Notes under the pieces: generated by a model
Told to the model about the DNA's origin: nothing
Seen by the model: the letters and a program-made list of their open reading frames with translations, nothing else
Databases searched by the model: none
Position numbers and translations under genes: made by a program
Shown here: one piece after another, positions 1 to 64,000 of the stretch
Layout: each line of letters opens with the position of its first letter
Numbering within the stretch: position 1 is the stretch's first letter
NCBI GenBank assembly: GCA_016867835.1
Contig: VGIQ01000001.1
Location: 10,094-74,093, forward strand
Direction of reading: 5' to 3'
Source: Calditrichota bacterium
GTDB lineage: Bacteria; Electryoneota; AABM5-125-24; Hatepunaeales; Hatepunaeaceae
DNA length: 64,000 nt

Positions 1-238
1 CTGATCGAAAGGCATATCTAACTCCTTGATAATTGGGAATAAACGGTGAAGGTTGAGGCGCCATTGCCGGCATATGGTCCGGCCGGGGTCAAGGCTGCAA
101 CTGCCGTGGAAGATGTCGCAAGGTAATGAACCGCACCTCGAAAATCAAGCCTCACTCTCACCTCTCGCAACGATGGGGCAACTCGGGGGATCGCGTCAGG
201 GACTTTGAAAGCAGCGACTCCTGTTCCTATCTTGAGAG

Positions 239-1150
239 GTGAACATCAAGCGCGGTTTGGGACAAGCCCTCCTATATGGAGCGGCGGCACTTGCCGGATG
301 GGCGTTGGCAGGTCTTTTTAGGCCTCCCGCTCCCGAACCGGATCCGCTCGCTCCAACCCCGGCGCTCGGTCGAGCCATCGCCACAGCACTGCATCAAGTC
401 CTGACCGATGCCTATTTTGCGCCGTTGGAACGGCTCTCGGCTTACATGCTCGAGCACCCCGATCGAGGCGAGGTCAACATCGACCAAATGGCCAAGTGGG
501 CACCCGATGACGACCTCCCGACCTGCTTCGTCTGGTGGACCGACGGCAGCCGTCTCGCCACCGACCATCCGGTCGATCCCGACGCGATGCAGATAGTGCT
601 CGACAATCTGCGGAGCACCTTAGGTGAAGGCCTCCGCCCGGGTCAACTCTTCATACGTACCTTTAAAGCGCACGGTGAGCGCCACTGGCTTGGATTCCTG
701 CCGGTGCCGATGACGAATCTGATGCCTTACCAGTTCGCCGGCTGCTTCTTTTCCATCGACCGTTATCTGGAGAAGGACGTCCCCCGCCTGATCGACGGGT
801 TCATCGACCGGCCGCGCTTCCCGCTGGCGGAGTTCGAGAGCGATCATCCGGGAGTCCGCCCGGACGGACATGTCGCGCTGCGAATCCTGAACGGCGACGA
901 TGAGGTCTTCCTGGAGCGGGGCCGGACATTTACGCCGGAACAGTTGCTCTATTCCGAGTCGAAGTCCAATCCCGGGCCGGTGATTGTGGCTTTGCAGCGC
1001 AACTGGGACCTCGAAATCTACAGTTCCCGTTACCGGCAGACCACCCCGGCGCCTTCACCTATTCCGGCATACGCGGCTCTTATGTTGGCTATGGTAATGG
1101 CCATTACCGGGTTTCTGCTGCTTCGCACTGTCTCGCGTGTCGGTACATGA
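239..1150 (+). CDS. hypothetical protein with a hydrophobic N-terminal (signal/TM) segment and a C-terminal TM helix
   Basis: 303-aa ORF with GTG start. N-terminus LLYGAAALAGWALAGLF and C-terminus AALMLAMVMAITGFLLL are hydrophobic. No catalytic motif recognised. Confidence 0.45.
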   Translation: MNIKRGLGQALLYGAAALAGWALAGLFRPPAPEPDPLAPTPALGRAIATALHQVLTDAYFAPLERLSAYMLEHPDRGEVNIDQMAKWAPDDDLPTCFVWWTDGSRLATDHPVDPDAMQIVLDNLRSTLGEGLRPGQLFIRTFKAHGERHWLGFLPVPMTNLMPYQFAGCFFSIDRYLEKDVPRLIDGFIDRPRFPLAEFESDHPGVRPDGHVALRILNGDDEVFLERGRTFTPEQLLYSESKSNPGPVIVALQRNWDLEIYSSRYRQTTPAPSPIPAYAALMLAMVMAITGFLLLRTVSRVGT

Positions 1151-2294
1151 CTTCCTACCCGCTGAAGTCCCAAACTTACAACACTGTTCCTTGACCGCTC
1201 ACTCACTTTACACCCGTGCCCGCCCCCGACTTGCCGAGATCGCTCCCTACGAACCGGGCAAGCCGATCGCCGAGGTTGAGCGCGAGTTAGGCCTCACCGG
1301 CGTGGTGAAACTGGCCTCCAATGAGAACCCTCTCGGACCATCACCGCGAGCGCTGGAGGCTGTCGGAGAGGCTCTTCGCGGCTTGCACCGCTACCCCGAC
1401 GGTGCGGCATTTGAACTGCGGTCGAAACTGGCTGTACGGCACGGCGTCTCCTTTGACTCGGTGGTTATGGGCAACGGCTCGACGGAACTGGTGGAACTGG
1501 TAGCCGAAGCCTTTATCGGCGACGGCGAGGAGGCGGTTATTGGGCGCTATGAGTTCTTCAAATACCGCATTGCAGTCCAGATCATGAACGGCGTCGTCTG
1601 CTGGGCCGAAATGCCGGGTCTAGGTTACGATCCTGATGCGCTTCTGAGGGCTTTGACTCCGCGGACTAAGGTGCTCTTCATCGCCAATCCTAACAACCCG
1701 ACCGGGACCTTGCTTGACCGGGATGGCACGGACTATCTGATAAACCGGGTGCCCGGCGACCTGATCGTCGTTTTCGATGAAGCCTACTACGACTATCGCG
1801 TTCCGGAGGTCTATCCCGACACCCTCACATATGTTCGTGAGGGCCGTCCGGTGATCGTCTTTCGCACTTTTTCCAAATCCTATGGACTGGCCGGCCTGCG
1901 CGTCGGCTATGCCATCGCCCCGTTGCCCCTGGCGAACGCCCTGCAGCGGGTTCGCGAGACCTTCAATGTCAACTCGTTAGGTCAGGCGGCGGCACTAGCG
2001 GCGCTTGACGACGACGACTTTCTGGCCCGCAGCATCGCCCTCAATCGCGAGCAGATGATGGTCTTCGAGTCGGAACTGCTCCGATTGGGGCTTAAGTTTG
2101 TCCCGAGTGCTGCGAATTTCCTGCTCGTCCGGACGCTGCTGCCGGGACGGGAGTTGTTCAACCGCTTGCTGCGACTTGGCGTTGTCGTCCGGCCCGTCGA
2201 TTCCTATGGCCTTAACAATTACGTCCGGGTCTCGATAGGACTTCCGGAAGAGAATCGACGCTTCTTCGACACCTTGGGCGAGGTCGTTGGATGA
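1137..2294 (+). CDS. hisC: histidinol-phosphate aminotransferase (class II PLP aminotransferase)
   Basis: N-terminal KLASNENPLGPSP motif typical of HisC. Length (385 aa) and PLP-lysine region (FSKSYGLAGLRVGY) are consistent. Overlaps the upstream ORF by 14 bp. Confidence 0.8.
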   Translation: MSVHDFLPAEVPNLQHCSLTAHSLYTRARPRLAEIAPYEPGKPIAEVERELGLTGVVKLASNENPLGPSPRALEAVGEALRGLHRYPDGAAFELRSKLAVRHGVSFDSVVMGNGSTELVELVAEAFIGDGEEAVIGRYEFFKYRIAVQIMNGVVCWAEMPGLGYDPDALLRALTPRTKVLFIANPNNPTGTLLDRDGTDYLINRVPGDLIVVFDEAYYDYRVPEVYPDTLTYVREGRPVIVFRTFSKSYGLAGLRVGYAIAPLPLANALQRVRETFNVNSLGQAAALAALDDDDFLARSIALNREQMMVFESELLRLGLKFVPSAANFLLVRTLLPGRELFNRLLRLGVVVRPVDSYGLNNYVRVSIGLPEENRRFFDTLGEVVG

Positions 2295-2405
2295 CGATAA
2301 CGGCGGTTTCTGCGGTTCGGGGTGAGATTGCCTAGGCAAGCGTGTCATGGGCGATCTTATTCGTCTTATGATGGATGCTGACCTTCGTCAGCATGATGCA
2401 GGTGA

Positions 2406-3326
2406 TTGATGCTGACCTTCATCAGCATGATGCAAGACCATACAGTGATGGACCTCTTCAACCGCATCCTGCTTTCCCTTCTCTATCTTCTGACTATCAC
2501 GGTCGTCGTTTTCGTCGCAATAGACGCATGGGACTATTGGGCGACGCCGGGCATCGAGCGACCTTATCACCCCCGTCATTCGGATTATAAGCCTTCAGGC
2601 CGGATCGCTCACGGATTAGGGATTGCCGGATCGTCCTTGATGGTGGCGCTGCTCACCTATTCCGCACGTAAGCGGCTGCGAATCTTCCACGGCCGAGGCA
2701 ACATTCGCTGGTGGCTCAACTACCATATCTGGATGGGAATCACCGGCCCTCTTTTAGTCGTCCTGCACACATCGTTCAAGATCGGGGGGATAGTCGCGGT
2801 TTCGTTCTGGTCGATGGTCGGGGTGGCGCTCTCGGGTATCCTCGGTCGCTACCTATACCTGCAAATCCCGCGCACCCGGACCGGCGTTGAATTCCCACTT
2901 AAAGACCTGCAGAACGAAGAGATCCGTATGACAGCCGATCTAATGGATCGGTTTAACCTATCCGGAGACTCACTGGCGGCGGTGCAGGACTTCGAAGCAG
3001 GTCGAGCCAGGAGTGGGCTGCCCGGCCTATTCGGTATGCTTCTCGACAGCATTACCCGACCTTACCGACTGCACTTGCTCAGGAGGCGTTTGCAATCCGG
3101 GGGGAATCTCGACCGCTCAACTTTTCAGCAAGTGCTGCGTCTCGTCCGACGTCGGGTACTGCTATCCCGTCGCATTCGGTTCCTTGACACGGCACATCAG
3201 TTGCTGCATCACTGGCACGTTATCCACCGCCCGTTCGCAGTGGTGATGTTGGTGATTATGGTGATTCACATTGTCGTGGCGCTCCTGTTCGGCTACGTCT
3301 GGCTGCTTGGGCCTGAGGGCTCATGA
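2406..3326 (+). CDS. hypothetical polytopic membrane protein
   Basis: 306-aa ORF with several hydrophobic helices (LLSLLYLLTITVVVFVAI, LGIAGSSLMVALL, ITGPLLVVL, VAVSFWSMVGVALSGILG, VVMLVIMVIHIVVALLF). No known catalytic motif. Confidence 0.5.
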   Translation: MMLTFISMMQDHTVMDLFNRILLSLLYLLTITVVVFVAIDAWDYWATPGIERPYHPRHSDYKPSGRIAHGLGIAGSSLMVALLTYSARKRLRIFHGRGNIRWWLNYHIWMGITGPLLVVLHTSFKIGGIVAVSFWSMVGVALSGILGRYLYLQIPRTRTGVEFPLKDLQNEEIRMTADLMDRFNLSGDSLAAVQDFEAGRARSGLPGLFGMLLDSITRPYRLHLLRRRLQSGGNLDRSTFQQVLRLVRRRVLLSRRIRFLDTAHQLLHHWHVIHRPFAVVMLVIMVIHIVVALLFGYVWLLGPEGS

Positions 3327-3476
3327 TGCCAGACGGGCACTTTTTTGAAGGATAGTTGCGAATGTTAACTTTTGCTATTGCAACTATCGGTCAAAGACGC
3401 TAAATTCAACTCGTGATGTCATCGGACCTGACTGGACATCACCTTCAGCCCGGCCTTTACCCTAAGGAGAGTTGGA

Positions 3477-3524
3477 TGCCTCGTAAGTCGTCTTTAGCGG
3501 GCGCTCGATGCCGAAGATAGCCGT
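3477..3524 (+). other. 15-codon upstream ORF (MPRKSSLAGARCRR) whose stop overlaps the leuB start; possible translational-coupling uORF
   Basis: Strong SD-like AAGGAGAG sits 6 nt upstream of this ATG, not of the leuB ATG at 3508. It is in a different frame from leuB. It is not leucine-rich, so it is not a classic leu leader peptide. Confidence 0.3.
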
Positions 3525-4551
3525 CATACCCGGGGACGGGATCGGTATCGACGTTACCCGTGAGGCTTTGAAGGTTCTCGCCGCTATTCGCGACCAGGGC
3601 GTCGATTTGACCTGGGATGAGTTCGATTACGGCGCCGAGAAGTATCTCGCCACCGGAATCACCCTCCCCGATGCCCAGATCGACGAGTTTCGCCGCCACT
3701 ACGACGCTGTCTATGTCGGCGCGGTCGGCGACCCTCGCGTCCCCGATATGAAGCATGCTGCCGACATTCTGCTCGGTCTCCGATTCAAACTCGACCTCTA
3801 CGTCAACTACCGTCCCTGCCGACTGCTCGACGAATCGCTCTGCCCTCTGAAGGGCAAGCGCCCTTCCGATGTCAACTTCGTCGTTTTTCGTGAGAACACC
3901 GAGGGAATGTATGCCGGCGTCGGCGGGCACCTGAAGAAGGGCACTGCCGACGAGGTGGCGCTTCAGACTTCGATCAACACCCGCAAGGGCGTCGAGCGGA
4001 TCATTCGCCACGCCTTCGAGTATGCCAGGACATTCGGCCTAACCCGGGTGACGATGTCCGACAAGTCGAACGCGATGCGCTTCGAGGGTGACCTTTGGCA
4101 GCGGACGTTCTACGAGGTGGCTGCCGAATATCCGGACATCGAAGCTAACCATTGGTACATAGACGCGCTCCTGATGCAGATGGTGAAGCGACCCGAGCAG
4201 TTTCAGGTGATCGTCACGTCCAATATGTTCGGCGACATTGTAACCGATATGGGCGCGCAGATTTGCGGCGGGCTCGGTCTGGCGGCATCGGGGAACATCC
4301 ATCCCGGGCGGGTGTCGCTCTTCGAGCCGGTGCACGGCTCGGCGCCGAAGTATGCCGGCAAGGATGTAGCCAATCCCCTGGCTGCGATCCTGACCGCGGG
4401 ACTGATGCTGGAGCACCTTGGCCATCCGCAATGGACCTGGCAGCTTGAAGATACTGTCAAGGAGATGATTGCTTCCGGCGAAGTGCCGGTCGATATGGGA
4501 GGGAAGTTGGGGACGGCGGCGACAGGGGATAGGGTGGTGAGGGGGCTATAG
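3508..4551 (+). CDS. leuB: 3-isopropylmalate dehydrogenase (isocitrate/isopropylmalate dehydrogenase family)
   Basis: N-terminus MPKIAVIPGDGIGIDV and the NMFGDIVTDMGA and GSAPKYAGKD motifs of beta-decarboxylating dehydrogenases. 347 aa. Sits adjacent to leuC/leuD. Confidence 0.8.
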   Translation: MPKIAVIPGDGIGIDVTREALKVLAAIRDQGVDLTWDEFDYGAEKYLATGITLPDAQIDEFRRHYDAVYVGAVGDPRVPDMKHAADILLGLRFKLDLYVNYRPCRLLDESLCPLKGKRPSDVNFVVFRENTEGMYAGVGGHLKKGTADEVALQTSINTRKGVERIIRHAFEYARTFGLTRVTMSDKSNAMRFEGDLWQRTFYEVAAEYPDIEANHWYIDALLMQMVKRPEQFQVIVTSNMFGDIVTDMGAQICGGLGLAASGNIHPGRVSLFEPVHGSAPKYAGKDVANPLAAILTAGLMLEHLGHPQWTWQLEDTVKEMIASGEVPVDMGGKLGTAATGDRVVRGL

Positions 4552-5323
4552 TAATCCTAGATCTCTAAGCCTTGCCCTTAATGAGGCATCTCTTCCTATG
4601 TATTTGAAACCATGAATTTTAACAGACCTATTGTCAGGCATGATTTCGGAATCAAAGTAAGGTGCAATAGGCTGGAGATGATCGATAATGCCATTTTCTG
4701 CAAATTGAAAGACAACGCCTGCCAGGTGATCTGCCAACTGTAAGATGCGAGTGTCGTGGGAGGGACGGCAAGGTGAATACGGTTTCAATGACATTATCCA
4801 ACGGTGCCCAGCGATGCCCCTGCTGCTGGAAAGTCCTTTGCAAGCTTTGCAATATTCGGTCTTGAGTAGTTGTCCGTCGGTCGAACACAATGATTCCCTT
4901 ATGCCAAAACCCTTCGGCCCATCTCCGCTTCAAAAAGAGATTGAACCTTGAACTGAGCTGTTCGAACACCTCGTGCTCGATGGTGCTTTTCAGCGGACCA
5001 CAGGTATGCTTATCAATGATGACGCAAAAAGAACTGAAATCCCTGTGATGAAGTTGCCAAACCGACTCAATACGAGTCCATAGTGCGTTGCGATCATCGT
5101 GTGTCAGGTGCGAATAAACACCCTTTCCATGCCGCAGGTGCTTGAAATGAAACTCGACCCGTACTCCTGCATCCGGAAAGAAATCTCGTTGGATGTTTTC
5201 GATGTATTCAGTGACTTTTCGCCAGGCGCCTTCAAAGAGTGCTATGCCAGCCAGAACGTAGTGTCTGGTCGATTCCGCCCCCAAACCGGTATCACCGGAT
5301 TCATCTACGTAGAGGATATACAT
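4546..5323 (-). pseudogene. DUF3800-family protein gene, apparently frameshifted (N-terminal part in ORF 4652..5323, C-terminal part in ORF 4546..4890)
   Basis: N-terminus MYILYVDESGDTG is the DUF3800 hallmark. The conserved C-terminal segment (RILQLADHLAGVVFQF...) continues in a different frame after a C/G-tract near 4755-4770. The region is visibly lower in GC than its flanks. Confidence 0.5.
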
Positions 5324-5462
5324 TGGTTATCTCGGATAGAGTAAACGCTGGGTGGTTTCCCAACGAGGCCCCCTACGAAGCCTCTCCCAGCGTTGATATA
5401 GGATACGAAACGACTTTGTCAAAGTCAAGCAAAATCGAATCCAATGAGGTTCGCTTAACAAA

Positions 5463-6737
5463 TTGACCCTCGCTGAGAAGATCCTCGCCCGCCATTCGGG
5501 TCGCGACCGCGTCAAGCCCGGCGACCTAATGATGGCGAAGGTCGATATGGTGCTCGGCACCGACGTCACCGTCCCGCTCTCGGTCGAGGTTTTTCGCTCG
5601 ATGGGCGCGACGCGCCTTTTCAATCCGGCGAAGGTCGTCCTCGTCAACGACCACTTCGTCCCGGCCAAGGACGTCCAGGCCGCGACGCTCTCGCAGACGA
5701 TGCGCAACTTTGCCCGCGAGCAGGGTGTCGTTCATTACTACGAGGTCGGAAGGTCGGGGATCTGCCATTCGCTTCTGCCCGACGAAGGCCTCGTCGCACC
5801 GGGGGACCTCGTTGTCGGCGCGGACAGCCATACCTGCACTTACGGCGCGTTAGGCGCCTTCTCAACCGGCATCGGCTCGACCGATATGGCTTGCGCCTGG
5901 GCATTGGGGGAACTCTGGTTCCGCGTTCCGGAGACGATCCGGATCGACCTCTATGGTGAACCGGCTCCCTATGTCGGGGCCAAGGACATCATCCTAAACG
6001 TTATCGGAACACTTGGCGTCGATGGCGCGATCTATCAAGCACTTGAATTCGGCGGTGAAGCAATCCGCCAAATGACCATGGACGGACGGATCACGCTCTG
6101 CAATATGGCTATCGAAGCCGGCGCCAAAGCCGGCCTGATCGAACCGGACTGGACCACCGCAGCCTATATTGATGAAATCCGTCGCCGCAAGGGGCGTCCG
6201 GCGATGCCCGAAGCAGCCCTCGACCTGACCAGCGATCCCGATGCGCGTTATACGCGGCGGCTTGCCTTCGACGTCGGCTCCATCCGGCCTACCGTGGCGG
6301 TTCCCTACCTGCCATCGAACATTGCACCGGCGGCTGCGTTGGGTGACATCAAAGTTGATCAGGTAGTGATTGGCTCCTGCACCAACGGACGGATCGAGGA
6401 CTTCCGTATCGCTGCCGAAGTGTTGGGCGAAAGGCCGGTTCATCGGGAAGTTCGGCTGCTCATCATCCCGGCTACGCCTGAAATCTATAAAGCGCTCATC
6501 AGCGAAGGTCTTGCCGCGCAATTTATGGAAGCCGGAGCGGTTATCACGCCACCTACCTGCGGGCCTTGCATCGGCGGGCATATGGGGGTTCTGGGTGCCG
6601 GTGAGACCGGCCTCTTCACCACCAACCGCAACTTTCACGGCCGCAACGGGCATCCCGATTCACGGGTCTATCTGGCTGGACCGGCAGTGGCCGCGGCGAG
6701 CGCGGCAGCCGGGAGGATCGTTGAGCCGGAGAGATGA
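5463..6737 (+). CDS. leuC: 3-isopropylmalate (or homo-)aconitase-type dehydratase large subunit, archaeal-type (~420 aa)
   Basis: TTG start. Aconitase-family motifs are present (MTLAEKIL..., DSHTCTYGALGAF, CTNGRIED, PPTCGPCIGGHMG). 424 aa matches the LeuC/HacA type. Confidence 0.8.
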   Translation: MTLAEKILARHSGRDRVKPGDLMMAKVDMVLGTDVTVPLSVEVFRSMGATRLFNPAKVVLVNDHFVPAKDVQAATLSQTMRNFAREQGVVHYYEVGRSGICHSLLPDEGLVAPGDLVVGADSHTCTYGALGAFSTGIGSTDMACAWALGELWFRVPETIRIDLYGEPAPYVGAKDIILNVIGTLGVDGAIYQALEFGGEAIRQMTMDGRITLCNMAIEAGAKAGLIEPDWTTAAYIDEIRRRKGRPAMPEAALDLTSDPDARYTRRLAFDVGSIRPTVAVPYLPSNIAPAAALGDIKVDQVVIGSCTNGRIEDFRIAAEVLGERPVHREVRLLIIPATPEIYKALISEGLAAQFMEAGAVITPPTCGPCIGGHMGVLGAGETGLFTTNRNFHGRNGHPDSRVYLAGPAVAAASAAAGRIVEPER

Positions 6738-7285
6738 TGCGCTCACTGACTCTCTCGCCTGCCAATAGAGCAAAGTTCACTATGACCAACGATAGAGAAG
6801 AGCGGATCACCTTCGAACGGCTCTCCGACAGCCTCGGTTTCCGGGTCAACTATCTGGCGCGGCTGATGCGCAGTGAACTGGAGTTTCGCATCAAGCCGTT
6901 TGGGTTGAACGGCACTACCTGGCCGGTGATGGTTGCGCTCTACGAACAGGACGGTCAGTCCCAAAGCGATATTGGCGACCGCACCGGAATGGACGCGCCG
7001 ACGATGACCCGGGCTCTCGACAACCTCGAAGCGAGACGCTACATCGACCGCTACCGCGACGACCACGACCGCCGGGTGCAATTGATCCTGTTGACCCGCG
7101 AAGGTCGCAGCGTCGCCATCCGCGCAGCGCAAATCGGTGAGGAAATCAACCGCGAAACAGTCCAGTTGCTGTCGGAAGAGGAGCGGGAGATTCTTTGGAG
7201 CAGCGTCTCGCGAATCGAGACTGCTCTGAAGAGCCTGATCGAAAAACGGGTGGATTATTATGCTGACGAGGCGAGTCGGGTATGA
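6734..7285 (+). CDS. MarR-family transcriptional regulator
   Basis: Winged-helix region (LTRALDNLEARRYIDRYRDDHDRRVQLILLTREG) typical of MarR. ATGA overlap with the leuC stop. Inserted between leuC and leuD. Confidence 0.7.
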   Translation: MMRSLTLSPANRAKFTMTNDREERITFERLSDSLGFRVNYLARLMRSELEFRIKPFGLNGTTWPVMVALYEQDGQSQSDIGDRTGMDAPTMTRALDNLEARRYIDRYRDDHDRRVQLILLTREGRSVAIRAAQIGEEINRETVQLLSEEEREILWSSVSRIETALKSLIEKRVDYYADEASRV

Positions 7286-7354
7286 CCATTGTGTGGGTTA
7301 GCGGGCAAGCGAGTAGACGGGTAAGCGAGTAGCGGGCTTCAGAATTAGGGAGGT

Positions 7355-7852
7355 TTGTTGGGAGTTGCTTTCAAATACGGCGATTCGGTCGATACCGACG
7401 TCATCATTCCGGCGCGTTATTGCACCCGGTTCGATGCGGTTTATCTGGCGCAGCACTGCCTCGAAGACCTCGACGCGACATTTGCCAGCCGGGTCCGCCC
7501 CGGAGACATCGTCGTGGCAGGCGAGAACTTTGGCTGTGGCTCGTCGCGCGAGAACGCGCCGATTGCCATCAAAGGCGCCGGTGTTGCGGCGGTTATCGCA
7601 AAATCGTTCGCCCGCATTTTTTACCGCAACTCGATCAACATCGGCCTGCCGATCCTGATCTGTCCCGACGCCGTTGAAGGCATTCAAGACGGTGATAAAG
7701 TCGAGGTCGCACCCGCCAACGGGACGATTCGCAACCATACCCGGGGCGGGGAGTGGCAGGCAGCGGCGTTTCCGGCCGAGATCCAGGGCATCATCGAAGC
7801 CGGGGGACTGGTTGGCTATGTACGAGCCAGACTCCAAAACGCAGCCTCTTGA
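7355..7852 (+). CDS. leuD: 3-isopropylmalate dehydratase small subunit (LeuD, short archaeal-type)
   Basis: [22 protein letters not shown] and [14 protein letters not shown] are LeuD swivel-domain motifs. 165 aa. Confidence 0.8.
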
Positions 7853-8053
7853 CGCTCGTGGAGGGCGGGTTTCAACCCCCCAATAACGGATAGGAATGTC
7901 TGCCCTTCTGCACGGGCGACGCTGTGCAAAATCACCCAATCAAACGTCGGATACTGTGCCAAACCACACCTATACTGCATCAGTCCGTCCGGTATAGGCC
8001 AATAGCCTTGTAGATAGCCCGTTAGAATCACGTAAGTATCTAATAATCAGTTA

Positions 8054-8069
8054 TGGAACGATATTTGCA
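8054..8069 (+). promoter_or_regulatory. candidate sigma-54 (-24/-12) promoter TGGAAC-N5-TTGCA upstream of the catabolic operon
   Basis: TGGAACgatatTTGCA matches the TGGCAC-N5-TTGC spacing (GG and GC 10 nt apart). It sits about 55 nt upstream of the 8125 start in an AT-richer intergenic region. A sigma-54 activator is encoded in the window. Confidence 0.4.
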
Positions 8070-8124
8070 AATGCGACCTTTACAGATACAAGTGTGTGCA
8101 AAAATTGCATAACAGGGCATTTTA

Positions 8125-9399
8125 ATGACTGGTATCGTGCCTGACCATAAGCCCGGATCAGGTCCTTATGGTGCGGCTTACATCCCTTATGGCGCCTGGG
8201 GCGGCAGTTGGTTTCCGGCCTGGCACACCAGCGCGTTGGCTGAGATCGATATCGGACGGTTCGCCGCTGAGGCTTTTGCCTTTGTCCTTGGGCAGCGCGG
8301 CATCCGCACTGTCGACCTCGACTACCTGATCAGTGGCTCGACGATTCCCTGGCTTTTCAAGTTCTGGGGTTCGCCCTATCTGTCGCATCTCTTCGGCAAA
8401 CGACTGCCCGGTTTTCACCTCGAGCAGGCCTGTGCGACGGGATTGCAGGTGATCGTCAAGGCGACCGCACAGGTTGCCTCGGGCAGCCACCGCGCGGTCG
8501 GGGTGCTCGCCTTCGACAAGACGAGCAACTCGCCGGCTTCGATCTTCCCAAACCAAGGCAGTTACCGCCGGACGGAAGTCCAAAGCGACGTGTGGGACAA
8601 TTTCGGCTTCGACCCGTCGGCGGGAGCCTCCGGACGGGCGCAAGCCTCCGGCGAGACTTCGATGATTGCTTGCGCCGGGCGAGCCTGCCGTCAGTTTAAA
8701 TTGGACTTCAGCGAGATTGCCGATCTCGCCTGGCATCGTTATCAGCAGTATTTCGACGCCAGGTCCTCGGGCTGGCTGGACCGGATTCTCTTCCCGATGT
8801 CGGTTCTCGACGTGCGTGGGCAGAAGATCGGAACCGTCGATGAAGACACCGGCGTCCGACGCTACGAATCGGCGGATCAGATCCGAGCCGAGCGGCAGAT
8901 CGACGCCGGGGTCAGCGCCGGAACCCAGACCCACGCCTCGGACGGAATGTTCGGGATGGTCGTAACCGACCGGGAGGGTTTGTCGCAATTCAGTTCCCGC
9001 CCTGAGATCGCGATTCAACTGCTTGGCGCAGCCGAATATCGCACCGCGCTTGGAATGATGCCCGAAGCCCCCGCGTTAGCCGCCGCGCAACTCCTGAACC
9101 GGCTCGGCCTGAAGATCGGCGATGTTACGACCTTCTACGACCACAATCCATTCGCTGTTAACGACTTGATCTTCGCGCGGCACTTCGGGATAGATTGGCA
9201 CCCGATGAACGAGACCGGCTGCCCGCTTGTCTATGGCCATCCGCAAGGTCCAACATTGGTGCGGGTCACCGTCGAAGCCCTTGAAAGAACCGTTGAAAAG
9301 GGCGGCGGACTCGCCCTGGTCTTCGGCTGTGCAGCCGGTGATGTCGGGATAGCCGCACTCTTTCGGGTCGATGATCATAAAGCGGGGGGATCAAAGTGA
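8125..9399 (+). CDS. divergent thiolase-family protein
   Basis: Active-site-like EQACATGLQV (thiolase N-terminal Cys region) and C-terminal GHPQGPT ... FGCAAGDVG resemble thiolase His/Cys signature regions. GTGA overlap with the next gene. Confidence 0.55.
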   Translation: MTGIVPDHKPGSGPYGAAYIPYGAWGGSWFPAWHTSALAEIDIGRFAAEAFAFVLGQRGIRTVDLDYLISGSTIPWLFKFWGSPYLSHLFGKRLPGFHLEQACATGLQVIVKATAQVASGSHRAVGVLAFDKTSNSPASIFPNQGSYRRTEVQSDVWDNFGFDPSAGASGRAQASGETSMIACAGRACRQFKLDFSEIADLAWHRYQQYFDARSSGWLDRILFPMSVLDVRGQKIGTVDEDTGVRRYESADQIRAERQIDAGVSAGTQTHASDGMFGMVVTDREGLSQFSSRPEIAIQLLGAAEYRTALGMMPEAPALAAAQLLNRLGLKIGDVTTFYDHNPFAVNDLIFARHFGIDWHPMNETGCPLVYGHPQGPTLVRVTVEALERTVEKGGGLALVFGCAAGDVGIAALFRVDDHKAGGSK

Positions 9400-11450
9400 A
9401 GACGATGCGACAGGCGACAACGGAGACGCTCGGACTGGGTCATCCGCTCGCCTTCTTCAAAAATGGCCGGCTGCCGGTTACCGCGGCTGAACTGGTTGAA
9501 CGAGTCTTTGGCGGCGCCACTGGCCGCGGCGCGCTCGTCATCAGCGGCGGAAACGGGATCGTCGGGTCGGGCAAGGCGATGCAGTTGGGAGCGCGGCTGC
9601 TCGATTACGGTGTGCCGGTAGTGACCCTCGACCTGCCTGATGCTCCACCCGGGCTGAAAGGGCAAATGGACGGCCTCATCCGGTCGTTCGGGCCAGCCGG
9701 GGCTGCTGCCATTGCAGCCAATATCGTCCAAATGACTTACGACGGCAGGCGCCTACCCGCGACCTTGACCCGGTTCAACCCACGATTCGTCCTCGAGGCG
9801 ATTCCCGAAGTGCTCGCCATCAAGCGGGCGCACTATGCGCTCTGGCGCGAGGTCTATCCAGAGATCACCATCCGGTCGGTTACGTCCGGCTTCCCGAGCC
9901 GGGAACTCGGGGTGGGGGTCTTCCATCCCTCGTTTCCGCATCCGATCAACAAGGTCTGGGAGGTGGTAGAGGATTCCCCATCCGATGCGGCACGCTTGCT
10001 CTGGGCGCTCGGGCTGGTGCCGGTGCCGGTGGGGGATTACTGGTCGTTCATTCTCGATGTGCTCTTCTGCGGTGTAACGCTTGCGGCACTCCGGTTTCAG
10101 GAAGCGGCAAATATGCCGGCCTGGAAGGTAGATAAACTGGTACGGCTATTGGTGGGACCGAATCCCCTCCGGGCGCATGATGCCATTGGCGCGGGGGCGT
10201 CGTTCCTCACCTGGTCGTGCCTCTATCATCTGGCCGGGGAGTATGGCGACCTCTTTCAACCGGCGGCGGAACTCGAACGCCGCAAGGCTTCGGGCGAGAC
10301 GTGGTATTCCTCGTTTAGGCCGGTAGTGGACCGGCCGTTCACGGACGGCGATCGCCTCGAAGCCTGGATTCTGGGGCCGTTGCTGCAGATGACGAGCCTC
10401 ATCCTGCGCGAGTCGCGAGCCCACCTGGCACACATCAACGCCATCGGGGAAATGTGTGCACAGTTCACCAGAGGAGTTCCGGTGCTGGCACGGTCGTTAG
10501 GAACGACAAGGGTAATCGAAATAGTAGAGCGATATCACCGTCTCCATCCCGAGGCTGCCACGAGGGCGTGGCATCCCGAGGCTTTTTTGGCGCTTGAAAG
10601 CCCCGAAGGCGCGATGCTCTATGTCAACGCCGGGCACGACGGGACGGTCGGAGTGGTGACGATCAGCCGGGAGGCGCTGAACGGCGATGTCATCGCCGAA
10701 TTGAACCGCGCTTTCGACTGGTTGATCGCAGAGGGTATCGAACGGGTGATCCTGTCCGGCGACTTCCACCTTTCGACGCAGATGATCGGCGCCGATACCG
10801 GCGAATTCTATCCAGCCCTTACGGACGAGCAAGCCGGCTTCAACCTCTCCAGCGAGTGGACCCGCACCGCGCGGCGGCTCTTCGATGGATTCAAGGTCAG
10901 TGTCGGTTTCATCGGCGGCAAGCGATGCCTCGGCGGGATGCTCGAACTGATGGAACATTGCCACTTCGTAGTCGCGGAGCGGGATACTCAGTTGGGACTG
11001 CCCGAAGTGACTCTGCCGGTCGTGCCGGGAATGGACGGGACGCATATTCTCTTTCGCCGCGCAAAAGAAGCCGATTGGAGCCGTGTGGCGCAACTCTTGA
11101 TGACCGGCAAGGCGGTGAAAGCGGCTGATGCCGTCGGATGGCTCTGCGACCGGGTCGGGACGACGGACGAAGCGCTAGCCCAAACGTGGGGGTTGGCTAT
11201 GAATGGATCAGCGCCGGAACGATCCTTGCGCCGGGAGAGCCTCAAACTGTCGGCCGGACTGTTCGAAGCGGTGGAGGCATCAACTGGTGCTGCAGGACGA
11301 CAGGCGATTGCCGAGTCGGCACGGGACTGCGTGGGAATCGATTATGAAACTGCACTCGAACGACAAGCGCGACATTCTGCCGGTTTTATGATCGGTGAGG
11401 CATGTCGGAAAGGGGCGGTGGGATCCGCCGCCAGGCGGGTGCTGGGATAA
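9396..11450 (+). CDS. fused 3-hydroxyacyl-CoA dehydrogenase (N-terminal) / enoyl-CoA hydratase (C-terminal) protein
   Basis: N-terminal Rossmann region (ISGGNGIVGSGKAMQLGARLL). C-terminal crotonase-like region (GVVTISREALNGDV ... GGKRCLGGMLELMEHCHFVVAE). 684 aa. Confidence 0.65.
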   Translation: MKTMRQATTETLGLGHPLAFFKNGRLPVTAAELVERVFGGATGRGALVISGGNGIVGSGKAMQLGARLLDYGVPVVTLDLPDAPPGLKGQMDGLIRSFGPAGAAAIAANIVQMTYDGRRLPATLTRFNPRFVLEAIPEVLAIKRAHYALWREVYPEITIRSVTSGFPSRELGVGVFHPSFPHPINKVWEVVEDSPSDAARLLWALGLVPVPVGDYWSFILDVLFCGVTLAALRFQEAANMPAWKVDKLVRLLVGPNPLRAHDAIGAGASFLTWSCLYHLAGEYGDLFQPAAELERRKASGETWYSSFRPVVDRPFTDGDRLEAWILGPLLQMTSLILRESRAHLAHINAIGEMCAQFTRGVPVLARSLGTTRVIEIVERYHRLHPEAATRAWHPEAFLALESPEGAMLYVNAGHDGTVGVVTISREALNGDVIAELNRAFDWLIAEGIERVILSGDFHLSTQMIGADTGEFYPALTDEQAGFNLSSEWTRTARRLFDGFKVSVGFIGGKRCLGGMLELMEHCHFVVAERDTQLGLPEVTLPVVPGMDGTHILFRRAKEADWSRVAQLLMTGKAVKAADAVGWLCDRVGTTDEALAQTWGLAMNGSAPERSLRRESLKLSAGLFEAVEASTGAAGRQAIAESARDCVGIDYETALERQARHSAGFMIGEACRKGAVGSAARRVLG

Positions 11451-11533
11451 GGGAAGGAAGCACCTGGCGGGCTGACTCCTCCAGGTGTTAAAGTGGGCGG
11501 GAATGATCCCACCCTCCAAGAGCCATCGGCAAG

Positions 11534-12979
11534 TTGGAAATCGGGAGCATCGTGGAGTTTCGCGAACCGATCGACCAGTTGGTGAACAGCCCGCAAAGGT
11601 TCACCTCACAACTCAAGTTCCCTGTGCCGGAGCGAATCAAAATCTACGATTCGACCCTGCGCGACGGCGAACAGATGCCGGGCGTCGCCTTTTCGCCGGG
11701 GCAGAAGTATCAGGTCGCCAAGGCGCTCTCGGAGATCGGCTGCGACATCCTCGACCTCGGTTTCCCCTATGCTGCGCTCTCCGATCGCTATGCACTACAG
11801 ATGATCGTCCAAGCCAAGCGGCTCGGCGAAATCCGCAAGGAGGTCGATCTGCTGGTGATGTGCCGTTCGACCCAGCAGGACATCGACGCGACCATTCAAT
11901 CGCTGCGCGACATCGACGTCGATATCAACGAGGTGACTTTCTTCATTTTCACCTCAGGCTCCGACCTGCACCTGAAGTATAAGATTGGCAAGACGCTCCT
12001 GAAGCGGGATGGGATCGATCCGGCGAAGTGGCTCGATCAGCCGGTCTCCTACTATCGCGATGCCAATATCCGGATGCAGTGCGACGCGATCCGGTATGCT
12101 CGCGAAAGAGGCGTCGAGCGGATTGAATTCGGCGGCGAAGACGGCTCCCGCGCCGACCTCGACTATACCATCGAACTTGCAAAGGCCGGCTACGATGCCG
12201 GCGGGACGCGCTACAGTTTTCCCGATACGGTCGGCTGCTTCACTCCGGAAGGCGTCGATTATTACATTCCGCGCATCGTCGCCGAGTTCCCGAATCGCGA
12301 TCTGGTCTGCCACTTTCATAATGACTTCGGTCTCGCGACGATCAACACCTTGCGCGCGATGTCGCATGGCCTCAACGTCCCGACCTGCACCGCCAACGGA
12401 ATGGGCGAACGGGCTGGAAACGCGCCGCTGCATCAGGTTACGGTTGCGTTGAAACTGCTCTACGGCGTTCACCTGCCACGTTTTCGTTACGAGAAGTTGC
12501 GTGAACTGAGGCAACTGGTCGAGGAGTTTTCGGGAATCCCGGTCTCGGCGCACGAGCCGGTCATAGGTGAGGGGGTCTTTACCCACGAGTCGGGCATTCA
12601 CACCGCGGGACTCTTAATCGACGCCTCGATCTATCAGGTGATTCCACCGGAATTAGTCGGTGCGCGCATCCGGTATGTCTTCGGCAAGCACTCCGGGCTG
12701 GCTGCGGTTAAGGCAGTGCTTGAGAAGCCCGAGTACCGGTCTGGCCTTGAGCGGGACGGAGTCGAAGTGAACGACGACCTGATCGAAGCGGTTACGCTCT
12801 TCGTCAAGGATGCCCGCCAGAAGCGGACCCGGAGCGACCAGTTCACCTCGATCACCGAGGCCTACTACCGCGAATACGACCGACTCGGCATATCGGAATT
12901 GCGGCTGGTGGAACTCGCTTCGACTATCGGGCGGCTGCTGAAAGAAGGCCACTTCAACCATGTGGAGAGGAAGAAGTAG
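11534..12979 (+). CDS. 2-isopropylmalate / citramalate / homocitrate synthase-family (DRE-TIM metallolyase) enzyme
   Basis: IYDSTLRDGEQMPGVAFS is the LeuA/CimA/NifV hallmark. HFHNDFGLATINTL is the metal-binding HxH region. 481 aa. The true start may lie upstream of 11534. Confidence 0.7.
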   Translation: MEIGSIVEFREPIDQLVNSPQRFTSQLKFPVPERIKIYDSTLRDGEQMPGVAFSPGQKYQVAKALSEIGCDILDLGFPYAALSDRYALQMIVQAKRLGEIRKEVDLLVMCRSTQQDIDATIQSLRDIDVDINEVTFFIFTSGSDLHLKYKIGKTLLKRDGIDPAKWLDQPVSYYRDANIRMQCDAIRYARERGVERIEFGGEDGSRADLDYTIELAKAGYDAGGTRYSFPDTVGCFTPEGVDYYIPRIVAEFPNRDLVCHFHNDFGLATINTLRAMSHGLNVPTCTANGMGERAGNAPLHQVTVALKLLYGVHLPRFRYEKLRELRQLVEEFSGIPVSAHEPVIGEGVFTHESGIHTAGLLIDASIYQVIPPELVGARIRYVFGKHSGLAAVKAVLEKPEYRSGLERDGVEVNDDLIEAVTLFVKDARQKRTRSDQFTSITEAYYREYDRLGISELRLVELASTIGRLLKEGHFNHVERKK

Positions 12980-12981
12980 TA

Positions 12982-13050
12982 GGACAGGCATTCCTGCCTG
13001 TCCGGAATTTGGCATGGGGATGGGACGGGACAGACAAGAATGTCTGTCCT
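12982..13050. repeat. composite REP-like element: paired hairpins GGACAGGCATTCCTGCCTGTCC and GGGACAGACAAGAATGTCTGTCC nested in an outer palindrome
   Basis: Perfect 9-bp stems with 4-nt loops. The same family recurs at 32420-32476, 32556-32640 and 40383-40455. Confidence 0.7.
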
Positions 13051-13077
13051 ACTGTACAGATTAGATAGGAGTTCACA

Positions 13078-14232
13078 ATGTCGCTTGACTGGCTGCCTCG
13101 CGAAGGGGGATTGAAGGACCATGACCTCTGGGGGGATGAGTTCTTTGGCGGTGAAGCCCCCACCGTCCGTTATGAACTGAAACCGGTTACAGCCCCTGAC
13201 GGCAACGTTGCCGAAGGCTTGTTCACGGCCTGGATCACGCTCGATAACCCGGCGCAGTTCAATTCCTACACCACGCACATGGTGAAGGGCGTCATCGCCG
13301 GGTTTCACAAAGCCTCGATGGATCGGCGGGTGGTGGCGATCGTCTTTACCGCGGTCGGCGAACGCGCCTTCTGCACCGGCGGGAATACCCGGGAGTATGC
13401 CGAATACTACTCCGGCCGGCCGCAGGAATACGGCCTCTATATGGACCTCTTCAACGCGATGGTCGATGCCATTCTGAACGCCAAGAAGCCGGTCATCTGC
13501 CGGGTCAACGGGATGCGCGTGGCGGGCGGTCAGGAGATCGGAATGGCCTGCGACCTCACCATCGCAGCCGATACGGCCGTCTTCGGCCAGGCCGGTCCGC
13601 GACACGGTTCGGCGCCGGATGGCGGATCGACCGACTTCCTCCCCTGGATGCTGCCACTCGAGCAGGCGATGTGGAGCTGCATCAGTTGCGAACTCTGGAG
13701 CGCTTACAAGATGGCGCGCTACGGCCTGGTGTCGAAGGTTGCGCCGGTGCTGGTTCGCGCGTCGGGATCGGAATCCCAACCTGCGCGCGAAAAGTTCATC
13801 CGCAACCCTTTGGTCATCACCGACCGCTATGTCGAAGAGGGCGAGATCGTCTATGGCGAACCGGTCACCGGCGCTGCTGCAGCGTTGGCTAAAGAGCAGT
13901 TTAAGGCAGCGACCTACGACTTCAGCCGGCTCGACGCCGAGGTCAACAGACTGGTCTGGACCTTCACTAACCTTTTCCCGGGCTGCCTCATCAAGTCGAT
14001 CGACGGCATCCGGCAGAAGAAGAAGTTCTGGTGGGATCAGACCAAACTTGCCAACCGGCACTGGCTGGCGACGAATATGATGGGCGAAGCGTTCCTCGGC
14101 TTCCACGCCTTCAATACCAAGAAACAGACCGGGAAGGACACTATCGATTTCATCAAGTTCCGGCAGTTGCAAGCGGAGGGGCATCCGTTCGACGCGGAAC
14201 TGATGGAAGCCGTGTTGGGAAAGAAAATCTAA
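13078..14232 (+). CDS. crotonase-superfamily enzyme of ring-hydrolase length (candidate 6-oxocyclohex-1-ene-1-carbonyl-CoA hydrolase-like; specific function unproven)
   Basis: Crotonase core (AFCTGGN ... KPVICRVNGMRVAGGQEIGMACDLTIAAD). 384 aa is much longer than canonical 260-aa hydratases and matches the long ring-cleaving members. The 460-aa minus-strand ORF 12865..14247 is its shadow. Confidence 0.55.
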   Translation: MSLDWLPREGGLKDHDLWGDEFFGGEAPTVRYELKPVTAPDGNVAEGLFTAWITLDNPAQFNSYTTHMVKGVIAGFHKASMDRRVVAIVFTAVGERAFCTGGNTREYAEYYSGRPQEYGLYMDLFNAMVDAILNAKKPVICRVNGMRVAGGQEIGMACDLTIAADTAVFGQAGPRHGSAPDGGSTDFLPWMLPLEQAMWSCISCELWSAYKMARYGLVSKVAPVLVRASGSESQPAREKFIRNPLVITDRYVEEGEIVYGEPVTGAAAALAKEQFKAATYDFSRLDAEVNRLVWTFTNLFPGCLIKSIDGIRQKKKFWWDQTKLANRHWLATNMMGEAFLGFHAFNTKKQTGKDTIDFIKFRQLQAEGHPFDAELMEAVLGKKI

Positions 14233-14299
14233 CCACAAAGAACACAAAGATCACAAAGATCATAGGGAATACTTGGTGTTCTTTGTGCTCTTCGTGGTG
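14230..14299. repeat. palindromic gene-junction repeat (AACTAACCACAAAGAACACAAAGA ... TGTTCTTTGTGCTCTTCGTGGTG), copy 1
   Basis: Imperfect 25-bp inverted repeat with an 18-bp loop. It begins within the stop codon of the upstream gene. The same family occurs at 16884, 17825, 18661 and 24202. Confidence 0.7.
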
Positions 14300-14310
14300 A
14301 AAAGGAAAAA

Positions 14311-15057
14311 ATGGGCATTCTGAAAGGGAAAACCGCCATTGTCACCGGCGGGTCGTTAGGGATCGGCGCCTCAGTCGCCCTCAAACTCGCCTCCGACGGC
14401 GCCGATGTGGCGCTCAACTACCGCAAGCATGCGGACGAAGCCGAAGCTGTCGCCGAACAGATCCGCACCATGGGCCGCCGGGCGCTGGTGATCCAGGCCG
14501 ACACATCGTCCTTTGCCGATGCCGAAGCGATGGTCGCTCGCGTCAAGGCGGAATGGGGCCGGGTGGACATCCTCGTCTGTAACGCGGGGATCACCAGAGA
14601 CGCGGTGCTCTGGAAGATGACCGAAGAGCAGTGGGACGCGGTGATCGGGACGAACCTGAAGGGCTATTTCAATTACGTCCGCGCGGCTGCGCCGGTGATG
14701 CGCGAGCAGAAGTACGGGCGGATCGTCTGCGTCACCTCGATCAATGGGCTGCGCGGCAAGTTCGGCCAGTCGAACTACGCGGCCTCCAAAGCCGGCATCC
14801 ACGGGCTGGTGAAGAGCGCCGCCAAGGAATTAGGGCGGTCGGGCGTCACCGTCAACGCCGTCGCGCCGGGGATGATCCTGACCGATATGATGGCTGCGCT
14901 GCCGGAGGAGGTCAAGCAGAAGGCGGTGGACGAGACGGCGGTGGGCAGATTGGGGGAGCCGGACGACATCGCGCATGTGGTCAGTTTCTTCTGCAGTGAC
15001 TTCGCAAAGCATGTGACGGGGGAGATTATCAAGGTGGATGGGGGGCAGTATATCTGA
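14311..15057 (+). CDS. short-chain dehydrogenase/reductase (3-oxoacyl-ACP reductase-like; candidate hydroxyacyl-CoA dehydrogenase)
   Basis: TGGSLGIGASVA (TGxxxGIG), NAG, and Y..K catalytic motif (SNYAASKAG). 248 aa. Confidence 0.85.
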   Translation: MGILKGKTAIVTGGSLGIGASVALKLASDGADVALNYRKHADEAEAVAEQIRTMGRRALVIQADTSSFADAEAMVARVKAEWGRVDILVCNAGITRDAVLWKMTEEQWDAVIGTNLKGYFNYVRAAAPVMREQKYGRIVCVTSINGLRGKFGQSNYAASKAGIHGLVKSAAKELGRSGVTVNAVAPGMILTDMMAALPEEVKQKAVDETAVGRLGEPDDIAHVVSFFCSDFAKHVTGEIIKVDGGQYI

Positions 15058-15069
15058 CTTGATCTCCAT

Positions 15070-15250
15070 TCGCCCCCCCTTTGATTCCCCCCCGCAGAGC
15101 GGGGGGGAGAGAAGGCAGAAGCGCGCCTGCGACTATTACTCCCCCGCGCAAAGCGGGGGGGAGTGAAGATGGAACGTTGTAGTGTATTCGCAACCGCCTG
15201 ACAAGGGGGCAAGACGCTCTACTCCCCCGCGCAAAGCGGGGGGGAATTAA
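15070..15250. repeat. three GC-rich hairpin repeats (CCCCCGC-N4/5-GCGGGGG), two of them near-identical 27-mers (TACTCCCCCGCGCAAAGCGGGGGGGAG)
   Basis: Hairpins at about 15083-15103, 15138-15162 and 15220-15244. The same hairpin core occurs 4x in tandem inside the CDS at 19552-19712. Confidence 0.7.
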
Positions 15251-15264
15251 AGGGGGGGCTGGAT

Positions 15265-15702
15265 GTGCATTGGAGTGGAATTAGGGATGGAAAATCCCCA
15301 ATGAGAGCAATCCCAAAGCGCTTGCCTAAAACTAAGCCTCATTCCGTCAATTTCGCCCGCAGCCTACGCCGTAAGATGACTGACGCCGAGCGGCGGCTGT
15401 GGGCAAGGCTGCGGTCAGGGCGAATAAGCGCCAAATTCCGGCGTCAGGAGCCTATCGGATCTTACATCGTGGACTTTGCTTGCATAGAAAGAGGATTGGT
15501 CATAGAACTTGACGGCTCGCTGCATTACACCGATGAAGGCAAGAAGAGGGATGAAGTTCGGGACGCCTACCTGCGGTCGTTGGGATTCATGGTGTTGAGG
15601 TTCTCAGATCGGGATGTGATGAACAATATCGAGGGGGTATGTCAGGCGATCCTTGAGCAAGTTCAATGGAAAAACGAAGAAAAGGAAGAGTCAGGAAAAT
15701 GA
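15265..15702 (+). CDS. DUF559 / Vsr-like endonuclease-domain protein
   Basis: MTDAERRLWARLR ... KFRRQEPIGSYIVDFACIERGLVIELDGSLH is the DUF559 signature. Lower GC than neighbours. The start could be M at 15301. Confidence 0.7.
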   Translation: MHWSGIRDGKSPMRAIPKRLPKTKPHSVNFARSLRRKMTDAERRLWARLRSGRISAKFRRQEPIGSYIVDFACIERGLVIELDGSLHYTDEGKKRDEVRDAYLRSLGFMVLRFSDRDVMNNIEGVCQAILEQVQWKNEEKEESGK

Positions 15703-16886
15703 GTAACATCCTCGCCCTATCCGCTTGCCGGACTCCGATGGGGTCGTTCGGCGGGACGCTGAAGGATATGGCATCCTACGACATCGGAGCCGTGGCTGTG
15801 AAGGCCGCCGTCGAGCGCGCCGGACTGACGCCGGAGCAGATCGACGACGTGATCCTTGGCTCGTGCCGTCAAGCCGGCAATGGGCCTAATCCGGCTCGCA
15901 CGGCATCCGTCCGGGGCGGCATCCCGACCTCGGTGCCGGTCATCACCCTCAATATGGCATGCCCGTCGGGGATGCGAGCCATCCAGTTCGCGGCTAATGA
16001 AATCGCCTCCGGGATGGCTTCCACGGTGCTGGTCGGCGGCTTCGACTCGATGAGCACCATCCCCTATCTCCTTAAGGGAGCGCGCTGGGCTGGGTTCAAG
16101 ATGGGCGACCGCAAACTGGAAGACGGCTGGTCCGACGCCACCGACCCGCTCATCGGGCAGGGCATGGGCGCCACCGCTGAAAACCTCTTCGACAAGTGGC
16201 AGATCCCCCGCCGCGACCAGGATGAGTACGCGGCAGCCTCGCACATCAAGGCGCATACCGCGTGGGAGAACGGCTGGTTCGACGAGGAGGTTGTCCCCAT
16301 CACCTTCCCGCCCGACAAGAAGACCGGTGAGTCGGTGGTCTTCGCCAAAGACGAGACGATCCGCTTCCCTGTGGATGCCGAGAAGATGGGGAAACTGCCG
16401 CCGGTTTTCCGTAAGGACGGGACGGTAACAGCGGGCAATGCCTGCGGGATGTCGGACGGGGCTTGCGGGTTGGTGCTGACGTCATCAGAACGCGCTTCGG
16501 AACTGGGCGCCAAACCGCTCTTTTCGGTGGTCGAGATGGCATTCACCGCCACCGAACCGGCAACTATGGGCGAAGGTCCCGGCATCGCTATCCCTGCGGT
16601 GCTGAAGAAAGCCGGGATGACCCTTTCCGACATCGACCTGATCGAAGTCAACGAAGCCTTCGCCATTCAGGTGCTGGTGAACGAAAAGATGGTCGGCTGG
16701 GACCGGGATAAACTGAACATCCACGGCGGAGCCATCGCGTTAGGGCATCCGACCGGCATCTCGGGCGCGCGGATCGCGGTGACGCTCTATCATGCGCTGA
16801 AGCGGCTGAATAAGGAGATCGGGCTGGCTTCAATCTGCGGCGGAGGAGGTGTGACCGGGGCAATGATCATCAAGAGGGAAAACTAA
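15699..16886 (+). CDS. acetyl-CoA C-acyltransferase (thiolase II)
   Basis: MSNILALSACRTPMGSFGG at the N-terminus. Cys region NMACPSGMRAI. C-terminal GHPTGISGARI and ICGGGGVTGAM. Preferred start is ATG at 15699 (GGAAGAG/AGGAAA upstream) rather than 15666. Confidence 0.85.
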   Translation: MSNILALSACRTPMGSFGGTLKDMASYDIGAVAVKAAVERAGLTPEQIDDVILGSCRQAGNGPNPARTASVRGGIPTSVPVITLNMACPSGMRAIQFAANEIASGMASTVLVGGFDSMSTIPYLLKGARWAGFKMGDRKLEDGWSDATDPLIGQGMGATAENLFDKWQIPRRDQDEYAAASHIKAHTAWENGWFDEEVVPITFPPDKKTGESVVFAKDETIRFPVDAEKMGKLPPVFRKDGTVTAGNACGMSDGACGLVLTSSERASELGAKPLFSVVEMAFTATEPATMGEGPGIAIPAVLKKAGMTLSDIDLIEVNEAFAIQVLVNEKMVGWDRDKLNIHGGAIALGHPTGISGARIAVTLYHALKRLNKEIGLASICGGGGVTGAMIIKREN

Positions 16887-17366
16887 CCACAAAGGCACAA
16901 AGAACACAAAGACTTTCTTGTCATAAATGATAGAGATCATTCCTGAGGATATAGACCTGACCGGCAAGAATTTGTTGATGCGGCCTTTCAGGTTCACAAA
17001 GCGCTTGGGTCGGGGCTTCTTGAATCAGCCTACGAATCCTGCATCGCGCATGAGATTGTGTCGCGAGGGCTCGATGACAAGACGCAGGTGATTCTTCCCG
17101 TCATCTACAAAGGAGTCAGGATCGATGCGGGATTTCGATTGGATTTGGTCGGCGAAGACAAGGTCATGTCGAACTGAAGGCGGTAGAAGAACTCCACCTG
17201 ATTCGTGAAGCACAATTGATCACATATCTTCGACTCTCGGGCATTCGGCTTGGTTTCCTAATGAATTTCAACGCTAAACTTATTAAGAACGGAATTAGGC
17301 GAATTGTAGTATGATAAGTTTCCTCGAAACATATTCTTAGTGTTCTTCGTGCTCTTTGTGGTAACA
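16884..17366. repeat. palindromic gene-junction repeat, copy 2, with halves split by a ~420-bp insertion (GxxExxY pseudogene)
   Basis: Left half ACCACAAAGGCACAAAGAACACAAAGA at 16887-16913. Right half TTAGTGTTCTTCGTGCTCTTTGTGGTAAC at 17338-17366. The two halves are reverse complements. Confidence 0.65.
16927..17330 (+). pseudogene. GxxExxY-family (PD-(D/E)xK nuclease-like) gene disrupted by at least two frameshifts
   Basis: Frame 1 gives AAFQVHKALGSGLLESAYESCIAHEIVSRGL ... RIDAGFRLDLVGEDKV, then a stop. The conserved continuation VELKAVEELHLIREAQLITYLRLSGIRLGFLMNFNAKLIKNGIRRIVV is in another frame. The N-terminal DLTGK... is also out of frame. Confidence 0.6.
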
Positions 17367-17371
17367 TCCCG

Positions 17372-17827
17372 ATGGAAATCTACGAACGCAATATAAACGC
17401 TGCGGTCCGGCGCGACGGAGACGATCATATCGTCACCAAAGCCTCGCTGCTTGACCTGAACCACAACATGCGAGTCGAAATCCGCGTCTGCATCGCCAAC
17501 CGGACGGTCGTCGCAGCCGAGGCGCAAATGGTGAAAGCCCCCTTTGGCATCTGCGACCAGACCGCCGCCTTTGCCCGCAATTTGACCGGACTCAGGATCG
17601 AGCGGGGCGTAACGCGCAAAGTCGCCGAAGTGATGGGTCGGTCGTCGGGCTGCACCCACCTTTACGAACTGGCCATCGAAGCCGTGCGCCTATCATCGAA
17701 TGTGCTGTTAGGCTTCGAAACCGGCGACCGCGAATGGCGTGAACGGCGCTTGACAGACGAGGAGTTCATCGAGCGGGCGAAGGGATTCCTGGCCAACTCT
17801 TGCCTGCCGTTTAGAATTGAAAACTAA
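17372..17827 (+). CDS. hypothetical protein (possible DUF2889-like; SGCTHLYEL motif)
   Basis: 151-aa ORF between two palindromic junction repeats. Family assignment is from memory of a Cys/His motif only. Confidence 0.4.
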   Translation: MEIYERNINAAVRRDGDDHIVTKASLLDLNHNMRVEIRVCIANRTVVAAEAQMVKAPFGICDQTAAFARNLTGLRIERGVTRKVAEVMGRSSGCTHLYELAIEAVRLSSNVLLGFETGDREWRERRLTDEEFIERAKGFLANSCLPFRIEN

Positions 17828-17875
17828 CCACAAAGAGCACAAATAGCACAAAGAAATGTGATTTTGTGATCTTTA
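17825..17875. repeat. palindromic gene-junction repeat, copy 3 (degenerate right half)
   Basis: AACTAACCACAAAGAGCACAAATAGCACAAAGAAATGTGATTTTGTGATCTTT. Confidence 0.5.
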
Positions 17876-17899
17876 AGCGCCTTGTAATGGAAGAAAAGA

Positions 17900-18667
17900 A
17901 TGGATTCCCATTATATCAAGATCGATCCGGACGACCACCGCCTCGACATCATTCTCTCCCATCCACCCGTCAACATTCTGACTGGCGCGGTGATGAAGGA
18001 GATGATCCGAGTTTTGCAGGACGCCTCCTCCGATCCCCACCTGCGAGCCGTCGTCATTCGGTCTGAGGGGAAAGCCTGGTCGGCCGGGGCGGACGTGAGT
18101 GAACACCTGCCCGGGCAGTTTGAACCCATGCTCGACACCTTCGGCGAATTGTGCGAACTGGTGCGCACCTATCCGGTGCCAACCGTTGCTGCGGTGGACG
18201 GGCTCTGCCTTGGCGGCGGCTGTGAACTGGCGCTAATGTGCGATTTTGTACTGGCGTCGGAGCGCGCCAAGTTCGGTCAGCCGGAGATCAAAGTCGGTGT
18301 CTTCCCTCCCGCGGCTTGTGCCCATTTCGCGATGAAGATGGGCTGGCAGAACGCGATGGAGGTGATCCTGACCGGGGATGTCTTCAGTGCAGAAGACGCA
18401 GCAAAAATGAAATTGGCAACGAAGGTGTTTCCGGTGGATCGTTTTTCGGACGAAGTGGACCGATTCGTTGACCGGATCATTTGCAACAGTGGAGTTGTCC
18501 TTCGAGTGGCAAAGAGAGCGGCGCTCGAAGGGATGCGCCTTTCGCCCGAAATGGCGGCACAGGAATCGGATCGCATCTATCGGCAGGAACTGATGACGAT
18601 GGCGGACGCGGTCGAGGGGCTAAACGCCTTTATGGAAAAGCGCGAACCAAACTGGAAAGACAACTAA
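17900..18667 (+). CDS. enoyl-CoA hydratase/isomerase (crotonase family; candidate dienoyl-CoA hydratase)
   Basis: RAVVIRSEGKAWSAGADV and GLCLGGGCELALMCDFVLASE are crotonase oxyanion-hole motifs. 255 aa. Confidence 0.8.
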   Translation: MDSHYIKIDPDDHRLDIILSHPPVNILTGAVMKEMIRVLQDASSDPHLRAVVIRSEGKAWSAGADVSEHLPGQFEPMLDTFGELCELVRTYPVPTVAAVDGLCLGGGCELALMCDFVLASERAKFGQPEIKVGVFPPAACAHFAMKMGWQNAMEVILTGDVFSAEDAAKMKLATKVFPVDRFSDEVDRFVDRIICNSGVVLRVAKRAALEGMRLSPEMAAQESDRIYRQELMTMADAVEGLNAFMEKREPNWKDN

Positions 18668-18725
18668 CCACTAGGCACGCAAAGAGCGCCAAGAATTCTT
18701 TGTGGTCTTTGTGTTCTTGGTGGTA
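18661..18725. repeat. palindromic gene-junction repeat, copy 4
   Basis: AACTAACCACTAGGCACGCAAAGAGCGCCAAGAA ... TTCTTTGTGGTCTTTGTGTTCTTGGTGGT. Confidence 0.6.
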
Positions 18726-18738
18726 AAAAGAGGCCGAA

Positions 18739-20025
18739 GTGTTTTCTCAATTCAAATCCTGGTATGAAGAACGGCACGCTTACGCTAAAGGGTGGAAGGC
18801 GCGCACCGGCGGCAAAGTGATGGGCTGCTTTTGCAGTTATGCCCCCGAGGAAATCCTCGTCGCGGCGAACTGGCTCCCGGCGCGCGTGTTAGGCGGTCAC
18901 CAGCCCCAGGACGTCGCCGAAAAATATATGTTCGGGATGTATTGTCCCTTTTCCCGCGACGTCCTGGCGCAAGGGCTTAAAGGGCGCTACGACTATCTCG
19001 ACGGCATCCTGCTGACGCAAAGTTGCATTCACCTGCGGCAGTCGTTCAACTCATGGCAGATGCACGTTCCGGTGCCGTTCAATTACTACATCTATATGCC
19101 GCAGAAGGTTCAGACGCCTCATGCAGTGCCCTATCACCGGAGCGAACTGGCGAAGTTTCGCGCGGCTCTGGAGGCCTACGACGGGACAACGCTAAGTGAA
19201 GACGACCTGAACCGCGGCATCGCCGTCGTCAACGAGAACCGCCGCTTGATGCGCGAAGTCTATGAGTTTCGCAAAGGCGACAGCCCCAAGGTGACCGGCA
19301 CCGAAGCGATGTGGATGACCACCTCGAGCATGTGGGTTGATAAGGAGGAACATTCCGCCGAACTGCGGCGGGTGCTGAAGGAACTGCCCAACCGAAGCCT
19401 TACCCGCCAGACCGGGGCGAAATTGATGATCATCGGCTCGGAGAACGACGACATCCCGTTCATCGAGATGGTCGAAAAGGTCGGCGCGACGGTGGTGATG
19501 GACGAACACTGCACCGGGACGCGGTATTTTTGGAATCAATGTGAGGTTCCCCCCCTTCAATCCCCCCCGCTCAGCGGGGGGGAAGTGCGCGAGGATAAAT
19601 CCCCCCCGCTTAGCGGGAGGGAAGTGCGCGAGGATAAATCCCCTCCGCTTAGCGGGAGGGAAGTGCGCGAGGATAAATCCCCCCCGCTTAGCGGGGGGGA
19701 CGAGAAGGGGGGGCGCGACCTGATGACCGCGATCGCCCAGCGCTACATCGACCGCCCGACCTGCCCGGTGAAAGACTGGGAGGATCGCACCCGCTTCGAG
19801 CATATCCTGCGTCTGGCGCGGGAGTGGGAGGTGCAAGGCGCCATCATCATCCAGCAGAAGTTCTGCGACCCGCACGAGTGCGACATGGTGCCGCTAAGAG
19901 CCTTCCTGAACGAGCACGACATCCCGAACCTGATGCTCGAGTTCGACGCTACCACGCCGCTGGGGCCGTTTAGGATCAGGGTAGAAGCGTTCTTGGAGAT
20001 GATCGGGCAGGAGGAGTTGTTTTGA
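18739..20025 (+). CDS. 2-hydroxyacyl-CoA dehydratase / benzoyl-CoA reductase subunit family protein (HgdB/BcrB-like), carrying an in-frame 4x13-aa repeat insertion
   Basis: GTG start. Family-typical Cys-containing N-terminal region (GCFCSYAPEEIL ... LTQSCIHLRQS) and C-terminal FCDPHECD. 428 aa. Confidence 0.65.
   Translation: MFSQFKSWYEERHAYAKGWKARTGGKVMGCFCSYAPEEILVAANWLPARVLGGHQPQDVAEKYMFGMYCPFSRDVLAQGLKGRYDYLDGILLTQSCIHLRQSFNSWQMHVPVPFNYYIYMPQKVQTPHAVPYHRSELAKFRAALEAYDGTTLSEDDLNRGIAVVNENRRLMREVYEFRKGDSPKVTGTEAMWMTTSSMWVDKEEHSAELRRVLKELPNRSLTRQTGAKLMIIGSENDDIPFIEMVEKVGATVVMDEHCTGTRYFWNQCEVPPLQSPPLSGGEVREDKSPPLSGREVREDKSPPLSGREVREDKSPPLSGGDEKGGRDLMTAIAQRYIDRPTCPVKDWEDRTRFEHILRLAREWEVQGAIIIQQKFCDPHECDMVPLRAFLNEHDIPNLMLEFDATTPLGPFRIRVEAFLEMIGQEELF
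19552..19712 (+). repeat. 4 tandem copies of a 39-bp unit (AAGTGCGCGAGGATAAATCCCCCCCGCTTAGCGGGAGGG) inside the CDS, each containing a CCCCCGC-TTAG-GCGGG hairpin
   Basis: Translates in frame as SPPLSGGEVREDK / SPPLSGREVREDK x4. Copies differ at 1-2 positions. The hairpin core is identical to the intergenic repeats at 15070-15250. Confidence 0.8.
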
Positions 20026-20026
20026 A

Positions 20027-20068
20027 TGTAGAATGCAGAATGTAGAATGTAGAATGAGGAACGAGGGT
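20027..20068. repeat. short tandem repeat (GAATGTAGAAT)n
   Basis: gaatgtagaatgcagaatgtagaatgtagaatgaggaacgagg lies directly after the stop of the preceding gene. Confidence 0.6.
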
Positions 20069-20137
20069 TATTGCTTTGGAGGGGTATAGGTGTTATCTTT
20101 CAGAAAATCAGAATTTCTGAACGGTAGAGGGATTACA

Positions 20138-20407
20138 ATGAAAGTTCAACTACGTTCGAGACGCCAGATCACGCTTCCGGAAGAGGCGGTCAGCGAGTTG
20201 GGAATCAATGAGGGGGATGAGTTCATCGTGAAAGTCGAGGGCGATTCGCTGCGCCTGCTGCCGGTCGTTACCATTCCTCGGGATGAAGCCTATCTCTTCA
20301 CACCGGAATGGCAGAGGGCGCTTCAAACCGCCGAGAAGGAACTGCGCGAGGGCGAATACGAGACCTTCGCGAGCGTCGATGACCTGCTGAAGGACCTGAA
20401 CGACTGA
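20138..20407 (+). CDS. AbrB/MazE/SpoVT-family antitoxin
   Basis: MKVQLRSRRQITLPEEAVSELGINEGDEFIVKVEGDSLRLLPV is a swapped-hairpin AbrB-type motif. The ORF could start at 20090. Its stop overlaps the next start (ATGA). Confidence 0.6.
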   Translation: MKVQLRSRRQITLPEEAVSELGINEGDEFIVKVEGDSLRLLPVVTIPRDEAYLFTPEWQRALQTAEKELREGEYETFASVDDLLKDLND

Positions 20408-20673
20408 TGCAGATCATCCGGCTGAGTCAATTCAAGCGGATGTGGAAGAAACTGCCTGCGGACGTTCAGGCGAGGGCAGCGAAAGCGATCCGCCTGCTTG
20501 CCGCCGACCGGTCGCATCCGTCGCTTGGCTTGAAGCGGCTGCAACGGCTGCCTCAATACTTGGAGGTGCGCATCGACCGCGACCACCGGTTGATATGCCA
20601 GATGGGGAGCGAGGTTATCGTGCTGGTGGCGGTAGGGAGGCATGAGGTGTTGGGGAGGGTGAGGCAAAAGTGA
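20407..20673 (+). CDS. RelE/ParE-superfamily toxin (type II TA)
   Basis: 88-aa basic protein translationally coupled to the antitoxin. The pattern LPADVQARAAKAIRLLAAD ... YLEVRIDRDHRLI ... VLVAVGRHE resembles the RelE/ParE fold. Confidence 0.5.
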   Translation: MQIIRLSQFKRMWKKLPADVQARAAKAIRLLAADRSHPSLGLKRLQRLPQYLEVRIDRDHRLICQMGSEVIVLVAVGRHEVLGRVRQK

Positions 20674-20737
20674 AGCTAAACATCATCATTCCTTCGGAAG
20701 ATGGAATTCAGATCTACATTTCTTTGTAAAAACAGGA

Positions 20738-21742
20738 ATGAAGGCACTTTATTCAAATTGCATTTTCTGCGGCTGCGACTTAGACGAGACCAATAGATCT
20801 CGCGAGCATATCGTTCCACAGATCATAATGGGATCATTCATCAGTCAAGATGTCTGCAGATGCTGTAACAGCAAATTGAGCGAGGCGGATAAGCTTATAC
20901 TGAATGATCCACGGATTATTCAAGCTATAAACTGTCTTGAACTTTCTGATATTCAAAATAACATCCTGAGAATAGGTGAAACCATAGGAACAGATACACA
21001 GGATGGCGCCGAAAGAAGGTTTCATATGAAGGATGGGCACCCTATACTTATTCCCAAGCCATCTTTTACGGGTGAAAGAGTCGCGGATATAGATAACACC
21101 TTGCCTCTACTGCGCACATTGTTATCCAGAGACAAGGAGCTGAATTGGCCAAACGAAAAGGCAGGCCGATACATCGGTGAAATCGTAACGCCAGAATTTC
21201 TCAAACTCAAGCCGCATGAGAGTATCGATCTTCGAGAAGCGGGATACTCAATCGAAATGAGGCAGATTGGAAACATAGAGACACATTTTCCTGCCATTTC
21301 GTTTCAAGATCATAGATTGATCGCTAAAATAATATACGAGATCAGTTTCTATCTGCTTTCGCCCGAGATCGCTGAGTCAGCGATGAAAGATCTTGACTAT
21401 TATAGAGATGTAGCTTACGGAAGTATTGAAAGAGAAGAAGGCAGATTGTTTACAAGATCGGTGGAGCTTCTTAACGAACCCAACTATCTTCATAGGATTC
21501 AGATCTCATTCTCTGCCTCAAGCTTTCTTACGGTTGACATCGACCTCTTTGCAAGTGTAAACTATCACGCTATCATCAGAACTGATAGAACCTATCCGCT
21601 GCCAATTCTAAATTCCCGGCAGGTTACCGCTGTCGGGTTGGGGATGACCTTTAACGATACATCGAATAGACACTTTGCGATAAGGTACTTCAATGATGCA
21701 GATTGGGCGGTCGAAAGATTCGATGACGGAGAAGAACAGTGA
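20738..21742 (+). CDS. HNH-endonuclease-domain protein with ~270-aa uncharacterised C-terminal region
   Basis: CIFCGCDLDETNRSREHIVPQ ... CRCCNSKLSE is the HNH motif (CxxC, catalytic His in EHIVP, second CxxC). 334 aa. The region is markedly AT-richer than the window. Confidence 0.65.
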   Translation: MKALYSNCIFCGCDLDETNRSREHIVPQIIMGSFISQDVCRCCNSKLSEADKLILNDPRIIQAINCLELSDIQNNILRIGETIGTDTQDGAERRFHMKDGHPILIPKPSFTGERVADIDNTLPLLRTLLSRDKELNWPNEKAGRYIGEIVTPEFLKLKPHESIDLREAGYSIEMRQIGNIETHFPAISFQDHRLIAKIIYEISFYLLSPEIAESAMKDLDYYRDVAYGSIEREEGRLFTRSVELLNEPNYLHRIQISFSASSFLTVDIDLFASVNYHAIIRTDRTYPLPILNSRQVTAVGLGMTFNDTSNRHFAIRYFNDADWAVERFDDGEEQ

Positions 21743-22890
21743 CAATATCAACCCAAATGATCAATACTTGGACAGCTTCTTGGAAGCAACTGAGATACCT
21801 CGAGCGAGTGGGAGCATTACTTGCCATAGCAACTCTGACCGCCTCCTTATTTTATTGGGCGGGGAATGGATTCGCCGAGATACAAAATACACTTGGCTAC
21901 TATCCATCTGGAGTTGAAGAAGCGCTAGAGCAAAACCGCGAACTGGACCTAAAATATCCAACACGCCCGGGTCTAAGCAAGGATCTGGGAGAGGTTGCGG
22001 GAGTCTTGCTTTTCTTCATCGGAATTTGTCTAATCTTGTCATTGATTGATGCAGCCGTGAAATTGCCAATCTTGGCGGGATTGTTGGTCGCCCCAATATC
22101 TTTCCTATCGGGCAAGGGAACCACACATGAATACCTCATTCTATCCTTGCTCAACAATAACGCTATTGGTGGCAGAGGCGTGCTTTCACTTATCATGATA
22201 ACGCTTTCCGGAGTATTTGCGATGAGGGCTTTTCGGAAATCTTGGAGATTAAATTTCTCATTGCTAACTGCACTTGGAGTATTCGCGTCTTGGATAGGTA
22301 ATTTCATGGGTCAAGAATACAGCTATCGCGCCGGTATTTTGACGGCAGCTGCTGGAATTCTCCTTATCATAGCGCCAAAATCACTTAGGGATTCTTGTCT
22401 GACTTCCATCGAAGTGACTGGCGAAATATCTAAAGGTAGGCTTGACAGCTTGATTCAAAAAGCCACATTGTCTACCAGAATATTTGGCATTGCCTATTCT
22501 ATTCTTGGGCTTATTCTTGTTCTGGGAGTTGCAGGAACTATGGGAGATGAGTTTCTACAAGGAATCAAGAGAGGGGCACCTGTTAGTGATTCAAGCGGAA
22601 TCTTAGTGCTGGCCGTCATTCAGATATTGATAGGGATAGCTTTGCTTATGCTCTCTTTGATATCATCTAATCCAGCAATGCGGCGTCGATATCAGTTTTC
22701 CATCATCATAGGGATCATCTGGATCTTATTGCCTTATGAGGCACTTGACTTGTTAGCCCGATTGACCGATCCCGGCTTAAATGCTTTTGTAAAACTGTTG
22801 ACGTCTATTGGAATGATTATTGTACTCAAGACCGCAATTAGAGCTCGGGACGCCATTTATATGAATGTCAGCAATTCCAAGGAAACATAA
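21739..22890 (+). CDS. polytopic membrane protein (about 8-10 predicted TM helices), unknown function
   Basis: GTG start overlapping the upstream stop (GTGA). Repeated hydrophobic helices (VGALLAIATLTASLFYW, VLLFFIGICLILSLI, LPILAGLLVAPISFL, ILLIIAP, IFGIAYSILGLILVLGVAG, ILVLAVIQILIGIALLMLSLI, IIIGIIWILLPY, IGMIIVL). Low GC. Confidence 0.6.
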   Translation: MTISTQMINTWTASWKQLRYLERVGALLAIATLTASLFYWAGNGFAEIQNTLGYYPSGVEEALEQNRELDLKYPTRPGLSKDLGEVAGVLLFFIGICLILSLIDAAVKLPILAGLLVAPISFLSGKGTTHEYLILSLLNNNAIGGRGVLSLIMITLSGVFAMRAFRKSWRLNFSLLTALGVFASWIGNFMGQEYSYRAGILTAAAGILLIIAPKSLRDSCLTSIEVTGEISKGRLDSLIQKATLSTRIFGIAYSILGLILVLGVAGTMGDEFLQGIKRGAPVSDSSGILVLAVIQILIGIALLMLSLISSNPAMRRRYQFSIIIGIIWILLPYEALDLLARLTDPGLNAFVKLLTSIGMIIVLKTAIRARDAIYMNVSNSKET

Positions 22891-22911
22891 TCCGCATCAT
22901 TCGGAATACTA

Positions 22912-24204
22912 ATGTCCACCTACCCCACCGAACCCCTGAAGTGCTGGGCTAAAGCCAAGGAACTTCGGGATAACTACTATCGCGACTACGCCACCGCCCA
23001 CGAGTGCGGCGGGTTGCGCTGGACCGGCGGCGCTTGGTCGTTCGACGCCATCCCCGCCGGGCTAGGGCGCGACGTCTGGCCCATCACCGGCGAGCCTTAC
23101 GGCGCGTCGATGGCCTTCAACAAGCCATTCAGCCAGCGCGCCCTCGAAGCCGCCGAAGCCAAGGGCTGGGCGCGCGATCTCTGCAGTTATATGCGCAACT
23201 ACTGGGGGTCGATGTATCTCGACGAGTTCAACTTCGGCGGGAAGTATCCGAAGCCCGACTTCGCCTTTCAGGATCATATCTGCTGCTCCCACGCCAAGTG
23301 GTATCAGCATGTCGCGGAATACAAGCAGATCCCCTACTTTTGTATCGACGTTTCGGTCGGTCCCTATCACCTGATCGACGACCACAAACTGAACTTCGTC
23401 GTCGGGCAGATGCACGAGTCGATTGACTTCCTCGAGCGCATCACCGGCCGCCGCTACGACGACGAACTGCTGATCGAAGCGGTGCAGAACGAGACGCGAG
23501 CCACCTCCGCCTGGGCCGAGGTCTGTGCCCTCAACAAGGCGATCCCGGCACCGCTCGACGAAAAGACGATGTATTCGCTCTACGTCCTCGGGACGCTCAA
23601 CAAGTCGAAGAAGGAGTTCGCCGACTTCTACGAGGAATTGCGGGACGAGGTTGCCGACCGCGTGGCGCGCGGCATCGCTGCCGTTCCGAGCGAGCGTTGC
23701 CGGCTGATGTCCGATACCCAGCCGCCGTGGGGCTTCTTGAAGATATTCCGCTACCTCGAAGGCTTCGGCGCGGTCTCGGTCGGGAGCCTTTACACCTTCG
23801 CCCTAATCGGCATCTGGGAAGAGAAGCCGGACGGCAGTTGGGGCGCGCGGACAACTCCGATGGCCCTCGGCTTGCCGATGGATACCCGCGATCAGGCGCT
23901 CCGGATACTGGCGGACTGGAACCTCTCCAAACCCGAATGGCAGCATTTCTATGACGCAAGTTTGAAGTCGAAGATGATGCTGCGGATCGTCAAGGAATGG
24001 AAACTCGACGGCGTCATGCTGCACCTGAATCGCGGCTGCGAAGGCCTCTCCTGCGGCATAATGGAAAACCGCCTCGCCATCGCCGAAGCCGGCGTGCCGG
24101 TGATGACCTTCGAAGGCAATATGGGCGACGAGCGGGAGTTCGACGAAGCGAAGACCAAAGACCGCATGGATGCGTTCATGGAGACGCTGGGACTTAGGAA
24201 TTAA
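22912..24204 (+). CDS. 2-hydroxyacyl-CoA dehydratase / benzoyl-CoA reductase subunit family protein (HgdA/BcrC-like)
   Basis: [23 protein letters not shown] and [10 protein letters not shown] are Cys-motif regions typical of the HGD-D family. 430 aa. Confidence 0.65.
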
Positions 24205-24270
24205 CCACAAAGAACACAAAGATCACAAAGATATCCTGGTGCTCTTGGTGTGCTTTGTGGTGAGAATAAT
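24202..24270. repeat. palindromic gene-junction repeat, copy 5
   Basis: AATTAACCACAAAGAACACAAAGATCACAAAGA tatcc TGGTGCTCTTGGTGTGCTTTGTGGTGAG. Confidence 0.65.
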
Positions 24271-24286
24271 CATTAGGGATAGATAA

Positions 24287-25084
24287 TTGATTACAGCCGG
24301 ACTTGACCTGGGGTCGAAGACCACCAAGGTCGTCATCCTGCGCGACGGCGAAGTGCTGGCTCGCGTGAAGCGGTTTTCGGGGTTCGAACAAGAGGTCGTC
24401 GCGGCTGAAGCCTTGCGGGAAGCCTGCGCCCTCGCTGGCATCGCCGAGAGCGAACTGTCCCGTATCGCGGCAACCGGAGCCGGCCGCCGGGTAGCGCCAT
24501 TCGCGCAGGATCTCCTGACCGAGGTAGGCGCCGCGGCGCGGGGCGCCATCGCTCGCAACGACGCAGTGCGCACTGTGCTCGACGTTGGAGCCGAGGAAGG
24601 ACGCGCCATTCTGGTCAATCCCGACGGCCGGGTGAAGGACTTTGCGGTCAATGAGAAGTGCGCCGCCGGAGCGGGCACGTTTATCGAGTCGATGTCGCGC
24701 GCCCTCGAAGTGAAACTCGAGGAGTTCGGCCCGCTCGCGCTGACTTCGCAGCAGGCGGTGCCGATGAATGCCCAATGCGCAGTATTCGCCGAGAGCGAGG
24801 TGGTATCGCTGCTCCACGCCCGGACGCCGAAGCAGGACATCGCTCGCGCAGTGCTCGACGCCATCGCCAGCCGCATCGTCTCGATGGCCCGGCGAGTCAG
24901 CATCACACCGGCGGTCGTGCTAATGGGAGGGATGGCTCACAATACCGGCTTCATTGTATCGCTGAAGCGGACGCTCGAGATGGAGATCGAAATCCTATCC
25001 GATCCTGAGTTTGTCCCGGCCGAGGGAGCCGCGTTCCACGCCGCCGAGCGCTTTGCCGAAGCCGAAGTGCCGGCGGTGGCGTAG
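24287..25084 (+). CDS. BadF/BadG/BcrA/BcrD-type ATPase (dehydratase activator / reductase ATP-binding subunit), copy 1
   Basis: MITAGLDLGSKTTKVVIL is the acetate/sugar-kinase-fold N-terminus. NEKCAAGAGTFIE is the [4Fe-4S]-bridging Cys region. 265 aa. Non-ATG (TTG) start. Confidence 0.75.
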   Translation: MITAGLDLGSKTTKVVILRDGEVLARVKRFSGFEQEVVAAEALREACALAGIAESELSRIAATGAGRRVAPFAQDLLTEVGAAARGAIARNDAVRTVLDVGAEEGRAILVNPDGRVKDFAVNEKCAAGAGTFIESMSRALEVKLEEFGPLALTSQQAVPMNAQCAVFAESEVVSLLHARTPKQDIARAVLDAIASRIVSMARRVSITPAVVLMGGMAHNTGFIVSLKRTLEMEIEILSDPEFVPAEGAAFHAAERFAEAEVPAVA

Positions 25085-25085
25085 G

Positions 25086-25135
25086 AAGTAAGCGGGTAGG
25101 CGAGTAAGCGGGTAAGCGGGTAAGTGAACAGGCGG
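25086..25135. repeat. short tandem repeat (GTAAGCGG / GTAAGCGAG)n
   Basis: gtaagcgggtaggcgagtaagcgggtaagcgggtaagtgaac. An inverted copy of the motif lies at 25530-25550 (cttactcgcttactc). Confidence 0.6.
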
Positions 25136-25144
25136 GAGTAGAAA

Positions 25145-25521
25145 ATGGGGACGGTCTTCAGGAAGGTGGAGGATATAGAGGTCTGGAAGCGGGCATGCAG
25201 GCTTGCGGTCGATCTCTATTCCCTCTGCGATCAGGAGCCGCTCGCCAAGGATTGGGGGCTTCGAGATCAGTTGCGGCGTGCGGCAGTTTCCATTGCATCG
25301 AACATCGCGGAGGGATATGAGCGAAACTCGCAAGCGGAATTCAGGAGATATCTCTTGATCGCCAAAGGTTCCTGCGTGAATTGAAGACGCAACACTACAT
25401 CCTGCAGGCATCCGGTAAGATTAGCGAGGCAGATTTGACAACCCTGATCGAACGCTGCATAGAACTATCTCAGATGATCGGCAGCCTCGCCTCCGCCATT
25501 CGCAAACAACATCTTGCATAA
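25145..25521 (+). pseudogene. four-helix-bundle (23S rRNA intervening-sequence-type) protein gene with a -1 frameshift
   Basis: The ORF ends ...[16 protein letters not shown]. The conserved continuation [43 protein letters not shown] is in the next frame (shift at about 25375-25381). Confidence 0.5.
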
Positions 25522-25568
25522 TAACTAACGCTTACTCGCTTACTCATTCAAATCAACAACAGTCCGCA

Positions 25569-26459
25569 TTGGAGGAGTCAGCAATGTCAGTCGAATACTG
25601 GCGGTGGAAGGAATACAACTGGCGCAACGAAGCGGTCGATCCGCGCGGCGGAGGCATCCTCTCCGGAGGCGTCGATGTCGGATCGGTCTCATCGCAGGCG
25701 GTGGTGCTCTACGAAGGCAATCTCTACGCCTACAGCAATATGCGCACCGGCTCCGACTCGCCTGACAGCGCCCGCAAGGCGTTCGAGTGGGCGCTCGAAG
25801 GCACGGGACTGCAGGTTGGCGATATCCCCTTCATTGTCGGCACCGGTTACGGGCGGGTCAATGTGCCGTTTGCTCATAAAGCCATCACCGAGATTGCCTG
25901 TCATGCCCGCGGTGCCAATTATATGTATGGCCCGGCTGTCCGGACGCTGCTCGATATGGGCGGGCAGGACTGCAAGGCGATCCGCTGCGACGAACGGGGC
26001 AAGGTGACGAACTTCCTGATGAACGACAAGTGCGCTGCCGGGACCGGACGCGGGATGGAAGTCTTTGCCGATTTACTCGCAATCCCCATTGAGCAGGTCG
26101 GCGAAATGTCGTTCCAGGTCGAGAGCGAGCCGACGCCGGTCTCTTCGACCTGTGTCGTCTTCGCCAAGACCGAAGCCGCCGGGCTGCTCCGGTCCGGCTG
26201 GCCGAAGAACCTTGTCCTCGCGGCCTACTGCTCGGCGATGGCGCATCGCGTCGTTTCGCTGATCGAGCGGCTCGGTATGGAAGGCGGGTTCGCGATCACC
26301 GGCGGCATTGCCAAGAACAGCGGCGTCGTCCGGCGCCTCGAAAAGGAACTCGGCGTTACCTCGATGACCAGTTCCTACGACACTCAGATCGCGGGTGCGC
26401 TCGGCGCGGCACTATTTGCGAAGGCGCTGCTTGAGAAGGGCTTGGGGCTCAAGGCTTAG
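25569..26459 (+). CDS. BadF/BadG/BcrA/BcrD-type ATPase, copy 2 (distinct paralogue)
   Basis: GVDVGSVSSQAVVL and NDKCAAGTGRGME. 296 aa. The likely start is ATG at 25584 (MSVEYW). Confidence 0.75.
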   Translation: MEESAMSVEYWRWKEYNWRNEAVDPRGGGILSGGVDVGSVSSQAVVLYEGNLYAYSNMRTGSDSPDSARKAFEWALEGTGLQVGDIPFIVGTGYGRVNVPFAHKAITEIACHARGANYMYGPAVRTLLDMGGQDCKAIRCDERGKVTNFLMNDKCAAGTGRGMEVFADLLAIPIEQVGEMSFQVESEPTPVSSTCVVFAKTEAAGLLRSGWPKNLVLAAYCSAMAHRVVSLIERLGMEGGFAITGGIAKNSGVVRRLEKELGVTSMTSSYDTQIAGALGAALFAKALLEKGLGLKA

Positions 26460-26484
26460 GGCTCAAGATCACTCAAGGGGTGAG

Positions 26485-26870
26485 ATGATGTCAAGGGACT
26501 ACCGGAAACTTCGGGTATTTCGATCGGCGCAAAGTCTTGCCCTTATGGTCTATGAATCGACCAGACTATTTCCAAATGAAGAGTTGTTCGGAGCAACGAA
26601 CCAATTGCGCCGGGCAGCGCTATCAGTTCCAACTAACTCCGTTGAGGGCTCTCATCGCACCAGTCGCGGAGATTGCTTGAGATTCCTCGACGTTGCGATG
26701 GGGTCGCTTGCAGAAACTGGATACCTGATCGACTTCGCTGCCAGTCTCGGCCATTTGCCGCAAGACAAACGGGACAATCTGCTTGCCCAATAGACTGAAT
26801 GCGCCCAACTCCTCGGCGCGCTTATCAATTCACACCGCAGGGCGAATGATTCCAAAATTCTTAAGCCCTG
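26485..26870 (+). pseudogene. second four-helix-bundle (IVS-type) protein gene, interrupted by an in-frame TAG at 26791-26793
   Basis: MMSRDYRKLRVFRSAQSLALMVYE ... NSVEGSHRTSRGDCLRFLDVAMGSLAETGYLIDFA is the family core. The reading frame continues after the TAG (TECAQLLGALIN...) as the expected C-terminal helix. Confidence 0.45.
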
Positions 26871-26905
26871 AACCTTAAGCCTTAAGCCCTAAGCCATGAG
26901 CCTAA
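26860..26905. repeat. short tandem repeat (CTTAAGCC)n
   Basis: cttaagccctgaaccttaagccttaagccctaagccatgagcc. Confidence 0.6.
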
Positions 26906-26906
26906 T

Positions 26907-27188
26907 ATGATCGCCAACTACGGCTACACCGATGGATCGGGCAGTTACTACATCACTATCGACACCGACCGATGTGCCACCTGCGCCGAACACTCCTGCA
27001 CCCAAGCCTGTCCGGTTGGGATGTTCGTCGTCGAGCCGGACGACTATGACGATGACGTCGCCTCGATAGGCACCACCTTCCGGCACAACATCAAGTATGC
27101 CTGCGCACCCTGCAAGCCGGTAGCAAATCGGCCGCCGCTGCCTTGCGCAGCGGCTTGCAAAGCCGGCGCAATAAGCCACTCGTGGTAG
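26907..27188 (+). CDS. ferredoxin-like Cys-rich protein (8 Cys; probable 2x[4Fe-4S])
   Basis: CATCAEHSCTQACP plus CAPC ... CAAAC. 93 aa. Sits directly upstream of a ferredoxin-oxidoreductase-like gene. Confidence 0.55.
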   Translation: MIANYGYTDGSGSYYITIDTDRCATCAEHSCTQACPVGMFVVEPDDYDDDVASIGTTFRHNIKYACAPCKPVANRPPLPCAAACKAGAISHSW

Positions 27189-27189
27189 T

Positions 27190-27252
27190 GGCAAGTATTA
27201 AGTATCAAGTGCCAAGTATCAAGTATCAAGTGCCAAGTATCAAGTATCAAGT
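27190..27252. repeat. short tandem repeat (CAAGTATCAAGTG)n
   Basis: gtatcaagtgccaagtatcaagtatcaagtgccaagtatcaagtatcaagtgtcaagtg. The same motif occurs at 29735-29770 and 61823-61852. Confidence 0.7.
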
Positions 27253-27257
27253 GTCAA

Positions 27258-29732
27258 GTGGGCCGGATAACCATTGTTGTTGATGGGCGGGAGGTCGAGG
27301 TTCAGACGGGCGGCCGCCTGAGACTCGAACTGATCGCGTCCGGCATCTACTTGCCCGGACTGTGCGATCATCCCGACCTTGATCCATTTCGGCCCTTCCA
27401 ATGGTCTGAATCGGTCTGGCGGGGAAATGCAGAATACGGAATGAGGAATGAGGAAGGCGGACTTGATGATGGAACACTGCATTCCAGCCACCTCAATCCG
27501 CACTGCGACCTCTGTCTGGTCTCCATTGAGGGCGTCGGGCTGGTGCGGTCGTGCGATGCGATCGTCCGCGAGGGAATACGCGTCCGGACTAATGGCGACG
27601 ATATCACCCGGGCGCGTCGAGACGCTTTGAAGGCGATCCTCGCCCGTCATCCCCACGCCTGCCTTACCTGCGCCCAACGGCACGGCTGCGACCGACTCAG
27701 TTGCAGCATGAACGTTCCGGTCCTCGAACGCTGCTGTGAATTGCTGGGCCGCTGCGAGATCGGCCGGGTCTCGGAGTGGGTAGGCATCCCTCCTGATACG
27801 CCTCCCTATCGCAATGAAGGTCGTCCTGCCGTAATCGATGAACCGCTCTACCTGCGCGACTACGAACTTTGCATTAGTTGCACCCGCTGCGTCCGCATAT
27901 GCCGCGACGTCCGCGGCGTCGATGCGCTCGGCGCGTCGATCGTCAAATCGGGTGTTGTCGTCGGGACGAACGAACCGACACTTGCCGACTCGGACTGCCG
28001 CTTCTGCGGCGCCTGTGTCGAAGTTTGCCCCACCGGCGCCTTGCGCGACAAGCCCGGGATAGCGCCTCTGATAGAAGGGCAGGCGCCTTGCGTGGAATCG
28101 TGCCCGCTCGGTATCGACATCCCCGGCTACCTCGCTGAAATCGCGGCTGGTCGTCCTTTGAATGCGTTAGAGATCATTCGCGACCGCGCTGCGCTGCCGG
28201 GCGTGCTCGGCTACGCCTGCTTTCATCCCTGTGAAGCGAACTGCCGCCGGACGGCGCTCGGCGAGCCAGCCTCGATCTGCCTCCTGAAGCGGTTCGCCAG
28301 CGACGTTGCAAGCGAATGTGAAGTCCACGCGCCTAAAGTGCCTCCGTCCGGTCGCCGGGTGGCCATCGTCGGCTCCGGGCCGGCCGGTCTGGCCGCTGCC
28401 TATGACCTCTTGCGGATGGGCCATGCGGTCACGGTCTTCGACCGCAATGCCCGCCCCGGAGGGATGCTCCGTGAAGCGATTCCCAACTTCCGTCTGCCCG
28501 ATGCGGTCATCGACCGCGATCTGAAATATCTCAAAGACCTGGGAATGGGTTACCACCCCGGCGGGGAGTTGGGACGCGATTTCACTCCTGAAGACCTGCA
28601 CGATTTGAATTTCGACGCTCTGTTAGTGGCAATAGGGCTGAGTCAGACTGCCCGGCTCGGTGTGCCCGGCGAAGAGCATCCTGCAGTAATTAGAGGGCTT
28701 GACTTTCTAAGGTCCATTTCAAGCGGGAATCCCCCCGAACTGGAGGGTGATGTCATTGTGGTGGGCGGAGGCGCGGTGGCGGTCGACTGTGCGATGAGCG
28801 CGCTCCGGGTTGGCGCGTCGAATGTCCGCATGGTCTGCCTTGAAAGCCGTGAAGAGATTCCGGCGCATCCCGACGAACTCCGTCTGGCGCAGGACGAGGG
28901 GATCGCCATCGATTACGGCTGGGGCGTCGAGTCATTCAACGTCCGGGACGACGAATTGACCGGTATCCGACTGAAGAAGTGCACCCGCGTCTTCGACCCC
29001 GCCGGTCGGTTCAGCCCGCTCTATGATACTACGACCACGAAAGACCTCCCCGTCCGGAGTGTGATCGTCGCCATCGGGCAACGGCTTGGGATAGACCGCC
29101 GGTTTCTGACCGGTAAGGGATTGTTCACTTGCGGGGATATGGTTACCGGACCGACGACCATCGTCGAAGCGATGGCGGATGGACGTCGCGCCGCACGAGA
29201 GGTTGACCGGTTTCTGGGCGGCAAGGGCGAAGTGTCGAAGAGTATTGCCAGGTCAGCCGGGGGCAGCCTTGGTCGCATCGGCGGCTTTGCAAGCCTTGAC
29301 CGCTCACACCCTCTGGAACAGCCTGTTTCGGAGCGCACCACCAACTTCGACCCGATCCAGGTCGGCTTCGACGATAGTGCAGCCCGCCTGGAAGCAAGCC
29401 GCTGCCTGCAGTGCCATTTGCGCGCCAGGATCAGTCCCTCACCTTTGCCTCCGGATGAATGGCGCCGGTTCAAACCCGAAATGGTTGACGACGTGCCGGC
29501 ACTCGAGGGCGTCCTGATTCTTGCCGATGCCGACCGCAAGACGATTCGTATTAGCGGCGCCTCGGACCTGAGAACCCTCTTCCGTGAAGCCCACCACGAA
29601 AATCCCGATGCCGTATGGTGCCGGTGGGAGATAGATCCGCTCTATACCAAACGGGAGTCGGAACTCCTCGCGGCGCATCTGGCTGCGCACGGCGCGATGC
29701 CGGTGTCGGGGGAATTGGATGATCTCTTCTGA
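27258..29732 (+). CDS. multidomain iron-sulfur flavoprotein: NuoG/HoxU-like 2Fe-2S N-terminus + 2x[4Fe-4S] ferredoxin + GltD/NfnB-like FAD/NAD(P)H oxidoreductase (candidate ferredoxin:NAD(P)H oxidoreductase)
   Basis: GTG start. N-terminal GRITIVVDGREVEV ... CDHPDL. 4Fe-4S motifs CISCTRCVRICRD and CRFCGACVEVCPTG. Dinucleotide folds RVAIVGSGPAGLAAAYDL and VIVVGGGAVAVDCAMSA. 824 aa. Confidence 0.65.
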   Translation: MGRITIVVDGREVEVQTGGRLRLELIASGIYLPGLCDHPDLDPFRPFQWSESVWRGNAEYGMRNEEGGLDDGTLHSSHLNPHCDLCLVSIEGVGLVRSCDAIVREGIRVRTNGDDITRARRDALKAILARHPHACLTCAQRHGCDRLSCSMNVPVLERCCELLGRCEIGRVSEWVGIPPDTPPYRNEGRPAVIDEPLYLRDYELCISCTRCVRICRDVRGVDALGASIVKSGVVVGTNEPTLADSDCRFCGACVEVCPTGALRDKPGIAPLIEGQAPCVESCPLGIDIPGYLAEIAAGRPLNALEIIRDRAALPGVLGYACFHPCEANCRRTALGEPASICLLKRFASDVASECEVHAPKVPPSGRRVAIVGSGPAGLAAAYDLLRMGHAVTVFDRNARPGGMLREAIPNFRLPDAVIDRDLKYLKDLGMGYHPGGELGRDFTPEDLHDLNFDALLVAIGLSQTARLGVPGEEHPAVIRGLDFLRSISSGNPPELEGDVIVVGGGAVAVDCAMSALRVGASNVRMVCLESREEIPAHPDELRLAQDEGIAIDYGWGVESFNVRDDELTGIRLKKCTRVFDPAGRFSPLYDTTTTKDLPVRSVIVAIGQRLGIDRRFLTGKGLFTCGDMVTGPTTIVEAMADGRRAAREVDRFLGGKGEVSKSIARSAGGSLGRIGGFASLDRSHPLEQPVSERTTNFDPIQVGFDDSAARLEASRCLQCHLRARISPSPLPPDEWRRFKPEMVDDVPALEGVLILADADRKTIRISGASDLRTLFREAHHENPDAVWCRWEIDPLYTKRESELLAAHLAAHGAMPVSGELDDLF

Positions 29733-29780
29733 GACTCCAAGTATCAAGTATCAAGTGTCAAGTATCAAGAGCAGAGAGCA

Positions 29781-30272
29781 ATGAAACGTAAAGCGCCGCT
29801 TCCGCCCGGCCTCATTATTCGCAATCTGCGTCGGGAAGACAAGGTTCGCCTGATAGAACTCGACGCCCAATTGACCGGCCTCCGGCGCGACCTCTATTAC
29901 GACCGTAAGTTTCGCCGCTTCTTCGGGGAAGACGCGCCTATCCTGCTCGGCCTTGTGGCTGAAGCCGCAGGCCGGCTTGTCGGGTATATTCTGGGCGAAG
30001 TCAATACCGGCGAATATGGCATAATGCAGCCGGTCGCGTCGGTCGATACGATCGGCGTCGATCCGCAATATAAGCGGACCGGCGTCGGGCGGACGCTGCT
30101 CGAAGAATACTGCGCCGTCGCGGCCAAAGCCGGCGTCGAGACGATGACGACGCTCGTCTCTGAAGACTGGCCCGAAGTGATCTCCTTCTTTAAGGAGCGC
30201 GGCTTCCATCCGGCGAAACTGGTTGCGTTCGAGCGGGAACTCCCGCGTGAGGGGCTCTTTGGCCGCGGATAA
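29781..30272 (+). CDS. GNAT-family N-acetyltransferase
   Basis: IGVDPQYKRTGVGRTLLEEY is the acetyl-CoA-binding motif A. 163 aa. Confidence 0.75.
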   Translation: MKRKAPLPPGLIIRNLRREDKVRLIELDAQLTGLRRDLYYDRKFRRFFGEDAPILLGLVAEAAGRLVGYILGEVNTGEYGIMQPVASVDTIGVDPQYKRTGVGRTLLEEYCAVAAKAGVETMTTLVSEDWPEVISFFKERGFHPAKLVAFERELPREGLFGRG

Positions 30273-30354
30273 CCTGCAACCGCCCCGGGCAGCGCTGCTC
30301 GACGGCTGGGAGCCGAGGTTCATCGGCAGCGAACCGCGACTCAGCGAGGTCGCC

Positions 30355-30483
30355 GGAATGTATCGCGAAATCGGCTTCGAGGTGATGATCGTCCCTTTCG
30401 ACCCGGTAGAGTGCGAAGGCTGCTGCAAGGAGTGCTTCAGCGAAGGCGAGTCGGGGGCGATGGTAGTCTATACGAAGAAGTGA
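30355..30483 (+). CDS. small Cys-rich ORF (42 aa; CEGCCKEC) of unknown function
   Basis: MYREIGFEVMIVPFDPVECEGCCKECFSEGESGAMVVYTKK. A longer ORF from 30223 overlaps the GNAT gene in another frame. Weak call. Confidence 0.2.
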   Translation, partial: GMYREIGFEVMIVPFDPVECEGCCKECFSEGESGAMVVYTKK

Positions 30484-30590
30484 GCGAGTAAGTGAGTAAG
30501 CGAGTAAGCGAGACATTTTCGCCTATGCTCCCACAAACTCGGCTGCCCGCACACTCGTTCACTCGTCTACTCGCTCACTCGCACACTTTC
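30481..30590. repeat. inverted pair of (GAGTAAGC)n short tandem repeats flanking a 36-bp spacer
   Basis: gagtaagtgagtaagcgagtaagcgag ... cactcgttcactcgtctactcgctcactcgc. Confidence 0.6.
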
Positions 30591-30613
30591 CATATTATTA
30601 AGAGTAAGGACTT

Positions 30614-31648
30614 ATGAAGGCAGCAATTTTTTATGGGCCGCATCAACCTCTGCGCATCGAAGACGTCCCGATGCCGGTCGCCGGCCCGGGTGAGTTGTTG
30701 GTCAAAGTTGCCGCTTGCGGGCTTTGCCACACCGACCTACACTACCTCGACCACGGCGTCCCGACGTTCAAGACGCCGCCTCTGATCCTGGGTCACGAAG
30801 CATCCGGGACCGTCGCCGCATTGGGCACTGGCGTCAAGGGTTGGAACGAAGGCGACCGGCTCCTCCTGCCCGCCGTGTTAACCTGCGGCGTATGCCGGAA
30901 CTGCCGGGAGGGGCGCGAAAACATCTGCGACGATATGCGGATGTTCGGCAACCACCTCGACGGCGCCTTTGCTGAGTACGTGGTTGCGCCAGCTAAGGAC
31001 GCGCTCCATCTGCCCGACGCGGTGCCGCTGATCGAGGGGTCGATTATCGCCGACGCAGTTTCGACGCCATTCCACGCGGTGGTGAATCGTGGCGCCGTGA
31101 AACCAGGCGACCGGGTAGCGGTCTTCGGCTGTGGCGGGGTAGGAATCAACTGCGTGCAAATCGCTGCCGCGCAAGGAGCGGTCGTGGTAGCGGTCGATAT
31201 CGCGCCGGAGAAACTGGAACTGGCGCGGCAGTTCGGCGCGGCGCACACCATTGATGCTTCGACAGTCGAGGGCGGGCGCTTCGACAAAGCCATGCGGAAA
31301 CTTCTCGGCGACGGCGTCGATGTGGCGTTCGAGGCCATCGGCAAGCCGGAGACGATCCAGGCGGCGTTCTCGACCCTGCGCAAGGGCGGACGCTGCATCC
31401 TGATCGGTTACACCAATCAAACGGTCGAACTGCCTGCAGCGAAGATCATGTTCTTCGAGCAGGGCATCACCGGATCGCTCGGCTGCCGGCCGGTCGATTA
31501 TCCCCGCATCATCGACATGGCAGCAACGGGGCGAATCAAGGTGAAGGAACTGGTAACCGGTCGCTATCCGCTAGAACAGATCAATGAGGCGTTCGAAGAA
31601 CTGCGCCGCGGCGCGCCGCAGGTGATCCGGCTGGTGGCGGTTCCTTAG
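30614..31648 (+). CDS. Zn-dependent alcohol dehydrogenase (MDR family; candidate hydroxyacyl-CoA dehydrogenase)
   Basis: CGLCHTDLH is the catalytic Zn motif. The structural Zn Cys cluster (CGVCRNCREGRENIC) and GCGGVGIN cofactor fold are present. 344 aa. Confidence 0.85.
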   Translation: MKAAIFYGPHQPLRIEDVPMPVAGPGELLVKVAACGLCHTDLHYLDHGVPTFKTPPLILGHEASGTVAALGTGVKGWNEGDRLLLPAVLTCGVCRNCREGRENICDDMRMFGNHLDGAFAEYVVAPAKDALHLPDAVPLIEGSIIADAVSTPFHAVVNRGAVKPGDRVAVFGCGGVGINCVQIAAAQGAVVVAVDIAPEKLELARQFGAAHTIDASTVEGGRFDKAMRKLLGDGVDVAFEAIGKPETIQAAFSTLRKGGRCILIGYTNQTVELPAAKIMFFEQGITGSLGCRPVDYPRIIDMAATGRIKVKELVTGRYPLEQINEAFEELRRGAPQVIRLVAVP

Positions 31649-31664
31649 CGAGCGGAATAGAACC

Positions 31665-32165
31665 GTGTCCGACCAGCGACTCTCCGCCATTATGTTCACC
31701 GACATCGTCGACTACACAAGCAAGATTCGCATCGATGAAGCAAAAATGCTGCGCCTGCTGGAGGTGCACAACCGGATGCTGCGCGAGATTTTCGACCGGC
31801 ACGAAGGCGAGGTCGTCAAGGGCACCGGGGACGGCTTTCTGGCGCGCTTCAACAGCGCGACCAGCGCGGTTCTGGCGGCATTGGAGATCCAGAAGGACCT
31901 GACTGAATACAATCGGGGGAAGCCGGACCACGACCAGATTGAGGTGCGCATCGGCGTTCATCTGGGGGACATCGTCATTCGGGAGGGCGATGTTTTCGGC
32001 GACGGCGTCAACGTGGCGGCGCGGGTGCGGCCCCTCGCGGTGCCGGGCGGCATCTGCATCACTCGCGCCATCTACGATGTGGTGCACAAGAATATGGGGC
32101 AGGAAGTTTATCCGTTTGGTAAGAAACGTCTAAAAGGACTTGATATTACTGGGGGCAGTTTATAG
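31665..32165 (+). CDS. stand-alone class III adenylate/guanylate cyclase catalytic domain protein
   Basis: AIMFTDIVDYTS ... KGTGDGFLARF ... RIGVHLGDIV matches the cyclase homology domain. 166 aa, GTG start, no sensor domain. Confidence 0.7.
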   Translation: MSDQRLSAIMFTDIVDYTSKIRIDEAKMLRLLEVHNRMLREIFDRHEGEVVKGTGDGFLARFNSATSAVLAALEIQKDLTEYNRGKPDHDQIEVRIGVHLGDIVIREGDVFGDGVNVAARVRPLAVPGGICITRAIYDVVHKNMGQEVYPFGKKRLKGLDITGGSL

Positions 32166-32285
32166 TTGCCCTTTCCGAGAGTGGGTGTTCGCGTAGGGTC
32201 GGATTCCAATCCGACCATCTCTTGGGCGATTTGGAAATCGCCGCCGTTAATATTACCTGGTGCAATATATTGTGTCAAGAAGGGC

Positions 32286-32392
32286 GCTTGTCATGCTGAA
32301 CGCAGTGAAGCATCACGACCTAAGATGGACATTCCAGACGAGATCCTTCACTTCGTTCAGGATGACACTAATCGATGCACCCCTTAATGTTA
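32286..32392 (+). repeat. ~105-bp MITE-like dispersed repeat with internal ~25-bp terminal inverted repeats, copy A
   Basis: gtcatgctgaacgcagtgaagcatc ... gatccttcacttcgttcaggatgac. It is the near-exact reverse complement of 51722-51828. Confidence 0.75.
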
Positions 32393-32419
32393 ATGGGTGC
32401 AGATAATTGTGGTATTCTC

Positions 32420-32476
32420 CAGTAGGGCAGGCATTCCTGCCTGCCCTTTGGACGGACAAGAATGTCCGTCCTACTG
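32420..32476. repeat. composite REP-like element (GGGCAGGCATTCCTGCCTGCCC + GGACGGACAAGAATGTCCGTCC)
   Basis: Same hairpin family as 12982-13050. Confidence 0.7.
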
Positions 32477-32555
32477 ATGCTACTATTTGATGCCCCGATT
32501 AATAATAGGATTTTCCTCTCACCCAATCCTTATTAATAACTGCAGAAAAGCGTTG

Positions 32556-32640
32556 CCTTGGCAGGGGGCGGACATTCTTATCCGCCCCCTGCCAAGACGA
32601 GCTTCCAATTCAGGGCGGACAGGAATGTCTGCCCTCCAAG
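32556..32640. repeat. composite REP-like element (long hairpin CTTGGCAGGGGGCGGACATTCTTATCCGCCCCCTGCCAAG + GGGCGGACAGGAATGTCTGCCC)
   Basis: 16-bp perfect stem. Same family. Confidence 0.7.
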
Positions 32641-32750
32641 AACAACAATATGCACTCATTAATAAAGAGCGGATTCGGACCACACAGTGCTTTCCATTAG
32701 CCTTGTATTGAGCCAAGTGAGTAGTTTCGCTCGAACAGCCTTAATATCCC

Positions 32751-33926
32751 TTGCATAAAGTCCTCACCGGCAATTCCGCCGTCAGTCATGCCGTTCGGCT
32801 GGCGCGAGCCGAGGTGATCGCCGCCTATCCGATAACGCCGCAAACGTCCATCGTCGAAGAACTCGCCGAGATGTGTGCCGACGGCCGGTGCAGCGCGCGA
32901 TTCATCCACAGCGAATCGGAGCACTCCTCGATGTCGGCTTGCATCGGAGCGTCGGCGGCCGGTGCGCGGGCCTTTACAGCGACCTCGAGCCAGGGGCTTG
33001 CCTATATGCACGAGATGCTCCACTGGGCAGCCGGCGGCCGGCATCCGGTAGTGATGGCAGAAGTGAACCGCAGTCTTGCGCCGCCCTGGACGATCTATAC
33101 CGACCAGCAGGACAGTCTCTCGCAGCGCGACACCGGCTGGCTGCAGTTCTATTGCCGGGACAATCAGGAGGTGCTCGACAGCACTCTGCTCGCGTTCAAG
33201 GTCGCCGAGCGCGTCTCATTGCCGGCGATGGTGGTACTCGATGCGTTCGTCCTGTCGCACACCGTCGAACCGGTCGATATTCCCGATCAATCTCTGGTCG
33301 ATCGGTTCCTGCCCCGGCGGGAGGCGGCTTACCGGATCGATCCCGACCACCCGGCAGCCTTCGGTGGGATGAAGGGTGTTCAAGCCTGGATGGAGACGCG
33401 GGTAGAACTCGAACAGGTGATGGAAGCGACTCCAGATCTCATCGCCGAGGAAGCGGCGCTCTGGAAGTCCCTCACCGGACGATGCCTGAATGCCCTTCAA
33501 GCCTACCGGATGGAGGACGCCGAGGTGGCACTGCTGGCCGCTGGAACAGCCGCCATCACTATGACCCTCGCCGTCGATCACCTGCGGGAGGCAGGCATAA
33601 GGGCTGGAGCCCTCGGACTATGGCTCTTTAGACCCTTTCCCGTCGCCGATCTACGTCGGCGGTGCGAACGTCTCGAGCATCTCGTCGTCTTCGACCGGTC
33701 GTGCTCGTATGGGCATGGCGGCATCTTCGCAGCCGAATGCCGGTCAGCGCTTTATGACCTCCCGCAACGGCCCCGGGTGATCGGTCTGGCCGGTGGACTG
33801 GGCGGCCGGGAGATAGATCCGAAGACGCTTGCAGAGGAAACGGCGCGCAGGGTAGAAAGCAGAGGGCAGAAGTCAGGAAATGCGCTATTGGAGTGGTTCG
33901 GAGTGAGGGGAAGGGGGGGGCAGTGA
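32751..33926 (+). CDS. 2-oxoacid:ferredoxin oxidoreductase alpha subunit (PorA/VorA/KorA-like)
   Basis: AVSHAVRLARAEVIAAYPITPQTSIVEEL is the N-terminal domain signature of OFOR alpha subunits. TTG start, 391 aa. Confidence 0.65.
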   Translation: MHKVLTGNSAVSHAVRLARAEVIAAYPITPQTSIVEELAEMCADGRCSARFIHSESEHSSMSACIGASAAGARAFTATSSQGLAYMHEMLHWAAGGRHPVVMAEVNRSLAPPWTIYTDQQDSLSQRDTGWLQFYCRDNQEVLDSTLLAFKVAERVSLPAMVVLDAFVLSHTVEPVDIPDQSLVDRFLPRREAAYRIDPDHPAAFGGMKGVQAWMETRVELEQVMEATPDLIAEEAALWKSLTGRCLNALQAYRMEDAEVALLAAGTAAITMTLAVDHLREAGIRAGALGLWLFRPFPVADLRRRCERLEHLVVFDRSCSYGHGGIFAAECRSALYDLPQRPRVIGLAGGLGGREIDPKTLAEETARRVESRGQKSGNALLEWFGVRGRGGQ

Positions 33927-33931
33927 AGGTG

Positions 33932-34819
33932 ATGCCACAGTCGGCGGCGGGTTTTGCCAATACGGATGTCCTCTGCAGCGGGCATTTGGCCTGCCCCGGC
34001 TGTGGTGGAATACTCGCACTCCGGATGGCAGTCCGGGTGCTTGCGCCGGACTGCGTCTTTGTGATTCCCGCCTGCTGTATGGCAGTAGTTGACGGGCCCT
34101 GGCCGATTTCGGCGCTCGGCGCGGCGCTCTACCATACCGCCTTTGCGGCAACGGCCTCGACCGCAGCCGGGCTTTTGAACGGCCTGCGCTCCCAGGGACG
34201 GAGTGAGACCGTCGTTGTCGGCTGGGCCGGTGATGGGGGGACGTTTGACATCGGCCTGGCGGCAGTCTCAGCTTCGGCGTCGCGCAACGACGATATGCTC
34301 TATGTCTGCTATGACAACGAAGCCTATATGAACACCGGCATCCAACAATCGTCGGCGACGCCCTACGGCGCCTGGACGACAACGACGCCCGCCGGTTCGC
34401 CCAAGAACCGGCCCAAGAAGGACGCCCTGACTCTGATGTTGGCGCACGACATACCCTACATTGCCTCCGCGAATCCGGCCTATCCCGAAGACTTCGAGCG
34501 GAAGTTCCGGACTGCCAAAGGAATGCACGGCTTTCGGTTTATCCATGTCTTTTCCGCCTGTCCGCCGGGGCATAAGTCGGTCGAAGCCGATTCGATCGTC
34601 ATCAGCCGCCTTGCGACCGAAACCGGCATCTTCCCTCTATACGAGGTAGCAAACGGGCAGGGACGATTGACCCTCGACCCTCCGCGCCGGCCGGTTGGAG
34701 ACTACCTCGCTCTCCAGCGCCGGTTCGCCCATTTCAAAGAGGAAGACATCGTCCGCGCACAGGAGGACGTCGAACGGGGACATCAGCGGCTGCTGAAACT
34801 GCTCGCGCTGCAGGAGTGA
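33932..34819 (+). CDS. 2-oxoacid:ferredoxin oxidoreductase beta subunit (TPP-binding)
   Basis: GHLACPGCGG and the TPP region GDGGTFDIG. Start chosen at ATG 33932 (MPQSAAG) after a GA-rich SD. The ORF frame opens at 33893. Confidence 0.75.
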   Translation: MPQSAAGFANTDVLCSGHLACPGCGGILALRMAVRVLAPDCVFVIPACCMAVVDGPWPISALGAALYHTAFAATASTAAGLLNGLRSQGRSETVVVGWAGDGGTFDIGLAAVSASASRNDDMLYVCYDNEAYMNTGIQQSSATPYGAWTTTTPAGSPKNRPKKDALTLMLAHDIPYIASANPAYPEDFERKFRTAKGMHGFRFIHVFSACPPGHKSVEADSIVISRLATETGIFPLYEVANGQGRLTLDPPRRPVGDYLALQRRFAHFKEEDIVRAQEDVERGHQRLLKLLALQE

Positions 34820-34853
34820 CGACAATCGCCCGCCGAACTGAAAGCGTCGCGAG

Positions 34854-35447
34854 ATGACGCAACATCCAGCCTCTATCATGGCCGGTGGGAACTCGTTACG
34901 TATGGGCTTCCCGAAGGCAATGCTCACCAAAGAGCGCGAGCCGGTGCTCCGGCTGATGGCGGAGGCTCTGAAACGGTGCGGCTGGACGTTGTCGTCGGTT
35001 GTGGTCGCCACCGAAGACCTTGCCGAATGGGTGCACTGGACGCTCGACCGGCCTCTGGTCATCGTCAACGACCGGCCCGAGCGCGGCCCGATCAGTTCCT
35101 TACGGCTGGCTCTGAACTCCCTGCCGGCGGGAGCGCCCGGTTTGCTTATCTGGCCGGTCGATCACCCCGTCATCAAGGACGGGACATTGCTGAGCATTCA
35201 GCGCGCCGCCAATGCCGTCAACGCCGTCGTGCCGCTCTTCGCAGGTCGTCGCGGTCATCCGGTCTGGTGGGGACGGCAGACCTTTCGGCATCTGAAGAGC
35301 CGGATTGCCAATGGCGGCGCCCGCAAGGTGCTCTATCTGCCGGCAGTCAACGTCTGCGAGGTCGAGGTTGACGATCCGGGAGTTCTGGTCAACATCGACA
35401 CTTCGGAGGATGCGGAAAGGTATGGTCTTCAAGGGGCGAGCGAGTGA
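34854..35447 (+). CDS. MobA/MocA-like molybdenum cofactor nucleotidyltransferase
   Basis: IMAGGNSLRMGFPKAML matches the LAGGxSxRMG signature. 197 aa. Confidence 0.6.
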   Translation: MTQHPASIMAGGNSLRMGFPKAMLTKEREPVLRLMAEALKRCGWTLSSVVVATEDLAEWVHWTLDRPLVIVNDRPERGPISSLRLALNSLPAGAPGLLIWPVDHPVIKDGTLLSIQRAANAVNAVVPLFAGRRGHPVWWGRQTFRHLKSRIANGGARKVLYLPAVNVCEVEVDDPGVLVNIDTSEDAERYGLQGASE

Positions 35448-36235
35448 GCGAGTATTTGGTAGAAGTAGCGAGACGAATTGAGGCTGGGGAGCGGTTTGCG
35501 TTGGTAACCATCGTCAAAGCGACCGGCTCAACGCCGCGCAAGGAAGGCAGCCGGATGCTCGTCGATCCCGCCGGGGACGTCGTCGGGTCGGTCGGTGGAG
35601 CTGCGGTTGAACGGCTCGCCATCCTGAAGGCTCTCGAAGCCATGGCATCGGGGCAGATATCCCGGCTCGAACTAAGCCTGAATGACCTCGAAGCGGTTGA
35701 GACCGGCATGATCTGCGGTGGGCGGGTCGAATTGCTGATCGAGCCGTTCGGCACCGGTCCGGCTCTGCACCTCTTCGGAGCCGGACACGTCGCTCAGCCG
35801 ACGGCGCGGCTCGCCGTTGACCTCGGCTTATCGGTAACGATCTATGACGAGCGTCCCGAGTGGGCTTCCGCCGGGAGATTTCCCCGCTGCCGAATCGTAA
35901 CCGGCCGGTATGAAGACCTGGCCGATGCGCTAATGTCAGCACCCGATGACTTGATCGCCATAATGACCCATTGCCACGCCGACGACTACCGGGTCCTGAC
36001 GCGAGTGGCGCGAAAGCCCTGCCGATACCTCGGAGTCATAGGCAGCCCCCGGAAATCTCTGGAAATTAAGAAACGGCTTTCCGATGACGGCTTCTCAAAG
36101 GATGAAATTGCCCGCATCGAATGCCCCATTGGGCTCGACATAGGATCGCACACACCGGTCGAGATTGCCATTGCCGTCGCCGGGCGGCTGGTGCAAGTGA
36201 GGGCTTCAGGCTCTCAGCCGGTGGCTCTGGAATGA
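35444..36235 (+). CDS. XdhC/CoxI-family molybdenum hydroxylase accessory protein
   Basis: RFALVTIVKATGSTPRKEGSRMLV N-terminal domain. Rossmann-like LHLFGAGHVAQ. Confidence 0.75.
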   Translation: MSEYLVEVARRIEAGERFALVTIVKATGSTPRKEGSRMLVDPAGDVVGSVGGAAVERLAILKALEAMASGQISRLELSLNDLEAVETGMICGGRVELLIEPFGTGPALHLFGAGHVAQPTARLAVDLGLSVTIYDERPEWASAGRFPRCRIVTGRYEDLADALMSAPDDLIAIMTHCHADDYRVLTRVARKPCRYLGVIGSPRKSLEIKKRLSDDGFSKDEIARIECPIGLDIGSHTPVEIAIAVAGRLVQVRASGSQPVALE

Positions 36236-36441
36236 TTGAAATCTGCATATCAGTGTTAACGGCCTATTCGTTGTATACTTCTGTAATCAAAGGGTCGATA
36301 CCGTTCATTGGGATCAACCCTATGAATAAAAACTGTCACCCATCTCCCCGCACGTTTGTTACCCATCAGTCCGGTCTATACACCCCCCTCGAAGCAAGGG
36401 GGAGAATACAATAATAATCTGCACCCGGAAGTATATGACTA

Positions 36442-37386
36442 ATGCTGCCCAAGTTTGACATCCATAGACCGGCGACGCTCCCGGAGGCGCTCCGGTATCT
36501 CGCCGACCATCAGGATCGTCGCGTCAAGGTGCTTGCCGGAGGCACTGACCTGCTCGTCGATATGCGCCTGCCGGTCATTCCGAACGGCACCCGGCCGCCG
36601 CTTGGCCGTCCGCCGGAGGGCATCTGGGAAGCGCGTAGTTCCTCTGCCGGGCGCCCTGAGGTCCTTTGCGCGCTCTGGAGGTTGAATGAACTGCGCGGCA
36701 TTCGCATAGGGACGGGAGTTATTCGTATCGGAGCGCTTACGACGATCGCCGAACTCGAGCGTTCGCCAGTCGTCCGGGAGCATCTCCCGGCGCTTGGCGA
36801 TGGCGCACGGCAACTCGGCTCGGCACCGGTGCGCAACCGGGGAACTTACGGCGGCAACCTTTGCAACGGTCGGCCAGCCGCCGATACTGCCATCCCAACT
36901 ATCGCGCATCGGGGCCAGGTTCAGGCTGTCTCGCTACGAGGTGAAAGGAATATCCCGGCGGAAGATTTCATCATCGCGCCAGGAAGGACCGCCCTCGAAC
37001 CAGACGAGATCGTCTCCAACGTCATCTTCGATCTGCCGTCCGACTGCCGGATGCAGAGCCGTGGCGCATATCTCAAACTAGCCCAGCGCAAGAGCCTCGA
37101 GATTGCGGTCGTCGGAGTTGCAGGAGCGGTTTGGGTGGACCGAGTCGGGCAGGTGTCAGATGCTGTCATCGCCCTCGGAGCGGTCGGTCCCCGGCCATTG
37201 GTAGCAAGGCAAGCATCGGAAGCGCTTATCGGGTCGGAGATGGATGAGTCGCAGATGCTGAAAGCCGCAGTGTTGGCGTCGGAAGCCGCGACTCCGATTA
37301 CCGATTACCGGGGCGGAAAGGACTACCGGAGCAAAATGGTCGCCGTGCTGACGCGACGGGTTTTGGAGCAGATCTATGGCGCTTGA
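36442..37386 (+). CDS. molybdenum hydroxylase FAD-binding (medium) subunit (CoxM/XdhB/HcrB-like)
   Basis: FDIHRPATLPEALRYLADHQDRRVKVLAGGTDLLVDMRL is the FAD-binding domain. C-terminal CO-dehydrogenase flavoprotein domain. Confidence 0.8.
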   Translation: MLPKFDIHRPATLPEALRYLADHQDRRVKVLAGGTDLLVDMRLPVIPNGTRPPLGRPPEGIWEARSSSAGRPEVLCALWRLNELRGIRIGTGVIRIGALTTIAELERSPVVREHLPALGDGARQLGSAPVRNRGTYGGNLCNGRPAADTAIPTIAHRGQVQAVSLRGERNIPAEDFIIAPGRTALEPDEIVSNVIFDLPSDCRMQSRGAYLKLAQRKSLEIAVVGVAGAVWVDRVGQVSDAVIALGAVGPRPLVARQASEALIGSEMDESQMLKAAVLASEAATPITDYRGGKDYRSKMVAVLTRRVLEQIYGA

Positions 37387-37894
37387 GTCTCTTCCAGAGT
37401 CGCAGGGCGCCCTAAGAGCGCCAGGCAAAGTCCTGATGAGCCTCCGTGTCAACGGCATTGCCTATGACGTCGCCGTCGAACCGCGCCATATGCTGGTCGA
37501 ACTCCTGCGCGACGACCTCGGCTTGACCGGCACCAAGGTCGGCTGCAACATGGGCGATTGCGGTGCCTGCACGGTGTTGCTCGACGGCCTGCCGGTCTTC
37601 TCGTGCCTGGTGCCGGCGCTTGAGGTTGACGGACGCGATGTGACCACCATCGAAGGTCTGGCCGAAAACGGGCACTTGCACCCGCTGCAAGAGGCTTTCG
37701 TCGAGGTCGGCGCCATCCAGTGCGGCTTCTGCACCCCCGGCATGGTGCTCTCGTCGCTGGCGCTCCTGCGGGAGACGCCCGATCCAACGGACGAAGACAT
37801 ACGAAGAGCCTTGTCCGGCAATCTCTGCCGATGCACGGGGTATCAAAAGATATTCGAGGCGATACGGGAAGCGAGTAAGCGAGCGAGCGTTTAG
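37376..37894 (+). CDS. molybdenum hydroxylase [2Fe-2S] small subunit (CoxS/XdhA/HcrC-like)
   Basis: CNMGDCGACTV and CGFCTPGMV are Cys motifs. Confidence 0.8.
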   Translation: MALESLPESQGALRAPGKVLMSLRVNGIAYDVAVEPRHMLVELLRDDLGLTGTKVGCNMGDCGACTVLLDGLPVFSCLVPALEVDGRDVTTIEGLAENGHLHPLQEAFVEVGAIQCGFCTPGMVLSSLALLRETPDPTDEDIRRALSGNLCRCTGYQKIFEAIREASKRASV

Positions 37895-37898
37895 CCCG

Positions 37899-40289
37899 AT
37901 GAGCAAGTATCAGATTCTCAACAGCCGCGCGCCGCGGATCGATGCCCTTGACAAGGTAACCGGACGGGCGCTCTACACGGACGACATCGCCCGCCCGGGT
38001 GCGCTCCACTGCGCCATCCTGCATAGCCCCATTGCGCATGGCCGCATCCTTCGGATCGACACCTCGCGAGCCGAGCGGCTGCCCGGCGTCAAGGCGGTCA
38101 TCACCGGCAAGGATATCGGCAGCATAGTCTATGGCGTTTCTCCAGCCCGTTACGACGAGTCGATACTGGCTCGCGAACAGGTGCGCTATGTGGGTGACGA
38201 GGTGGCCGCCGTTGCCGCGATAGACCTCGACCGGGCTCGCGAAGCCGTCTCATTGATTGAAGTCGATTATGAGGAACTACCCCCGGTTCTGGATGGCCAG
38301 ATCGCAATGGACGACGGTCAGCCGCAATTGCACGACAAGTACCCGCGCAACATCTGCGCCGAGGTGCACTGGAACTTCGGAGATTGCGATGCCGCCGAAC
38401 GTGAGGCAGATTTCATTCGCACCGATCGGATCATTTCGAAAATGCAGGATGCCGCATTCCTCGAGCCGCAAGCGGTTCTGGCTGAAGTCGATGCCTCGGG
38501 GCGGCTCACGATGTGGTCATCGACGCAGGCTCCTCACTATGTCCAGCGGACGCTCGCAATGGCTTTGGGACTGCGTCCGGAGAAAGTCCGGGTGATCAAA
38601 CCGGCGGTTGGCGGCGGTTTCGGGCCAAAAGCCTCCTGCTCTACAGCCGAACTGGTCGTCTGTGCACTCGCGCTAAGAACCGGCAAGCCGGTGCGGATGA
38701 CCTTCGACCGCGAGCAGGTTTTTCTCCACTCCCGCGCCCGGCATCAGTTCTTCCACACGATGACGACCGGCGTCAAGCGCGACGGGACGCTCCTCTTCCT
38801 GCGCCATAAGTGCATTCTCGACGGTGGAGCCTTCGCCAGTTTCGGCATCGCGACGGTCTATTATGCCGGGTCGTTGTTAGGCGGCCCCTACCGGCTGAAG
38901 AATATGACCTACGACGGTTATCGGGTGGTAACGAACAAGCCCGCCTGCGGCGCTCAGCGCGGCCATGGCGCGGTCATCGCGCGGGCGCTCTTTGAGACGC
39001 AACTTGACCGGATCGCGGGAGAACTGCATATCGATCCCCTCGAACTGCGACTTCGCAATGTCATGGGGCGAGGCGAAACGACCTGCAACGAACTCTACAT
39101 GTCGAGCCTGGGGATGCGGGAGTGTCTTGAGGCAGTAAGGGATGTTGCCGGATGGGACTCGCAGCAAAACTTGGAGGGTGGGATTCTTCCCGCCCGCGAT
39201 GACAGCCGAGTTCGTCGCGGGCGCGGCGTCGCGTGCGGCTTCTTCGTATCGGGAGCCGGCTACCCGATTTACCGGTCGGAGACCTTCCACGCGACGGTCG
39301 TTACCCGCGTCAGCGAGACTGGCGGTCAGGTAATCGTCGAGTCTGGCGCCGCCGACATCGGGCAGGGTTCGGATACGATGCTGGCGATGATCACCGCCGA
39401 AGTGCTCGCCGTGCCCCTCGCCGATGTCAAAGTGGTCAGCGGCGACAGCGACCTCTCGGTCGATTTGGGGGCATACTCAAGCCGGACGACGCTGATGGCC
39501 GGAGCCGCCGCCCGGGAAGCCGCCGAAGCATGCCGGGACCAGATACTAACCGAAGTTGCCCGCCGCTGCGGCGTCGAGGCGGCTCATCTGCGCATCGAGC
39601 AAGGCTATGTCAAGTCGTCGAACGGGTCGCTCGACTTTGCAGCCATCCGCAAGGAGTTCGCCGCCGAGCATTTCAACTTCGGGGACATCCCCGATACGCC
39701 CGACCTCACCTTCCGCGAAGCTGCACGGATCGCCTACCTTGGGCGGGGGACGATCGTCGGAACGGGCAAATACAAACCGCCGAAATTGGGAGGTTCGTTC
39801 AAAGGCGCTACGGTCGGGACTTCACCAGCCTTCGGTTGCTCGGCGCAGATCGCCGAGGTCGCGGTCGATATGGAGACCGGCGAAGTGACTGTTGAGCGGG
39901 TGGTTGGAGCTCACGACTGCGGCTTTGCGATCAACCGTACGCAAGTCGAAGGGCAGATGCAGGGGTCGGTTTCGATGGGGATGGGCGAGGCTCTTTTCGA
40001 GCAGATACACTACGACCGACGGGGCAACATCCTGAATGCCAACCTCGCCGAATACAAGATTCCGACGGCGATGGACATTCCCAGGATCGAAGCCGTCGTC
40101 ATCGAGACCGACGAACCGAACGGCCCGTTCGGCGCCAAGGAGGTCGGCGAAGGCGCCATTATGCCGACGATCCCGGCTATTCTCAATGCTATCTACGACG
40201 CCGCCGGCGTCCGGATCGAAGAACTGCCCGCGACGCCGGAACGGATAGTCACCGGGTTGAAGGCAGAGGACTTAGGCGGTTGTAAGTAG
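37899..40289 (+). CDS. molybdopterin-binding large subunit of a xanthine-dehydrogenase-family hydroxylase (candidate 4-hydroxybenzoyl-CoA reductase-like alpha subunit)
   Basis: 796 aa. Ald_Xan_dh-type regions (VAAVAAIDLDRAREA, GGGFGPK, GQGSDTM, AVDMETGEV). Confidence 0.75.
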   Translation: MSKYQILNSRAPRIDALDKVTGRALYTDDIARPGALHCAILHSPIAHGRILRIDTSRAERLPGVKAVITGKDIGSIVYGVSPARYDESILAREQVRYVGDEVAAVAAIDLDRAREAVSLIEVDYEELPPVLDGQIAMDDGQPQLHDKYPRNICAEVHWNFGDCDAAEREADFIRTDRIISKMQDAAFLEPQAVLAEVDASGRLTMWSSTQAPHYVQRTLAMALGLRPEKVRVIKPAVGGGFGPKASCSTAELVVCALALRTGKPVRMTFDREQVFLHSRARHQFFHTMTTGVKRDGTLLFLRHKCILDGGAFASFGIATVYYAGSLLGGPYRLKNMTYDGYRVVTNKPACGAQRGHGAVIARALFETQLDRIAGELHIDPLELRLRNVMGRGETTCNELYMSSLGMRECLEAVRDVAGWDSQQNLEGGILPARDDSRVRRGRGVACGFFVSGAGYPIYRSETFHATVVTRVSETGGQVIVESGAADIGQGSDTMLAMITAEVLAVPLADVKVVSGDSDLSVDLGAYSSRTTLMAGAAAREAAEACRDQILTEVARRCGVEAAHLRIEQGYVKSSNGSLDFAAIRKEFAAEHFNFGDIPDTPDLTFREAARIAYLGRGTIVGTGKYKPPKLGGSFKGATVGTSPAFGCSAQIAEVAVDMETGEVTVERVVGAHDCGFAINRTQVEGQMQGSVSMGMGEALFEQIHYDRRGNILNANLAEYKIPTAMDIPRIEAVVIETDEPNGPFGAKEVGEGAIMPTIPAILNAIYDAAGVRIEELPATPERIVTGLKAEDLGGCK

Positions 40290-40382
40290 AGTTCCTTAAG
40301 ATAATGGTGGATCTATTCGCTCCATTATCTTCCCCCCACCGCTCGCCTCTTATACTACTGGCAGATTGTAGTTGCCATTCCT

Positions 40383-40455
40383 GGAGGGCGGACATTCCTA
40401 TCCGCCCTGATTCAGTATTCCTTTCCAGAAGGGCGGACAGGAATGTCCGCCCTCC
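40383..40455. repeat. composite REP-like element (GGAGGGCGGACATTCCTATCCGCCCT + GGGCGGACAGGAATGTCCGCCCTCC)
   Basis: Same family, with outer palindrome GTTGCC...GGCAAC. Confidence 0.7.
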
Positions 40456-40486
40456 AAGGCAACTGTTTGTTAAACAGAATAATAGT

Positions 40487-40822
40487 TCACTCCTCCCCGG
40501 TCTGAAACCCGATGTTGCGCGATTCGTGCTTGTCGGACCCCATCTTGATCTCACCGTAACGTTCTTCATATCGGCGGATGTTCTCGTCGAGGGCCTTGAG
40601 CAGCGATTTGGTGTGAATCGGCGTCAGCACGATCCGCGCCTGCACGACCGCTTTCGGCATTCCGGGCAGCATTCGGGTGAAGTCGATGACGAACTCGGCT
40701 GATGAATGACTGATGAGCGCCAGGTTGGCATAGATGCCCTGACCGGTCTTCTCGTCGATCTGGACTTGAATCTGCTGGGAAGGTTGACTTTGGTTCATGG
40801 GATGGACTTTAGTTATAGACAA
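40487..40822 (-). CDS. small conserved hypothetical protein (DUF3467-like)
   Basis: GIYANLALISHSSAEFVIDF resembles the DUF3467 core. 111 aa. The start may be the internal Met. Confidence 0.45.
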   Translation of the reverse strand: MSITKVHPMNQSQPSQQIQVQIDEKTGQGIYANLALISHSSAEFVIDFTRMLPGMPKAVVQARIVLTPIHTKSLLKALDENIRRYEERYGEIKMGSDKHESRNIGFQTGEE

Positions 40823-40980
40823 AGAATTAATGCCAATGCCGAATAGGAATGCACAATGGAGATTCGGCTAAAATAACGTGACTTGAACACGCCGGACGAG
40901 GGCGTCCGGTATGCACAAGTTGAGGTTTTCAACAGATCATCAGAGCAATATCATCATCATCATTAGCATCATCATCGGCA

Positions 40981-41883
40981 TCACTTAACGATATTCTCTT
41001 TACGGTTCAAGTCGTCGAGAAAGAGCAGGTTGAGGCAGGGCGTTCCGGCTTCGAGAAAGTAGTCCATCACGCCGGGGGGATCACCCTTGACCGGTAGCGG
41101 CTCGTAGAACCAGCCGCCATGGGTGAAGCGGAGTTTGGCTCCGGCGCCGAGCGAGGCTTGGCTTCCGCCGACGTTGATATAGCAGAAATAGTCCTTGGGA
41201 TCGCCGTAGAGAGCCATTCGCTTGCGGATGGCATCGCGCAAGTGCGCCGGACGGATCAGGTCGAGGCCGCTCCGTTCGACGCAGCCGAGCGCCTGGCGTT
41301 GCGCATACTCATCCCACTCCGCGCCGCGGTCGCCGGTTCCGCCAAAGGTCACGGCCGTGGAGCCAATCTTCAAAACCCCCTCCTCGAACAGATAACGTTC
41401 CAGTTCCGGCCAGGTGAAGCCCGGCTCATTAGCGCCGAAACTGGAGGCCCCCACCGAGCAGATCCCCACCATCTTTACCTTAAGTTCCTGCAGTGCTGCC
41501 AATAGAGCCAGATTGAGCGCTGGGAATGAGCCGGTGAGCGAGACGGCGACTTTGCTCCCGGGCCCGATGTTGCGCGCCTTTAGTTCCTTCACCAGCCACG
41601 CAGCCCAGCCCGGTTTGGTCGCCAGTTCCTTCGCTTCTTCGTAGCCGACGGTGGTGGTAATGGACGTCCAGGGCAGCCCTATCAGACCGGTCTTGAACGT
41701 GTCGCGCATCGTGTCGGCGGTCTCCATCAACAGCCGGTAGTGCCAGACGCGCTCGTATCCACGCTTGACAGTAGCCTCAGCGCGCCCGGCTACTATTTCG
41801 ACCGCAGCAGCGCTGTCCGACTTCGATGCCAATGTCAATGAAAATGCCAATGCCAATGTCAAAATCACAGGATGGCGATCCAA
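40981..41883 (-). CDS. hypothetical secreted protein
   Basis: Signal-peptide-like N-terminus (ILTLALAFSLTLAS, encoded by a GCCAATG tandem repeat). 300 aa. No motif recognised. Confidence 0.45.
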   Translation of the reverse strand: MDRHPVILTLALAFSLTLASKSDSAAAVEIVAGRAEATVKRGYERVWHYRLLMETADTMRDTFKTGLIGLPWTSITTTVGYEEAKELATKPGWAAWLVKELKARNIGPGSKVAVSLTGSFPALNLALLAALQELKVKMVGICSVGASSFGANEPGFTWPELERYLFEEGVLKIGSTAVTFGGTGDRGAEWDEYAQRQALGCVERSGLDLIRPAHLRDAIRKRMALYGDPKDYFCYINVGGSQASLGAGAKLRFTHGGWFYEPLPVKGDPPGVMDYFLEAGTPCLNLLFLDDLNRKENIVK

Positions 41884-41960
41884 CTGGTTAGCTCAAAGGC
41901 TTGGAAACGATCTGTCTAACTTCACCATCAGCATCAGCATTAGCATCGGCATTCCTCACC

Positions 41961-43373
41961 TCAGTAGCCAAAACTGATCGTGAACGTCAGAGCCACCGCG
42001 CTTCCCGCTGGAACCGGCACCGGAAAGAGGACCCGGTCGGAGGCCTCCCGAATTGGCTCGACGGAATGGCCGCCCGCCTCGGCAGACTCCACAGTCGCAT
42101 AGCCATAAATACGCTGTTCGACATGCACTACGGCTTCGCGGGCTCCGCCGTTGCGCAGGTCGACGCGCCAGGTCTCAGAGTGGCGGTCGCGCGTAGGGCG
42201 GGATTGCGTAAGTCGCGTCCGCCGGGCGGTAAGATCGAAAGCGCCTCCGAGGTCGAGTTCGATCGTTCCCCCGGCCGGTGTGCCAGGGAGAAAATCCTGC
42301 CCGGCGAAGATGAGCGCTCCCGAATTGTCCCGGCGATAGAATCCGACATCACCCTCGGGCAAGGGGCGCGCAGACTTGCCTGTGCCGGCGCCGCTCTGAA
42401 ACGAGACCTTCACCCGCACTTCCCGGCTGTCGAGCAGATGCGGGAAGAGGTAGCGACGCTCATACTTGAATACAACAGGTTCGAATGCTGGCACCTGAAG
42501 CGTCTGCCCGGCCGATAGGCTGACCGGGCGGGGCAGAGTGTAGCGGTAGTATTCGTCGAATCGCTCCCCCGAAACTTGAGCTGCTGCCTCCGGTCGGCCA
42601 AATTTCTCCCGCCCTTCCGACGCTTCGTCGCCGCTTCCGCCTTCCGGGTCGTCGGACCGGTGCACTTTCCCGGCGACCAGCGTCACCGTCGCATCCTCCA
42701 AATCAAGTTCGAGGTCGTTGGCGATGGTGAAATTCGCACTCAGCGACAGCGTCTCGTCGCTTAGGTCTGCCCGGTAGTCGCACATCCAGGTGATGCCGGT
42801 GGTCAGGTAACTGATCTCGACAAGACGACCTTTGACGCCTTGAGCCGCATTGACTTCCCAGCGCAGCGTAGGTCGGGTGTAGAGGCCGTCGGGCAAGCGC
42901 GGGTAGAACATCTCCTTCAATTTACCTCGCTCAACGACCTGAACAATGACATCGCCGGTGTCGGGCTGCAGAAAAAGGTGCGTCGCGTCGAAGCGAAGCA
43001 ACCGGCCGGCATAGGTAGCATCGTCGGCGCTGAACGAGAACCACTGCCCGCGGTAGCGATCCATCAGTTTCTCCTGGCTAACCAGGTCGTAGTGGTAAGC
43101 GAGCGAGAGCGTGCGAATGTTTTCGCCGCCCCGTCCCGACGGCACCACGTTGGCGGTATGGCCGAAGATGCCGGGAGCGATGCCGGTGAAGTCGATCGTC
43201 TGACTGCCCCGCACCAGATCGACCTGCCTGGTGTCGCGAACCTGTGCCAAATCGCGATTATAGATGTCGATCGCAACGGTCGATTCGGGTGCACCTTTTA
43301 GGGAAGCCGGATCGACTGCAGCAATAAGAATGGCAAGGATTGCGGTCAGACGCATCGTGTCATCCTTTATCAT
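41961..43373 (-). CDS. hypothetical secreted protein (possibly DUF4139-like)
   Basis: N-terminal signal peptide (LTAILAILIAAV). 470 aa. Family guess is low confidence. Confidence 0.4.
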   Translation of the reverse strand: MIKDDTMRLTAILAILIAAVDPASLKGAPESTVAIDIYNRDLAQVRDTRQVDLVRGSQTIDFTGIAPGIFGHTANVVPSGRGGENIRTLSLAYHYDLVSQEKLMDRYRGQWFSFSADDATYAGRLLRFDATHLFLQPDTGDVIVQVVERGKLKEMFYPRLPDGLYTRPTLRWEVNAAQGVKGRLVEISYLTTGITWMCDYRADLSDETLSLSANFTIANDLELDLEDATVTLVAGKVHRSDDPEGGSGDEASEGREKFGRPEAAAQVSGERFDEYYRYTLPRPVSLSAGQTLQVPAFEPVVFKYERRYLFPHLLDSREVRVKVSFQSGAGTGKSARPLPEGDVGFYRRDNSGALIFAGQDFLPGTPAGGTIELDLGGAFDLTARRTRLTQSRPTRDRHSETWRVDLRNGGAREAVVHVEQRIYGYATVESAEAGGHSVEPIREASDRVLFPVPVPAGSAVALTFTISFGY

Positions 43374-44728
43374 AATGCCTCGTCCGGGCCGGCCGGATCG
43401 TAGTATTGTTCATCCAATTCGTTAGATTCATTTGCAAGGTGGTATTTGCTGCCGCGTCGGTCGCCGATCCGGACGAGGATGCCGGATTCGATAAGGCTTT
43501 GCAGCCGTCGCCGGGCGGTCGCTTCACTGCACTTAAACCGGCGTGCCCAGAGGCTGCTTGTCAGGCCGGCGGGATGTTCAAACAGGAACTGCTCCCATTC
43601 GGTCGGGATGTCGGGATAGCGCCTTGCCGGTTCGTCCGCAGAGGCGTCTCCCGCGATGCCGCCGTCGAAAATGATCGCCTTGGCCGGGATCGAGGTGCCG
43701 GCCGTAAGAATGAGCGCCCGGGCGATGACGTTCTCCAGTTCGCGGACATTGCCGGGCCAGACGTAAATATCGAGTCGGGCGAGGGCTTCGCGGAAGAGTG
43801 TCGCCCGGGGTCTTGCGGGATTGGCGGCGTTGAGCCGTTCAAGGATATGATTTGCGAGCAACGTTATATCACCGTTGCGACGACGCAGCGGCGGCAGATG
43901 TATCGGCAGGACAGCTATCCGGTAATAAAGGTCGCGGCGAAACCGGCCCGCGGCGACGGCTTCATCGAGTGGAGCATTGGCGATCGCTATGAGCCGAAAA
44001 CTGACCGCCTTGATCCCACCACCGACGCGCTGCAGTTCCCCCGTCTGGAGGACTCGCAGGAGCGCGGCTTGAGCCCGGGGCGAAAGTTCTCCAACTTCGT
44101 CCAGAATAACCGTTCCTCCGGCGGCAGACTCGAGCCGCCCCGAATATCCACCTTTGGCCGCACCGGTGAAGGCGCCGGCTTCGAATCCGAAAAGATCCGA
44201 CTCGATCAAGCCCTCCGGTATGGCGCCACAGTTGACGAACGTGCAGGGATTATTCGACCTACTGCTATGCCGGTGAATCAAGCGCGCAACCAATTCCTTA
44301 CCGGTGCCGGTTTCGCCCGCAATCAGAACCGGGAGATCGCTGGCGGCGGCGCGTCCTGTTAGTGCCAATGCCTGCCGCAAGAGCGGTGCACGACCTATCG
44401 CAATGCTGCTCCACTCGTCGATCTCAAAATGGCCGTCCCGCTGAAGAGCGCCGCTGTCGTAAAGCCCCATGCGCAGTGACTCGCGCACTTCACCGTCTGT
44501 CGGCTGATGGTCGGAGTGCACCGCGATAAGAATGTCGTCTGAAGGCGGTGTCAGCCGGGCTTCATTCAGATCGACACAGGTGAGCAGGTTATCGCAGACC
44601 CGGTGAACGGGATGACGAGCCGCCTTCGGACGGCGGGTTGATGGTATCCAGGAGTCGATCAGCGTCGGAAGTTCCCGTGCCAGATCCGGCGAGGTGCGCA
44701 AAAGAAACTCATAAGCATGAAGCCGCAC
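43370..44728 (-). CDS. sigma-54-dependent transcriptional activator (bacterial enhancer-binding protein)
   Basis: AAA+ Walker A GETGTGKELVAR. ESDLFGFEAGAFTGA is GAFTGA-like. Arg finger and C-terminal HTH present. ~130-aa N-terminal domain of unknown type. Confidence 0.8.
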   Translation of the reverse strand: MRLHAYEFLLRTSPDLARELPTLIDSWIPSTRRPKAARHPVHRVCDNLLTCVDLNEARLTPPSDDILIAVHSDHQPTDGEVRESLRMGLYDSGALQRDGHFEIDEWSSIAIGRAPLLRQALALTGRAAASDLPVLIAGETGTGKELVARLIHRHSSRSNNPCTFVNCGAIPEGLIESDLFGFEAGAFTGAAKGGYSGRLESAAGGTVILDEVGELSPRAQAALLRVLQTGELQRVGGGIKAVSFRLIAIANAPLDEAVAAGRFRRDLYYRIAVLPIHLPPLRRRNGDITLLANHILERLNAANPARPRATLFREALARLDIYVWPGNVRELENVIARALILTAGTSIPAKAIIFDGGIAGDASADEPARRYPDIPTEWEQFLFEHPAGLTSSLWARRFKCSEATARRRLQSLIESGILVRIGDRRGSKYHLANESNELDEQYYDPAGPDEAL

Positions 44729-44805
44729 GAGGTTGCGGGCTATCTCTTATTGCCCGGAATGGTCGGGACCGCCCCCCTGCATCACTCCGGCATCAGTTGT
44801 TGCCA

Positions 44806-45741
44806 TCAGCAGATTTCCACTCGGTTGCGACCGTTTTGCTTGGCTGCGTAAAGGCTTCGGTCGGCGGTTTCGAGAAGTTCTTCGCCGGTGCGCACCAACT
44901 GGTCGGGATAGACCGCACCGCCGATGCTGACTGTCACATGAGACGGCAGCGGCAGGTCGGACTCAAGCGCCGACAGGTCGCACTCCTCGATGCTGCGCCG
45001 GAGCCGCTCGGCGACGAAGGCGACGCCCTCGCATGCTGTCTCGGGCAGAAGGACGACGAATTCTTCCCCCCCGTATCTCCCGGCGGTATCGATCGAGCGC
45101 AAGGACTCCTTGATGAGGCGGGAGACCTCGACCAGTACCCGATCCCCGGCGAGGTGGCCGAAGCGGTCATTCACCTTCTTGAAGTGATCGATGTCGATGA
45201 TGAGCAACCCGAACCGGCCGCTGAACCGGATCGCGCGCGAAAACTCGGCGGTGAGCCGCTCCGACAGGTGCCGCCGGTTGACCAGTTTGGTCAGGCCGTC
45301 GGTTACCGACATCTCGTAGAGTTTCTTGTTCTCGCGGTTCAGGTGATCGCATTGCTGCTCGAGCGACCGATGGTGCAAACTGCGCTGAACACGGCCCAGG
45401 AGTTCCGTCGGCCCGGCCGGGCGAGGCAGGCAGTCGCTTACGCCCAGCCCCCAGAGCCGCTCGCTCTCGCGACCGGAATCGTCGGTTACAGCGATGATCG
45501 AGAGCCCGGCATCGTAGCCCCGGGCGCGAATGACCAATTCGACCGGGATGGCGGTGTCGCCCTGCCAGTCAAAGAGGATCAAATCGAGCGGCTTGCGGCC
45601 GATGACCTCAATCGCTTCAGCAGGATCTGTGGCTTCGACGACGTCGAGCCCCGGCGCATGCCGCAAGGCTTCCACTAAGCCGTCGTTCTTCAACGACGGC
45701 GATGCGATTAGTACGCTGCGTCTTCCCTCTTGTTCTGCCAT
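44806..45741 (-). CDS. response regulator receiver + GGDEF diguanylate cyclase
   Basis: Receiver (LIASPSL..., DLILFD). RYGGEEFVVLLPE is the GGEEF active site. Confidence 0.8.
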   Translation of the reverse strand: MAEQEGRRSVLIASPSLKNDGLVEALRHAPGLDVVEATDPAEAIEVIGRKPLDLILFDWQGDTAIPVELVIRARGYDAGLSIIAVTDDSGRESERLWGLGVSDCLPRPAGPTELLGRVQRSLHHRSLEQQCDHLNRENKKLYEMSVTDGLTKLVNRRHLSERLTAEFSRAIRFSGRFGLLIIDIDHFKKVNDRFGHLAGDRVLVEVSRLIKESLRSIDTAGRYGGEEFVVLLPETACEGVAFVAERLRRSIEECDLSALESDLPLPSHVTVSIGGAVYPDQLVRTGEELLETADRSLYAAKQNGRNRVEIC

Positions 45742-45825
45742 AAGTTGTATCGTTGCGAAGTGAATTCTTGACGGCTCTATTCGAACTAACTGAAGATGAA
45801 TTGGACTCCAAATCGAGAGGCATCT

Positions 45826-46497
45826 CTACTCTTCAAGTGCGCGTTTAGCATCTTCGAACACCTTGACCTGCGGCTGCGAAGCGTCGATCACCCGAATCCG
45901 ATGAGGTTCTTCACGTGCAATGGCAAGGTAGCCTTCGCGGACGCGGGCGAGGAACTCGAAGCCTTCACGTTCCATCCGGTCGACCGGACGGGGGATACGC
46001 TTTAGTGCAGAATCCGGCGTCAGGTCGAAGAGGAGCGTCCGCTCGGGGACCAGACCGCCCGCAGAATGCCGGTTGACGTTCCGGACAAACTCCCGGTCAA
46101 GCCCCCGCCCGAAGGCTTGGTAAGCGTCGGACGAATCGTAGAACCGATCGAGCAGGACGGTCCTGCCCTGGTCGAGCGCCGGTGCGATTACCTGCCGAAC
46201 CAGTGCCGCACGGGCCGCGCTGAAGAGGAGAAACTCCGTCATTGCGCCCGGAATATCATCTCTCGCGCCGGAAGTCTGCGCTGAGACTACATCGCCGAGC
46301 AGAATCTGCCGGATCGCTTCCCCGACCGGGGTGCCGCCCGGCTCGCGCAGAAGGACCACCTCATTGCCCTGCACCCTTAGATATTCTGCCAACGACGCGG
46401 CCTGGGTTGACTTGCCCGAGCCGTCGATTCCTTCGAGGGTGATCAGTTTACCCGGCACGGCGACCCGCCTTGCCGCCCTGCAAGAGATTGTAAACAC
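45826..46497 (-). CDS. tmk: thymidylate kinase
   Basis: LITLEGIDGSGKSTQ P-loop. DRF/DRY lid region. Confidence 0.85.
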   Translation of the reverse strand: MFTISCRAARRVAVPGKLITLEGIDGSGKSTQAASLAEYLRVQGNEVVLLREPGGTPVGEAIRQILLGDVVSAQTSGARDDIPGAMTEFLLFSAARAALVRQVIAPALDQGRTVLLDRFYDSSDAYQAFGRGLDREFVRNVNRHSAGGLVPERTLLFDLTPDSALKRIPRPVDRMEREGFEFLARVREGYLAIAREEPHRIRVIDASQPQVKVFEDAKRALEE

Positions 46498-47203
46498 CGA
46501 CGCCGATCATCAGAAGCGACCCCGCCATGCTGCCGGTGAAATGGACGCCCCCGACCTCGAAGAGGTTCAGCCGCGCATCATAGTGCCGGACGATCTCATT
46601 GAAGAACCTGAAGATACCGTAGAGAACCAGAAACAGGTGAAAGAGTTCTCCTTCGAAGCGGCGGTACGGTGTCCTTAGAATGAGTGCGATGCCGATCCCG
46701 GCGGCGTAAAGCGATTCGTAAAGTTGCGTAGGGTGGAGCGCTTTCCCCGGATAGACCGCCCCGGCGAGGCAAGTCTCAGGGAAGCGCAGACCCCAGGGCA
46801 GATCGGTCGGTGTGCCGAAGCAGCAGCCGTTGAGATGGCAGCCGATCCGTCCCAATGCCAGGCCAAAGGCGAGCGACGGCATCATCACATCGGCGACTTG
46901 CAGGAAACGGAGACCGCGCTTGCGTGTCTGCCAGATCACTATCGGAATCGCGGCGGCAACGCCTCCCAGGACGACCAGCCCGGCAATGCCGATGGTGCCG
47001 TCGCTCTGTATCGGGCTGATCGCGTCGAGCCACCGGCCTTCGAACTCCCGCCAATGCGCAATCACATAGGTAAGTCGAGCACCTGCCAGCGAGCCGACCA
47101 TAATCCAGAGCGTCAGATCGGATATCGCCTCGGTCGAAACGCCCATTGCCTTCCCCCGCCGAGCAGCCAGATAGAAACCGAAGACGAAGGCGAGCATCAC
47201 CAT
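46448..47203 (-). CDS. lgt: prolipoprotein diacylglyceryl transferase
   Basis: GRIGCHLNGCCFGTPTDLPWGL is the Lgt signature. Confidence 0.8.
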   Translation of the reverse strand: MVMLAFVFGFYLAARRGKAMGVSTEAISDLTLWIMVGSLAGARLTYVIAHWREFEGRWLDAISPIQSDGTIGIAGLVVLGGVAAAIPIVIWQTRKRGLRFLQVADVMMPSLAFGLALGRIGCHLNGCCFGTPTDLPWGLRFPETCLAGAVYPGKALHPTQLYESLYAAGIGIALILRTPYRRFEGELFHLFLVLYGIFRFFNEIVRHYDARLNLFEVGGVHFTGSMAGSLLMIGVGVYNLLQGGKAGRRAG

Positions 47204-47275
47204 GAGGCCGTAACTGTGAAGTTTGAAGGCGCCTATCTGAAAGATGACCGGATGCAGTTGAGTCCTTTCGTAAGA

Positions 47276-48046
47276 TCAGGCCGCCGGACGGCCGTAATGA
47301 ACATCGGTGTTGTAATCGATCCGCACCTTGCCCGAGCGCTCGAACCTTGCGAACGCGGTATCGACGGCTTTTAGCAGGTCGTGATAGTCCGGGTCATATG
47401 GAAGCGGCATATAGGAAGCCGAGAGTATCCGTGCCATAAGCCCTTCCCGGTTCAGGTCCTGGTGGTTTTGGAGCGACCGGGTCTCGAACCGCCCACTGAA
47501 GAACGCGTTCAAGCGGCCCTGATAGCGGAAGAAATCGTCGAGTGCTTCCATTCCGCGGCGAAAGCGAACGATTATTTCCTCATACGCTTCGTTGAAGCCG
47601 CCTTCCCGAATGCGCCGGTTCCAGAAGATGACCGTGCTCCCGGATGGCTTCAGAATGCGCGCGAACTCGATCCGGGCGCGATCGGCATCGAACCAGTGAA
47701 AGGCCTGACCGGCGGCGGCGCAGTCGAACTGCCCGCTCGCGAGCGTCGTCGCTTCGGCCGAACCGTCAACCGATGTCCAACTCAAGACACGGTAGTGACG
47801 TTCGGCTTCACGCCGCATTTCAGGATTCGGCTCGACAGCCCAGACCCGGCAGCCTAAGGCGAGGAACGGTTCGCAAGATAGCCCCGATCCCGACCCGACA
47901 TCGGCCACCATTGAGCCGGGTCCAAGTCCCAACTCGGCCTTTAGGAAGTCCTGCATCGCGAGCGGATAGCGCGGTCTCGCCGCGTGATAGAAGGGCGTCC
48001 GGGAACTGAACCGGCCTTTGGGATCAACTTCGGCGTTCAGGGACAT
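47276..48046 (-). CDS. class I SAM-dependent methyltransferase
   Basis: VADVGSGSG is motif I. Confidence 0.7.
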   Translation of the reverse strand: MSLNAEVDPKGRFSSRTPFYHAARPRYPLAMQDFLKAELGLGPGSMVADVGSGSGLSCEPFLALGCRVWAVEPNPEMRREAERHYRVLSWTSVDGSAEATTLASGQFDCAAAGQAFHWFDADRARIEFARILKPSGSTVIFWNRRIREGGFNEAYEEIIVRFRRGMEALDDFFRYQGRLNAFFSGRFETRSLQNHQDLNREGLMARILSASYMPLPYDPDYHDLLKAVDTAFARFERSGKVRIDYNTDVHYGRPAA

Positions 48047-48693
48047 CCGCCTACCACCAGGACGATCTCACCCTTCAAAGTCCGCTTGGAACAGATATCT
48101 CGCAGTTCACCGAGTGTCCCGCGGAAGACTTCCTCATGCAATTTGGTCAATTCACGGCAGAGGGCAGCGGGCCGATCCGATCCGAAAGCAGTTTCCATTT
48201 CCGAAAGCGTCCGTCCGATACGGTGCGGGGCTTCGAAGAAGACCATCGTCCGTTCTTCAGCCGCGAGTGCAGTCAGGCGCCCGGAACGTCCTTTAATCGG
48301 AAGAAAGCCCTCAAAGGCAAAGCGATGAAACGGCAATCCCGCGTGAAGCAAGGCCGTCGTGACTGCCGTAGGACCGGGGAGGACTTCGAGTGGGAGTCCG
48401 GCGTCGATTATGGAACGGATCACCCGATAACCGGGATCGGATAGCCCCGGCGTTCCGGCATCCGATACAAGGGCAATCTGCTCGCCCCTTGCAATGCGCT
48501 CGACGACGGTGGCCGCTACCTTGCTTTCGTTCTGGTCATTGCATGACTGAAGGCGTTTATGCAGGCTGAGGTGTTTGAGAAGCAAGCCCGTGCGTCGAGT
48601 GTCTTCGGCGAGCACCAGGTCGGCGTTCGCGAGGGCTTCGACGGCGCGCCGGGTGATGTCACCGAGATTGCCGATGGGAGTTGCCACCAGCAT
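48037..48693 (-). CDS. rsmI: 16S rRNA (cytidine1402-2'-O)-methyltransferase RsmI-like
   Basis: MLVATPIGNLGDITRRAVEALANADLVLAEDTRRTG is the tetrapyrrole-methylase-fold N-terminus typical of RsmI. Short at 218 aa. Confidence 0.65.
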   Translation of the reverse strand: MLVATPIGNLGDITRRAVEALANADLVLAEDTRRTGLLLKHLSLHKRLQSCNDQNESKVAATVVERIARGEQIALVSDAGTPGLSDPGYRVIRSIIDAGLPLEVLPGPTAVTTALLHAGLPFHRFAFEGFLPIKGRSGRLTALAAEERTMVFFEAPHRIGRTLSEMETAFGSDRPAALCRELTKLHEEVFRGTLGELRDICSKRTLKGEIVLVVGGCP

Positions 48694-48733
48694 CAGCGAA
48701 CCGGAACGTGAAGTGGAAGGTAGACCCAGAGTA

Positions 48734-49237
48734 TTATTGAAGACGTTTGATCATCTGAACGCAGGGACTATCAGCACCCCACAAGGTCGGAAACTCCTCC
48801 AATCTTCGAAAGCCCAAATCACAATAGAATGCACGGGTTTGTTTGTAGAACAAATCCGGATGGGTATCGGATAGGGTCTTTACCTGCAGGAACTCAACTC
48901 CGTGTTTTCGCAGATGGTTTTCGATAACCTCCATTAGTCTTCGACCTATCCCCTGACGATGATATGCCGATAGTACTCCCATCACCAACACTTCAGCCGC
49001 ATATTCGCCGGTCAGCTCTACGGTTAGAAATCCAATCGGGGTTTTATCCCTCCATGCCACCAGAGTCGGAAGTCGATCGATCTTGATCACAAAATCGCGT
49101 ATTGAGGATTCGATGCCGAACCACTCCGGAAGCGACCGCAGGATAGGCTCGCAGATTGCGGCCTGCCCGGTCACCGGGCCCTGGATGGTAATGTTCTGTT
49201 TCGACGACATCAGTTTGATCATGCCGTTGTTGGTCAA
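48734..49237 (-). CDS. GNAT-family N-acetyltransferase
   Basis: HRQGIGRRLMEVIENHL. Confidence 0.7.
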   Translation of the reverse strand: MTNNGMIKLMSSKQNITIQGPVTGQAAICEPILRSLPEWFGIESSIRDFVIKIDRLPTLVAWRDKTPIGFLTVELTGEYAAEVLVMGVLSAYHRQGIGRRLMEVIENHLRKHGVEFLQVKTLSDTHPDLFYKQTRAFYCDLGFRRLEEFPTLWGADSPCVQMIKRLQ

Positions 49238-49252
49238 CTCAAGATTGATGCT

Positions 49253-50146
49253 TCATCGGATAGGCCATATAACGAAAATGGCGACGTCCCAGACCGCATG
49301 CGAAATGAGCCCGGGCCATAGCGTGCCATAGTAGCGGAACATCGCCCCCCAGAATAGACCGCAGATCAGCGCTGCGCCGAGGAGCATCAGGTTGAAAGCC
49401 CAGACATGCACCAGTGCGTAGATCAGACTCCCTGCCAGCCAACCGGCGGTGTTTCCATATCGCTGCGCCATCCGGAGTTGCACGTAGCCGCGCCAGAATA
49501 TCTCCTCCGCCGGGCCGATCCACAAGCCGAGCAAGAGGCCTATCGCCACCGGCGAGGCTTGCGCCTTGGTGGCGTAAATGCCGGCGATCTCGGGTTTGGC
49601 GAAGTCGAAGAGCAGTGTTGCGATCCTGTCTCCGGCGAGGAACACGCCATAGAGCACTCCCGCCGAAACCAACCCGATTATCAGATGAACCGGCCGAAAA
49701 CGAAAGAGGGCGTTACGAGACGACCGGCTTAAGTAGAGACCGATAGCAGTCAGGGTTCCTGCTGCAACTGCCATCGCCAGCCAGAAGTTGACCGCCGTCT
49801 TGGTCCAGGGGCTGAAGAGGACGAACCAGAAGAGCGCCGCAACCGCGACGCTACCCCACAGCGCCCAGTTCCGGTTAGTGCCTTCAGTCGGCCGTCTATC
49901 TATGCTGACAATCTCCTCTCTTCCCCCCCCGATAAATCGGGGAACTACCGGCGGGATGGTTTTCGTCTTTAGAAGAACCTGCCAAGCACAATGGAGATCA
50001 TCAACAGGACGCCGAACATCAAATGATGCTGTGCAGTCAGGACATCGAGCATCGCGATCTCCTCTACCTGGTTCGGGCGGCTGGCCAGCATCTTGCCGAT
50101 ATTCTTCAATGCCGGCGGGAGCGAAAGCAAAACGAGGAGCGACCAA
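49253..50146 (-). CDS. CPBP-family (CAAX) intramembrane metalloprotease
   Basis: EEIFWRGYV and HAVWDV are CPBP motifs. The N-terminal ~60 codons overlap the next gene, so the true start is probably an internal Met. Confidence 0.6.
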   Translation of the reverse strand: MVAPRFAFAPAGIEEYRQDAGQPPEPGRGDRDARCPDCTASFDVRRPVDDLHCAWQVLLKTKTIPPVVPRFIGGGREEIVSIDRRPTEGTNRNWALWGSVAVAALFWFVLFSPWTKTAVNFWLAMAVAAGTLTAIGLYLSRSSRNALFRFRPVHLIIGLVSAGVLYGVFLAGDRIATLLFDFAKPEIAGIYATKAQASPVAIGLLLGLWIGPAEEIFWRGYVQLRMAQRYGNTAGWLAGSLIYALVHVWAFNLMLLGAALICGLFWGAMFRYYGTLWPGLISHAVWDVAIFVIWPIR

Positions 50147-50907
50147 AGCGGCAGGATACCGCCCATTGCCATCCAGACGACAGCGACAAATGCGCCGCCG
50201 ACGAGTAGTAAATACTCGATCTTGGCTCCGGAGTGCCCGATCAGACCGGCAAAAGTGCGGATGCGGGCTTCGCCGTCGTGACGGATGTCGCGAGTGTTAT
50301 TGGCGTGCAGGATCGCGGCGGTCAAAAGACCGATGGGGATCGAAACCAGGAGCGGGGTAGTCAGCGCCGGACGGGCGAACTCGCCGGTCAGCGCAGCGTA
50401 GGATCCGATCACCATCAGCGGCCCCATCAGGAGGAATACGCCGACGTCTCCGAGGGCTATATATTTGTATCCGACCGGCCGGCCCGTGTAGAGGTAGCCG
50501 CCCAGCAGGCCGATCACGCCAAGCGTCAGCATCGGAACTCCGCGCACCGCTACCAGCACCAGTCCAAGCGCGATGCCGATCCCGAAGGCGATCCAGCCGC
50601 CGCGGAGCACCTGGCCCGGTGTCAGGAGGCCATCGGCGATGACCCGGCTCGAGCCGAAGGTGTAATCCTTATCGACGCCGCGCTTCCAGTCGAAGTAGTC
50701 GCTGATCAGGTTGGTCGCAGTATGGTAGAGGATCGAGCAGATCACCACCAGCGGGAAGAGTTCCCAGGCGACCGGCCCTTCATAGGAGAAGGTGAGGAGA
50801 GCTCCGGTCAACACCGGGACGATGGAAGCCGGAAAGGCAAAGGCGCGGATCGCCTGCAGCCAGATGCTGAAACGGCTCCGCTCGAGGGGAACTGTATTGG
50901 CAGTCAT
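49969..50907 (-). CDS. UbiA-family prenyltransferase (MenA-like)
   Basis: NLISDYFDWKRGVDKD Asp-rich motif. 8-9 TM helices. 312 aa. Confidence 0.7.
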   Translation of the reverse strand: MTANTVPLERSRFSIWLQAIRAFAFPASIVPVLTGALLTFSYEGPVAWELFPLVVICSILYHTATNLISDYFDWKRGVDKDYTFGSSRVIADGLLTPGQVLRGGWIAFGIGIALGLVLVAVRGVPMLTLGVIGLLGGYLYTGRPVGYKYIALGDVGVFLLMGPLMVIGSYAALTGEFARPALTTPLLVSIPIGLLTAAILHANNTRDIRHDGEARIRTFAGLIGHSGAKIEYLLLVGGAFVAVVWMAMGGILPLWSLLVLLSLPPALKNIGKMLASRPNQVEEIAMLDVLTAQHHLMFGVLLMISIVLGRFF

Positions 50908-51040
50908 TTTAGGTCCTGAATTGAGGGATGGGTGGAAGAATTGGCGATGAAGAATCGAAGATCAGGCCCAATCCTTTAATATAGGATTTGAGCCGCGAGA
51001 GCACAAGTTGGGAATGGAATGCAAGGCAGACCGGTTCTTA

Positions 51041-51655
51041 CTACCTCCTGGTGATGCGGTGGCTGCCTTCGACAACATTTCCGTCCGGGGTCATTGTCGG
51101 GCGAGGCATATCGAAGGTGCTGGTGAGTCGTCCATAAGCCGGCCCTCCCAGCCGCGATATAGGCCGGTAGCGGTCGAGTTCTACGACCTTGCCGTCGGGC
51201 GTGAGGAGATCCTCGCGGATGTGAAACCGGACGACTTCGCCGATCACTACCGACCCGCCGAGGGGGGCGTCGGAGAGTTCAATCACCTGCCTAACCTTGC
51301 ACTCCATCGCCACCGGCGATTCGGCAACCCGGAAGGGATTCACCAGGTCCGACTTAAGCGGTGTGAAGCCGGCTTCGGCAAATTCACTCACCCCGTCGGG
51401 AAACTCGCCGGAGGCGTAGTTCATCGCTTCAGCCATATTCTCAAGCACCGTGCAGGCGACGAACTCGCGGGTCGATTTCGCGTTCAATAGCGAATGCTTG
51501 GCTTTCCCAAACCGGTTCCGATTGGGGCAGAAAAGAATCGTCGGCGGCACTGCGGAAACGGCTTGAAAGTAACTGAACGGCGCAAGATTTGGGACGCCTT
51601 CGAACGAGAGCGTCGAAATGAACCCGATCGGACGCGGAATGATGATCGATAGCAT
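51041..51655 (-). CDS. flavin reductase-like (FMN-binding split-barrel) protein
   Basis: PRPIGFISTLSFEGVPNLAPFSYF. Start chosen at the internal Met (MLSIIIP). The ORF extends to 51841 only by reading into the MITE-like repeat. Confidence 0.6.
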   Translation of the reverse strand: MLSIIIPRPIGFISTLSFEGVPNLAPFSYFQAVSAVPPTILFCPNRNRFGKAKHSLLNAKSTREFVACTVLENMAEAMNYASGEFPDGVSEFAEAGFTPLKSDLVNPFRVAESPVAMECKVRQVIELSDAPLGGSVVIGEVVRFHIREDLLTPDGKVVELDRYRPISRLGGPAYGRLTSTFDMPRPTMTPDGNVVEGSHRITRR

Positions 51656-51721
51656 CAAGCCGTGCCGGTCCGGCGGAGAAAGATCGGATGGATCGATGGT
51701 GCGGAACAAGTTCAACGATGT

Positions 51722-51828
51722 ACTAAGGGGTGCATTCGATGGTGTCATCCTGAACGAAGTGAAGGATCTCGTCTGAAATGCCCATCTTCGCGGGTCGAGA
51801 TGCTTCACTGCGTTCAGCATGACAAGTG
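51722..51828 (-). repeat. MITE-like dispersed repeat, copy B (reverse complement of 32286-32392)
   Basis: gtcatcctgaacgaagtgaaggatc ... gatgcttcactgcgttcagcatgac. Flanks also match (cttgtcatgc / gcaccccttaat). Confidence 0.75.
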
Positions 51829-51971
51829 CCCTGGTTGACACTCTTCACTCTACACTCTTCACACCAAGGCCTATAGATTCATGTGCCGGGTGGACGAGGA
51901 CGTCCACCCGCACCACATCTCCCCGTTACATGCCGGACGAGGACGTCCGGTTTACACGAGCATTCTACGCA

Positions 51972-52325
51972 CTAAGGCTTATAGGTTCCCAGCCGCTCCT
52001 TCTCCTTTTCCATTTCAGCCCGGCGGACTTTGGTCAACAGGAGTGCTTCCTCAGCCCAGTCTTTCGCTTCGGCGGCCTTGTCCCGCGCCTCGTTGACGTA
52101 GTTCACTTTTTCCAGATCCATCGCTTCGACGAACGCCTTCTGTGCCTTGCGATATTCCTTCTCGGCCCAGAACTCGGCGTTTAGTCGGTCGGCTTCCTTC
52201 AGATACTGCTCGGCTTTACGCAGGTCGGACTTGGCCGAGAAGTCACAACCGGCTGCGAAAGCAAAGAGGGCCGCGAGAGTTAGGCCGACCCAGCCGGAAG
52301 GGCGGCTACTTATGATTGCGCCAGG
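51972..52325 (-). CDS. hypothetical lipoprotein with coiled-coil region
   Basis: LAALFAFAAGC is a lipobox. Ala/Glu/Lys-rich helical repeat region. Start chosen at an internal Met to avoid overlap with tag. Confidence 0.45.
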   Translation of the reverse strand, partial: PGAIISSRPSGWVGLTLAALFAFAAGCDFSAKSDLRKAEQYLKEADRLNAEFWAEKEYRKAQKAFVEAMDLEKVNYVNEARDKAAEAKDWAEEALLLTKVRRAEMEKEKERLGTYKP

Positions 52326-52908
52326 CATCGCGCTGAAGTCGTTCGATCTCCTCATAGCGGTGGCAGGTGGTGATGTGATCGTTGACGAGGCCGACGGCTT
52401 GCATATGAGCATAGGCAATAGTCGGACCGAAGAACTTGAATCCCTGTCTTTTCATATCCTTCGCAAGAGCCTCCGCTTCCGGCATTACGGATGGGATGGC
52501 TGCGTCGCTGGCGCAGGGGACTTTCACTTTGGGACGATACGGGACAACAAATCGCGCAAACGAGCCATATTCGCGGCTCACCTGAAGGAGCGCCCGGGCA
52601 TTGCCAATGACCGCGGCGATTTTGGCCCGGTTGCGAATGATCCCGGAATCGCCGAGGAGCCGTTCGATATCCTTCTCGCCCCAGGTGGCAACAACCGCCG
52701 GATCGAACCCGGCGAATGCGTTCCGGAAGGCATCGCGCTTTTTCAAGATGGTCAGCCACGATAGGCCGGCTTGAAAGACCTCGAAGACGAGGTGCTCAAA
52801 CTGTTCACGGTCCGCGGTGCGCGGGACGCCCCATTCAGCGTCGTGATAATCGGTCAGGAGCGGATGCGCGAGGCACCACTGGCAGCGGGGCGGATATGAT
52901 TCGTTCAA
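52306..52908 (-). CDS. tag: DNA-3-methyladenine glycosylase I
   Basis: CQWCLAHPLLTDYHDAEWGVP and EHLVFEVFQAGLSWLTILKKR are Tag signatures. Confidence 0.8.
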   Translation of the reverse strand: MNESYPPRCQWCLAHPLLTDYHDAEWGVPRTADREQFEHLVFEVFQAGLSWLTILKKRDAFRNAFAGFDPAVVATWGEKDIERLLGDSGIIRNRAKIAAVIGNARALLQVSREYGSFARFVVPYRPKVKVPCASDAAIPSVMPEAEALAKDMKRQGFKFFGPTIAYAHMQAVGLVNDHITTCHRYEEIERLQRDAWRNHK

Positions 52909-52926
52909 TCTCGTAGGCGGTTGGAC

Positions 52927-53532
52927 TTACTTGCTGCCCATCATCCCGGCTTCGACAAGGTCGCAGATGGCGTGCCAGGCGCAGATGTGCAGTTCCTGAA
53001 TGCGCGCCGTGTTGTCGGCCGGAGCGATAAAGACGAGGTCGCAGAGGGTGGTCATTTTCCCACCGCTGCCACCGGTGAAACCGAGTGTTCGGGCGCCGCA
53101 TGACTTCGCCGCTTCGAGTGCGGCGAGGATATTGGGCGAATTGCCCGATGTCGAAATGCCGCAGACGAGGTCGCCCCGCCTGGCGAGCGCTTCCACCTGC
53201 CGCGCGAAGATACGGTCAAAGCCGTAGTCATTGCCGACTGCGGTCAGGATGCTCGTGTCGGTCGTCAGCGCTATCGCCGGCCAACCCTCCCGCTCGCGCG
53301 CAAAACGACCGACCAATTCGGCGGCAACGTGCTGGGCGTCGGCGGCGGACCCGCCGTTTCCGCAAAGCAACAACTTGCCGCTCGAACGAAGACACTCGAC
53401 GATTGCCGTCGCGATCTCGAGCAAGACCGGCTCCGATTCGGCAGCGAAGCGCTGGTGAGCCTCGCTCTGCGCGGTCAGGATCGCCCTAAGCGCTGTATGT
53501 TCAGAATGACTTTGCGTTCTTGCGCTCAACAA
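52927..53532 (-). CDS. gmhA: SIS-domain phosphoheptose isomerase (GmhA/DiaA family)
   Basis: [23 protein letters not shown]. Confidence 0.8.
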
Positions 53533-53661
53533 TAATGTAACGCCAGCATCTTGCTGGCACCATCTTGCCGCCAGGATGGCGGCGCTACGGCTGCACCTGT
53601 GGGGTGAGTGCTTTCATCAACTATATTGAAGGGAAGTTCTCATCCTAATACCTGGTCTTAC

Positions 53662-54273
53662 CTACAACCCACGAATACGATCCATGATCTGGTCGGCGAT
53701 AGCTTGATAGGCTTCCTTTTCGGAGCGTCCCGGTGGAAGATCGGGCCGGAAGGGTTCGCCGACGTCGATCCGCAGTTCACCGCGATGTCTTGTCAGGTAG
53801 AGCAAGCCGCTCAAGCCCTCCCGCAGATGATGTGTGCCGCTGACTCTAACCGGTAGAACCGGGCTACCTGTCCGCATGACCAGAAGCCCGATTCCAGGCT
53901 TGGCGCGCAGTTCGGAGCCGATGACCGAGCGGCGTCCTTCGGGCAGGATCACCAGAGCCTTGTCGCGATCAAGCAATTCGAGCATCGTCGCAAGCGACTC
54001 TCTATCGGCACCCCGCCGTCGCACCGGCAGGCAGTTCCAATAGCGCAGGAGCCACTTCAGCGGCCCAACGAAAGCCTCGATCTCGACTGCGAAGTGAACT
54101 TCCCGCGGCAGAAAAGCGCCGACCAATGGCCCGTCGGCACGGGAATAATGGTTGACGGCGATGATGAGTCGCCCGGTCCGGGGGACGCGCTCAAAGCCGG
54201 TTGCCCGGAGACCCCAGAGGACTTTTGCCAGCACTCGCGCGAACGCCTGTGAAAACGCATAGCCCCGCCTCAC
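53662..54273 (-). CDS. plsC: 1-acyl-sn-glycerol-3-phosphate acyltransferase
   Basis: NHYSRADGP (HX4D motif) and PEGRRS (PEGTR-like motif). Confidence 0.75.
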   Translation of the reverse strand: MRRGYAFSQAFARVLAKVLWGLRATGFERVPRTGRLIIAVNHYSRADGPLVGAFLPREVHFAVEIEAFVGPLKWLLRYWNCLPVRRRGADRESLATMLELLDRDKALVILPEGRRSVIGSELRAKPGIGLLVMRTGSPVLPVRVSGTHHLREGLSGLLYLTRHRGELRIDVGEPFRPDLPPGRSEKEAYQAIADQIMDRIRGL

Positions 54274-54301
54274 GCGAACCGGCTCCCGAGCGAGTAATTT
54301 C

Positions 54302-55948
54302 TCAGCCGCGACTCACATCCGCGACCGCATCGACCAACGCCGGCACAACCGGCATCACGAGATCGCCCGACTGCTCGCCCATCAGACAGATCTGCAGCCA
54401 GTTGCGGGCGACCAGGTAATAACTGCGGTAACTGAGCAAATAGCCCTTCTCCATCATCCGGTCGCCGACCTTGACGGAGTCGATCCCGGGCGGAAAGACA
54501 ATCGTAATAACCGCAGGGGAGTAGATCTGGTCCTCGCCGACGAGATTGAATCCCGCCGCCCGAAGTTCTGCACGAAGGCGGGTCGATAGTGCGCTTTTCG
54601 CGGTGGACGATTCGACATTACCGGCGGTCTCAAGAGCCCTCTTCAAGGCATAGACGAGGTTCGTCGAGATGGTGTAGGGAAGCCCCTGATGCTCCGCATA
54701 GTAGCCTATGTCGAGGTATCTCGGGAGGCGCTGCGGCTGGGGACGCACCCGGTGATTGTAAAAGATCAGGGCGAGACCGGGAAACCCGGCGAGGGCTTTA
54801 CCCGATACCGATGCCGCCATATAGACGCCGCGCAGATCAAGCGGCACCGCGCCGAGGCTGCTCATGCAGTCGAGGCAGAGTTTGATCCCGCGTTGACGAC
54901 AAATGCGTTTGACGCCGGGAAGATCGTTGACGATCCCTGACGAGGTCTCACAGTGCACCATCCAGAGCCACTTCACTGACCCCATCCGGTCGAGTTTGCG
55001 GGCGATCCGGTCGAGCGGCAGCGGCTCGCCCCATTCCGATTTAAGGACCTTATAATCGAGTTGCCAGCGACGGGCGTGATCGACCAACCGGCCTCCAAAT
55101 TCACCGTTGGTGACGACCAGTCCTCGTCCTTTCAAGCCTGCAATCTGACCGGCAACGGTGTCATTGCCAAGCGTTCCCGAGCCCATTAGAATCTCGACGA
55201 ACTTCGCCCCCGAAAGACGCCTTAGGGACTCCTTGATCAACTGGACATCGGCGACGAACTGAGCCCCGCGATGCGACACCGGCAGATCGGCAAAGACCCT
55301 CCGGACGTCCTGTGAGATCGCTACCGGGCCGGGCATGAGGTTGACTTTAGGCAGGAGCGCCACGTCGGCGGCGCCGTTGGGGGAGAATTCCGGCAGCCGC
55401 GTAGCAAAGTCCTCCAGGGTCAGCATCATCGGCTGGAACTGCGCTTCACCAGTCCCGACCAGATGCGCAAAGGGCTTGAACCCCAGATGGCGGTAAAGTT
55501 TGATCTGTCTGGTGGTGCCGGAAATGAGTGCGAGGTTGTAGCCTTTGGTGCGGGAGTACTCGATCAATTTCAGAATGAGCCCTTGCAGCAGCGTCGCGCC
55601 GCGGTGCGCCGGGTCGATGGTCAAAAGGCGGATTTCGCAAGCCGTCCGGCCGGGCGGGATGAAGGTATTCAGGTTGGATAACTTGGCATCGAGCGAAAAG
55701 GGGCGCTTGTCCCGCATCGCCAGCATTCCGATGACCTGCTGCTCTTTCACGGCGATGACGTAGGTGTTCTCGGTGTGAAACTTATCGACCAGAACGCCTT
55801 CGCCGTTAGGATTGTGCTGGGGTATCTCCTCTACAAACGCCCGGTAGTTGAGCCGGTGAATCTGCTCAAACTCCCACGGCTCGGTGGCGATCCTAAAGGT
55901 GAATCCGGTTGGCGTGGACATAGATGGAATCTTTTTGCTCAAGTGCAA
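54302..55948 (-). CDS. fusion of an N-terminal GNAT-like domain and a C-terminal class V (AGXT-like) PLP-dependent aminotransferase
   Basis: N-terminal ~170 aa is acetyltransferase-like. The C-terminal ~370 aa shows a class-V fold pattern (GSGTLGNDTVAG ... SSGIVNDL ... SGKALAGFPG). Confidence 0.55.
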   Translation of the reverse strand: MHLSKKIPSMSTPTGFTFRIATEPWEFEQIHRLNYRAFVEEIPQHNPNGEGVLVDKFHTENTYVIAVKEQQVIGMLAMRDKRPFSLDAKLSNLNTFIPPGRTACEIRLLTIDPAHRGATLLQGLILKLIEYSRTKGYNLALISGTTRQIKLYRHLGFKPFAHLVGTGEAQFQPMMLTLEDFATRLPEFSPNGAADVALLPKVNLMPGPVAISQDVRRVFADLPVSHRGAQFVADVQLIKESLRRLSGAKFVEILMGSGTLGNDTVAGQIAGLKGRGLVVTNGEFGGRLVDHARRWQLDYKVLKSEWGEPLPLDRIARKLDRMGSVKWLWMVHCETSSGIVNDLPGVKRICRQRGIKLCLDCMSSLGAVPLDLRGVYMAASVSGKALAGFPGLALIFYNHRVRPQPQRLPRYLDIGYYAEHQGLPYTISTNLVYALKRALETAGNVESSTAKSALSTRLRAELRAAGFNLVGEDQIYSPAVITIVFPPGIDSVKVGDRMMEKGYLLSYRSYYLVARNWLQICLMGEQSGDLVMPVVPALVDAVADVSRG

Positions 55949-56019
55949 AATGCTGAGTGCTCGAGTGTTGGTGCAAGGTGCTCAAGTGCTCCTTTGTTGA
56001 ATGCACGAGTGCCGGGCAC

Positions 56020-57159
56020 TCAGTCCTGCTGGCTGCCGCTCAGGAACCCGGCTGAGAACATCCGCTCCATCTCGGGATCGGTGAACCTGCCGTCTTTACG
56101 AATCAACTTGCCGTCGAACCAAACCTCGCCGCCGCCGTATTCGGGACGCTGAATAAGGACCAGATCCCAATGCACTGCCGACCGGTTGCCGTTGTCGGTT
56201 TCCTCATAAGCCTGTCCGGGGGTGAAGTGGAGCGAGCCGGCGATCTTCTCGTCGAATAGAGTATCCTTCATCGGGTGCAGGATGAAGGGATTCAGTCCGA
56301 GCGAGAATTCGCCGATGTAACGGGCGCCTTCGTCGGTGTCCAGGATGCGGTTCAATTTCTCGGTCTGCGGCCCGGCGGTCGCTTCGACGATCTTGCCGTC
56401 CTTAAAGACGAACCGGATATTCTCGTAGATATGCCCCTGGTAGAGCGACGGGGTGTTATACTGGATGGTGCCGTTCACCGACGTCCGCACCGGCGCGGTG
56501 AAAACTTCGCCGTCCGGGACGTTGCGGTGGCCGTCGCATTTGCGCGGGGGGACGCCCTGGATAGAGAACGACAGGTCGGTGCCGGGAGCGGTGATGCGCA
56601 CCTGATCGGTCGCGTCCATCAGGGCAAAGAGGCGGTCCTGCGCCGCCGACATCCGGTCGTAGTCGAGGATGCAGACCCGATAGTAGTAATCGGCGAAGGT
56701 CTCTTGAGGCTGCTGCGCAAGTTGCGCCATGGCGTTGTTGGGATACCTTAGGACGACCCAGCGGGTCTTTTTGACACGCTGTTCGAGGTGCACCGGGTGA
56801 TAGAAGAGGCGGTTGAACCGCTCGAGTTGCGCCGGCAGAATGTCAGCCAGATCGAATGGGTTGTCCGATCCACGCAGACCGATGTAGCAATCGGCGCGGG
56901 TCATCAGTTCGAGGTGCAGTTCCGCCTGCCGCTTCATCTGATCGTCCGTAGCCCCGGCGATGAATTGGCGCAGGAGCGACTCGTCGCTGTAGAACCAAAA
57001 GGGCGTCGCTCCGCGCTCGGTCGTCAGACGCAGAACGGACTTGGCGAGGTCGAGCGTCTCCCTACCCTTGACTTCGAGATAGAGCGTCTCGCCAGGCTTC
57101 AGGGCGAGTGAATAGTCGAGCAGGATGCTTGCGAGGCGGTCGTTGCGGGGATCAGGCAT
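56020..57159 (-). CDS. M29-family aminopeptidase (aminopeptidase T/S-like)
   Basis: MPDPRNDRLASILLDYSLALKPGETLYL N-terminus is typical of AmpS/PepS. Start chosen at the internal Met 57159; the ORF opens at 57282. Confidence 0.7.
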   Translation of the reverse strand: MPDPRNDRLASILLDYSLALKPGETLYLEVKGRETLDLAKSVLRLTTERGATPFWFYSDESLLRQFIAGATDDQMKRQAELHLELMTRADCYIGLRGSDNPFDLADILPAQLERFNRLFYHPVHLEQRVKKTRWVVLRYPNNAMAQLAQQPQETFADYYYRVCILDYDRMSAAQDRLFALMDATDQVRITAPGTDLSFSIQGVPPRKCDGHRNVPDGEVFTAPVRTSVNGTIQYNTPSLYQGHIYENIRFVFKDGKIVEATAGPQTEKLNRILDTDEGARYIGEFSLGLNPFILHPMKDTLFDEKIAGSLHFTPGQAYEETDNGNRSAVHWDLVLIQRPEYGGGEVWFDGKLIRKDGRFTDPEMERMFSAGFLSGSQQD

Positions 57160-57346
57160 AGGATATGAGTATCGAAGGACGATTAACGAATAACGAACCA
57201 CAACTCTCTTCAGCAAGTCAATATAAGCGCTCAAGCCCGGTTGGACAAGAGGACTTGAAGCCCAAGCCTGGGTATCTGTCATCCCGGCGTATCGTCATAA
57301 GAGGTGGCTTTGAATGGCGGGCGCTTGAAATTATATTAAAGGACTT

Positions 57347-57670
57347 ATGAAACTAACCGAGTGGAATCTGGAACAACTCGATCAAGCCCTTGCCGCCGAT
57401 TTAGGGCCGTTGCTCGCGGCCTTTATGGCACCGTGGTGCGAGCCGTGCCGCACCGTCGCTCCGCTGCTCGAAGGCGTTGATGAAGACTTTAACGGCCGGG
57501 TCCAACTGGTGCGAATCGACATCGAAGAGCATTCCTCCCTCGCGAGTCGTTATCGCATCCGCGCCATACCGACCTTGATCCTCTTCGTCAAGGGCGCCGA
57601 ACGAGGCCGCATTGTCGGAGCCGCCGCCCGGACGGAAATCGTCAAACGGGTGCGGAACCTGATGCTCTAA
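57347..57670 (+). CDS. trxA: thioredoxin
   Basis: FMAPWCEPCR (WCxPC). Confidence 0.85.
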   Translation: MKLTEWNLEQLDQALAADLGPLLAAFMAPWCEPCRTVAPLLEGVDEDFNGRVQLVRIDIEEHSSLASRYRIRAIPTLILFVKGAERGRIVGAAARTEIVKRVRNLML

Positions 57671-57795
57671 TGTTAGTGTTAATGCTAATGTCAACGATGA
57701 CAAGCCGGGGCTGCGGGGGGATTCCGGCGATCCCTGCCGATCTTATGTTTGGTGCTTGCCAATGAACCACTCGCCCCGATTCGGAACCGCCTGAA

Positions 57796-58755
57796 ATGCC
57801 GCGCGTTCGTCGGGTCGAACCGCGTCCTTCCCGACCCCCCCGGTCTCGCAAAGGCCGGTTCACCTACTTCCTCTTTCTTATCCTGATTGCCCTTCTGGCG
57901 CTCGATTGGCAGTTTCGCCTGACCGAACGTATCATTGGGCGGCATCTGGTGCGGCACAACGACGAGCGCGAGCCGTGGGGAACGCTCTGGACGATGGAGG
58001 AGAAAGCGCGCACTGCATCGCGTCGAATGGAGGAAGAGTCGGCTCAACTCGGCCTCTTGCGCGAACGGGCTGACCGTGCCGGGTCGTTCGGCGAGATTGC
58101 AGAACTGCTCGGCGACGGTGAAACCGTCGTCCTGTCGCCTTCCCGCTTCGTAAGCCTCTATTTGGCGCTGCCGGAGATGCTCCGGCCGGATTTGATCCCG
58201 CCCAAAGACCTCCTGGCGCATTACTATACCAGTGACTGGCGGCGCACGCTCCTGACCCGCCCGGGCGGGCTGGTAGCGGGCTGCCGCGCAGTGCTGCTCG
58301 ACGCTCACGACCAGCCGCTCCTGACACTTCACCTTGAGCCGCGATTTCTCTTCACTTCAGCAAAAGCCCGCACTTTGGCGACCGGCGGACTGGCGGCCGA
58401 TCCGGCATTCGCCGGTCGCATCTACCCCGGCGAGAAATTCATCCAGTATCTCTTCATTCTGCCCGAAGCCGACCGCAACAACCTTTTCCCGGACCCCGAG
58501 ATGCTCCTGTCGCTTCCCAAGCCGCTGCGCTATGTCGGATTGGCGCCCGAGCGAGGAGATGGGTTTGCGGTCATCGGATTCGAAGCCGCTGGCGAGGCGG
58601 GTCCGGTCGTCGCAACGCACCCGATCTCACCCCGCACCTTCGAACGGCTCGCATTTGCATTGACCTGGGAGGGCAGCGATACGCTCTTTGCGCCCTCGTC
58701 CGACGGCGGTGAAGCCTACCCTGTCGAGCCTGACGAATCCGAGGTCGGGGAGTAG
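57796..58755 (+). CDS. hypothetical membrane-anchored protein
   Basis: N-terminal TM (FTYFLFLILIALLALDW). 319 aa. No motif recognised. Confidence 0.45.
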   Translation: MPRVRRVEPRPSRPPRSRKGRFTYFLFLILIALLALDWQFRLTERIIGRHLVRHNDEREPWGTLWTMEEKARTASRRMEEESAQLGLLRERADRAGSFGEIAELLGDGETVVLSPSRFVSLYLALPEMLRPDLIPPKDLLAHYYTSDWRRTLLTRPGGLVAGCRAVLLDAHDQPLLTLHLEPRFLFTSAKARTLATGGLAADPAFAGRIYPGEKFIQYLFILPEADRNNLFPDPEMLLSLPKPLRYVGLAPERGDGFAVIGFEAAGEAGPVVATHPISPRTFERLAFALTWEGSDTLFAPSSDGGEAYPVEPDESEVGE

Positions 58756-58757
58756 CG

Positions 58758-60728
58758 ATGCGGCGGCTGCTCATAGTGGTCAACCTGCTGATACTGATCG
58801 TCATAGCGGGCGGTGTCGCAGCCTACTATCGACTGGCGCCCGGCATTCCGCGGTTGCCGGACGACCTGCGGCTTTTGGCTTCCACCCCTGCGACGGAAGT
58901 CTATAGCCGGGGCGGAGAACTGCTGGGCCGACTGGGTGGACGCCATTATATCGCCCTCGACCGAATATCGCCGCACTTCCTGAACGCTGTCGTTGCCGCC
59001 GAAGACCGGCGGTTCTTCGAGCATCGGGGCATCGACCGAATTGCGACGGTGCGGGCGCTGTGGCAGAATCTGCGGCAGCGCGGCGACGCCCCGGGCGGTT
59101 CGTCTATCACCCAGCAACTTGCCAAGAACCTCTTCTTCTCCTTCAAGCGGTCCTGGGAGCGCAAGGCGCTCGAAGCGCTCACCGCCTTCGCCATTGAGGC
59201 GCGATTCTCTAAGGAGGAGATCCTTGAAGCCTACTGCAATCTGGTCTATTTCGGGCGGTTTGCTTACGGCGTCGAACGGGCATCGCGCACCTATTTCAAC
59301 AAGCATGCCCGGCAGTTGGAACTGCACGAAGCGGCGCTGTTGGCCGGTCTCCCAAATGCCCCGGCGCGGCTCGATCCGTTCAGCAACCCGGATCAGGCGC
59401 GCGAGCGGCAGCGGCTCATCCTTGAGCGAATGGCCCGTGCCGGCTATATTGAGTGGCGACAGATCGACAGTCTGACTGCCCGGCCGGTGACGCTCTCAAA
59501 TGCCGCTCCGCCGCCGGAGAGGGGTTCGTTTGCCGTAGATGCCGCACTCGAAGGGGCTCGCGGCAGGTTGAGTGGCGACCTCGTCAATTACGGCGGGGTG
59601 AAGATTTACACCACCATTGACCCACGTCTGCAGCGGATTGCCGAGCGCAAGGTCGCAGCCGGCGTCGATCTCCTCGAGCGCAGCATTCGTCCTCCTAAGG
59701 TGGGTGAAGACCCCTCCGGCCGGCTCGAAGGCGGTCTCGTCGCCGTTGAAGTGAAGAGCGGCCAAATCGTCGCTCTGGTCGGCGGCCGCAACTACCTCGA
59801 CAGCCCCTATAACCGCGCCACCCGGTCGCGCCGCCAGCCCGGTTCAGCCTTCAAGCCGGTGATCTACCTAACCGCTCTTGAGCAGGGCAACATTACGCCG
59901 GCATCAGTCTATCGCGATGAACCGGTTGCGCTCAAGATCGACTCGCGACGCACCTGGAGGCCGACCAATTTCGATAAGCGCTTCACCGGCCCGGTGGTGC
60001 TGAAACTTGCGCTGATGAAGTCGATCAACACCGTTGCCGCGCAGTTGATAAGTGAGACCGGCCCCGATAAGGTGATCGCCACCGCCCGCCGACTCGGCAT
60101 TGAGTCGCCGCTCGAGCCGCATCTGTCGCTGGCACTCGGCTCGACCGGGCTCACCATGGTCGAAATGGCGACCGCGATTGCGACCATCGCTCGGGAGGGC
60201 TACTTCATCGAGTCGCGCCTCCTGTCGCGAATAGAGGGCCCCGGCGGCGAGACCCTGGCGTCGCTTGCATCTGCCGGTGAGCAGCGTTTCGACCCGGAGA
60301 CGACTTATATGCTTATCGATATGCTGTCCGGCGTCCTCGATAGCGGCACCGGGACAATTGTGAGGCGGCGCGGATTCAGCGGGACGGCGTTCGGCAAAAC
60401 CGGAACCTCGAGCGACTACCGGGATAGTTGGTTCGTCGGAGCCAGTCCGCATCTGGCTGTGGTCGCCTGGGTAGGCTACGACGACAACCGCAAGATGTAT
60501 CTGAAGAACGGCGTCGGCGTTACCGGCGCTTCGGGGGCAGCGCCAATCTGGGCCGACTTTATGATCGCCGCGACGGAAGGCGATCCGCCGCGCGAGTTTC
60601 AGGTGCCCGACGGTGTCGAACGTTCTTTCGTAGAACCTGTTACCGGGCGCGTCAGTCGCAACTATCTGGACGGGTATCTGCCGGTAATGCTCAAATCGGA
60701 GTCTAAATCGGGGTGGTTTGGGTTTTGA
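58758..60728 (+). CDS. class A penicillin-binding protein (GT51 transglycosylase + transpeptidase)
   Basis: VVAAEDRRFFEHRGID is the GT51 motif. SAFKP (SxxK), SIN, KTGTS. Confidence 0.85.
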   Translation: MRRLLIVVNLLILIVIAGGVAAYYRLAPGIPRLPDDLRLLASTPATEVYSRGGELLGRLGGRHYIALDRISPHFLNAVVAAEDRRFFEHRGIDRIATVRALWQNLRQRGDAPGGSSITQQLAKNLFFSFKRSWERKALEALTAFAIEARFSKEEILEAYCNLVYFGRFAYGVERASRTYFNKHARQLELHEAALLAGLPNAPARLDPFSNPDQARERQRLILERMARAGYIEWRQIDSLTARPVTLSNAAPPPERGSFAVDAALEGARGRLSGDLVNYGGVKIYTTIDPRLQRIAERKVAAGVDLLERSIRPPKVGEDPSGRLEGGLVAVEVKSGQIVALVGGRNYLDSPYNRATRSRRQPGSAFKPVIYLTALEQGNITPASVYRDEPVALKIDSRRTWRPTNFDKRFTGPVVLKLALMKSINTVAAQLISETGPDKVIATARRLGIESPLEPHLSLALGSTGLTMVEMATAIATIAREGYFIESRLLSRIEGPGGETLASLASAGEQRFDPETTYMLIDMLSGVLDSGTGTIVRRRGFSGTAFGKTGTSSDYRDSWFVGASPHLAVVAWVGYDDNRKMYLKNGVGVTGASGAAPIWADFMIAATEGDPPREFQVPDGVERSFVEPVTGRVSRNYLDGYLPVMLKSESKSGWFGF

Positions 60729-61822
60729 AGGGAAGGCGATTAAGTGCCGTGGGTCGGGCGATGATTCTGATCCTGCTGACCGCGAGCGTTTCGCTTGCTG
60801 CCGGACCTCCCTATATCTGCGCAGTCTGCGGCAAAGAGATCACCCGTCAAGCCGGCGTCGTCGATGGCAAACTCTACCATCCCGAGTGCTTCCGCTGCAC
60901 CACCTGCGGCGAAGCCATCCAGGGCGACTACTTCCGCGACAATGACGGGAAGTATCACCACAAGGGCTGTTTTGAAGCCCGCAACCGGCCGGTATGCGCC
61001 TGGTGCGGGCGCGTAATACTCGACCGCAAATACACCGGCTACCGGGGAAAGTCCTACCACAACGACTGCTTCAAGCGACGGGTGGCGCCGATTTGCGACA
61101 TCTGCGGCGAAGCCCTCACCGACTCCTCCATCACCGACTTCTGGGGCACCCAGTTTCATTCCCGACACGCCGGGGAATTCCCTATTTGCACGGTCTGCGG
61201 ACGGCTTATCGCTCGCGACGGACGGATTATCGCCAGGGGGCGGCATCTCTGCCCGATCTGCCTCGAAACGGCGGTCACCGATCCGGCCGCTGCCCGGGCG
61301 CTGCTTGAGGAAGTGCGCGAACAACTTGCCTCAATAGGGATCGTAGTGACGACGCTCGGTCTCCGGATCGAACTGGTAACCGGCGAATGGCTTGCCGCAA
61401 GCCGCAGCAGCGACGTCGTCGGGCCGCATCCTTACGCCGCGACGCGCTGGCAGGCCGGCAATCCCCGCGACGGCGACGAAACAGCAGTCATCTATGTCCA
61501 AACCAGCCTGCCCGAAGATCTAACGCGCGGCATCATTGCCCACGAGATGATGCATGTCTGGCAGCATGAACACCGTGCCGACAACCTCCCGTCAGACTTG
61601 CGCGAAGGCAGCGCCAACTGGGCTTCATCGCTGATCTACAATCGCTCCGGCACCGGTCGCGGGCGATTCTTTATCAACAACTTCGAGAAGTCGCCTGACC
61701 CGGTCTATGGCGAAGGCTATCGCAAGATCGGCAGGTATGCCGACAGCCGCGGCGTCGAAGGGGTGCTCGATCTGCTGCGCATCGAGAGCGCACTGGCAGG
61801 ATCGGGGCGAGGACGGAGATAG
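60713..61822 (+). CDS. LIM-like tandem zinc-finger protein with C-terminal DA1-like HEMMH zinc-peptidase motif
   Basis: Repeated CxxCG...H..CFxCxxCG units followed by AHEMMHVWQHEH. A signal-like MILILLTASVSLAAG suggests a start near 60761. Confidence 0.5.
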   Translation: MVWVLKGRRLSAVGRAMILILLTASVSLAAGPPYICAVCGKEITRQAGVVDGKLYHPECFRCTTCGEAIQGDYFRDNDGKYHHKGCFEARNRPVCAWCGRVILDRKYTGYRGKSYHNDCFKRRVAPICDICGEALTDSSITDFWGTQFHSRHAGEFPICTVCGRLIARDGRIIARGRHLCPICLETAVTDPAAARALLEEVREQLASIGIVVTTLGLRIELVTGEWLAASRSSDVVGPHPYAATRWQAGNPRDGDETAVIYVQTSLPEDLTRGIIAHEMMHVWQHEHRADNLPSDLREGSANWASSLIYNRSGTGRGRFFINNFEKSPDPVYGEGYRKIGRYADSRGVEGVLDLLRIESALAGSGRGRR

Positions 61823-61962
61823 CAATCAAGTATCAAGTGTCAAGTGTCAAGTGATCGAGAGTCCTGTTGTCAGTGATCGGGGTTGGAGGTTAAAAGACCT
61901 ACCGGCAAAAAAGTCCTCCCTCGGCTCCTTCCTTAATCCAGTAATTTCCACTACTTAAGCCT

Positions 61963-61977
61963 TACGTCCCGCTGGCA
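61963..61977 (+). promoter_or_regulatory. sigma-54 promoter TGGCAC-N5-TTGC upstream of flgB
   Basis: cTGGCACggcggTTGCTt, 47 nt upstream of the flgB start. Followed by a hairpin (ttgctttg...caaagcaa). Confidence 0.55.
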
Positions 61978-62023
61978 CGGCGGTTGCTTTGTTTCGCTGC
62001 GAAGGAAAAGCAAAGCCTGACCG

Positions 62024-62428
62024 ATGCTGAAAGAACTTCTTTTCGACGCGACGCACATCCCGATCCTGGGACGGGGCCTCGATGCCTACGCCCTCAGGCA
62101 GCGCGCTATTGCGTCAAACATCACCAATGCCGAAACACCCGGTTACGAGCGGCGCATCGTCAAGTTCGAGGACCAACTTCGGGAAGCGCTCGGCCAGAAG
62201 GCTCTCGCCGGTTCGGGCGACCGCCGCGGCTCGTCCGGGATGCGTCCCGATGCCGTCGAGCCGAAGATCGACTACGATCCCAAGCCGAGCGACATCAACG
62301 ACCTCAACAATGTCGATATCGACGCCGAGATGGCCGCACTCGCCGAAAACCACATGCAGTTCAACATGGCGGTGCGGCTACTGAAGCATAACTTCGAGAT
62401 GCTGAACCTCAGCATCCGCGGGCAGTAA
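62024..62428 (+). CDS. flgB: flagellar basal-body rod protein FlgB
   Basis: IASNITNAETPGYERR. Confidence 0.85.
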   Translation: MLKELLFDATHIPILGRGLDAYALRQRAIASNITNAETPGYERRIVKFEDQLREALGQKALAGSGDRRGSSGMRPDAVEPKIDYDPKPSDINDLNNVDIDAEMAALAENHMQFNMAVRLLKHNFEMLNLSIRGQ

Positions 62429-62429
62429 T

Positions 62430-62933
62430 ATGGAAAAAATTTCCGGCCTCTTCGCTTCGCTGAGGATAAGTTCATCCGGTCTGGCCGCTCAACGCCGGCG
62501 AATGAACATCATCGCCGAGAACCTCGCCAACGCCAACACCACCAAGACCGACGAAGGCGGGCCTTACAAGCGCAAGATCGTCCGCTTCTTTGAGCAATTG
62601 AAGAGCGCTGAAGTGCGGCGCGGTGCGGCAGAGCAGCGCGACGAGGGCTTAGAATCGACGAGCAGCGGGCATATCAGCGGCGGTTCCGGCAGCCAGGTGC
62701 TCCGGCGCACCTATTCCGGGGTTCGGATCGAAGTGGTGCAGGACAAGGCTGAGCCCGAGCGGGTCTATGATCCGACTCATCCCGACGCCGATGAAGCCGG
62801 ATACGTCGCTATGCCCAAGGTTGACACCATCGTCGAAATGGTCGATATGATCACCGCTGCGCGAGCCTACGAAGCCGGGGTCACGGCTATAAACACGGCC
62901 AAGGATATGGCACGCAAGGCTCTGGAAATATAG
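62430..62933 (+). CDS. flgC: flagellar basal-body rod protein FlgC
   Basis: RMNIIAENLANANTTKTDEGGPYKRK. C-terminal ITAARAYEAG. Confidence 0.85.
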   Translation: MEKISGLFASLRISSSGLAAQRRRMNIIAENLANANTTKTDEGGPYKRKIVRFFEQLKSAEVRRGAAEQRDEGLESTSSGHISGGSGSQVLRRTYSGVRIEVVQDKAEPERVYDPTHPDADEAGYVAMPKVDTIVEMVDMITAARAYEAGVTAINTAKDMARKALEI

Positions 62934-62936
62934 TCC

Positions 62937-63134
62937 ATGAATTCGACCGAACCGGTTCGTCCCGACTCCTCTGCAGTGCTTGCCTTACGCCGCGCAGCGC
63001 TTGAGGAGCAGACCGCCAGGGCTATCCAGCGGGCGCAGAAACAGTATCTGGCTAACAACTTGAACGGGAATTCGCCCCGCCTGCCGGCGCCTGGCCCGGC
63101 GCACCTCGGCTCGCGCATCGACGTGGAGGCATAG
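62937..63134 (+). CDS. small hypothetical ORF between flgC and fliE
   Basis: 65 aa, no motif. Tight spacing with neighbours suggests it is real but unproven. Confidence 0.3.
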   Translation: MNSTEPVRPDSSAVLALRRAALEEQTARAIQRAQKQYLANNLNGNSPRLPAPGPAHLGSRIDVEA

Positions 63135-63137
63135 CCC

Positions 63138-63452
63138 ATGGCTGACAACATCATCCGCCTCGACCAACTCCACCCCCCCCGGCTTCAACCCTCGGAGGTT
63201 AGGCCGCTCGCGACTCCGTCGCCTGCCGATCAACCCGGTTTTGGCGATGTCATCAAGAAACTGGTGAGCGACGTCAATTCTGCCCAGCAGTCGGCCGAGA
63301 CCGCGACCAACCAAATGATGACCGGCGAACTGGAAGACGTCCATCAGGTCGTAGTGGCTATGGAAGAGGCGCAGGTCAGTTTCCGGCTCTTGATGGAAGT
63401 GCGCAACCGGATGGTCGAAGCCTACAAAGAAGTGATGCGAATGCAAGTTTGA
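63138..63452 (+). CDS. fliE: flagellar hook-basal body complex protein FliE
   Basis: FGDVIKKLVSDVNSAQQSAETATNQMMTGE ... RNRMVEAYKEVMRMQV. Confidence 0.8.
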   Translation: MADNIIRLDQLHPPRLQPSEVRPLATPSPADQPGFGDVIKKLVSDVNSAQQSAETATNQMMTGELEDVHQVVVAMEEAQVSFRLLMEVRNRMVEAYKEVMRMQV

Positions 63453-63561
63453 TATATATGGCTTCAATCTTCTGGTCTTAGGCTTGAATGTCATGGCTTT
63501 AGGCTGATCCGACAACCGATCATTTGCTACGGCTCCAACTTCGTTTTTCAATTACGTTTCC

Positions 63562-64000
63562 ATGCCTTCATTTATCGCCCAAATCGTCACCCTCGTCCGA
63601 ACGCTCTTCCGCCGACTCCCGGCAGAGAAGCGAACCGGGATGATCGTCTCGTTCCTGCTCATTGCGGGCGCGACAGTGGCGCTCCTGATATGGGCCATCA
63701 GGCCGCAGTATAAGGTCCTCTACAGCGATCTATCGCTGGAGGATTCGGGGCAGATCGTCGAAGTCCTGCAGAAGGAAGCGATCCCGTTCAAGTTGGAACA
63801 GGAGGGCCGTCGCATCCTGGTGCCGTCGAGCGTCGTATATCAGACGCGTCTGAAGTTGGCGGCGTCCGAACTACCTCGCGAGCATGGCTCGGGTTGGGAA
63901 CTCTTCGACCGGTCGAATCTCGGCGTTACCGACTTCGTCCAGAAATTGAACTACCGTCGGGCGCTGGAGGGCGAACTGGCGCGTACGATATTGCAACTTG
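63562..64000 (+). CDS. fliF: flagellar M-ring protein FliF (N-terminal part; continues beyond window)
   Basis: TM helix then YKVLYSDLSLEDSGQIVEVLQKEAIPFKLE ... RRALEGELARTI. Confidence 0.8.
   Translation, partial: MPSFIAQIVTLVRTLFRRLPAEKRTGMIVSFLLIAGATVALLIWAIRPQYKVLYSDLSLEDSGQIVEVLQKEAIPFKLEQEGRRILVPSSVVYQTRLKLAASELPREHGSGWELFDRSNLGVTDFVQKLNYRRALEGELARTILQL

Follow-up and report, generated by a model that had tools for sequence, protein, structure and literature searches.

To our knowledge, the function of the S23p/Avd-like four-helix-bundle family has been unknown for all its members since the 1990s. One described setting of these genes is the intervening sequence (IVS) of 23S rRNA. In Coxiella burnetii, the 23S IVS is 428 nt long, carries an S23p open reading frame (ORF) with upstream tandem heptamers (GACAGAT), is closed by a 28-bp terminal stem and is excised by RNase III; the authors described its ORF as 'undergoing reductive evolution' (PMC4990558). 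The S23p family has the motif (G)xxRxxxSxxxNxxE (PMC3936711), and 23S_rRNA_IVP genes have also been noted in the literature inside cas loci.

Two interrupted genes of this family are analysed here within the window, the whole stretch of 64,000 nt of Calditrichaeota DNA that was analysed. We consider it probable that two IVS-type cassettes of about 460 bp were inserted in a bzd operon, and that the ORF of each was recently inactivated by one unprogrammed lesion in the course of birth-and-death turnover. Each cassette would consist of a 7-8-nt tandem array, a ribosome-binding site, a four-helix-bundle gene of about 125 codons (S23p/XCC0516/Avd-like) and the reverse-complement array. The cassettes would have entered the ATPase1-ATPase2 and ATPase2-ferredoxin spacers of this genome in sense orientation, after which each ORF would have been hit once, by a 1-nt deletion in copy 1 and by a nonsense substitution in copy 2; purifying selection would keep the family intact, while individual resident copies would be expendable and decay.

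The cassettes resemble the 23S rRNA IVSs of Coxiella and Leptospira (PMC4990558) in size (~460 bp against 428 nt), in the PF05635 ORF that occupies the loop in the sense orientation of the host transcript, in the terminal inverted repeats that make a long stem, in the tandem 7-8-nt repeats between stem and start codon, and in that the ORF decays and the element persists. Unlike the IVSs, they lie between protein-coding operon genes and not in helix 25 or 45 of 23S rRNA, and their arms are themselves tandem arrays. Excision by RNase III is proven for the rRNA IVSs, whereas for these cassettes we only infer it.

The family also belongs to the same fold superfamily as Avd of the diversity-generating retroelements (DGRs), and relatives carry precomputed PF22296 bAvd matches. 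However, unlike Avd of DGRs, the cassettes lie within a catabolic operon. No reverse transcriptase was found among the operon genes scanned, including the immediate neighbours (bzd or other non-RT genes), and no template/variable repeat pair was noted. An assignment to DGR Avd was dropped, copy 2 scoring 17.3 bits against DivGenRetAVD where the cut-off is 80.

Further, short repeated or palindromic spacer sequences include REP/BIME elements, MITEs and the STRR heptamers of cyanobacteria, some of which help to stabilise or process parts of an mRNA, and MITE-like 'empty' forms are found side by side with forms that carry an ORF. The cassettes differ from these in that no conserved genome-wide consensus was seen and the arm unit varies between clades of the element.

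Host operon and its spacers

The features of the locus are listed below in order of position.

24287-25084, + strand: first BcrAD/BadFG-type ATPase of the bzd-type benzoyl-CoA reductase operon (PF01869, 161 bits); stop codon TAG
25087-25136, + strand: cassette 1 5′ arm, tandem array of the (GTAAGCGG)-type 8-mer (TRF period 8, 4.6 copies at 25088-25124)
25145-25384, + strand: cassette 1 ORF part A, 79 aa, helices 1-3 (PF05635 positions 1-69, 88.2 bits); premature TGA
25376-25377, + strand: lesion 1, one base lost from an ancestral Gly codon (GGN, now GT), placed by homologue alignment
25378-25521, + strand: cassette 1 ORF part B in the -1 frame, ELKTQ...KQHLA (PF05635 positions 69-105); TAA at 25519-25521
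25529-25545, + strand: cassette 1 3′ arm, (CGCTTACT) x2, reverse complement of the 5′ arm (TRF and inverted repeat)
25584-26459, + strand: second BcrAD/BadFG-type ATPase (PF01869, 184 bits); stop codon TAG
26437-26468, + strand: cassette 2 5′ arm, (GGCTTRGGGCTCAAG) tandem array (TRF: (GGCTTAGGGCTCAA) x2.1 at 26439-26467)
26488-26793, + strand: cassette 2 ORF to the in-frame stop (PF05635 positions 1-95, 85.2 bits)
26791-26793, + strand: lesion 2, in-frame TAG; homologues have Tyr or Gln/Arg at or beside this column
26794-26871, + strand: cassette 2 ORF remainder, TECAQLLGALINSHRRANDSKILKP, helix 4; 25 codons, then TGA at 26869-26871
26859-26903, + strand: cassette 2 3′ arm, (CTTAAGCC)-type array (TRF and inverted repeat), ending 3 nt before the ferredoxin start codon
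26907-27188, + strand: small BzdM-like ferredoxin (Fer4 matches weak; its place after ATPase 2 is conserved in orthologous operons)

Gene order around ATPase 1 is likewise kept in the orthologous operons, and the two spacers are much longer in the window than in these operons. In particular, the ATPase1-ATPase2 spacer measures 499 nt, against an estimated median of ~9 nt (n = 134 orthologous operons, 4 of which exceed 250 nt), and the ATPase2-ferredoxin spacer measures 447 nt, against ~25 nt (n = 108, with 5 above 250 nt). Because the corresponding spacers are normally short in the 108-134 orthologous operons, both four-helix-bundle genes are, on this comparison, inserts. The second insert reaches into its neighbour: the orthologues of ATPase 2 have a C-terminus of ...LLEKG followed by 1-3 residues, and in the window the final five codons (LGLKA) and the TAG of ATPase 2 are supplied by the 5′ arm of cassette 2.

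A scan of both cassettes for promoters and terminators returned no credible internal promoter, and no terminator-like stem with a T-run at either arm; with neither of their own, the cassettes are therefore presumably co-transcribed with the operon. On reading the sequence, no direct duplication was evident at the cassette ends and no transposase lies inside a cassette. The sole transposase-like match was a weak Y1_Tnp ORF in a neighbouring spacer of L165, and no transposase or mobility gene was identified. The PADLOC defence models gave no match, and Rfam at its gathering thresholds gave no rRNA or other RNA family anywhere in the window.

Cassette arms and predicted RNA structure

An earlier note on this DNA had reported short tandem repeats flanking both genes, and TRF does find arrays on each side of both. 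What the earlier note overlooked is that each downstream array is the reverse complement of its upstream partner, which turns both inserts into IVS-like hairpin cassettes.

The arms of cassette 1 share 17 nt at 94% complementarity, and those of cassette 2 share 32 nt at 81% (5′ arm against 26859-26890). This complementarity is beyond chance, because only 2 of 500 dinucleotide shuffles for cassette 1, and none of 500 for cassette 2, reached the observed duplex energy. In the predicted folds of 25080-25560 (z = -3.79) and 26430-26910 (z = -4.29), the terminal arm stem closes both the MFE and the centroid structure, and no shuffle folded equally well. The same anatomy recurs at the other loci checked where both flanks of a four-helix-bundle gene were available, all 13 of which have a tandem array upstream and its complement downstream.

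Tentatively, and with slightly less than even confidence, we suggest that the arms pair in the operon mRNA and that RNase III cuts the resulting stem, as it does in 23S rRNA IVSs; the polycistronic transcript would then be split and the ORF would become dispensable. A G-U wobble test comparing sense and antisense arm stability showed no asymmetry (8/16; Wilcoxon p = 0.78); the sense arms do not surpass the antisense arms in stability, so strand asymmetry lends no support to a role of the stem at the RNA level, and arm complementarity could instead serve a function at the DNA level. Stop triplets, whose enrichment in the 5′ arm would suit a part in terminating the upstream ORF, were more numerous in 5′ than in 3′ arms (68 vs 45; the 5′ arm is richer in 9 cassettes and the 3′ arm in 4; p = 0.086), an excess that is a trend only and is driven by the GTAAGCG clade.

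Two interrupted four-helix-bundle genes

By their profile matches, both copies are members of the PF05635/TIGR02436 four-helix-bundle family (S23p, 23S rRNA IVS protein), for which the cut-offs are 33.8 bits and 24 bits, respectively. Copy 1 and copy 2 both contain the RxxxSxxxNxxE part of the family motif (in copy 2 as RAALSVPTNSVE), with the leading Gly off the stated spacing. Neither copy has an uninterrupted ORF of about 115-130 codons with four helices, and both are pseudogenes, or truncated genes, of the family.

In copy 1, part A is read in frame 0, ends in ...AKGSCVN* and appears in public data as a 79-aa protein (P0009). The junction reads GSCGELKTQ in 11 of 11 close homologues, none of which is interrupted there; lesion 1 is therefore the loss of one G from a GGT/GGN codon. 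When the two parts are joined, they match TIGR02436 over positions 1-107 of 109 with 115.9 bits, and the repaired protein matches XCC0516 of Xanthomonas campestris (PDB 2GSC) across residues 6-122 (E = 2.3e-15). Part B retains all of the invariant residues E79, L80, T82, Q83, Y85, I86, L101, S109 and L115. The -1 frameshift between GSCVN* and ELKTQ that had been reported at 25145-25521 is thus upheld by the two-frame PF05635 match and by the homologue junction.

In copy 2, the in-frame TAG that had been reported is confirmed, and the accompanying bounds of 26485-26870 need correction: the end lies 1 nt further, at 26871, and the start is probably the second ATG at 26488, and not 26485, because homologues begin MSRDY. 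NCBI annotates the gene from 26485 as a 102-aa 'four helix bundle protein' of a Calditrichaeota MAG, and the copy is 100% identical to P0121. All 12 close homologues are uninterrupted at the site of lesion 2, and a change of TAY or CAG to TAG at this column would be one mutational step. With X placed at the stop, copy 2 matches TIGR02436 over positions 2-108 of 109 (87.8 bits), and its helix 4 keeps the invariant C106, L110 and L113 and the near-invariant I114. Because every family-invariant residue downstream of either lesion is still present, the lesions appear to be recent and single. XCC0516 is the structural representative of S23p; as they stand, the window copies cannot form the full bundle.

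Sequencing error and recoding

If the lesions were errors of sequencing or assembly, both genes would be intact in the organism. In favour of such errors are the origin of the sequence, a contig assembled from a metagenome, and the presence of four apparently broken small genes in a single window; several observations nevertheless leave this reading with a very slim chance. A Logan contig seen in 2 runs (L001) is 100% identical to 24203-27229, a stretch of 3,027 bp that includes both lesions; the Logan and JGI/NCBI assemblies may share the same or related samples and are not fully independent. Lesion 1 falls within a GG dinucleotide, lesion 2 replaces one base by another, and neither site is a homopolymer, so that the homopolymer errors proposed earlier are disfavoured. 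Further, 48 long host ORFs of the window, amounting to 49.3 kb, are unbroken, whereas at least five frame breaks are found in the accessory genes, which total about 2 kb, and unrelated assemblies of related cassettes show similar lesions. Because of the Logan identity, the absence of homopolymers at the lesions and the unbroken host ORFs, sequencing error is an unlikely source of the lesions.

The earlier note had counted four small accessory genes in the window as each disrupted by a single lesion. This description fits both four-helix-bundle copies and the DUF3800 gene (4652-5323, minus strand), which has one frameshift; it does not fit the GxxExxY gene (16927-17330), which has at least two.

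Regulated recoding, which had been suggested as a less likely explanation, would make a controlled, low amount of full-length protein from each gene, through a programmed -1 frameshift for copy 1 and through amber read-through or suppression for copy 2. Slipping back by one nucleotide after TGC would indeed restore a product of normal length (GSC-R-ELKTQ), all invariant residues downstream of both lesions are intact, and among copy-2-like cassettes three nonsense codons lie at the helix 3/4 boundary, no more than 4 codons apart. However, the X XXY YYZ heptamer is absent from the 64-nt frame overlap (25321-25384), TAG is the stop codon of 15 of the 48 host ORFs, both neighbouring ATPase genes among them, and no tRNA gene lies within the window. 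Across the affected cassettes, the lesions vary in profile position (26, 35, 76, 81 and 101) and the stops in identity (TAG, TGA and TAA), and in one relative (L171) a polymorphism of a single base separates the stop from an intact allele. Detection bias is expected to account in part for the clustering of late stops, as only late truncations still yield a findable protein; in addition, the local sequence abounds in codons for Gln, Glu and Tyr, each a single step away from a stop. Recoding is thus disfavoured, and we regard it as highly improbable; reassignment of TAG was considered and dropped.

Related cassettes and their lesions

Decay recurs among the cassettes of operons found through the host ATPase, where the broken ones number 5 out of 12, or 3 out of 10 when the window copies are left aside. 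In particular, the cassettes of L086/L089 carry TAG at profile position 81, that of L088 has TGA in place of Cys at position ~26, and L115a has a frameshift at position ~35; the window lesions fall at positions 76 and 101, and all affected cassettes differ in the type and position of the lesion. A relative of copy 2 exists both with a nonsense codon and without it: L171/L172 (TAA) and L177 (CAA, encoding the intact P0125) differ by one base in 390 nt, on contigs that are 98.6% identical. In the contigs searched, no intact same-species allele of either window copy was found, and an exact or gapped DNA pattern over lesion 1 gave 0 matches in the JGI metagenome contigs, a collection without the source contig. 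Scans of genome and metagenome contigs with the ATPase protein returned a best relative with only 75-83% identity, and no same-species locus.

Pairwise comparisons of the four-helix-bundle genes, including pairs of now-broken copies, gave dN values of 0.10-0.53 with saturated synonymous sites; as this saturation affects every pair, a dN/dS ratio cannot be computed and we state only that dN is far below dS. Qualitatively, the substitution pattern points to purifying selection on the ORFs before the lesions arose. The earlier proposal of ongoing pseudogenisation of selfish inserts is supported by the short orthologous spacers, the retained invariant residues, the scattered lesions in relatives and the pair of intact and nonsense alleles. 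Cassettes in the HGD-D/ATPase1 spacer persist in hosts whose ATPases are only 70-80% identical, with their ORFs under purifying selection; for these, a long-lived and possibly useful resident fits as well as a purely selfish insert.

An improbable alternative, though less so than error or recoding, is that the truncated products still function, or that inactivation was itself selected, translation being harmful inside an essential catabolic operon. The 102-aa protein of copy 2, which NCBI annotates as normal, lacks only helix 4 and might still be active or serve as a variant form; all 5 broken ATPase-found cassettes have exactly one lesion in an otherwise well-conserved ORF; and stops have arisen three times independently at the helix 3/4 boundary within the clade of copy 2. 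However, helix 4 holds three invariant residues (C106, L110 and L113), the solved homologue 2GSC is a four-helix-bundle pentamer (PMC4990558), copy 1 is severed in the middle of the bundle, and the neighbouring GxxExxY gene has at least two lesions, as plain decay predicts.

Origin of the hairpins

One ORF-plus-arm family is found in several positions. Arms of the GT[A/G]AGCG[A/G] type are common to window copy 1, L088, L115a, L115b and L165, across three different spacers, and the clade of copy 2 has arms of the G[GA]CTNARG type, so that ORF clade and arm family covary across three spacers and several hosts. Because one such family occupies three different spacers, the cassettes would have moved by some route.

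The hairpins might instead be native to the operon, like REP/BIME elements or the RNase III sites of phages, with the four-helix-bundle and GxxExxY genes homing into, or swapping between, their loops. Empty hairpins made of units from the same families do occur in other spacers of the window, two of the CACAAAGA family (14232-14300 and 24204-24262) and one of the GTAAGCG family (30477-30588), their z values ranging from -2.9 to -5.4; related operons (L083, L087 and L088) have empty hairpins as well. Moreover, arms of the CACAAAGA family enclose a different type of gene, GxxExxY (16886-17360), and complementary arrays of this family flank an entire enoyl-CoA hydratase gene. The covariation of ORF clade and arm family, however, is as expected if the two move as one unit, and the empty hairpins could equally be ORF-deleted derivatives, with no loop remnants that decide the direction; MITEs, for comparison, derive from IS elements. 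On balance, native hairpins are an unlikely origin, and insertion of whole cassettes followed by decay of their ORFs remains our preferred account.

Implications

The two copies look like decaying copies of the selfish cassette that is known from 23S rRNA IVSs, a finding that is real but fairly ordinary. The anatomy of the rRNA IVS, a tandem-repeat stem and an ORF, is thus also present between protein-coding genes, for which no description was found in the searchable literature. It is possible, although we hold it doubtful, that IVS-type cassettes are a class of their own among mobile intercistronic elements, for the most part not yet described, in the operon spacers of Calditrichota, Zixibacteria and related bacteria of the FCB group. 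If so, ORF-plus-arm units would move between spacers, be co-transcribed and turn over fast, and the empty hairpins that they leave might be places where operon mRNAs are cut by RNase III or stabilised; the four-helix-bundle protein would be retained by element-level selection, since the cassette would require it in order to spread.

As regards annotation, the broken frames are genuine and confined to expendable cassettes; the genes should be labelled as pseudogenes and not taken as a sign of poor assembly. In a small space, the locus illustrates how the S23p/Avd-like family undergoes birth-and-death turnover in nature. Further, if RNase III does cut at the stems, processing and stoichiometry in an operon for anaerobic aromatic degradation would be shaped by the cassettes and by the empty hairpins derived from them.

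Two interrupted genes in the spacers of a bzd-type operon

The stretch from 25145 to 26871 lies entirely within a plus-strand operon with the gene arrangement of bzd-type benzoyl-CoA reductase clusters, an order shared by about 160 fetched genome and metagenome loci. The operon's members are:

22912-24204, plus strand, HGD-D subunit gene
24287-25084, plus strand, first BcrAD/BadFG ATPase gene
25584-26459, plus strand, second BcrAD/BadFG ATPase gene
26907-27188, plus strand, small ferredoxin gene
27258-29732, plus strand, large Fe-S/flavin oxidoreductase gene

Copy 1 of the four-helix-bundle gene is located between the two ATPase genes, and copy 2 is located 3′ of the second. In orthologous operons, the median length of the spacer between the ATPase genes is estimated at ~9 nt (n = 134; >250 nt in only 4) and that of the spacer between the second ATPase and ferredoxin genes at ~25 nt (n = 108; >250 nt in 5); the window's spacers are 499 and 447 nt. 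Judged by these lengths, both copies are inserts in operon spacers.

The earlier note had read a -1 frameshift in copy 1 and an in-frame TAG in copy 2, and both are confirmed. In particular, the 79-codon ORF of copy 1 (25145-25384) matches PF05635 positions 1-69, and the match continues over positions 69-105 in the -1 frame from 25378. Eleven close homologues are uninterrupted at the break and read GSCGELKTQ, and the lesion is therefore the loss of one G from a Gly codon. Copy 2 matches positions 1-95 up to the TAG (26791-26793), which is followed by 25 in-frame codons; where copy 2 has TAG, aligned homologues carry Tyr, or Gln/Arg at a neighbouring position, all of which lie a single substitution from TAG. 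After repair, copy 1 spans positions 1-107 and copy 2 positions 2-108 of TIGR02436 (109 positions in all), and all family-invariant residues 3′ of both lesions are retained. The lesions are single and recent.

Systematic homopolymer error, proposed as one explanation, is unlikely: neither lesion lies in a homopolymer, a Logan contig (SRR16108672, two runs) is identical to window positions 24203-27229 with both lesions included, and 48 long ORFs totalling 49.3 kb are unbroken in the window, where frame breaks are limited to ~2 kb of small accessory genes. The truncated products also appear in public data, as a 79 aa protein for copy 1 (P0009; JGI and Logan) and a 102 aa protein for copy 2 (P0121; from a 77,895-bp contig, named 'four helix bundle protein [Calditrichaeota bacterium]' at NCBI). 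Genome and metagenome contig searches found no intact allele of either copy on a same-species contig. On the assembled sequences, both lesions are real.

The claim that four small accessory genes carry single lesions stands for three, namely copies 1 and 2 and the DUF3800 gene (PF12686, E = 2e-10; 4546-5323, minus strand), which is antisense to its neighbours and has one apparent frameshift in its C-terminal third, its LQLADHLAG motif continuing in another frame. A window-wide TRF scan found no tandem repeat next to it. The fourth, a GxxExxY-type PD-(D/E)XK gene within a CACAAAGA-arm hairpin (16886-17360), carries two or more frameshifts, around 16972 and 17170.

Additional genes are inserted elsewhere in the operon. 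A 2.9-kb insert at 20026-22911 separates two HGD-D genes whose median spacer in orthologues is 28 nt; the GC3 of its HNH_5 and membrane protein genes is 0.43-0.44, versus ~0.7-0.8 for host genes. It contains:

20090-20673, AbrB-like gene and small partner gene
20738-21742, HNH_5 protein gene
21739-22890, membrane protein gene

An intact DUF559 (very-short-patch-repair-like endonuclease) gene at 15265-15702 is inserted among operon genes and overlaps the thiolase gene start by 37 nt. Further, the first HGD-D/BzdN-like gene (18739-20025) contains an in-frame tandem repeat at 19559-19700 (39 bp x3.6; 13 codons, PPLSGGEVREDKS) with a small palindrome in each unit; because orthologues align over only ~374 aa, the repeat is considered absent from them.

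Cassette anatomy

The short tandem repeats reported to flank both copies are borne out, and the upstream and downstream arrays are also mutually complementary:

25087-25136, cassette 1 5′ arm, (GTAAGCGG)n, complementary to 25529-25545
25529-25545, cassette 1 3′ arm, (CGCTTACT)2, complement of 25087-25136
26437-26468, cassette 2 5′ arm, (GGCTTRGGGCTCAAG)n, complementary to 26859-26903
26859-26903, cassette 2 3′ arm, (CTTAAGCC)n, complement of 26437-26468

Arm complementarity exceeds that of 498 of 500 dinucleotide shuffles for cassette 1 and 500 of 500 for cassette 2. When either cassette is folded whole as RNA, the predicted MFE and centroid structures are both closed by the terminal arm stem (z = -3.8 and -4.3 for cassettes 1 and 2; none of 100 shuffles folds as well). 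In cassette 2, the final five codons and the stop of the second ATPase gene are encoded within the 5′ arm, and the 3′ arm ends 3 nt upstream of the ferredoxin start. Neither cassette contains a terminator-like or convincing promoter-like site, and they should therefore be co-transcribed with the operon.

Three hairpins in the window, each formed by a tandem 8-9-mer array and the matching complement, have a loop that contains no ORF:

14232-14300, empty hairpin, z = -4.7
24204-24262, empty hairpin, z = -2.9
30477-30588, empty hairpin, z = -5.4

Their unit families (CACAAAGA, GTAAGCG) are those of the ORF-bearing cassettes, and similar empty hairpins occur in related operons (L083, L087 and L088); empty hairpins may have arisen from cassettes by ORF loss, or may have been there beforehand as landing sites.

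Other genes are also found between arrays. A complete enoyl-CoA hydratase gene (17900-18667) lies between (CACAAAGAG)n at 17829-17854 and the complementary (TCTTTGTGG)n at 18697-18724, whose duplex energy is better than that of 500/500 shuffles, and a ferredoxin gene in another operon (L125) is likewise flanked by complementary arrays. Direct, rather than inverted, (CAAGTAT)n arrays at 27187-27259 and 29738-29769 stand on either side of the 824-aa oxidoreductase gene and fold no better than shuffles.

Relatives in other operons

A six-frame scan of all fetched loci with the family HMM identified cassettes in other bzd operons, all on the operon strand. Seven are uninterrupted as far as visible (L003, L012, L087, L095, L125, L133 and L115b, the last extending past its contig end); L090, with only its first ~28 codons before the contig end, falls in neither the uninterrupted nor the broken group. 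P0005 and P0012, the intact relatives closest to copy 1, are likewise located in spacers of bzd-type operons. Wherever both flanks could be inspected, the upstream array is matched by a downstream complement. Moreover, GT[A/G]AGCG[A/G] arms are common to copy 1, L088, L115a, L115b and L165, in three different spacers, while the copy 2 clade (P0122, L171 and L173) has arms of the G[GA]CTNARG type; in these loci, the arm family co-varies with the ORF clade.

Cassettes also appear to change within a spacer. For example, the ATPases of L087 and L088 are 97% identical, whereas their same-spacer cassettes (L087:150-900 and L088:4109-4850) are only 65% identical (protein), which implies that cassettes are exchanged or replaced over time. 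The divergent tract takes in the final ~45 nt of the HGD-D gene on the 5′ side and stops ~8 nt short of the ATPase start codon, suggesting allelic replacement by recombination. Separately, the L165 operon, which has a GTAAGCG-arm cassette, contains between its two HGD-D genes a small ORF (L165:955-1446) that weakly matches a Y1 (IS200/IS605 or RAYT-type) transposase; this may offer a clue to the mobility of hairpin elements.

Decay versus recoding

Of the 12 cassettes found through the host gene, 5 are broken (3 of 10 if the window is excluded), with a single lesion apiece and no two lesions at one profile position:

L088, TGA replacing Cys, position ~26
L115a, frameshift, position ~35
Window copy 1, frameshift, position 76
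L086/L089, TAG, position 81
Window copy 2, TAG, position 101

Regulated recoding, by which such interruptions would be read through, is disfavoured by this scatter; in addition, the 64-nt frame overlap of copy 1 lacks a slippery heptamer, TAG terminates 15 of 48 host ORFs (both ATPase genes among them), and the window has no tRNA gene. Two copy 2 relatives, L171 and L173, have an in-frame TAA. Compared with the intact allele (P0125, L177), L171 carries one C-to-T change in 390 nt, on contigs that are 98.6% identical; by its sequence, this pair is pseudogenisation caught as polymorphism. Inter-cassette dN is 0.10-0.53 with synonymous sites saturated, also where both copies are now broken, indicating that the ORFs were under purifying selection until recently. 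Ongoing pseudogenisation of selfish inserts, the earlier note's first-listed explanation, is supported by the insert status, the scattered lesions and the intact/nonsense pair; as read from these loci, ORF decay is recurrent and unprogrammed.

The stops in L171:1376-1765 (TAA), L173:1501-1860 (TAA) and copy 2 (TAG; 26791) are independent, and their occurrence within four codons of each other, just ahead of the invariant helix 4 Cys, may reflect chance and detection bias, or truncation that is tolerated there.

Comparison with known systems and possible mechanism

Among described elements, the S23p-containing 23S rRNA intervening sequence (IVS) comes closest; the window cassettes have each of its anatomical features apart from the defining rRNA location, and Rfam identified no rRNA in the window. 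The Coxiella IVS is 428 nt long with a 28-bp terminal stem, has tandem GACAGAT heptamers 5′ of its ORF and is excised by RNase III, and its ORF is regarded by the authors as undergoing reductive evolution (PMC4990558). XCC0516 (PDB 2GSC) is homologous to the window protein (E = 2e-15), while Avd of diversity-generating retroelements is only a distant relative (17 bits versus a cut-off of 80). PF05635 genes among cas genes were noted earlier (PMC3936711), and the literature searched contained no description of hairpin arms outside rRNA. Copies 1 and 2 belong to a known family, were inactivated recently and lie in a known type of cassette, placed in an operon spacer instead of rRNA; a more novel reading, tentative and rather unlikely, is that these are mobile intercistronic hairpin cassettes forming a class of their own.

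A test for RNA-specific G-U pairing in the arms found no strand asymmetry, and a DNA-level role of the arms is therefore just as possible. At the RNA level, the arm stem would form in the operon mRNA; its cleavage by RNase III would then uncouple the cistrons and render the ORF dispensable.

Follow-up and report, generated by a model that had tools for sequence, protein, structure and literature searches.

The window, meaning the whole 64,000-nt stretch of DNA analysed here, holds two copies of a short, gene-less element in inverted orientation (Table 1). Their presence and positions had been reported in a first-pass annotation and are borne out far above chance. A degenerate 25-mer, GTCATSCTGAACGMAGTGAAGSATC, searched with up to three mismatches, has exactly four matches in the window, which are the four arms of Table 1; none is expected by chance and none occurred in 100 shuffles. 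Each copy comprises one GTCATGCTGAACGCAGTGAAGCATC arm and one GTCATCCTGAACGAAGTGAAGGATC arm, inverted relative to each other, and within each copy the arms agree at 22 of 25 positions, with mismatches at positions 6, 14 and 22. The resulting doublets have outer lengths of 77 and 80 nt.

The relationship between copies A and B is evident along their entire length. An inverted-repeat search of the window pairs 32322–32386 with 51724–51788 (65 nt, 89%) and, separately, 32272–32320 with 51793–51841 (49 nt, 92%). When 32272–32390 is aligned globally with the reverse complement of 51720–51841, 107 of 123 columns are identical (87%), and the copies differ in the centre by one 3-nt indel and a few substitutions. 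The centre of the two copies is homologous, and the description of some 20 differing central bases does not hold.

Table 1. Features of copies A and B and of the reading frames that they affect, in window coordinates.
Feature	Position	Strand	Remark
Copy A, full unit, 141 nt	32248..32388	+	delimited by the third copy, L132
Outer 13-mer ATTACCTGGTGCA, left	32252..32264	+	lineage-specific outer inverted repeat of the 141-nt unit
Copy A arm 1, SRM-type hairpin GTCATGCTGAACGCAGTGAAGCATC	32290..32314	sense +	outer stem ATGCT/AGCAT, GCA tip
Copy A spacer, 27 nt, partly self-complementary	32315..32341	.	prolongs the doublet's long hairpin
Copy A arm 2, SRM-type hairpin GTCATCCTGAACGAAGTGAAGGATC	32342..32366	sense -	outer stem ATCCT/AGGAT, GAA tip
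Outer 13-mer ATTAAGGGGTGCA, right end of copy A	32376..32388	-	inverted partner of 32252..32264
Spurious 73-codon ORF through copy A	32166..32387	+	repeat-derived HAERSEAS, EILHFVQDD
Copy B, inverted relative to A	51720..51841	-	87% identical to 32272-32390
Copy B arm GTCATCCTGAACGAAGTGAAGGATC	51744..51768	sense +	degenerate 25-mer match
Copy B arm GTCATGCTGAACGCAGTGAAGCATC	51799..51823	sense -	degenerate 25-mer match
Spurious flavin-reductase N-terminal extension	51716..51841	-	42 codons; 44 if the start is TTG 51709

The ends of the element are defined by a third copy, which was found on a metagenome contig (Ga0194127_10015230, locus L132, GC 57.5%). Here, positions 2809–2949 match window positions 32388–32248 with 98.6% identity over 141 nt (blastn), which sets the unit of copy A at 32248–32388. 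In alignment A2, the homology of these two copies is limited by TAATATTACC... on the left and ...CCCCTTAAT on the right. The extent of ~105 bp first given to the element was thus right in location and wrong at its ends, as copies A and B share sequence out to 32272/51841 and the full unit is longer still. The unit reaches 42 nt and 22 nt past the arms and has outer inverted 13-mers (ATTAnnnGGTGCA), which are paired in the computed DNA fold of copy A; copy B lacks the outer-left ~24 nt. The pattern ATTANNNGGTGCA has nine matches in the window vs 1.9 expected, and six of these lie within 32145–32663. The predicted fold of the doublet as a whole is one long hairpin (z = -3.7 to -5.2), significant on both strands.

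The third copy sits at an unrelated locus, between a gene for a T9SS-type secreted protein and gcvT. It very probably belongs to the same population as the window, since the same metagenome holds a contig (Ga0194127_10012181, L241) that is 99.5% identical to window 46041–54027 and includes copy B. The metagenome scan, which required both window arms, found 16 loci, all in related 'K_DeepCast' lake samples (Ga01941xx) that we take to be from Lake Tanganyika. It missed the contig that carries copy B, so the metagenome copy counts are lower bounds. Among copies A, B and L132, the extent of flank held in common varies. It had been reasoned that two copies only, with no target-site duplications, could be the remnant of a segmental duplication. 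Copies are now known to number at least three, and target-site duplications are not visible in copies A, B and L132, whether next to the arms or where the 141-nt unit terminates, as judged from two full copies with boundaries placed to within about 2 nt.

Two side observations concern the setting of the window. The best protein relatives of one window gene come from Calditrichaeota MAGs, at 68–70% identity. In SRR16108672, short-read contigs end at window position 32212 and resume at 32478, on either side of copy A. The doublets appear to break short-read assemblies, as expected of a repeat.

Both copies disturb the reading of nearby genes. The ORF at 32166–32387 traverses both arms of copy A and its peptide (...HAERSEAS...EILHFVQDD...) is read-through of the repeat, as had been proposed. 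The ORF at 51041–51841, which encodes the flavin reductase, crosses copy B. Its Pfam Flavin_Reduct match spans residues 68–213, close orthologues (226–233 aa, 70–76% identity) cover just the last ~83% of it, and the N-terminus of one orthologue, MPFHTIVPESLSAPERHALM, aligns with window residues 44–63. From orthologue coverage and start, the true start is likely to be one of two in-frame TTG codons, at 51715–51713 or 51709–51707. The extension by copy B is therefore real, and by orthologue alignment it comprises ~42–44 codons and not the 62 first assigned. Copy B ends ~5–10 nt from this likely start, with its long hairpin directly upstream of the start codon. In a related genome with partly conserved gene order, no arm precedes the orthologous flavin reductase; this absence would fit a gain of copy B, at a locus (L242) whose divergence (70% in coding sequence) is too great for an empty site to be delimited.

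Structure and spread of the arms

Each arm follows the frame 5'-GTC-(5-bp stem)-GA-(short tip hairpin, GNA loop)-GA-(5-bp stem)-C-3', which in the window arms reads GTC-(ATSCT)-GA-(R-C-GNA-G-Y)-GA-(AGSAT)-C. Positions 6 and 22 swap jointly between the arms (ATGCT...AGCAT vs ATCCT...AGGAT) and position 14 falls in the middle of the GNA loop, which together mean that each arm can fold alone.

The same pairing is maintained in other organisms. The pattern used to search for arms, GTCATSCTGARCGMAGYGAAGSATC, permitted mismatched stem combinations, and positions 6/22 are C..G or G..C in every one of the 141 arms among the matches listed. In the same set, positions 11/17 are G..C in 110 arms, A..T in 29, A..C in two and G..T in none, and the identical 25-mer GTCATCCTGAACGAAGTGAAGGATC is found in 19 of the 141 arms of other phyla. 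Partner arms were picked by proximity alone, with their stems unconstrained by the search. These stems include ATTCT/AGAAT, ACCCT/AGGGT, GTCCT/AGGAC and ATTTT/AAAAT, and the shortest tips are the 5-nt C-GNA-G, the longest being hairpins of ~30 nt.

Alignment A3 shows no variation in GTC, in either GA step or in the final C. A seven-pair model applied to its 28 distinct arms has 98% of cells paired, with compensatory change on both sides in four of the seven pairs, and slid controls reach at most 51%. The covariation score of this alignment was attained by none of 500 shuffles. Directly before the motif, at -1, a T or C stands in 126 of the 134 arms among the matches listed, and all four window arms read T-GTCAT...AT-C. 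Folding of single arms with nearest-neighbour DNA parameters gives -1.6 to -3.7 kcal/mol, which is no better than shuffles; the Neisseria repeat NTS, to which we return below, gives -8.9 kcal/mol by the same procedure. As the computed stability of a single arm is weak, it is covariation that supports the arm hairpin.

The arms are not confined to the lineage of the window. In species-representative genomes (one genome per species, scanned with GTCATSCTGARCGMAGYGAAGSATC), the 25-mer occurs at no fewer than 120 loci in more than 15 phyla. These include Acidobacteriota, Chloroflexota, Patescibacteria, Planctomycetota, Bacillota, Bacteroidota, Omnitrophota, Nitrospirota, Gemmatimonadota, Verrucomicrobiota, Pseudomonadota (several proteobacterial classes), Calditrichota and others. 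The arms are also present in 68 viral-contig loci, and overall more than 200 loci with these arms come from other organisms, the figure from the genome scan being a minimum. What had been taken for ~25-bp terminal inverted repeats is an inverted pair indeed; the arms are not the lineage-specific ends that a transposase recognizes, each being a self-folding hairpin found in more than 15 phyla.

The inverted doublet is the typical form of these arms. Among the matches listed, 69 of 134 evaluable arms have an inverted partner within 160 nt, vs 3% of random windows, and the median outer length of the doublets is 83 nt. The outer stems of the two arms differ in 41 of 60 doublets among the matches listed, as they do in the window doublets. 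In addition, tandem 'flank + half-arm' duplications lie 5' of 13 of the 139 arms scored among the matches listed. In other organisms of the related 'K_DeepCast' metagenomes, the identical arm pair forms the centre of an element of ~187 nt with sharp ends, TATACAYAGCGTCA...TGACGCTATGTATA. At least eight unrelated loci hold this longer element, the ends of which would fit a TA duplication.

A GIY-YIG nuclease gene associated with the arms

When all ORFs of the 120 listed loci were clustered without prior assumption, one small family stood out: a GIY-YIG protein of ~95 aa, at seven of the 120 loci among the matches listed. The other recurrent ORF families near arms were ubiquitous two-component and ABC-transporter families only. 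An arm lies within about 100 nt of the GIY-YIG ORF at six of the seven loci, again among the matches listed; the seventh (L119) encodes a longer fusion protein and has a weaker link to the arms. In a Chloroflexota (L073) and an Acidobacteriota (L104) locus the order is arm(+)-gene-arm(-), and in Hymenobacter, Pedobacter and one Cyclobacteriaceae genome the gene lies among doublets.

The partner proteins match Pfam GIY-YIG with E = 1e-10 to 1e-18; NCBIfam has no family specific to them, and a PDB search returned only a weak UPF0213 relative, 1zg2 (E = 0.002). The Chloroflexota protein has at least 8000 database relatives, many of them 70–76% identical across phyla. The association also holds in reverse: 10 distinct genomic contexts drawn from eight homologue clusters all have arm-type motifs no more than 320 nt from the gene. 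A tblastn search with the Chloroflexota protein led to a 94-aa gene of N. gonorrhoeae that lies amid seven canonical NTS repeats within 1.5 kb. The two proteins, the second of which is gonococcal SsnA, are 47% identical (E = 3e-26).

The Ssn proteins are single-domain GIY-YIG proteins of ~94 aa (CDD cd10448; Chenal et al., Nat Commun 2025, PMC11893778). They bind hairpin repeats solely in ssDNA and solely in one orientation, cut a few nucleotides upstream of the motif and do not bind RNA (PMC11893778). These repeats are known as NTS in Neisseria (CGTCATTCCCGCGMAVGCGGGAATCYRG) and as 'SRM' generally; the three bases 5' of the palindrome are critical for cutting and the C 3' of it is critical for binding (PMC11893778). 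SRMs were found near 71% of ssnA homologues, and binding and cleavage were shown for the Neisseria and Wolbachia pairs only (PMC11893778). In N. meningitidis, the NTS-gene-NTS arrangement lowers transformation (PMC11893778). The authors remark on the IS-like layout of NTS-ssnA-NTS and on an analogy to REP/RAYT, transposition by Ssn not having been demonstrated (PMC11893778).

The window arms very probably belong to this class. Like SRM repeats, they are imperfect palindromes of 20–50 nt that can form a hairpin, and they have the same oriented flanks, with HGTC(W)(Y) on the 5' side of the palindrome and a C directly on its 3' side. In related loci outside the window, the motif flanks genes that can be assigned to the Ssn family by sequence similarity. 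The published search string, HGTCWYN(0-2)YYVSBRHN(0-5)WNVSBRGN(0-2)RNCYNB, has no match in the window, and both arms and the cross-phylum consensus fail it, in a comparison where the NTS control passes. The failure is due to the G-A step after the outer stem. Judged by sequence, the arms are clearly a subtype that lies outside the published string and yet is part of the same system. SRM repeats are a kind of element published in 2025 (Chenal et al., PMC11893778); term searches of the main text of that paper turned up no gene-less tight inverted doublets within a longer unit. A text search of the literature for the arm sequence returned unrelated primer matches only.

With seven Ssn-like proteins as tblastn queries, no ssnA gene was found in the 64 kb of the window. 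The gene is likewise missing from the 16 metagenome loci with the same arm pair, L132 included, and from the 68 arm-bearing viral-contig loci. Gene-less copies far outnumber those that carry the nuclease gene. The first-pass annotation had suggested a search for a cognate transposase; none was found in the window, where Pfam detects no transposase domain among ~60 ORFs, and no transposase family is enriched across the 120 loci among the matches listed. The gene associated with the arms elsewhere is instead the GIY-YIG ssDNA nuclease of the Ssn family. Taken together, the elements of the window are in all likelihood inverted doublets of SRM hairpins, gene-less counterparts of SRM-ssnA-SRM units.

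Other partners and readings were tried and rejected. RAYT, IS200/IS605 and DDE transposases are not enriched near the listed arms and are absent from the window. A hammerhead-like reading of the arm (GUC...CUGA...GAA) lacks the CUGANGA and GAAA cores, and the partner family acts on DNA.

Possible spread of the doublets and alternative readings

How such doublets could multiply is suggested by the chemistry of the partner. When DNA becomes single-stranded, as in replication, transformation or conjugation, each strand would show one sense arm at its 5' edge, and a cognate Ssn encoded elsewhere in the genome would be expected to nick either strand just outside the doublet. Cleavage by GIY-YIG enzymes yields 3'-OH and 5'-phosphate ends, and the established chemistry of the superfamily is not known to involve a covalent DNA intermediate. 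Copying to new sites would thus proceed by host replication or repair and not by cut-and-paste, and the doublets would persist as non-autonomous passengers, in the manner of RAYT-dependent REPINs. Repair-dependent copying would suit the variable flank extent of copies A, B and L132. Outer stems that differ within a doublet, variable copied flanks and half-arm duplications may be the footprints of nick-and-copy.

We propose, tentatively, that SRM doublets are REPIN-like mobile DNA copied in trans by Ssn nickases through host-repair nick-and-copy; this is possible, though doubtful as it stands. The unit extends 42 and 22 nt past the arms and Ssn cuts a few nucleotides upstream of its motif, so that nicking by Ssn alone does not explain the boundaries. 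Nor does nick-and-copy account for the sharply bounded, TA-flanked ~187-nt element at its eight or more loci, which leaves room for a MITE route in the case of such composites.

The identification of the doublets as SRM elements is compatible with a service to the host, through modulation of ssDNA recombination or uptake, a role proposed for NTS in Neisseria, or as an mRNA-stabilising or terminator-like hairpin. We regard such a function as rather unlikely. The effect of NTS-gene-NTS on transformation in N. meningitidis (PMC11893778), the intergenic position of all three copies, the long hairpin of the doublet and the placement of copy B against the flavin-reductase start codon would all agree with it. 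However, no T-run follows either doublet and a terminator scan was negative at the element, the orientation relative to neighbouring genes differs between copies, and the orthologous locus of the relative has no element at all.

The 'MITE-like' label of the first-pass annotation is apt in that the element is short, gene-less, intergenic, bounded by inverted repeats and multi-copy; it is less so for hairpin arms with a nuclease partner and no visible target-site duplication. A classical MITE would require that a DDE-type transposase moves the 141-nt unit by its outer ends, with the SRM doublet as cargo or internal palindrome. That the unit has outer inverted 13-mers of its own, and that a sharp-ended, TA-compatible ~187-nt element surrounds the identical arm pair elsewhere, speak for such a route. 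However, the ~60 window ORFs hold no transposase domain, the two full copies compared show no evident target-site duplication, and copy B has only part of the outer sequence. Moreover, it is the arm pair and not the outer ends that is conserved across lineages, and elsewhere the arms bracket GIY-YIG genes. The classical MITE is accordingly an improbable explanation of the window copies.

A structured non-coding RNA, whether cis-acting or a small RNA, would explain the significant folding on both strands and the covariation of the arm stems. It is very improbable: the window has no Rfam match at the gathering score of a family, permissive Rfam scans of two regions gave sub-threshold, chance-level miRNA-like hairpins (E = 0.03–0.6), the arms point either way with respect to genes and form inverted pairs, and the partner family acts on ssDNA and does not bind RNA (PMC11893778). 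A segmental-duplication remnant or chance palindrome, to which the mere two copies within 64 kb and the lack of a visible target-site duplication might have pointed, is refuted by L132 at its unrelated locus, by the zero matches expected by chance and by the more than 200 loci with the same arms in other organisms.

The reading as SRM doublets extends the published system (PMC11893778) in three minor respects: an arm subtype outside the search string, a REPIN-like doublet form, and nesting in longer lineage-specific units. As this subtype is seemingly among the most widespread, SRM censuses that use the published string may under-count. The nuclease genes of the subtype are ~70% identical across phyla, and the 25-mer is a candidate for the site that a large clade of Ssn ssDNA nucleases recognizes, enzymes that are of biotechnological interest. 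Recognition of doublets allows systematic masking and correction of start codons, and the doublets, their nesting in TA elements and the half-arm duplications offer handles on how SRM repeats multiply. If copying in trans by Ssn were true, it would constitute a class of transposable element without transposase chemistry, spread over most bacterial phyla.

Comparison with known repeat systems

The window doublets resemble classical MITEs, such as Correia/NEMIS and those derived from IS630, in their size, lack of coding capacity, inverted ends and intergenic position, as well as in the creation of false ORFs and altered 5' regions. They differ in that no target-site duplication is evident (two full copies compared) and no cognate DDE transposase was found, and in that their 'ends' are self-folding hairpins common to many phyla. 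The ends of a classical MITE are shared with a transposase-encoding IS, whereas in full-length relatives of the window doublets it is a GIY-YIG gene that lies between the arms. Doublets nested inside true MITEs do exist, as the TA-flanked ~187-nt element of other organisms carries the same doublet.

IS200/IS605 and their PATE derivatives likewise have subterminal hairpins that are recognized in ssDNA, and they produce no target-site duplication. Their end hairpins, however, have the same orientation on one strand and TnpA cuts at both ends. The arms described here are inverted and each strand therefore has one sense motif only, unlike IS200/IS605. Neither TnpA nor TnpB was found near the arms.

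The architecture of the doublet is REPIN-like. REP/BIME elements and REPINs, with their RAYT (a Y1 HUH enzyme), are also short extragenic palindromes that fold in ssDNA. In REPINs these form inverted doublets of ~80–140 nt, and the enzyme gene, present once and with repeats on its flanks, is far outnumbered by non-autonomous copies. However, REPs are species-specific, whereas the arm motif is conserved across phyla, and a repeat-flanked RAYT gene is not seen here, the sole enriched small neighbour family being GIY-YIG. This enzyme is not HUH/Y1 and works without a known covalent intermediate, and thus, unlike RAYT, has no intrinsic strand transfer.

The closest counterpart is SRM/NTS with Ssn. 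The Neisseria repeat dRS3 (ATTCCC-N8-GGGAAT) is the palindromic core of NTS and the prototype of the class, and differs from the arms in its sequence and its restriction to Neisseria. The stem of the arm described here is broken by two G-A/A-G steps, its tip is a C-GNA-G mini-hairpin or a longer hairpin of variable form, and the window copies are tight, gene-less doublets inside a lineage-specific unit of 141 nt. The arms and the SRM/NTS repeats share the oriented hairpin, the palindrome of which follows GTC(A/T)(C/T) and precedes a C, and both occur in many phyla as mostly intergenic repeats. In both, inverted motifs stand to either side of ~94-aa single-domain GIY-YIG genes, and the proteins that partner the arms are 47% identical to gonococcal SsnA.

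The arm pair in other sequence contexts

The inverted pair of SRM-type (Ssn-related motif) arms found in the window also occurs, in identical form, at the centre of an element of approximately 187 nt, which has sharp ends (TATACAYAGCGTCA...TGACGCTATGTATA) and is compatible with a TA duplication. This element is present at at least eight unrelated loci in lower-GC organisms from the related 'K_DeepCast' metagenomes. A further subfamily with flanks of its own was seen at loci L122 and L069. As the metagenome pattern scan missed the contig carrying copy B (Ga0194127_10012181), the pattern-scan counts are lower bounds.

Copy A lies in a 585-nt intergenic region that also holds three palindromes of a third repeat family (GGRCGGACAnGAATGTCYGYCC, each approximately 22–27 nt), so that three or more types of repeat are intermingled in this spacer. 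Copies of the 13-mer ATTAnnnGGTGCA likewise cluster here, around copy A. Short-read contigs from sample SRR16108672 break on either side of copy A, at window positions 32212/32478. On its outer left side, copy A contains a sigma-70-like site on the minus strand (32250–32278; TTGACA, 17 nt, TAATAT; 10/12 matches), which is directed outward from the element. Copy B also has the TTGACA half of this site (51835–51840, plus strand).

Half-arm duplications and the neighbours of ssnA homologues

Immediately 5' of the complete arm, 13 of 139 arms carry tandem duplications that combine 6–10 nt of flank with ~12 nt from the start of the arm (GTCATCCTGAGC), compared to 0 in the distance control. Nicking and template switching at the hairpin may have left these duplications behind. 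They are also conspicuous near the homologue of ssnA, the GIY-YIG ssDNA nuclease gene, on a Planktothrix plasmid, where the homologue adjoins the DISARM gene drmA. Elsewhere, ssnA homologues are recurrently located directly downstream of MmeI-type restriction-modification genes. Others fit tightly, with gaps of no more than tens of nucleotides, into the space separating bioA from bioD or a biotin-carboxyl-carrier gene from an HMG-lyase-like gene.

Other repeats and open reading frames of the window

The repeat search of the window showed that many gene boundaries carry short tandem arrays with a unit of 7–8 nt, often as inverted pairs around genes. In the related genome whose orthologous flavin-reductase locus lacks the arm (L242), GTTTGGA arrays occupy the corresponding place (2905–2945). 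A DUF3800 ORF (4652–5323) and an HNH_5 endonuclease-domain ORF (20738–21742) are interspersed with metabolic genes, and the ORF at 60713–61822 combines a LIM domain (E = 2.4e-18) with a DA1-like peptidase region (E = 1.5e-8), which is unusual in a bacterium.

Coordinates of repeats and related loci (array types and coordinate groups are paired in the order in which they were listed)
Feature	Positions or loci	Remark
CACAAAGA-type arrays	14234-14303, 17809-17855, 18649-18729, 24186-24275	
GTAAGCGR-type arrays	7296-7335, 25087-25134, 30479-30582, 37866-37889	
CAAGTRT-type arrays	27191-27287, 29737-29783, 61819-61880	
ACTCTTCAC array	51842-51868	adjoins copy B
GGRCGGACAnGAATGTCYGYCC palindromes	7884, 13028, 32450, 32566, 32613, 40386, 40431	
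Tandem array, 3 x 39 nt	19559-19700	TCCCCCCCGCnnAGCGGGGGGGA hairpin family; repeat search
~187-nt element	L123-L137	metagenome contigs Ga0194111-Ga0194127
Flank + half-arm duplications	L003, L018, L023, L028, L035, L042, L043, L048, L053, L062, L077, L095	5' of arms
Flank + half-arm duplications	L171 295-365 and 1067-1131; L154	L154: downstream region
ssnA-homologue neighbours	L138-L143, L171; L154-L169; L144	

The same search identified a second hairpin family, TCCCCCCCGCnnAGCGGGGGGGA, at 15072–15259 and 19549–19715. Directly downstream of the first cluster is a DUF559 endonuclease-like ORF (15265–15702; Pfam E = 2.7e-36), with SDR and thiolase genes as its neighbours on either side. The TCCCCCCCGCnnAGCGGGGGGGA hairpins and this ORF may be another pairing of a small nuclease with a hairpin repeat.

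Follow-up and report, generated by a model that had tools for sequence, protein, structure and literature searches.

The analysed stretch of DNA (64,000 nts; hereafter the window) carries on its forward strand an ORF for a protein with tandem zinc fingers and a HEMMH motif, which lies between a class A PBP gene and a group of flagellar genes. A preceding sequence-only reading had counted at least four zinc-binding units in this ORF; we found the ORF where it had been placed and counted five zinc modules. The features of the locus are as follows.

58758..60728, + strand: class A PBP (PBP1A; transglycosylase and transpeptidase), immediately upstream, assigned by Pfam
60713..61822, + strand: LIM-DA1-like peptidase, whole ORF, 369 aa from GTG 60713
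60713..60799, + strand: predicted Sec signal peptide, residues 1-29 (sequence, family-wide heuristic statistics, pLDDT <55)
60818..60970, + strand: canonical LIM domain (Zn1 and Zn2), residues 36-86 (best Pfam stretch 36-88; LIM matches in PDB; ligands invariant in alignment A2, built from Calditrichota-type sequences)
60995..61069, + strand: extra single zinc finger Zn3 (C95/C98/H116/C119), residues 95-119 (alignments)
61094..61261, + strand: LIM-like domain (Zn4 and Zn5), residues 128-183, adjoining the peptidase (six invariant Cys)
61268..61801, + strand: predicted DA1-like (MEROPS M102) gluzincin peptidase domain, residues ~186-363 (Pfam, model, fold search, hhalign)
61541..61555, + strand: HEMMH zinc-binding/catalytic motif, residues 277-281 (H277, E278 and H281 invariant)
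61604..61606, + strand: E298, predicted third zinc ligand (HExxH-x16-EG) on helix 294-312 (invariance and secondary structure of the model)
61706..61723, + strand: YGEGYR motif, of the form YGxGxR (Y332, G333, G335 and R337 invariant)

Alternative start codons of the LIM-DA1-like ORF are TTG 60725, GTG 60749 and ATG 60761. The NCBI gene model uses the last of these and yields 353 aa, and an identical protein is named "protein DA1 [Calditrichota bacterium]" there. Translation from GTG 60713 overlaps the stop codon of PBP1A by 16 nt and retains a K/R-rich n-region; starting at ATG 60761 (M17) drops this charged region, in contrast to nearly all homologues. By this heuristic judgement, an upstream start (60713-60749) appears to suit the family better. 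Directly 5' of PBP1A lies a 319-aa ORF without a Pfam match (57796-58755, + strand). The order of this ORF, PBP1A and the LIM-DA1 gene on one strand is shared by the window and five further Calditrichota genomes, the genes downstream being different. The 319-aa ORF is kept in four of the five at 32-54% identity, and the contig of the fifth (locus L015) ends within PBP1A.

The N-terminal half of the protein is occupied by zinc modules. Zn1 (C36/C39/H56/C59) and Zn2 (C62/C65/H83/C86) form a canonical LIM domain, which scores 66.5 bits against Pfam LIM (PF00412; cut-off 22.9, E 2.4e-18) and matches the LIM pattern CX2CX16-23HX2CX2CX2CX16-21[CH]X2[CHD] exactly over residues 36-86. Beyond Zn3, Zn4 (C128/C131/H149/H152, CxxC..HxxH) and Zn5 (C159/C162/C180/C183, CxxC..CxxC) make up a LIM-like domain whose CxxC/H pairs directly precede the peptidase, as is characteristic of the DA1 family. 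Its six cysteines (C128, C131, C159, C162, C180 and C183) are invariant from bacteria to plants in an alignment of 36 sequences that includes six plant proteins.

The same alignment shows H277, E278, H281, E298, G299, Y332, G333, G335 and R337 to be invariant. The catalytic motif lies within AHEMMHVWQHEH (residues 276-287); among locus homologues, HELxH is present in all 83 (82 HELMH and one HELTH), the window protein having HEMMH. The spacing agrees with that of the DA1 family, namely HEMMH (H277-H281) and a Glu about 15-16 residues further on (E298-G299), the plant DA1 peptidase motif being HEMMHX15EE (PMC5322733). Y332 may act as a transition-state stabiliser. Pfam DA1-like (PF12315) is matched at 34.8 bits against a cut-off of 25, the HMM aligning residues 258-299 only, to positions 80-121 of 213; a search of the protein against NCBIfam gave no significant match.

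Similarity to plant DA1 extends well beyond these motifs. In phmmer comparisons with plant DA1/DAR proteins, E values ranged from 1e-14 to 6e-5 with coverage of 57-90% of the query (mostly 80-90%), the best hit reaching ~1e-14 over 88%, at an identity of only 22-25%. Aligning A2 to a plants-only alignment (A3) with hhalign gave a probability of 99.9% (E 1.5e-32, 293 columns), covering query positions 33-360 and plant positions 129-490 of 492, so that the match begins at the first LIM finger and runs through to the plant C-terminus; the N-terminal 128 positions of the plant profile have no counterpart. The whole LIM/LIM-like/peptidase module is homologous to the matching part of plant DA1. The DA1-like peptidase identity proposed by the sequence-only reading is therefore borne out by Pfam, phmmer and hhalign alike, and both LIM and PF12315 exceed their curated cut-offs. 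That reading was to be abandoned if DA1 similarity were lacking and HExxH non-conserved, and it stands because the similarity is significant and HExxH is invariant.

Structure prediction, which had been suggested as a check, recovered both parts of the protein. The AF2 model (pLDDT 89.8, pTM 0.77, low confidence only at residues 1-30) displays predicted LIM folds and a thermolysin-like core in which helix 268-286 carries HEMMH and the helix after it E298, the arrangement that is typical of gluzincins (clan MA). A canonical LIM domain, an extra finger and a LIM-like domain are fused to a C-terminal gluzincin-type domain with HEMMH and E298. Foldseek matched the model to tandem LIM structures in PDB, namely PINCH LIM4-5, LMO2/4:LDB1 and Lhx3:Isl1. 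There was no DA1-family structure among the PDB matches, so none seems to be solved, and a literature search for DA1 structures also returned no relevant result.

A signal-like N-terminus had also been proposed, and it is present here and in most relatives, as judged by our own heuristic on sequence features. The n-region contains K6, R8, R9 and R15, the h-region is MILILLTASVSL, and the stretch ends in SLAA, with S-L-A preceding the likely cleavage site. Of 84 distinct homologues taken from reference genomes, a hydrophobic region occurs at the N-terminus of 79 (median 15 residues); K/R precede it in 78 of these 79, small residues occur in a -3/-1 arrangement in 65, and the median distance from it to the first CxxC is 7 residues. 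In a less biased sample of 139 cluster representatives, 82 are signal-like, whereas about 29 have no N-terminal extension and start at the first finger itself. It thus seems that some branches of the family are exported and others cytoplasmic, the window protein being predicted to belong to the former.

The phylogenetic distribution was likewise determined. Two peptide patterns based on A2 were enough to find relatives in at least 172 of 185,579 species-representative genomes (a lower bound), mainly in Calditrichota, Zixibacteria, Ignavibacteria/Melioribacteraceae and Marinimicrobia, and also in Sericytochromatia and a few others, mostly of the FCB group. An exhaustive profile search gave about 1,562 clusters (50% identity) family-wide at E<=1e-30, and the best-scoring 150 of these are mostly 300-430 aa long, the bacterial size class. 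DA1-like genes without a signal peptide were also observed on 'Hadarchaeota archaeon' contigs (L060, 810-1766; L076, 6001-6945), which are either true archaeal members or mis-binned contigs. Burroughs, Iyer and Aravind reportedly tied prokaryotic LIM domains to membrane-associated peptidases in a 2011 abstract. An alignment of DA1 with proteins of Roseiflexus was published by Dong et al. (2017), who cited Burroughs et al. (2011) for bacterial homologues (PMC5322733). The sequence-only reading regarded a bacterial version as unusual, which is contradicted by these counts, by the NCBI name and by the mention in Dong et al. Indeed, the bacterial branch of the DA1 family is large and catalogued, the protein is unremarkable within it, and its gene is already correctly named in NCBI. 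After a survey of 249 bacterial genomes, Zhao et al. (2014) called the family plant-specific, and DA1 is still so termed in parts of the plant literature (PMC4007552); in view of the many bacterial clusters within the family, this claim is outdated. Our literature search for experiments on bacterial M102 members found none.

Clustering of all flanking ORFs in the fetched loci revealed no family-wide partner gene and none pointing to a substrate. One cluster of ORFs from 24 loci was rejected as a partner, being an antisense shadow of the DA1-like gene itself, and receiver-domain, HflX-like and PAS-like neighbours were set aside as lineage-specific. We also observed that in four Ignavibacteria/Melioribacteraceae loci (L058, L061, L078 and L085), the position just 5' of the DA1-like gene is taken by ORFs of 408-681 aa that belong to one family, run in the same direction and end 53-73 nt before it, again a lineage-specific synteny.

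The following explanation is, taken as a whole, probable. The gene is native to Calditrichota and belongs to the DA1-like LIM-peptidase family (Pfam PF12315, MEROPS M102), and the product is likely to be a Sec-exported DA1/M102-type endopeptidase with a LIM array that binds or gates substrates and without the ubiquitin switch of plants. The N-terminal Sec signal peptide would direct export through the inner membrane, after which the protein would bind six zinc ions, five structural and one catalytic, and carry out site-specific, zinc-dependent endoproteolysis of envelope or extracellular proteins. By analogy to eukaryotic tandem LIM domains, the zinc-finger rod may bind extended substrate segments and/or keep the peptidase latent. 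A binding or gating role of the array is suggested because, in plant DA1, the LIM-like domain is needed for activation and its mutation abolishes activation (PMC5322733). Neither UIMs nor a ubiquitin system is present, so the bacterial enzyme must be activated in some way other than the ubiquitylation that switches on plant DA1; as the plant enzyme stays latent until it is ubiquitylated, an activator may be needed in bacteria too. The representatives that lack an N-terminal extension indicate that the LIM-peptidase module also works in the cytoplasm.

Several observations count against the exported-endopeptidase reading, namely the NCBI start at ATG 60761, the family members without an extension, the short span of the PF12315 HMM match and the lack of a conserved partner gene. 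Cys-rich zinc-finger arrays are, moreover, unexpected in the oxidising periplasm. The protein could instead be cytoplasmic like plant DA1, its hydrophobic N-terminus being either a start-codon artefact or an anchor that is not cleaved and leaves most of the protein on the inner side. Such a location would fit the NCBI model, which starts at M17 and lacks the charged n-region, the ~29 of 139 representatives mentioned above, the members from Cyanobacteria, Sericytochromatia and 'Hadarchaeota' MAGs without an h-region, and the fact that zinc fingers are typical of reducing compartments. However, the hydrophobic stretch persists even from M17, and in 78 of 79 homologues K/R residues precede, and acidic or polar residues follow, a 15-residue h-region that is too short for spanning the membrane, a succession that points to an N-in orientation; we regard a cytoplasmic location as unlikely. 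It is very improbable that the protein is a non-catalytic scaffold of zinc fingers or a pseudo-peptidase, or that the gene stems from plant contamination or a recent transfer from plants. In favour of these ideas, among plant family members DAR3 is described as an inhibitor and the integrated domain of DAR4/CHS3 as a decoy, and LIM domains occur mostly in eukaryotes. All catalytic residues are invariant, however, and a plant origin is opposed by the bacterial neighbours, a base composition and GC content equal to those of the flanks, the distribution over at least 172 bacterial species and the low identity to plant proteins.

The neighbouring genes suggest two further readings. As a narrower form of the exported-endopeptidase reading, the enzyme could be an envelope peptidase with a function linked to the class A PBP encoded upstream; it might, for instance, process or regulate PBP1A or partner proteins. 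Besides the shared gene order in six genomes, this is favoured by the 16-nt overlap of the GTG start with the PBP stop, by the 12-nt gap in locus L006, and by the predicted extracytoplasmic location of both proteins; co-transcription of the two genes is possible. However, the gaps in the other four linked loci (L008, L011, L014 and L015) are 60-190 nt, Calditrichota orthologues of similar divergence (L001, L007 and L012) are found in other contexts, and no PBP1A was present within 6 kb at any of about 70 loci from other phyla. The linkage is confined to one Calditrichota subclade and could be explained by simple inheritance; it is a weak lead, and we consider a functional tie to PBP1A quite unlikely. 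The adjacency to flagellar genes noted by the sequence-only reading is real, with flgB (ATG 62024) lying 200 nt downstream on the same strand, followed by flgC and fliE, but it has no bearing on function. None of 87 other fetched loci has FlgB, FlgC or FliE near the DA1-like gene, and a perfect sigma-54 consensus (TGGCACGGCGGTTGCT, 61973-61988, + strand), which occurs only once in the 64-kb window (chance expectation 0.04), is located 36 nt 5' of the flgB ATG, which indicates that the flagellar genes have their own promoter. The adjacency is thus incidental, and a role of the LIM-DA1 protein in the flagellar system is the most improbable of the readings considered. The intergenic region also contains four tandem copies of the heptamer TCAAGTG (61826-61853), starting 4 nt past the stop codon and ~120-150 nt upstream of the sigma-54 promoter; these could be candidate binding sites for an enhancer-binding protein.

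If the exported-endopeptidase reading is correct, export of Cys/His zinc fingers poses a biochemical question about their stability in the envelope. A bolder possibility, to which we give only a small chance, has two parts. The exported five-finger array would be the first LIM system outside the cytoplasm, recognising peptides in the periplasm like a rail and gating a latent DA1-type protease whose targets are envelope proteins, among them perhaps the PBP1A machinery; and bacterial LIM-peptidases would be the stock from which land-plant DA1 arose. A bacterial source of the plant DA1 growth regulators would, if true, contradict the 'plant-specific' label. When plant DA1 was compared with bacterial members by BLAST, the top-ranked hits (about 83-100 bits) did not single out any bacterial lineage as clearly closest, so no donor is claimed, and a literature search on a horizontal-transfer origin of DA1 found nothing relevant. 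A UIM-less bacterial LIM-peptidase of ~350 aa would offer a minimal model for LIM-like control of a protease and would be well suited to yield the first experimental M102 structure.

Compared with known systems, the protein shares its double zinc-finger fold and head-to-tail layout with eukaryotic tandem-LIM proteins (PINCH, LMO2/LMO4, Lhx3, paxillin and CRP1), whose arrays bind extended partner peptides; unlike these, it comes from a bacterium, carries a protease domain and is predicted to be exported, and its Zn2/Zn3 and Zn3/Zn4 linkers have 8 residues instead of 2. Its identity to the gluzincin cores of M1 aminopeptidases (ERAP1 and LTA4H), thermolysin (M4), M30 and MATCAP is 9-16%, and it lacks both the GxMEN exopeptidase motif and the flanking domains of M1 enzymes; it belongs to none of these families. 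The DA1-like LIM-peptidases of Roseiflexus (Dong et al. 2017) belong to Chloroflexota, whereas the present protein is from Calditrichota. Plant DA1, an organ-size protease assigned to MEROPS family M102 (PMC8643629), requires HEMMH for site-specific cleavage of BB, DA2, UBP15 and TCP15/22 (PMC5322733). Arabidopsis DA1/DAR proteins and the Calditrichota protein have LIM, LIM-like and C-terminal peptidase domains in identical order, with HEMMH...EG and YGxGxR common to both and with the Zn4/Zn5 pair corresponding to the 'LIM-like' domain of plant DA1. The two UIMs at the plant N-terminus, which belong to the 'Group 4 LIM' modular structure of plant DA1 proper (Zhao et al. 2014), are replaced by a signal-like segment of ~30 residues. 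Plant DA1 has one zinc finger fewer in the Zn3 region, carries two long inserts (one Ser-rich) in its peptidase domain, is ~500 aa long rather than ~350 aa, and operates with a ubiquitin system that the Calditrichota protein does not have.
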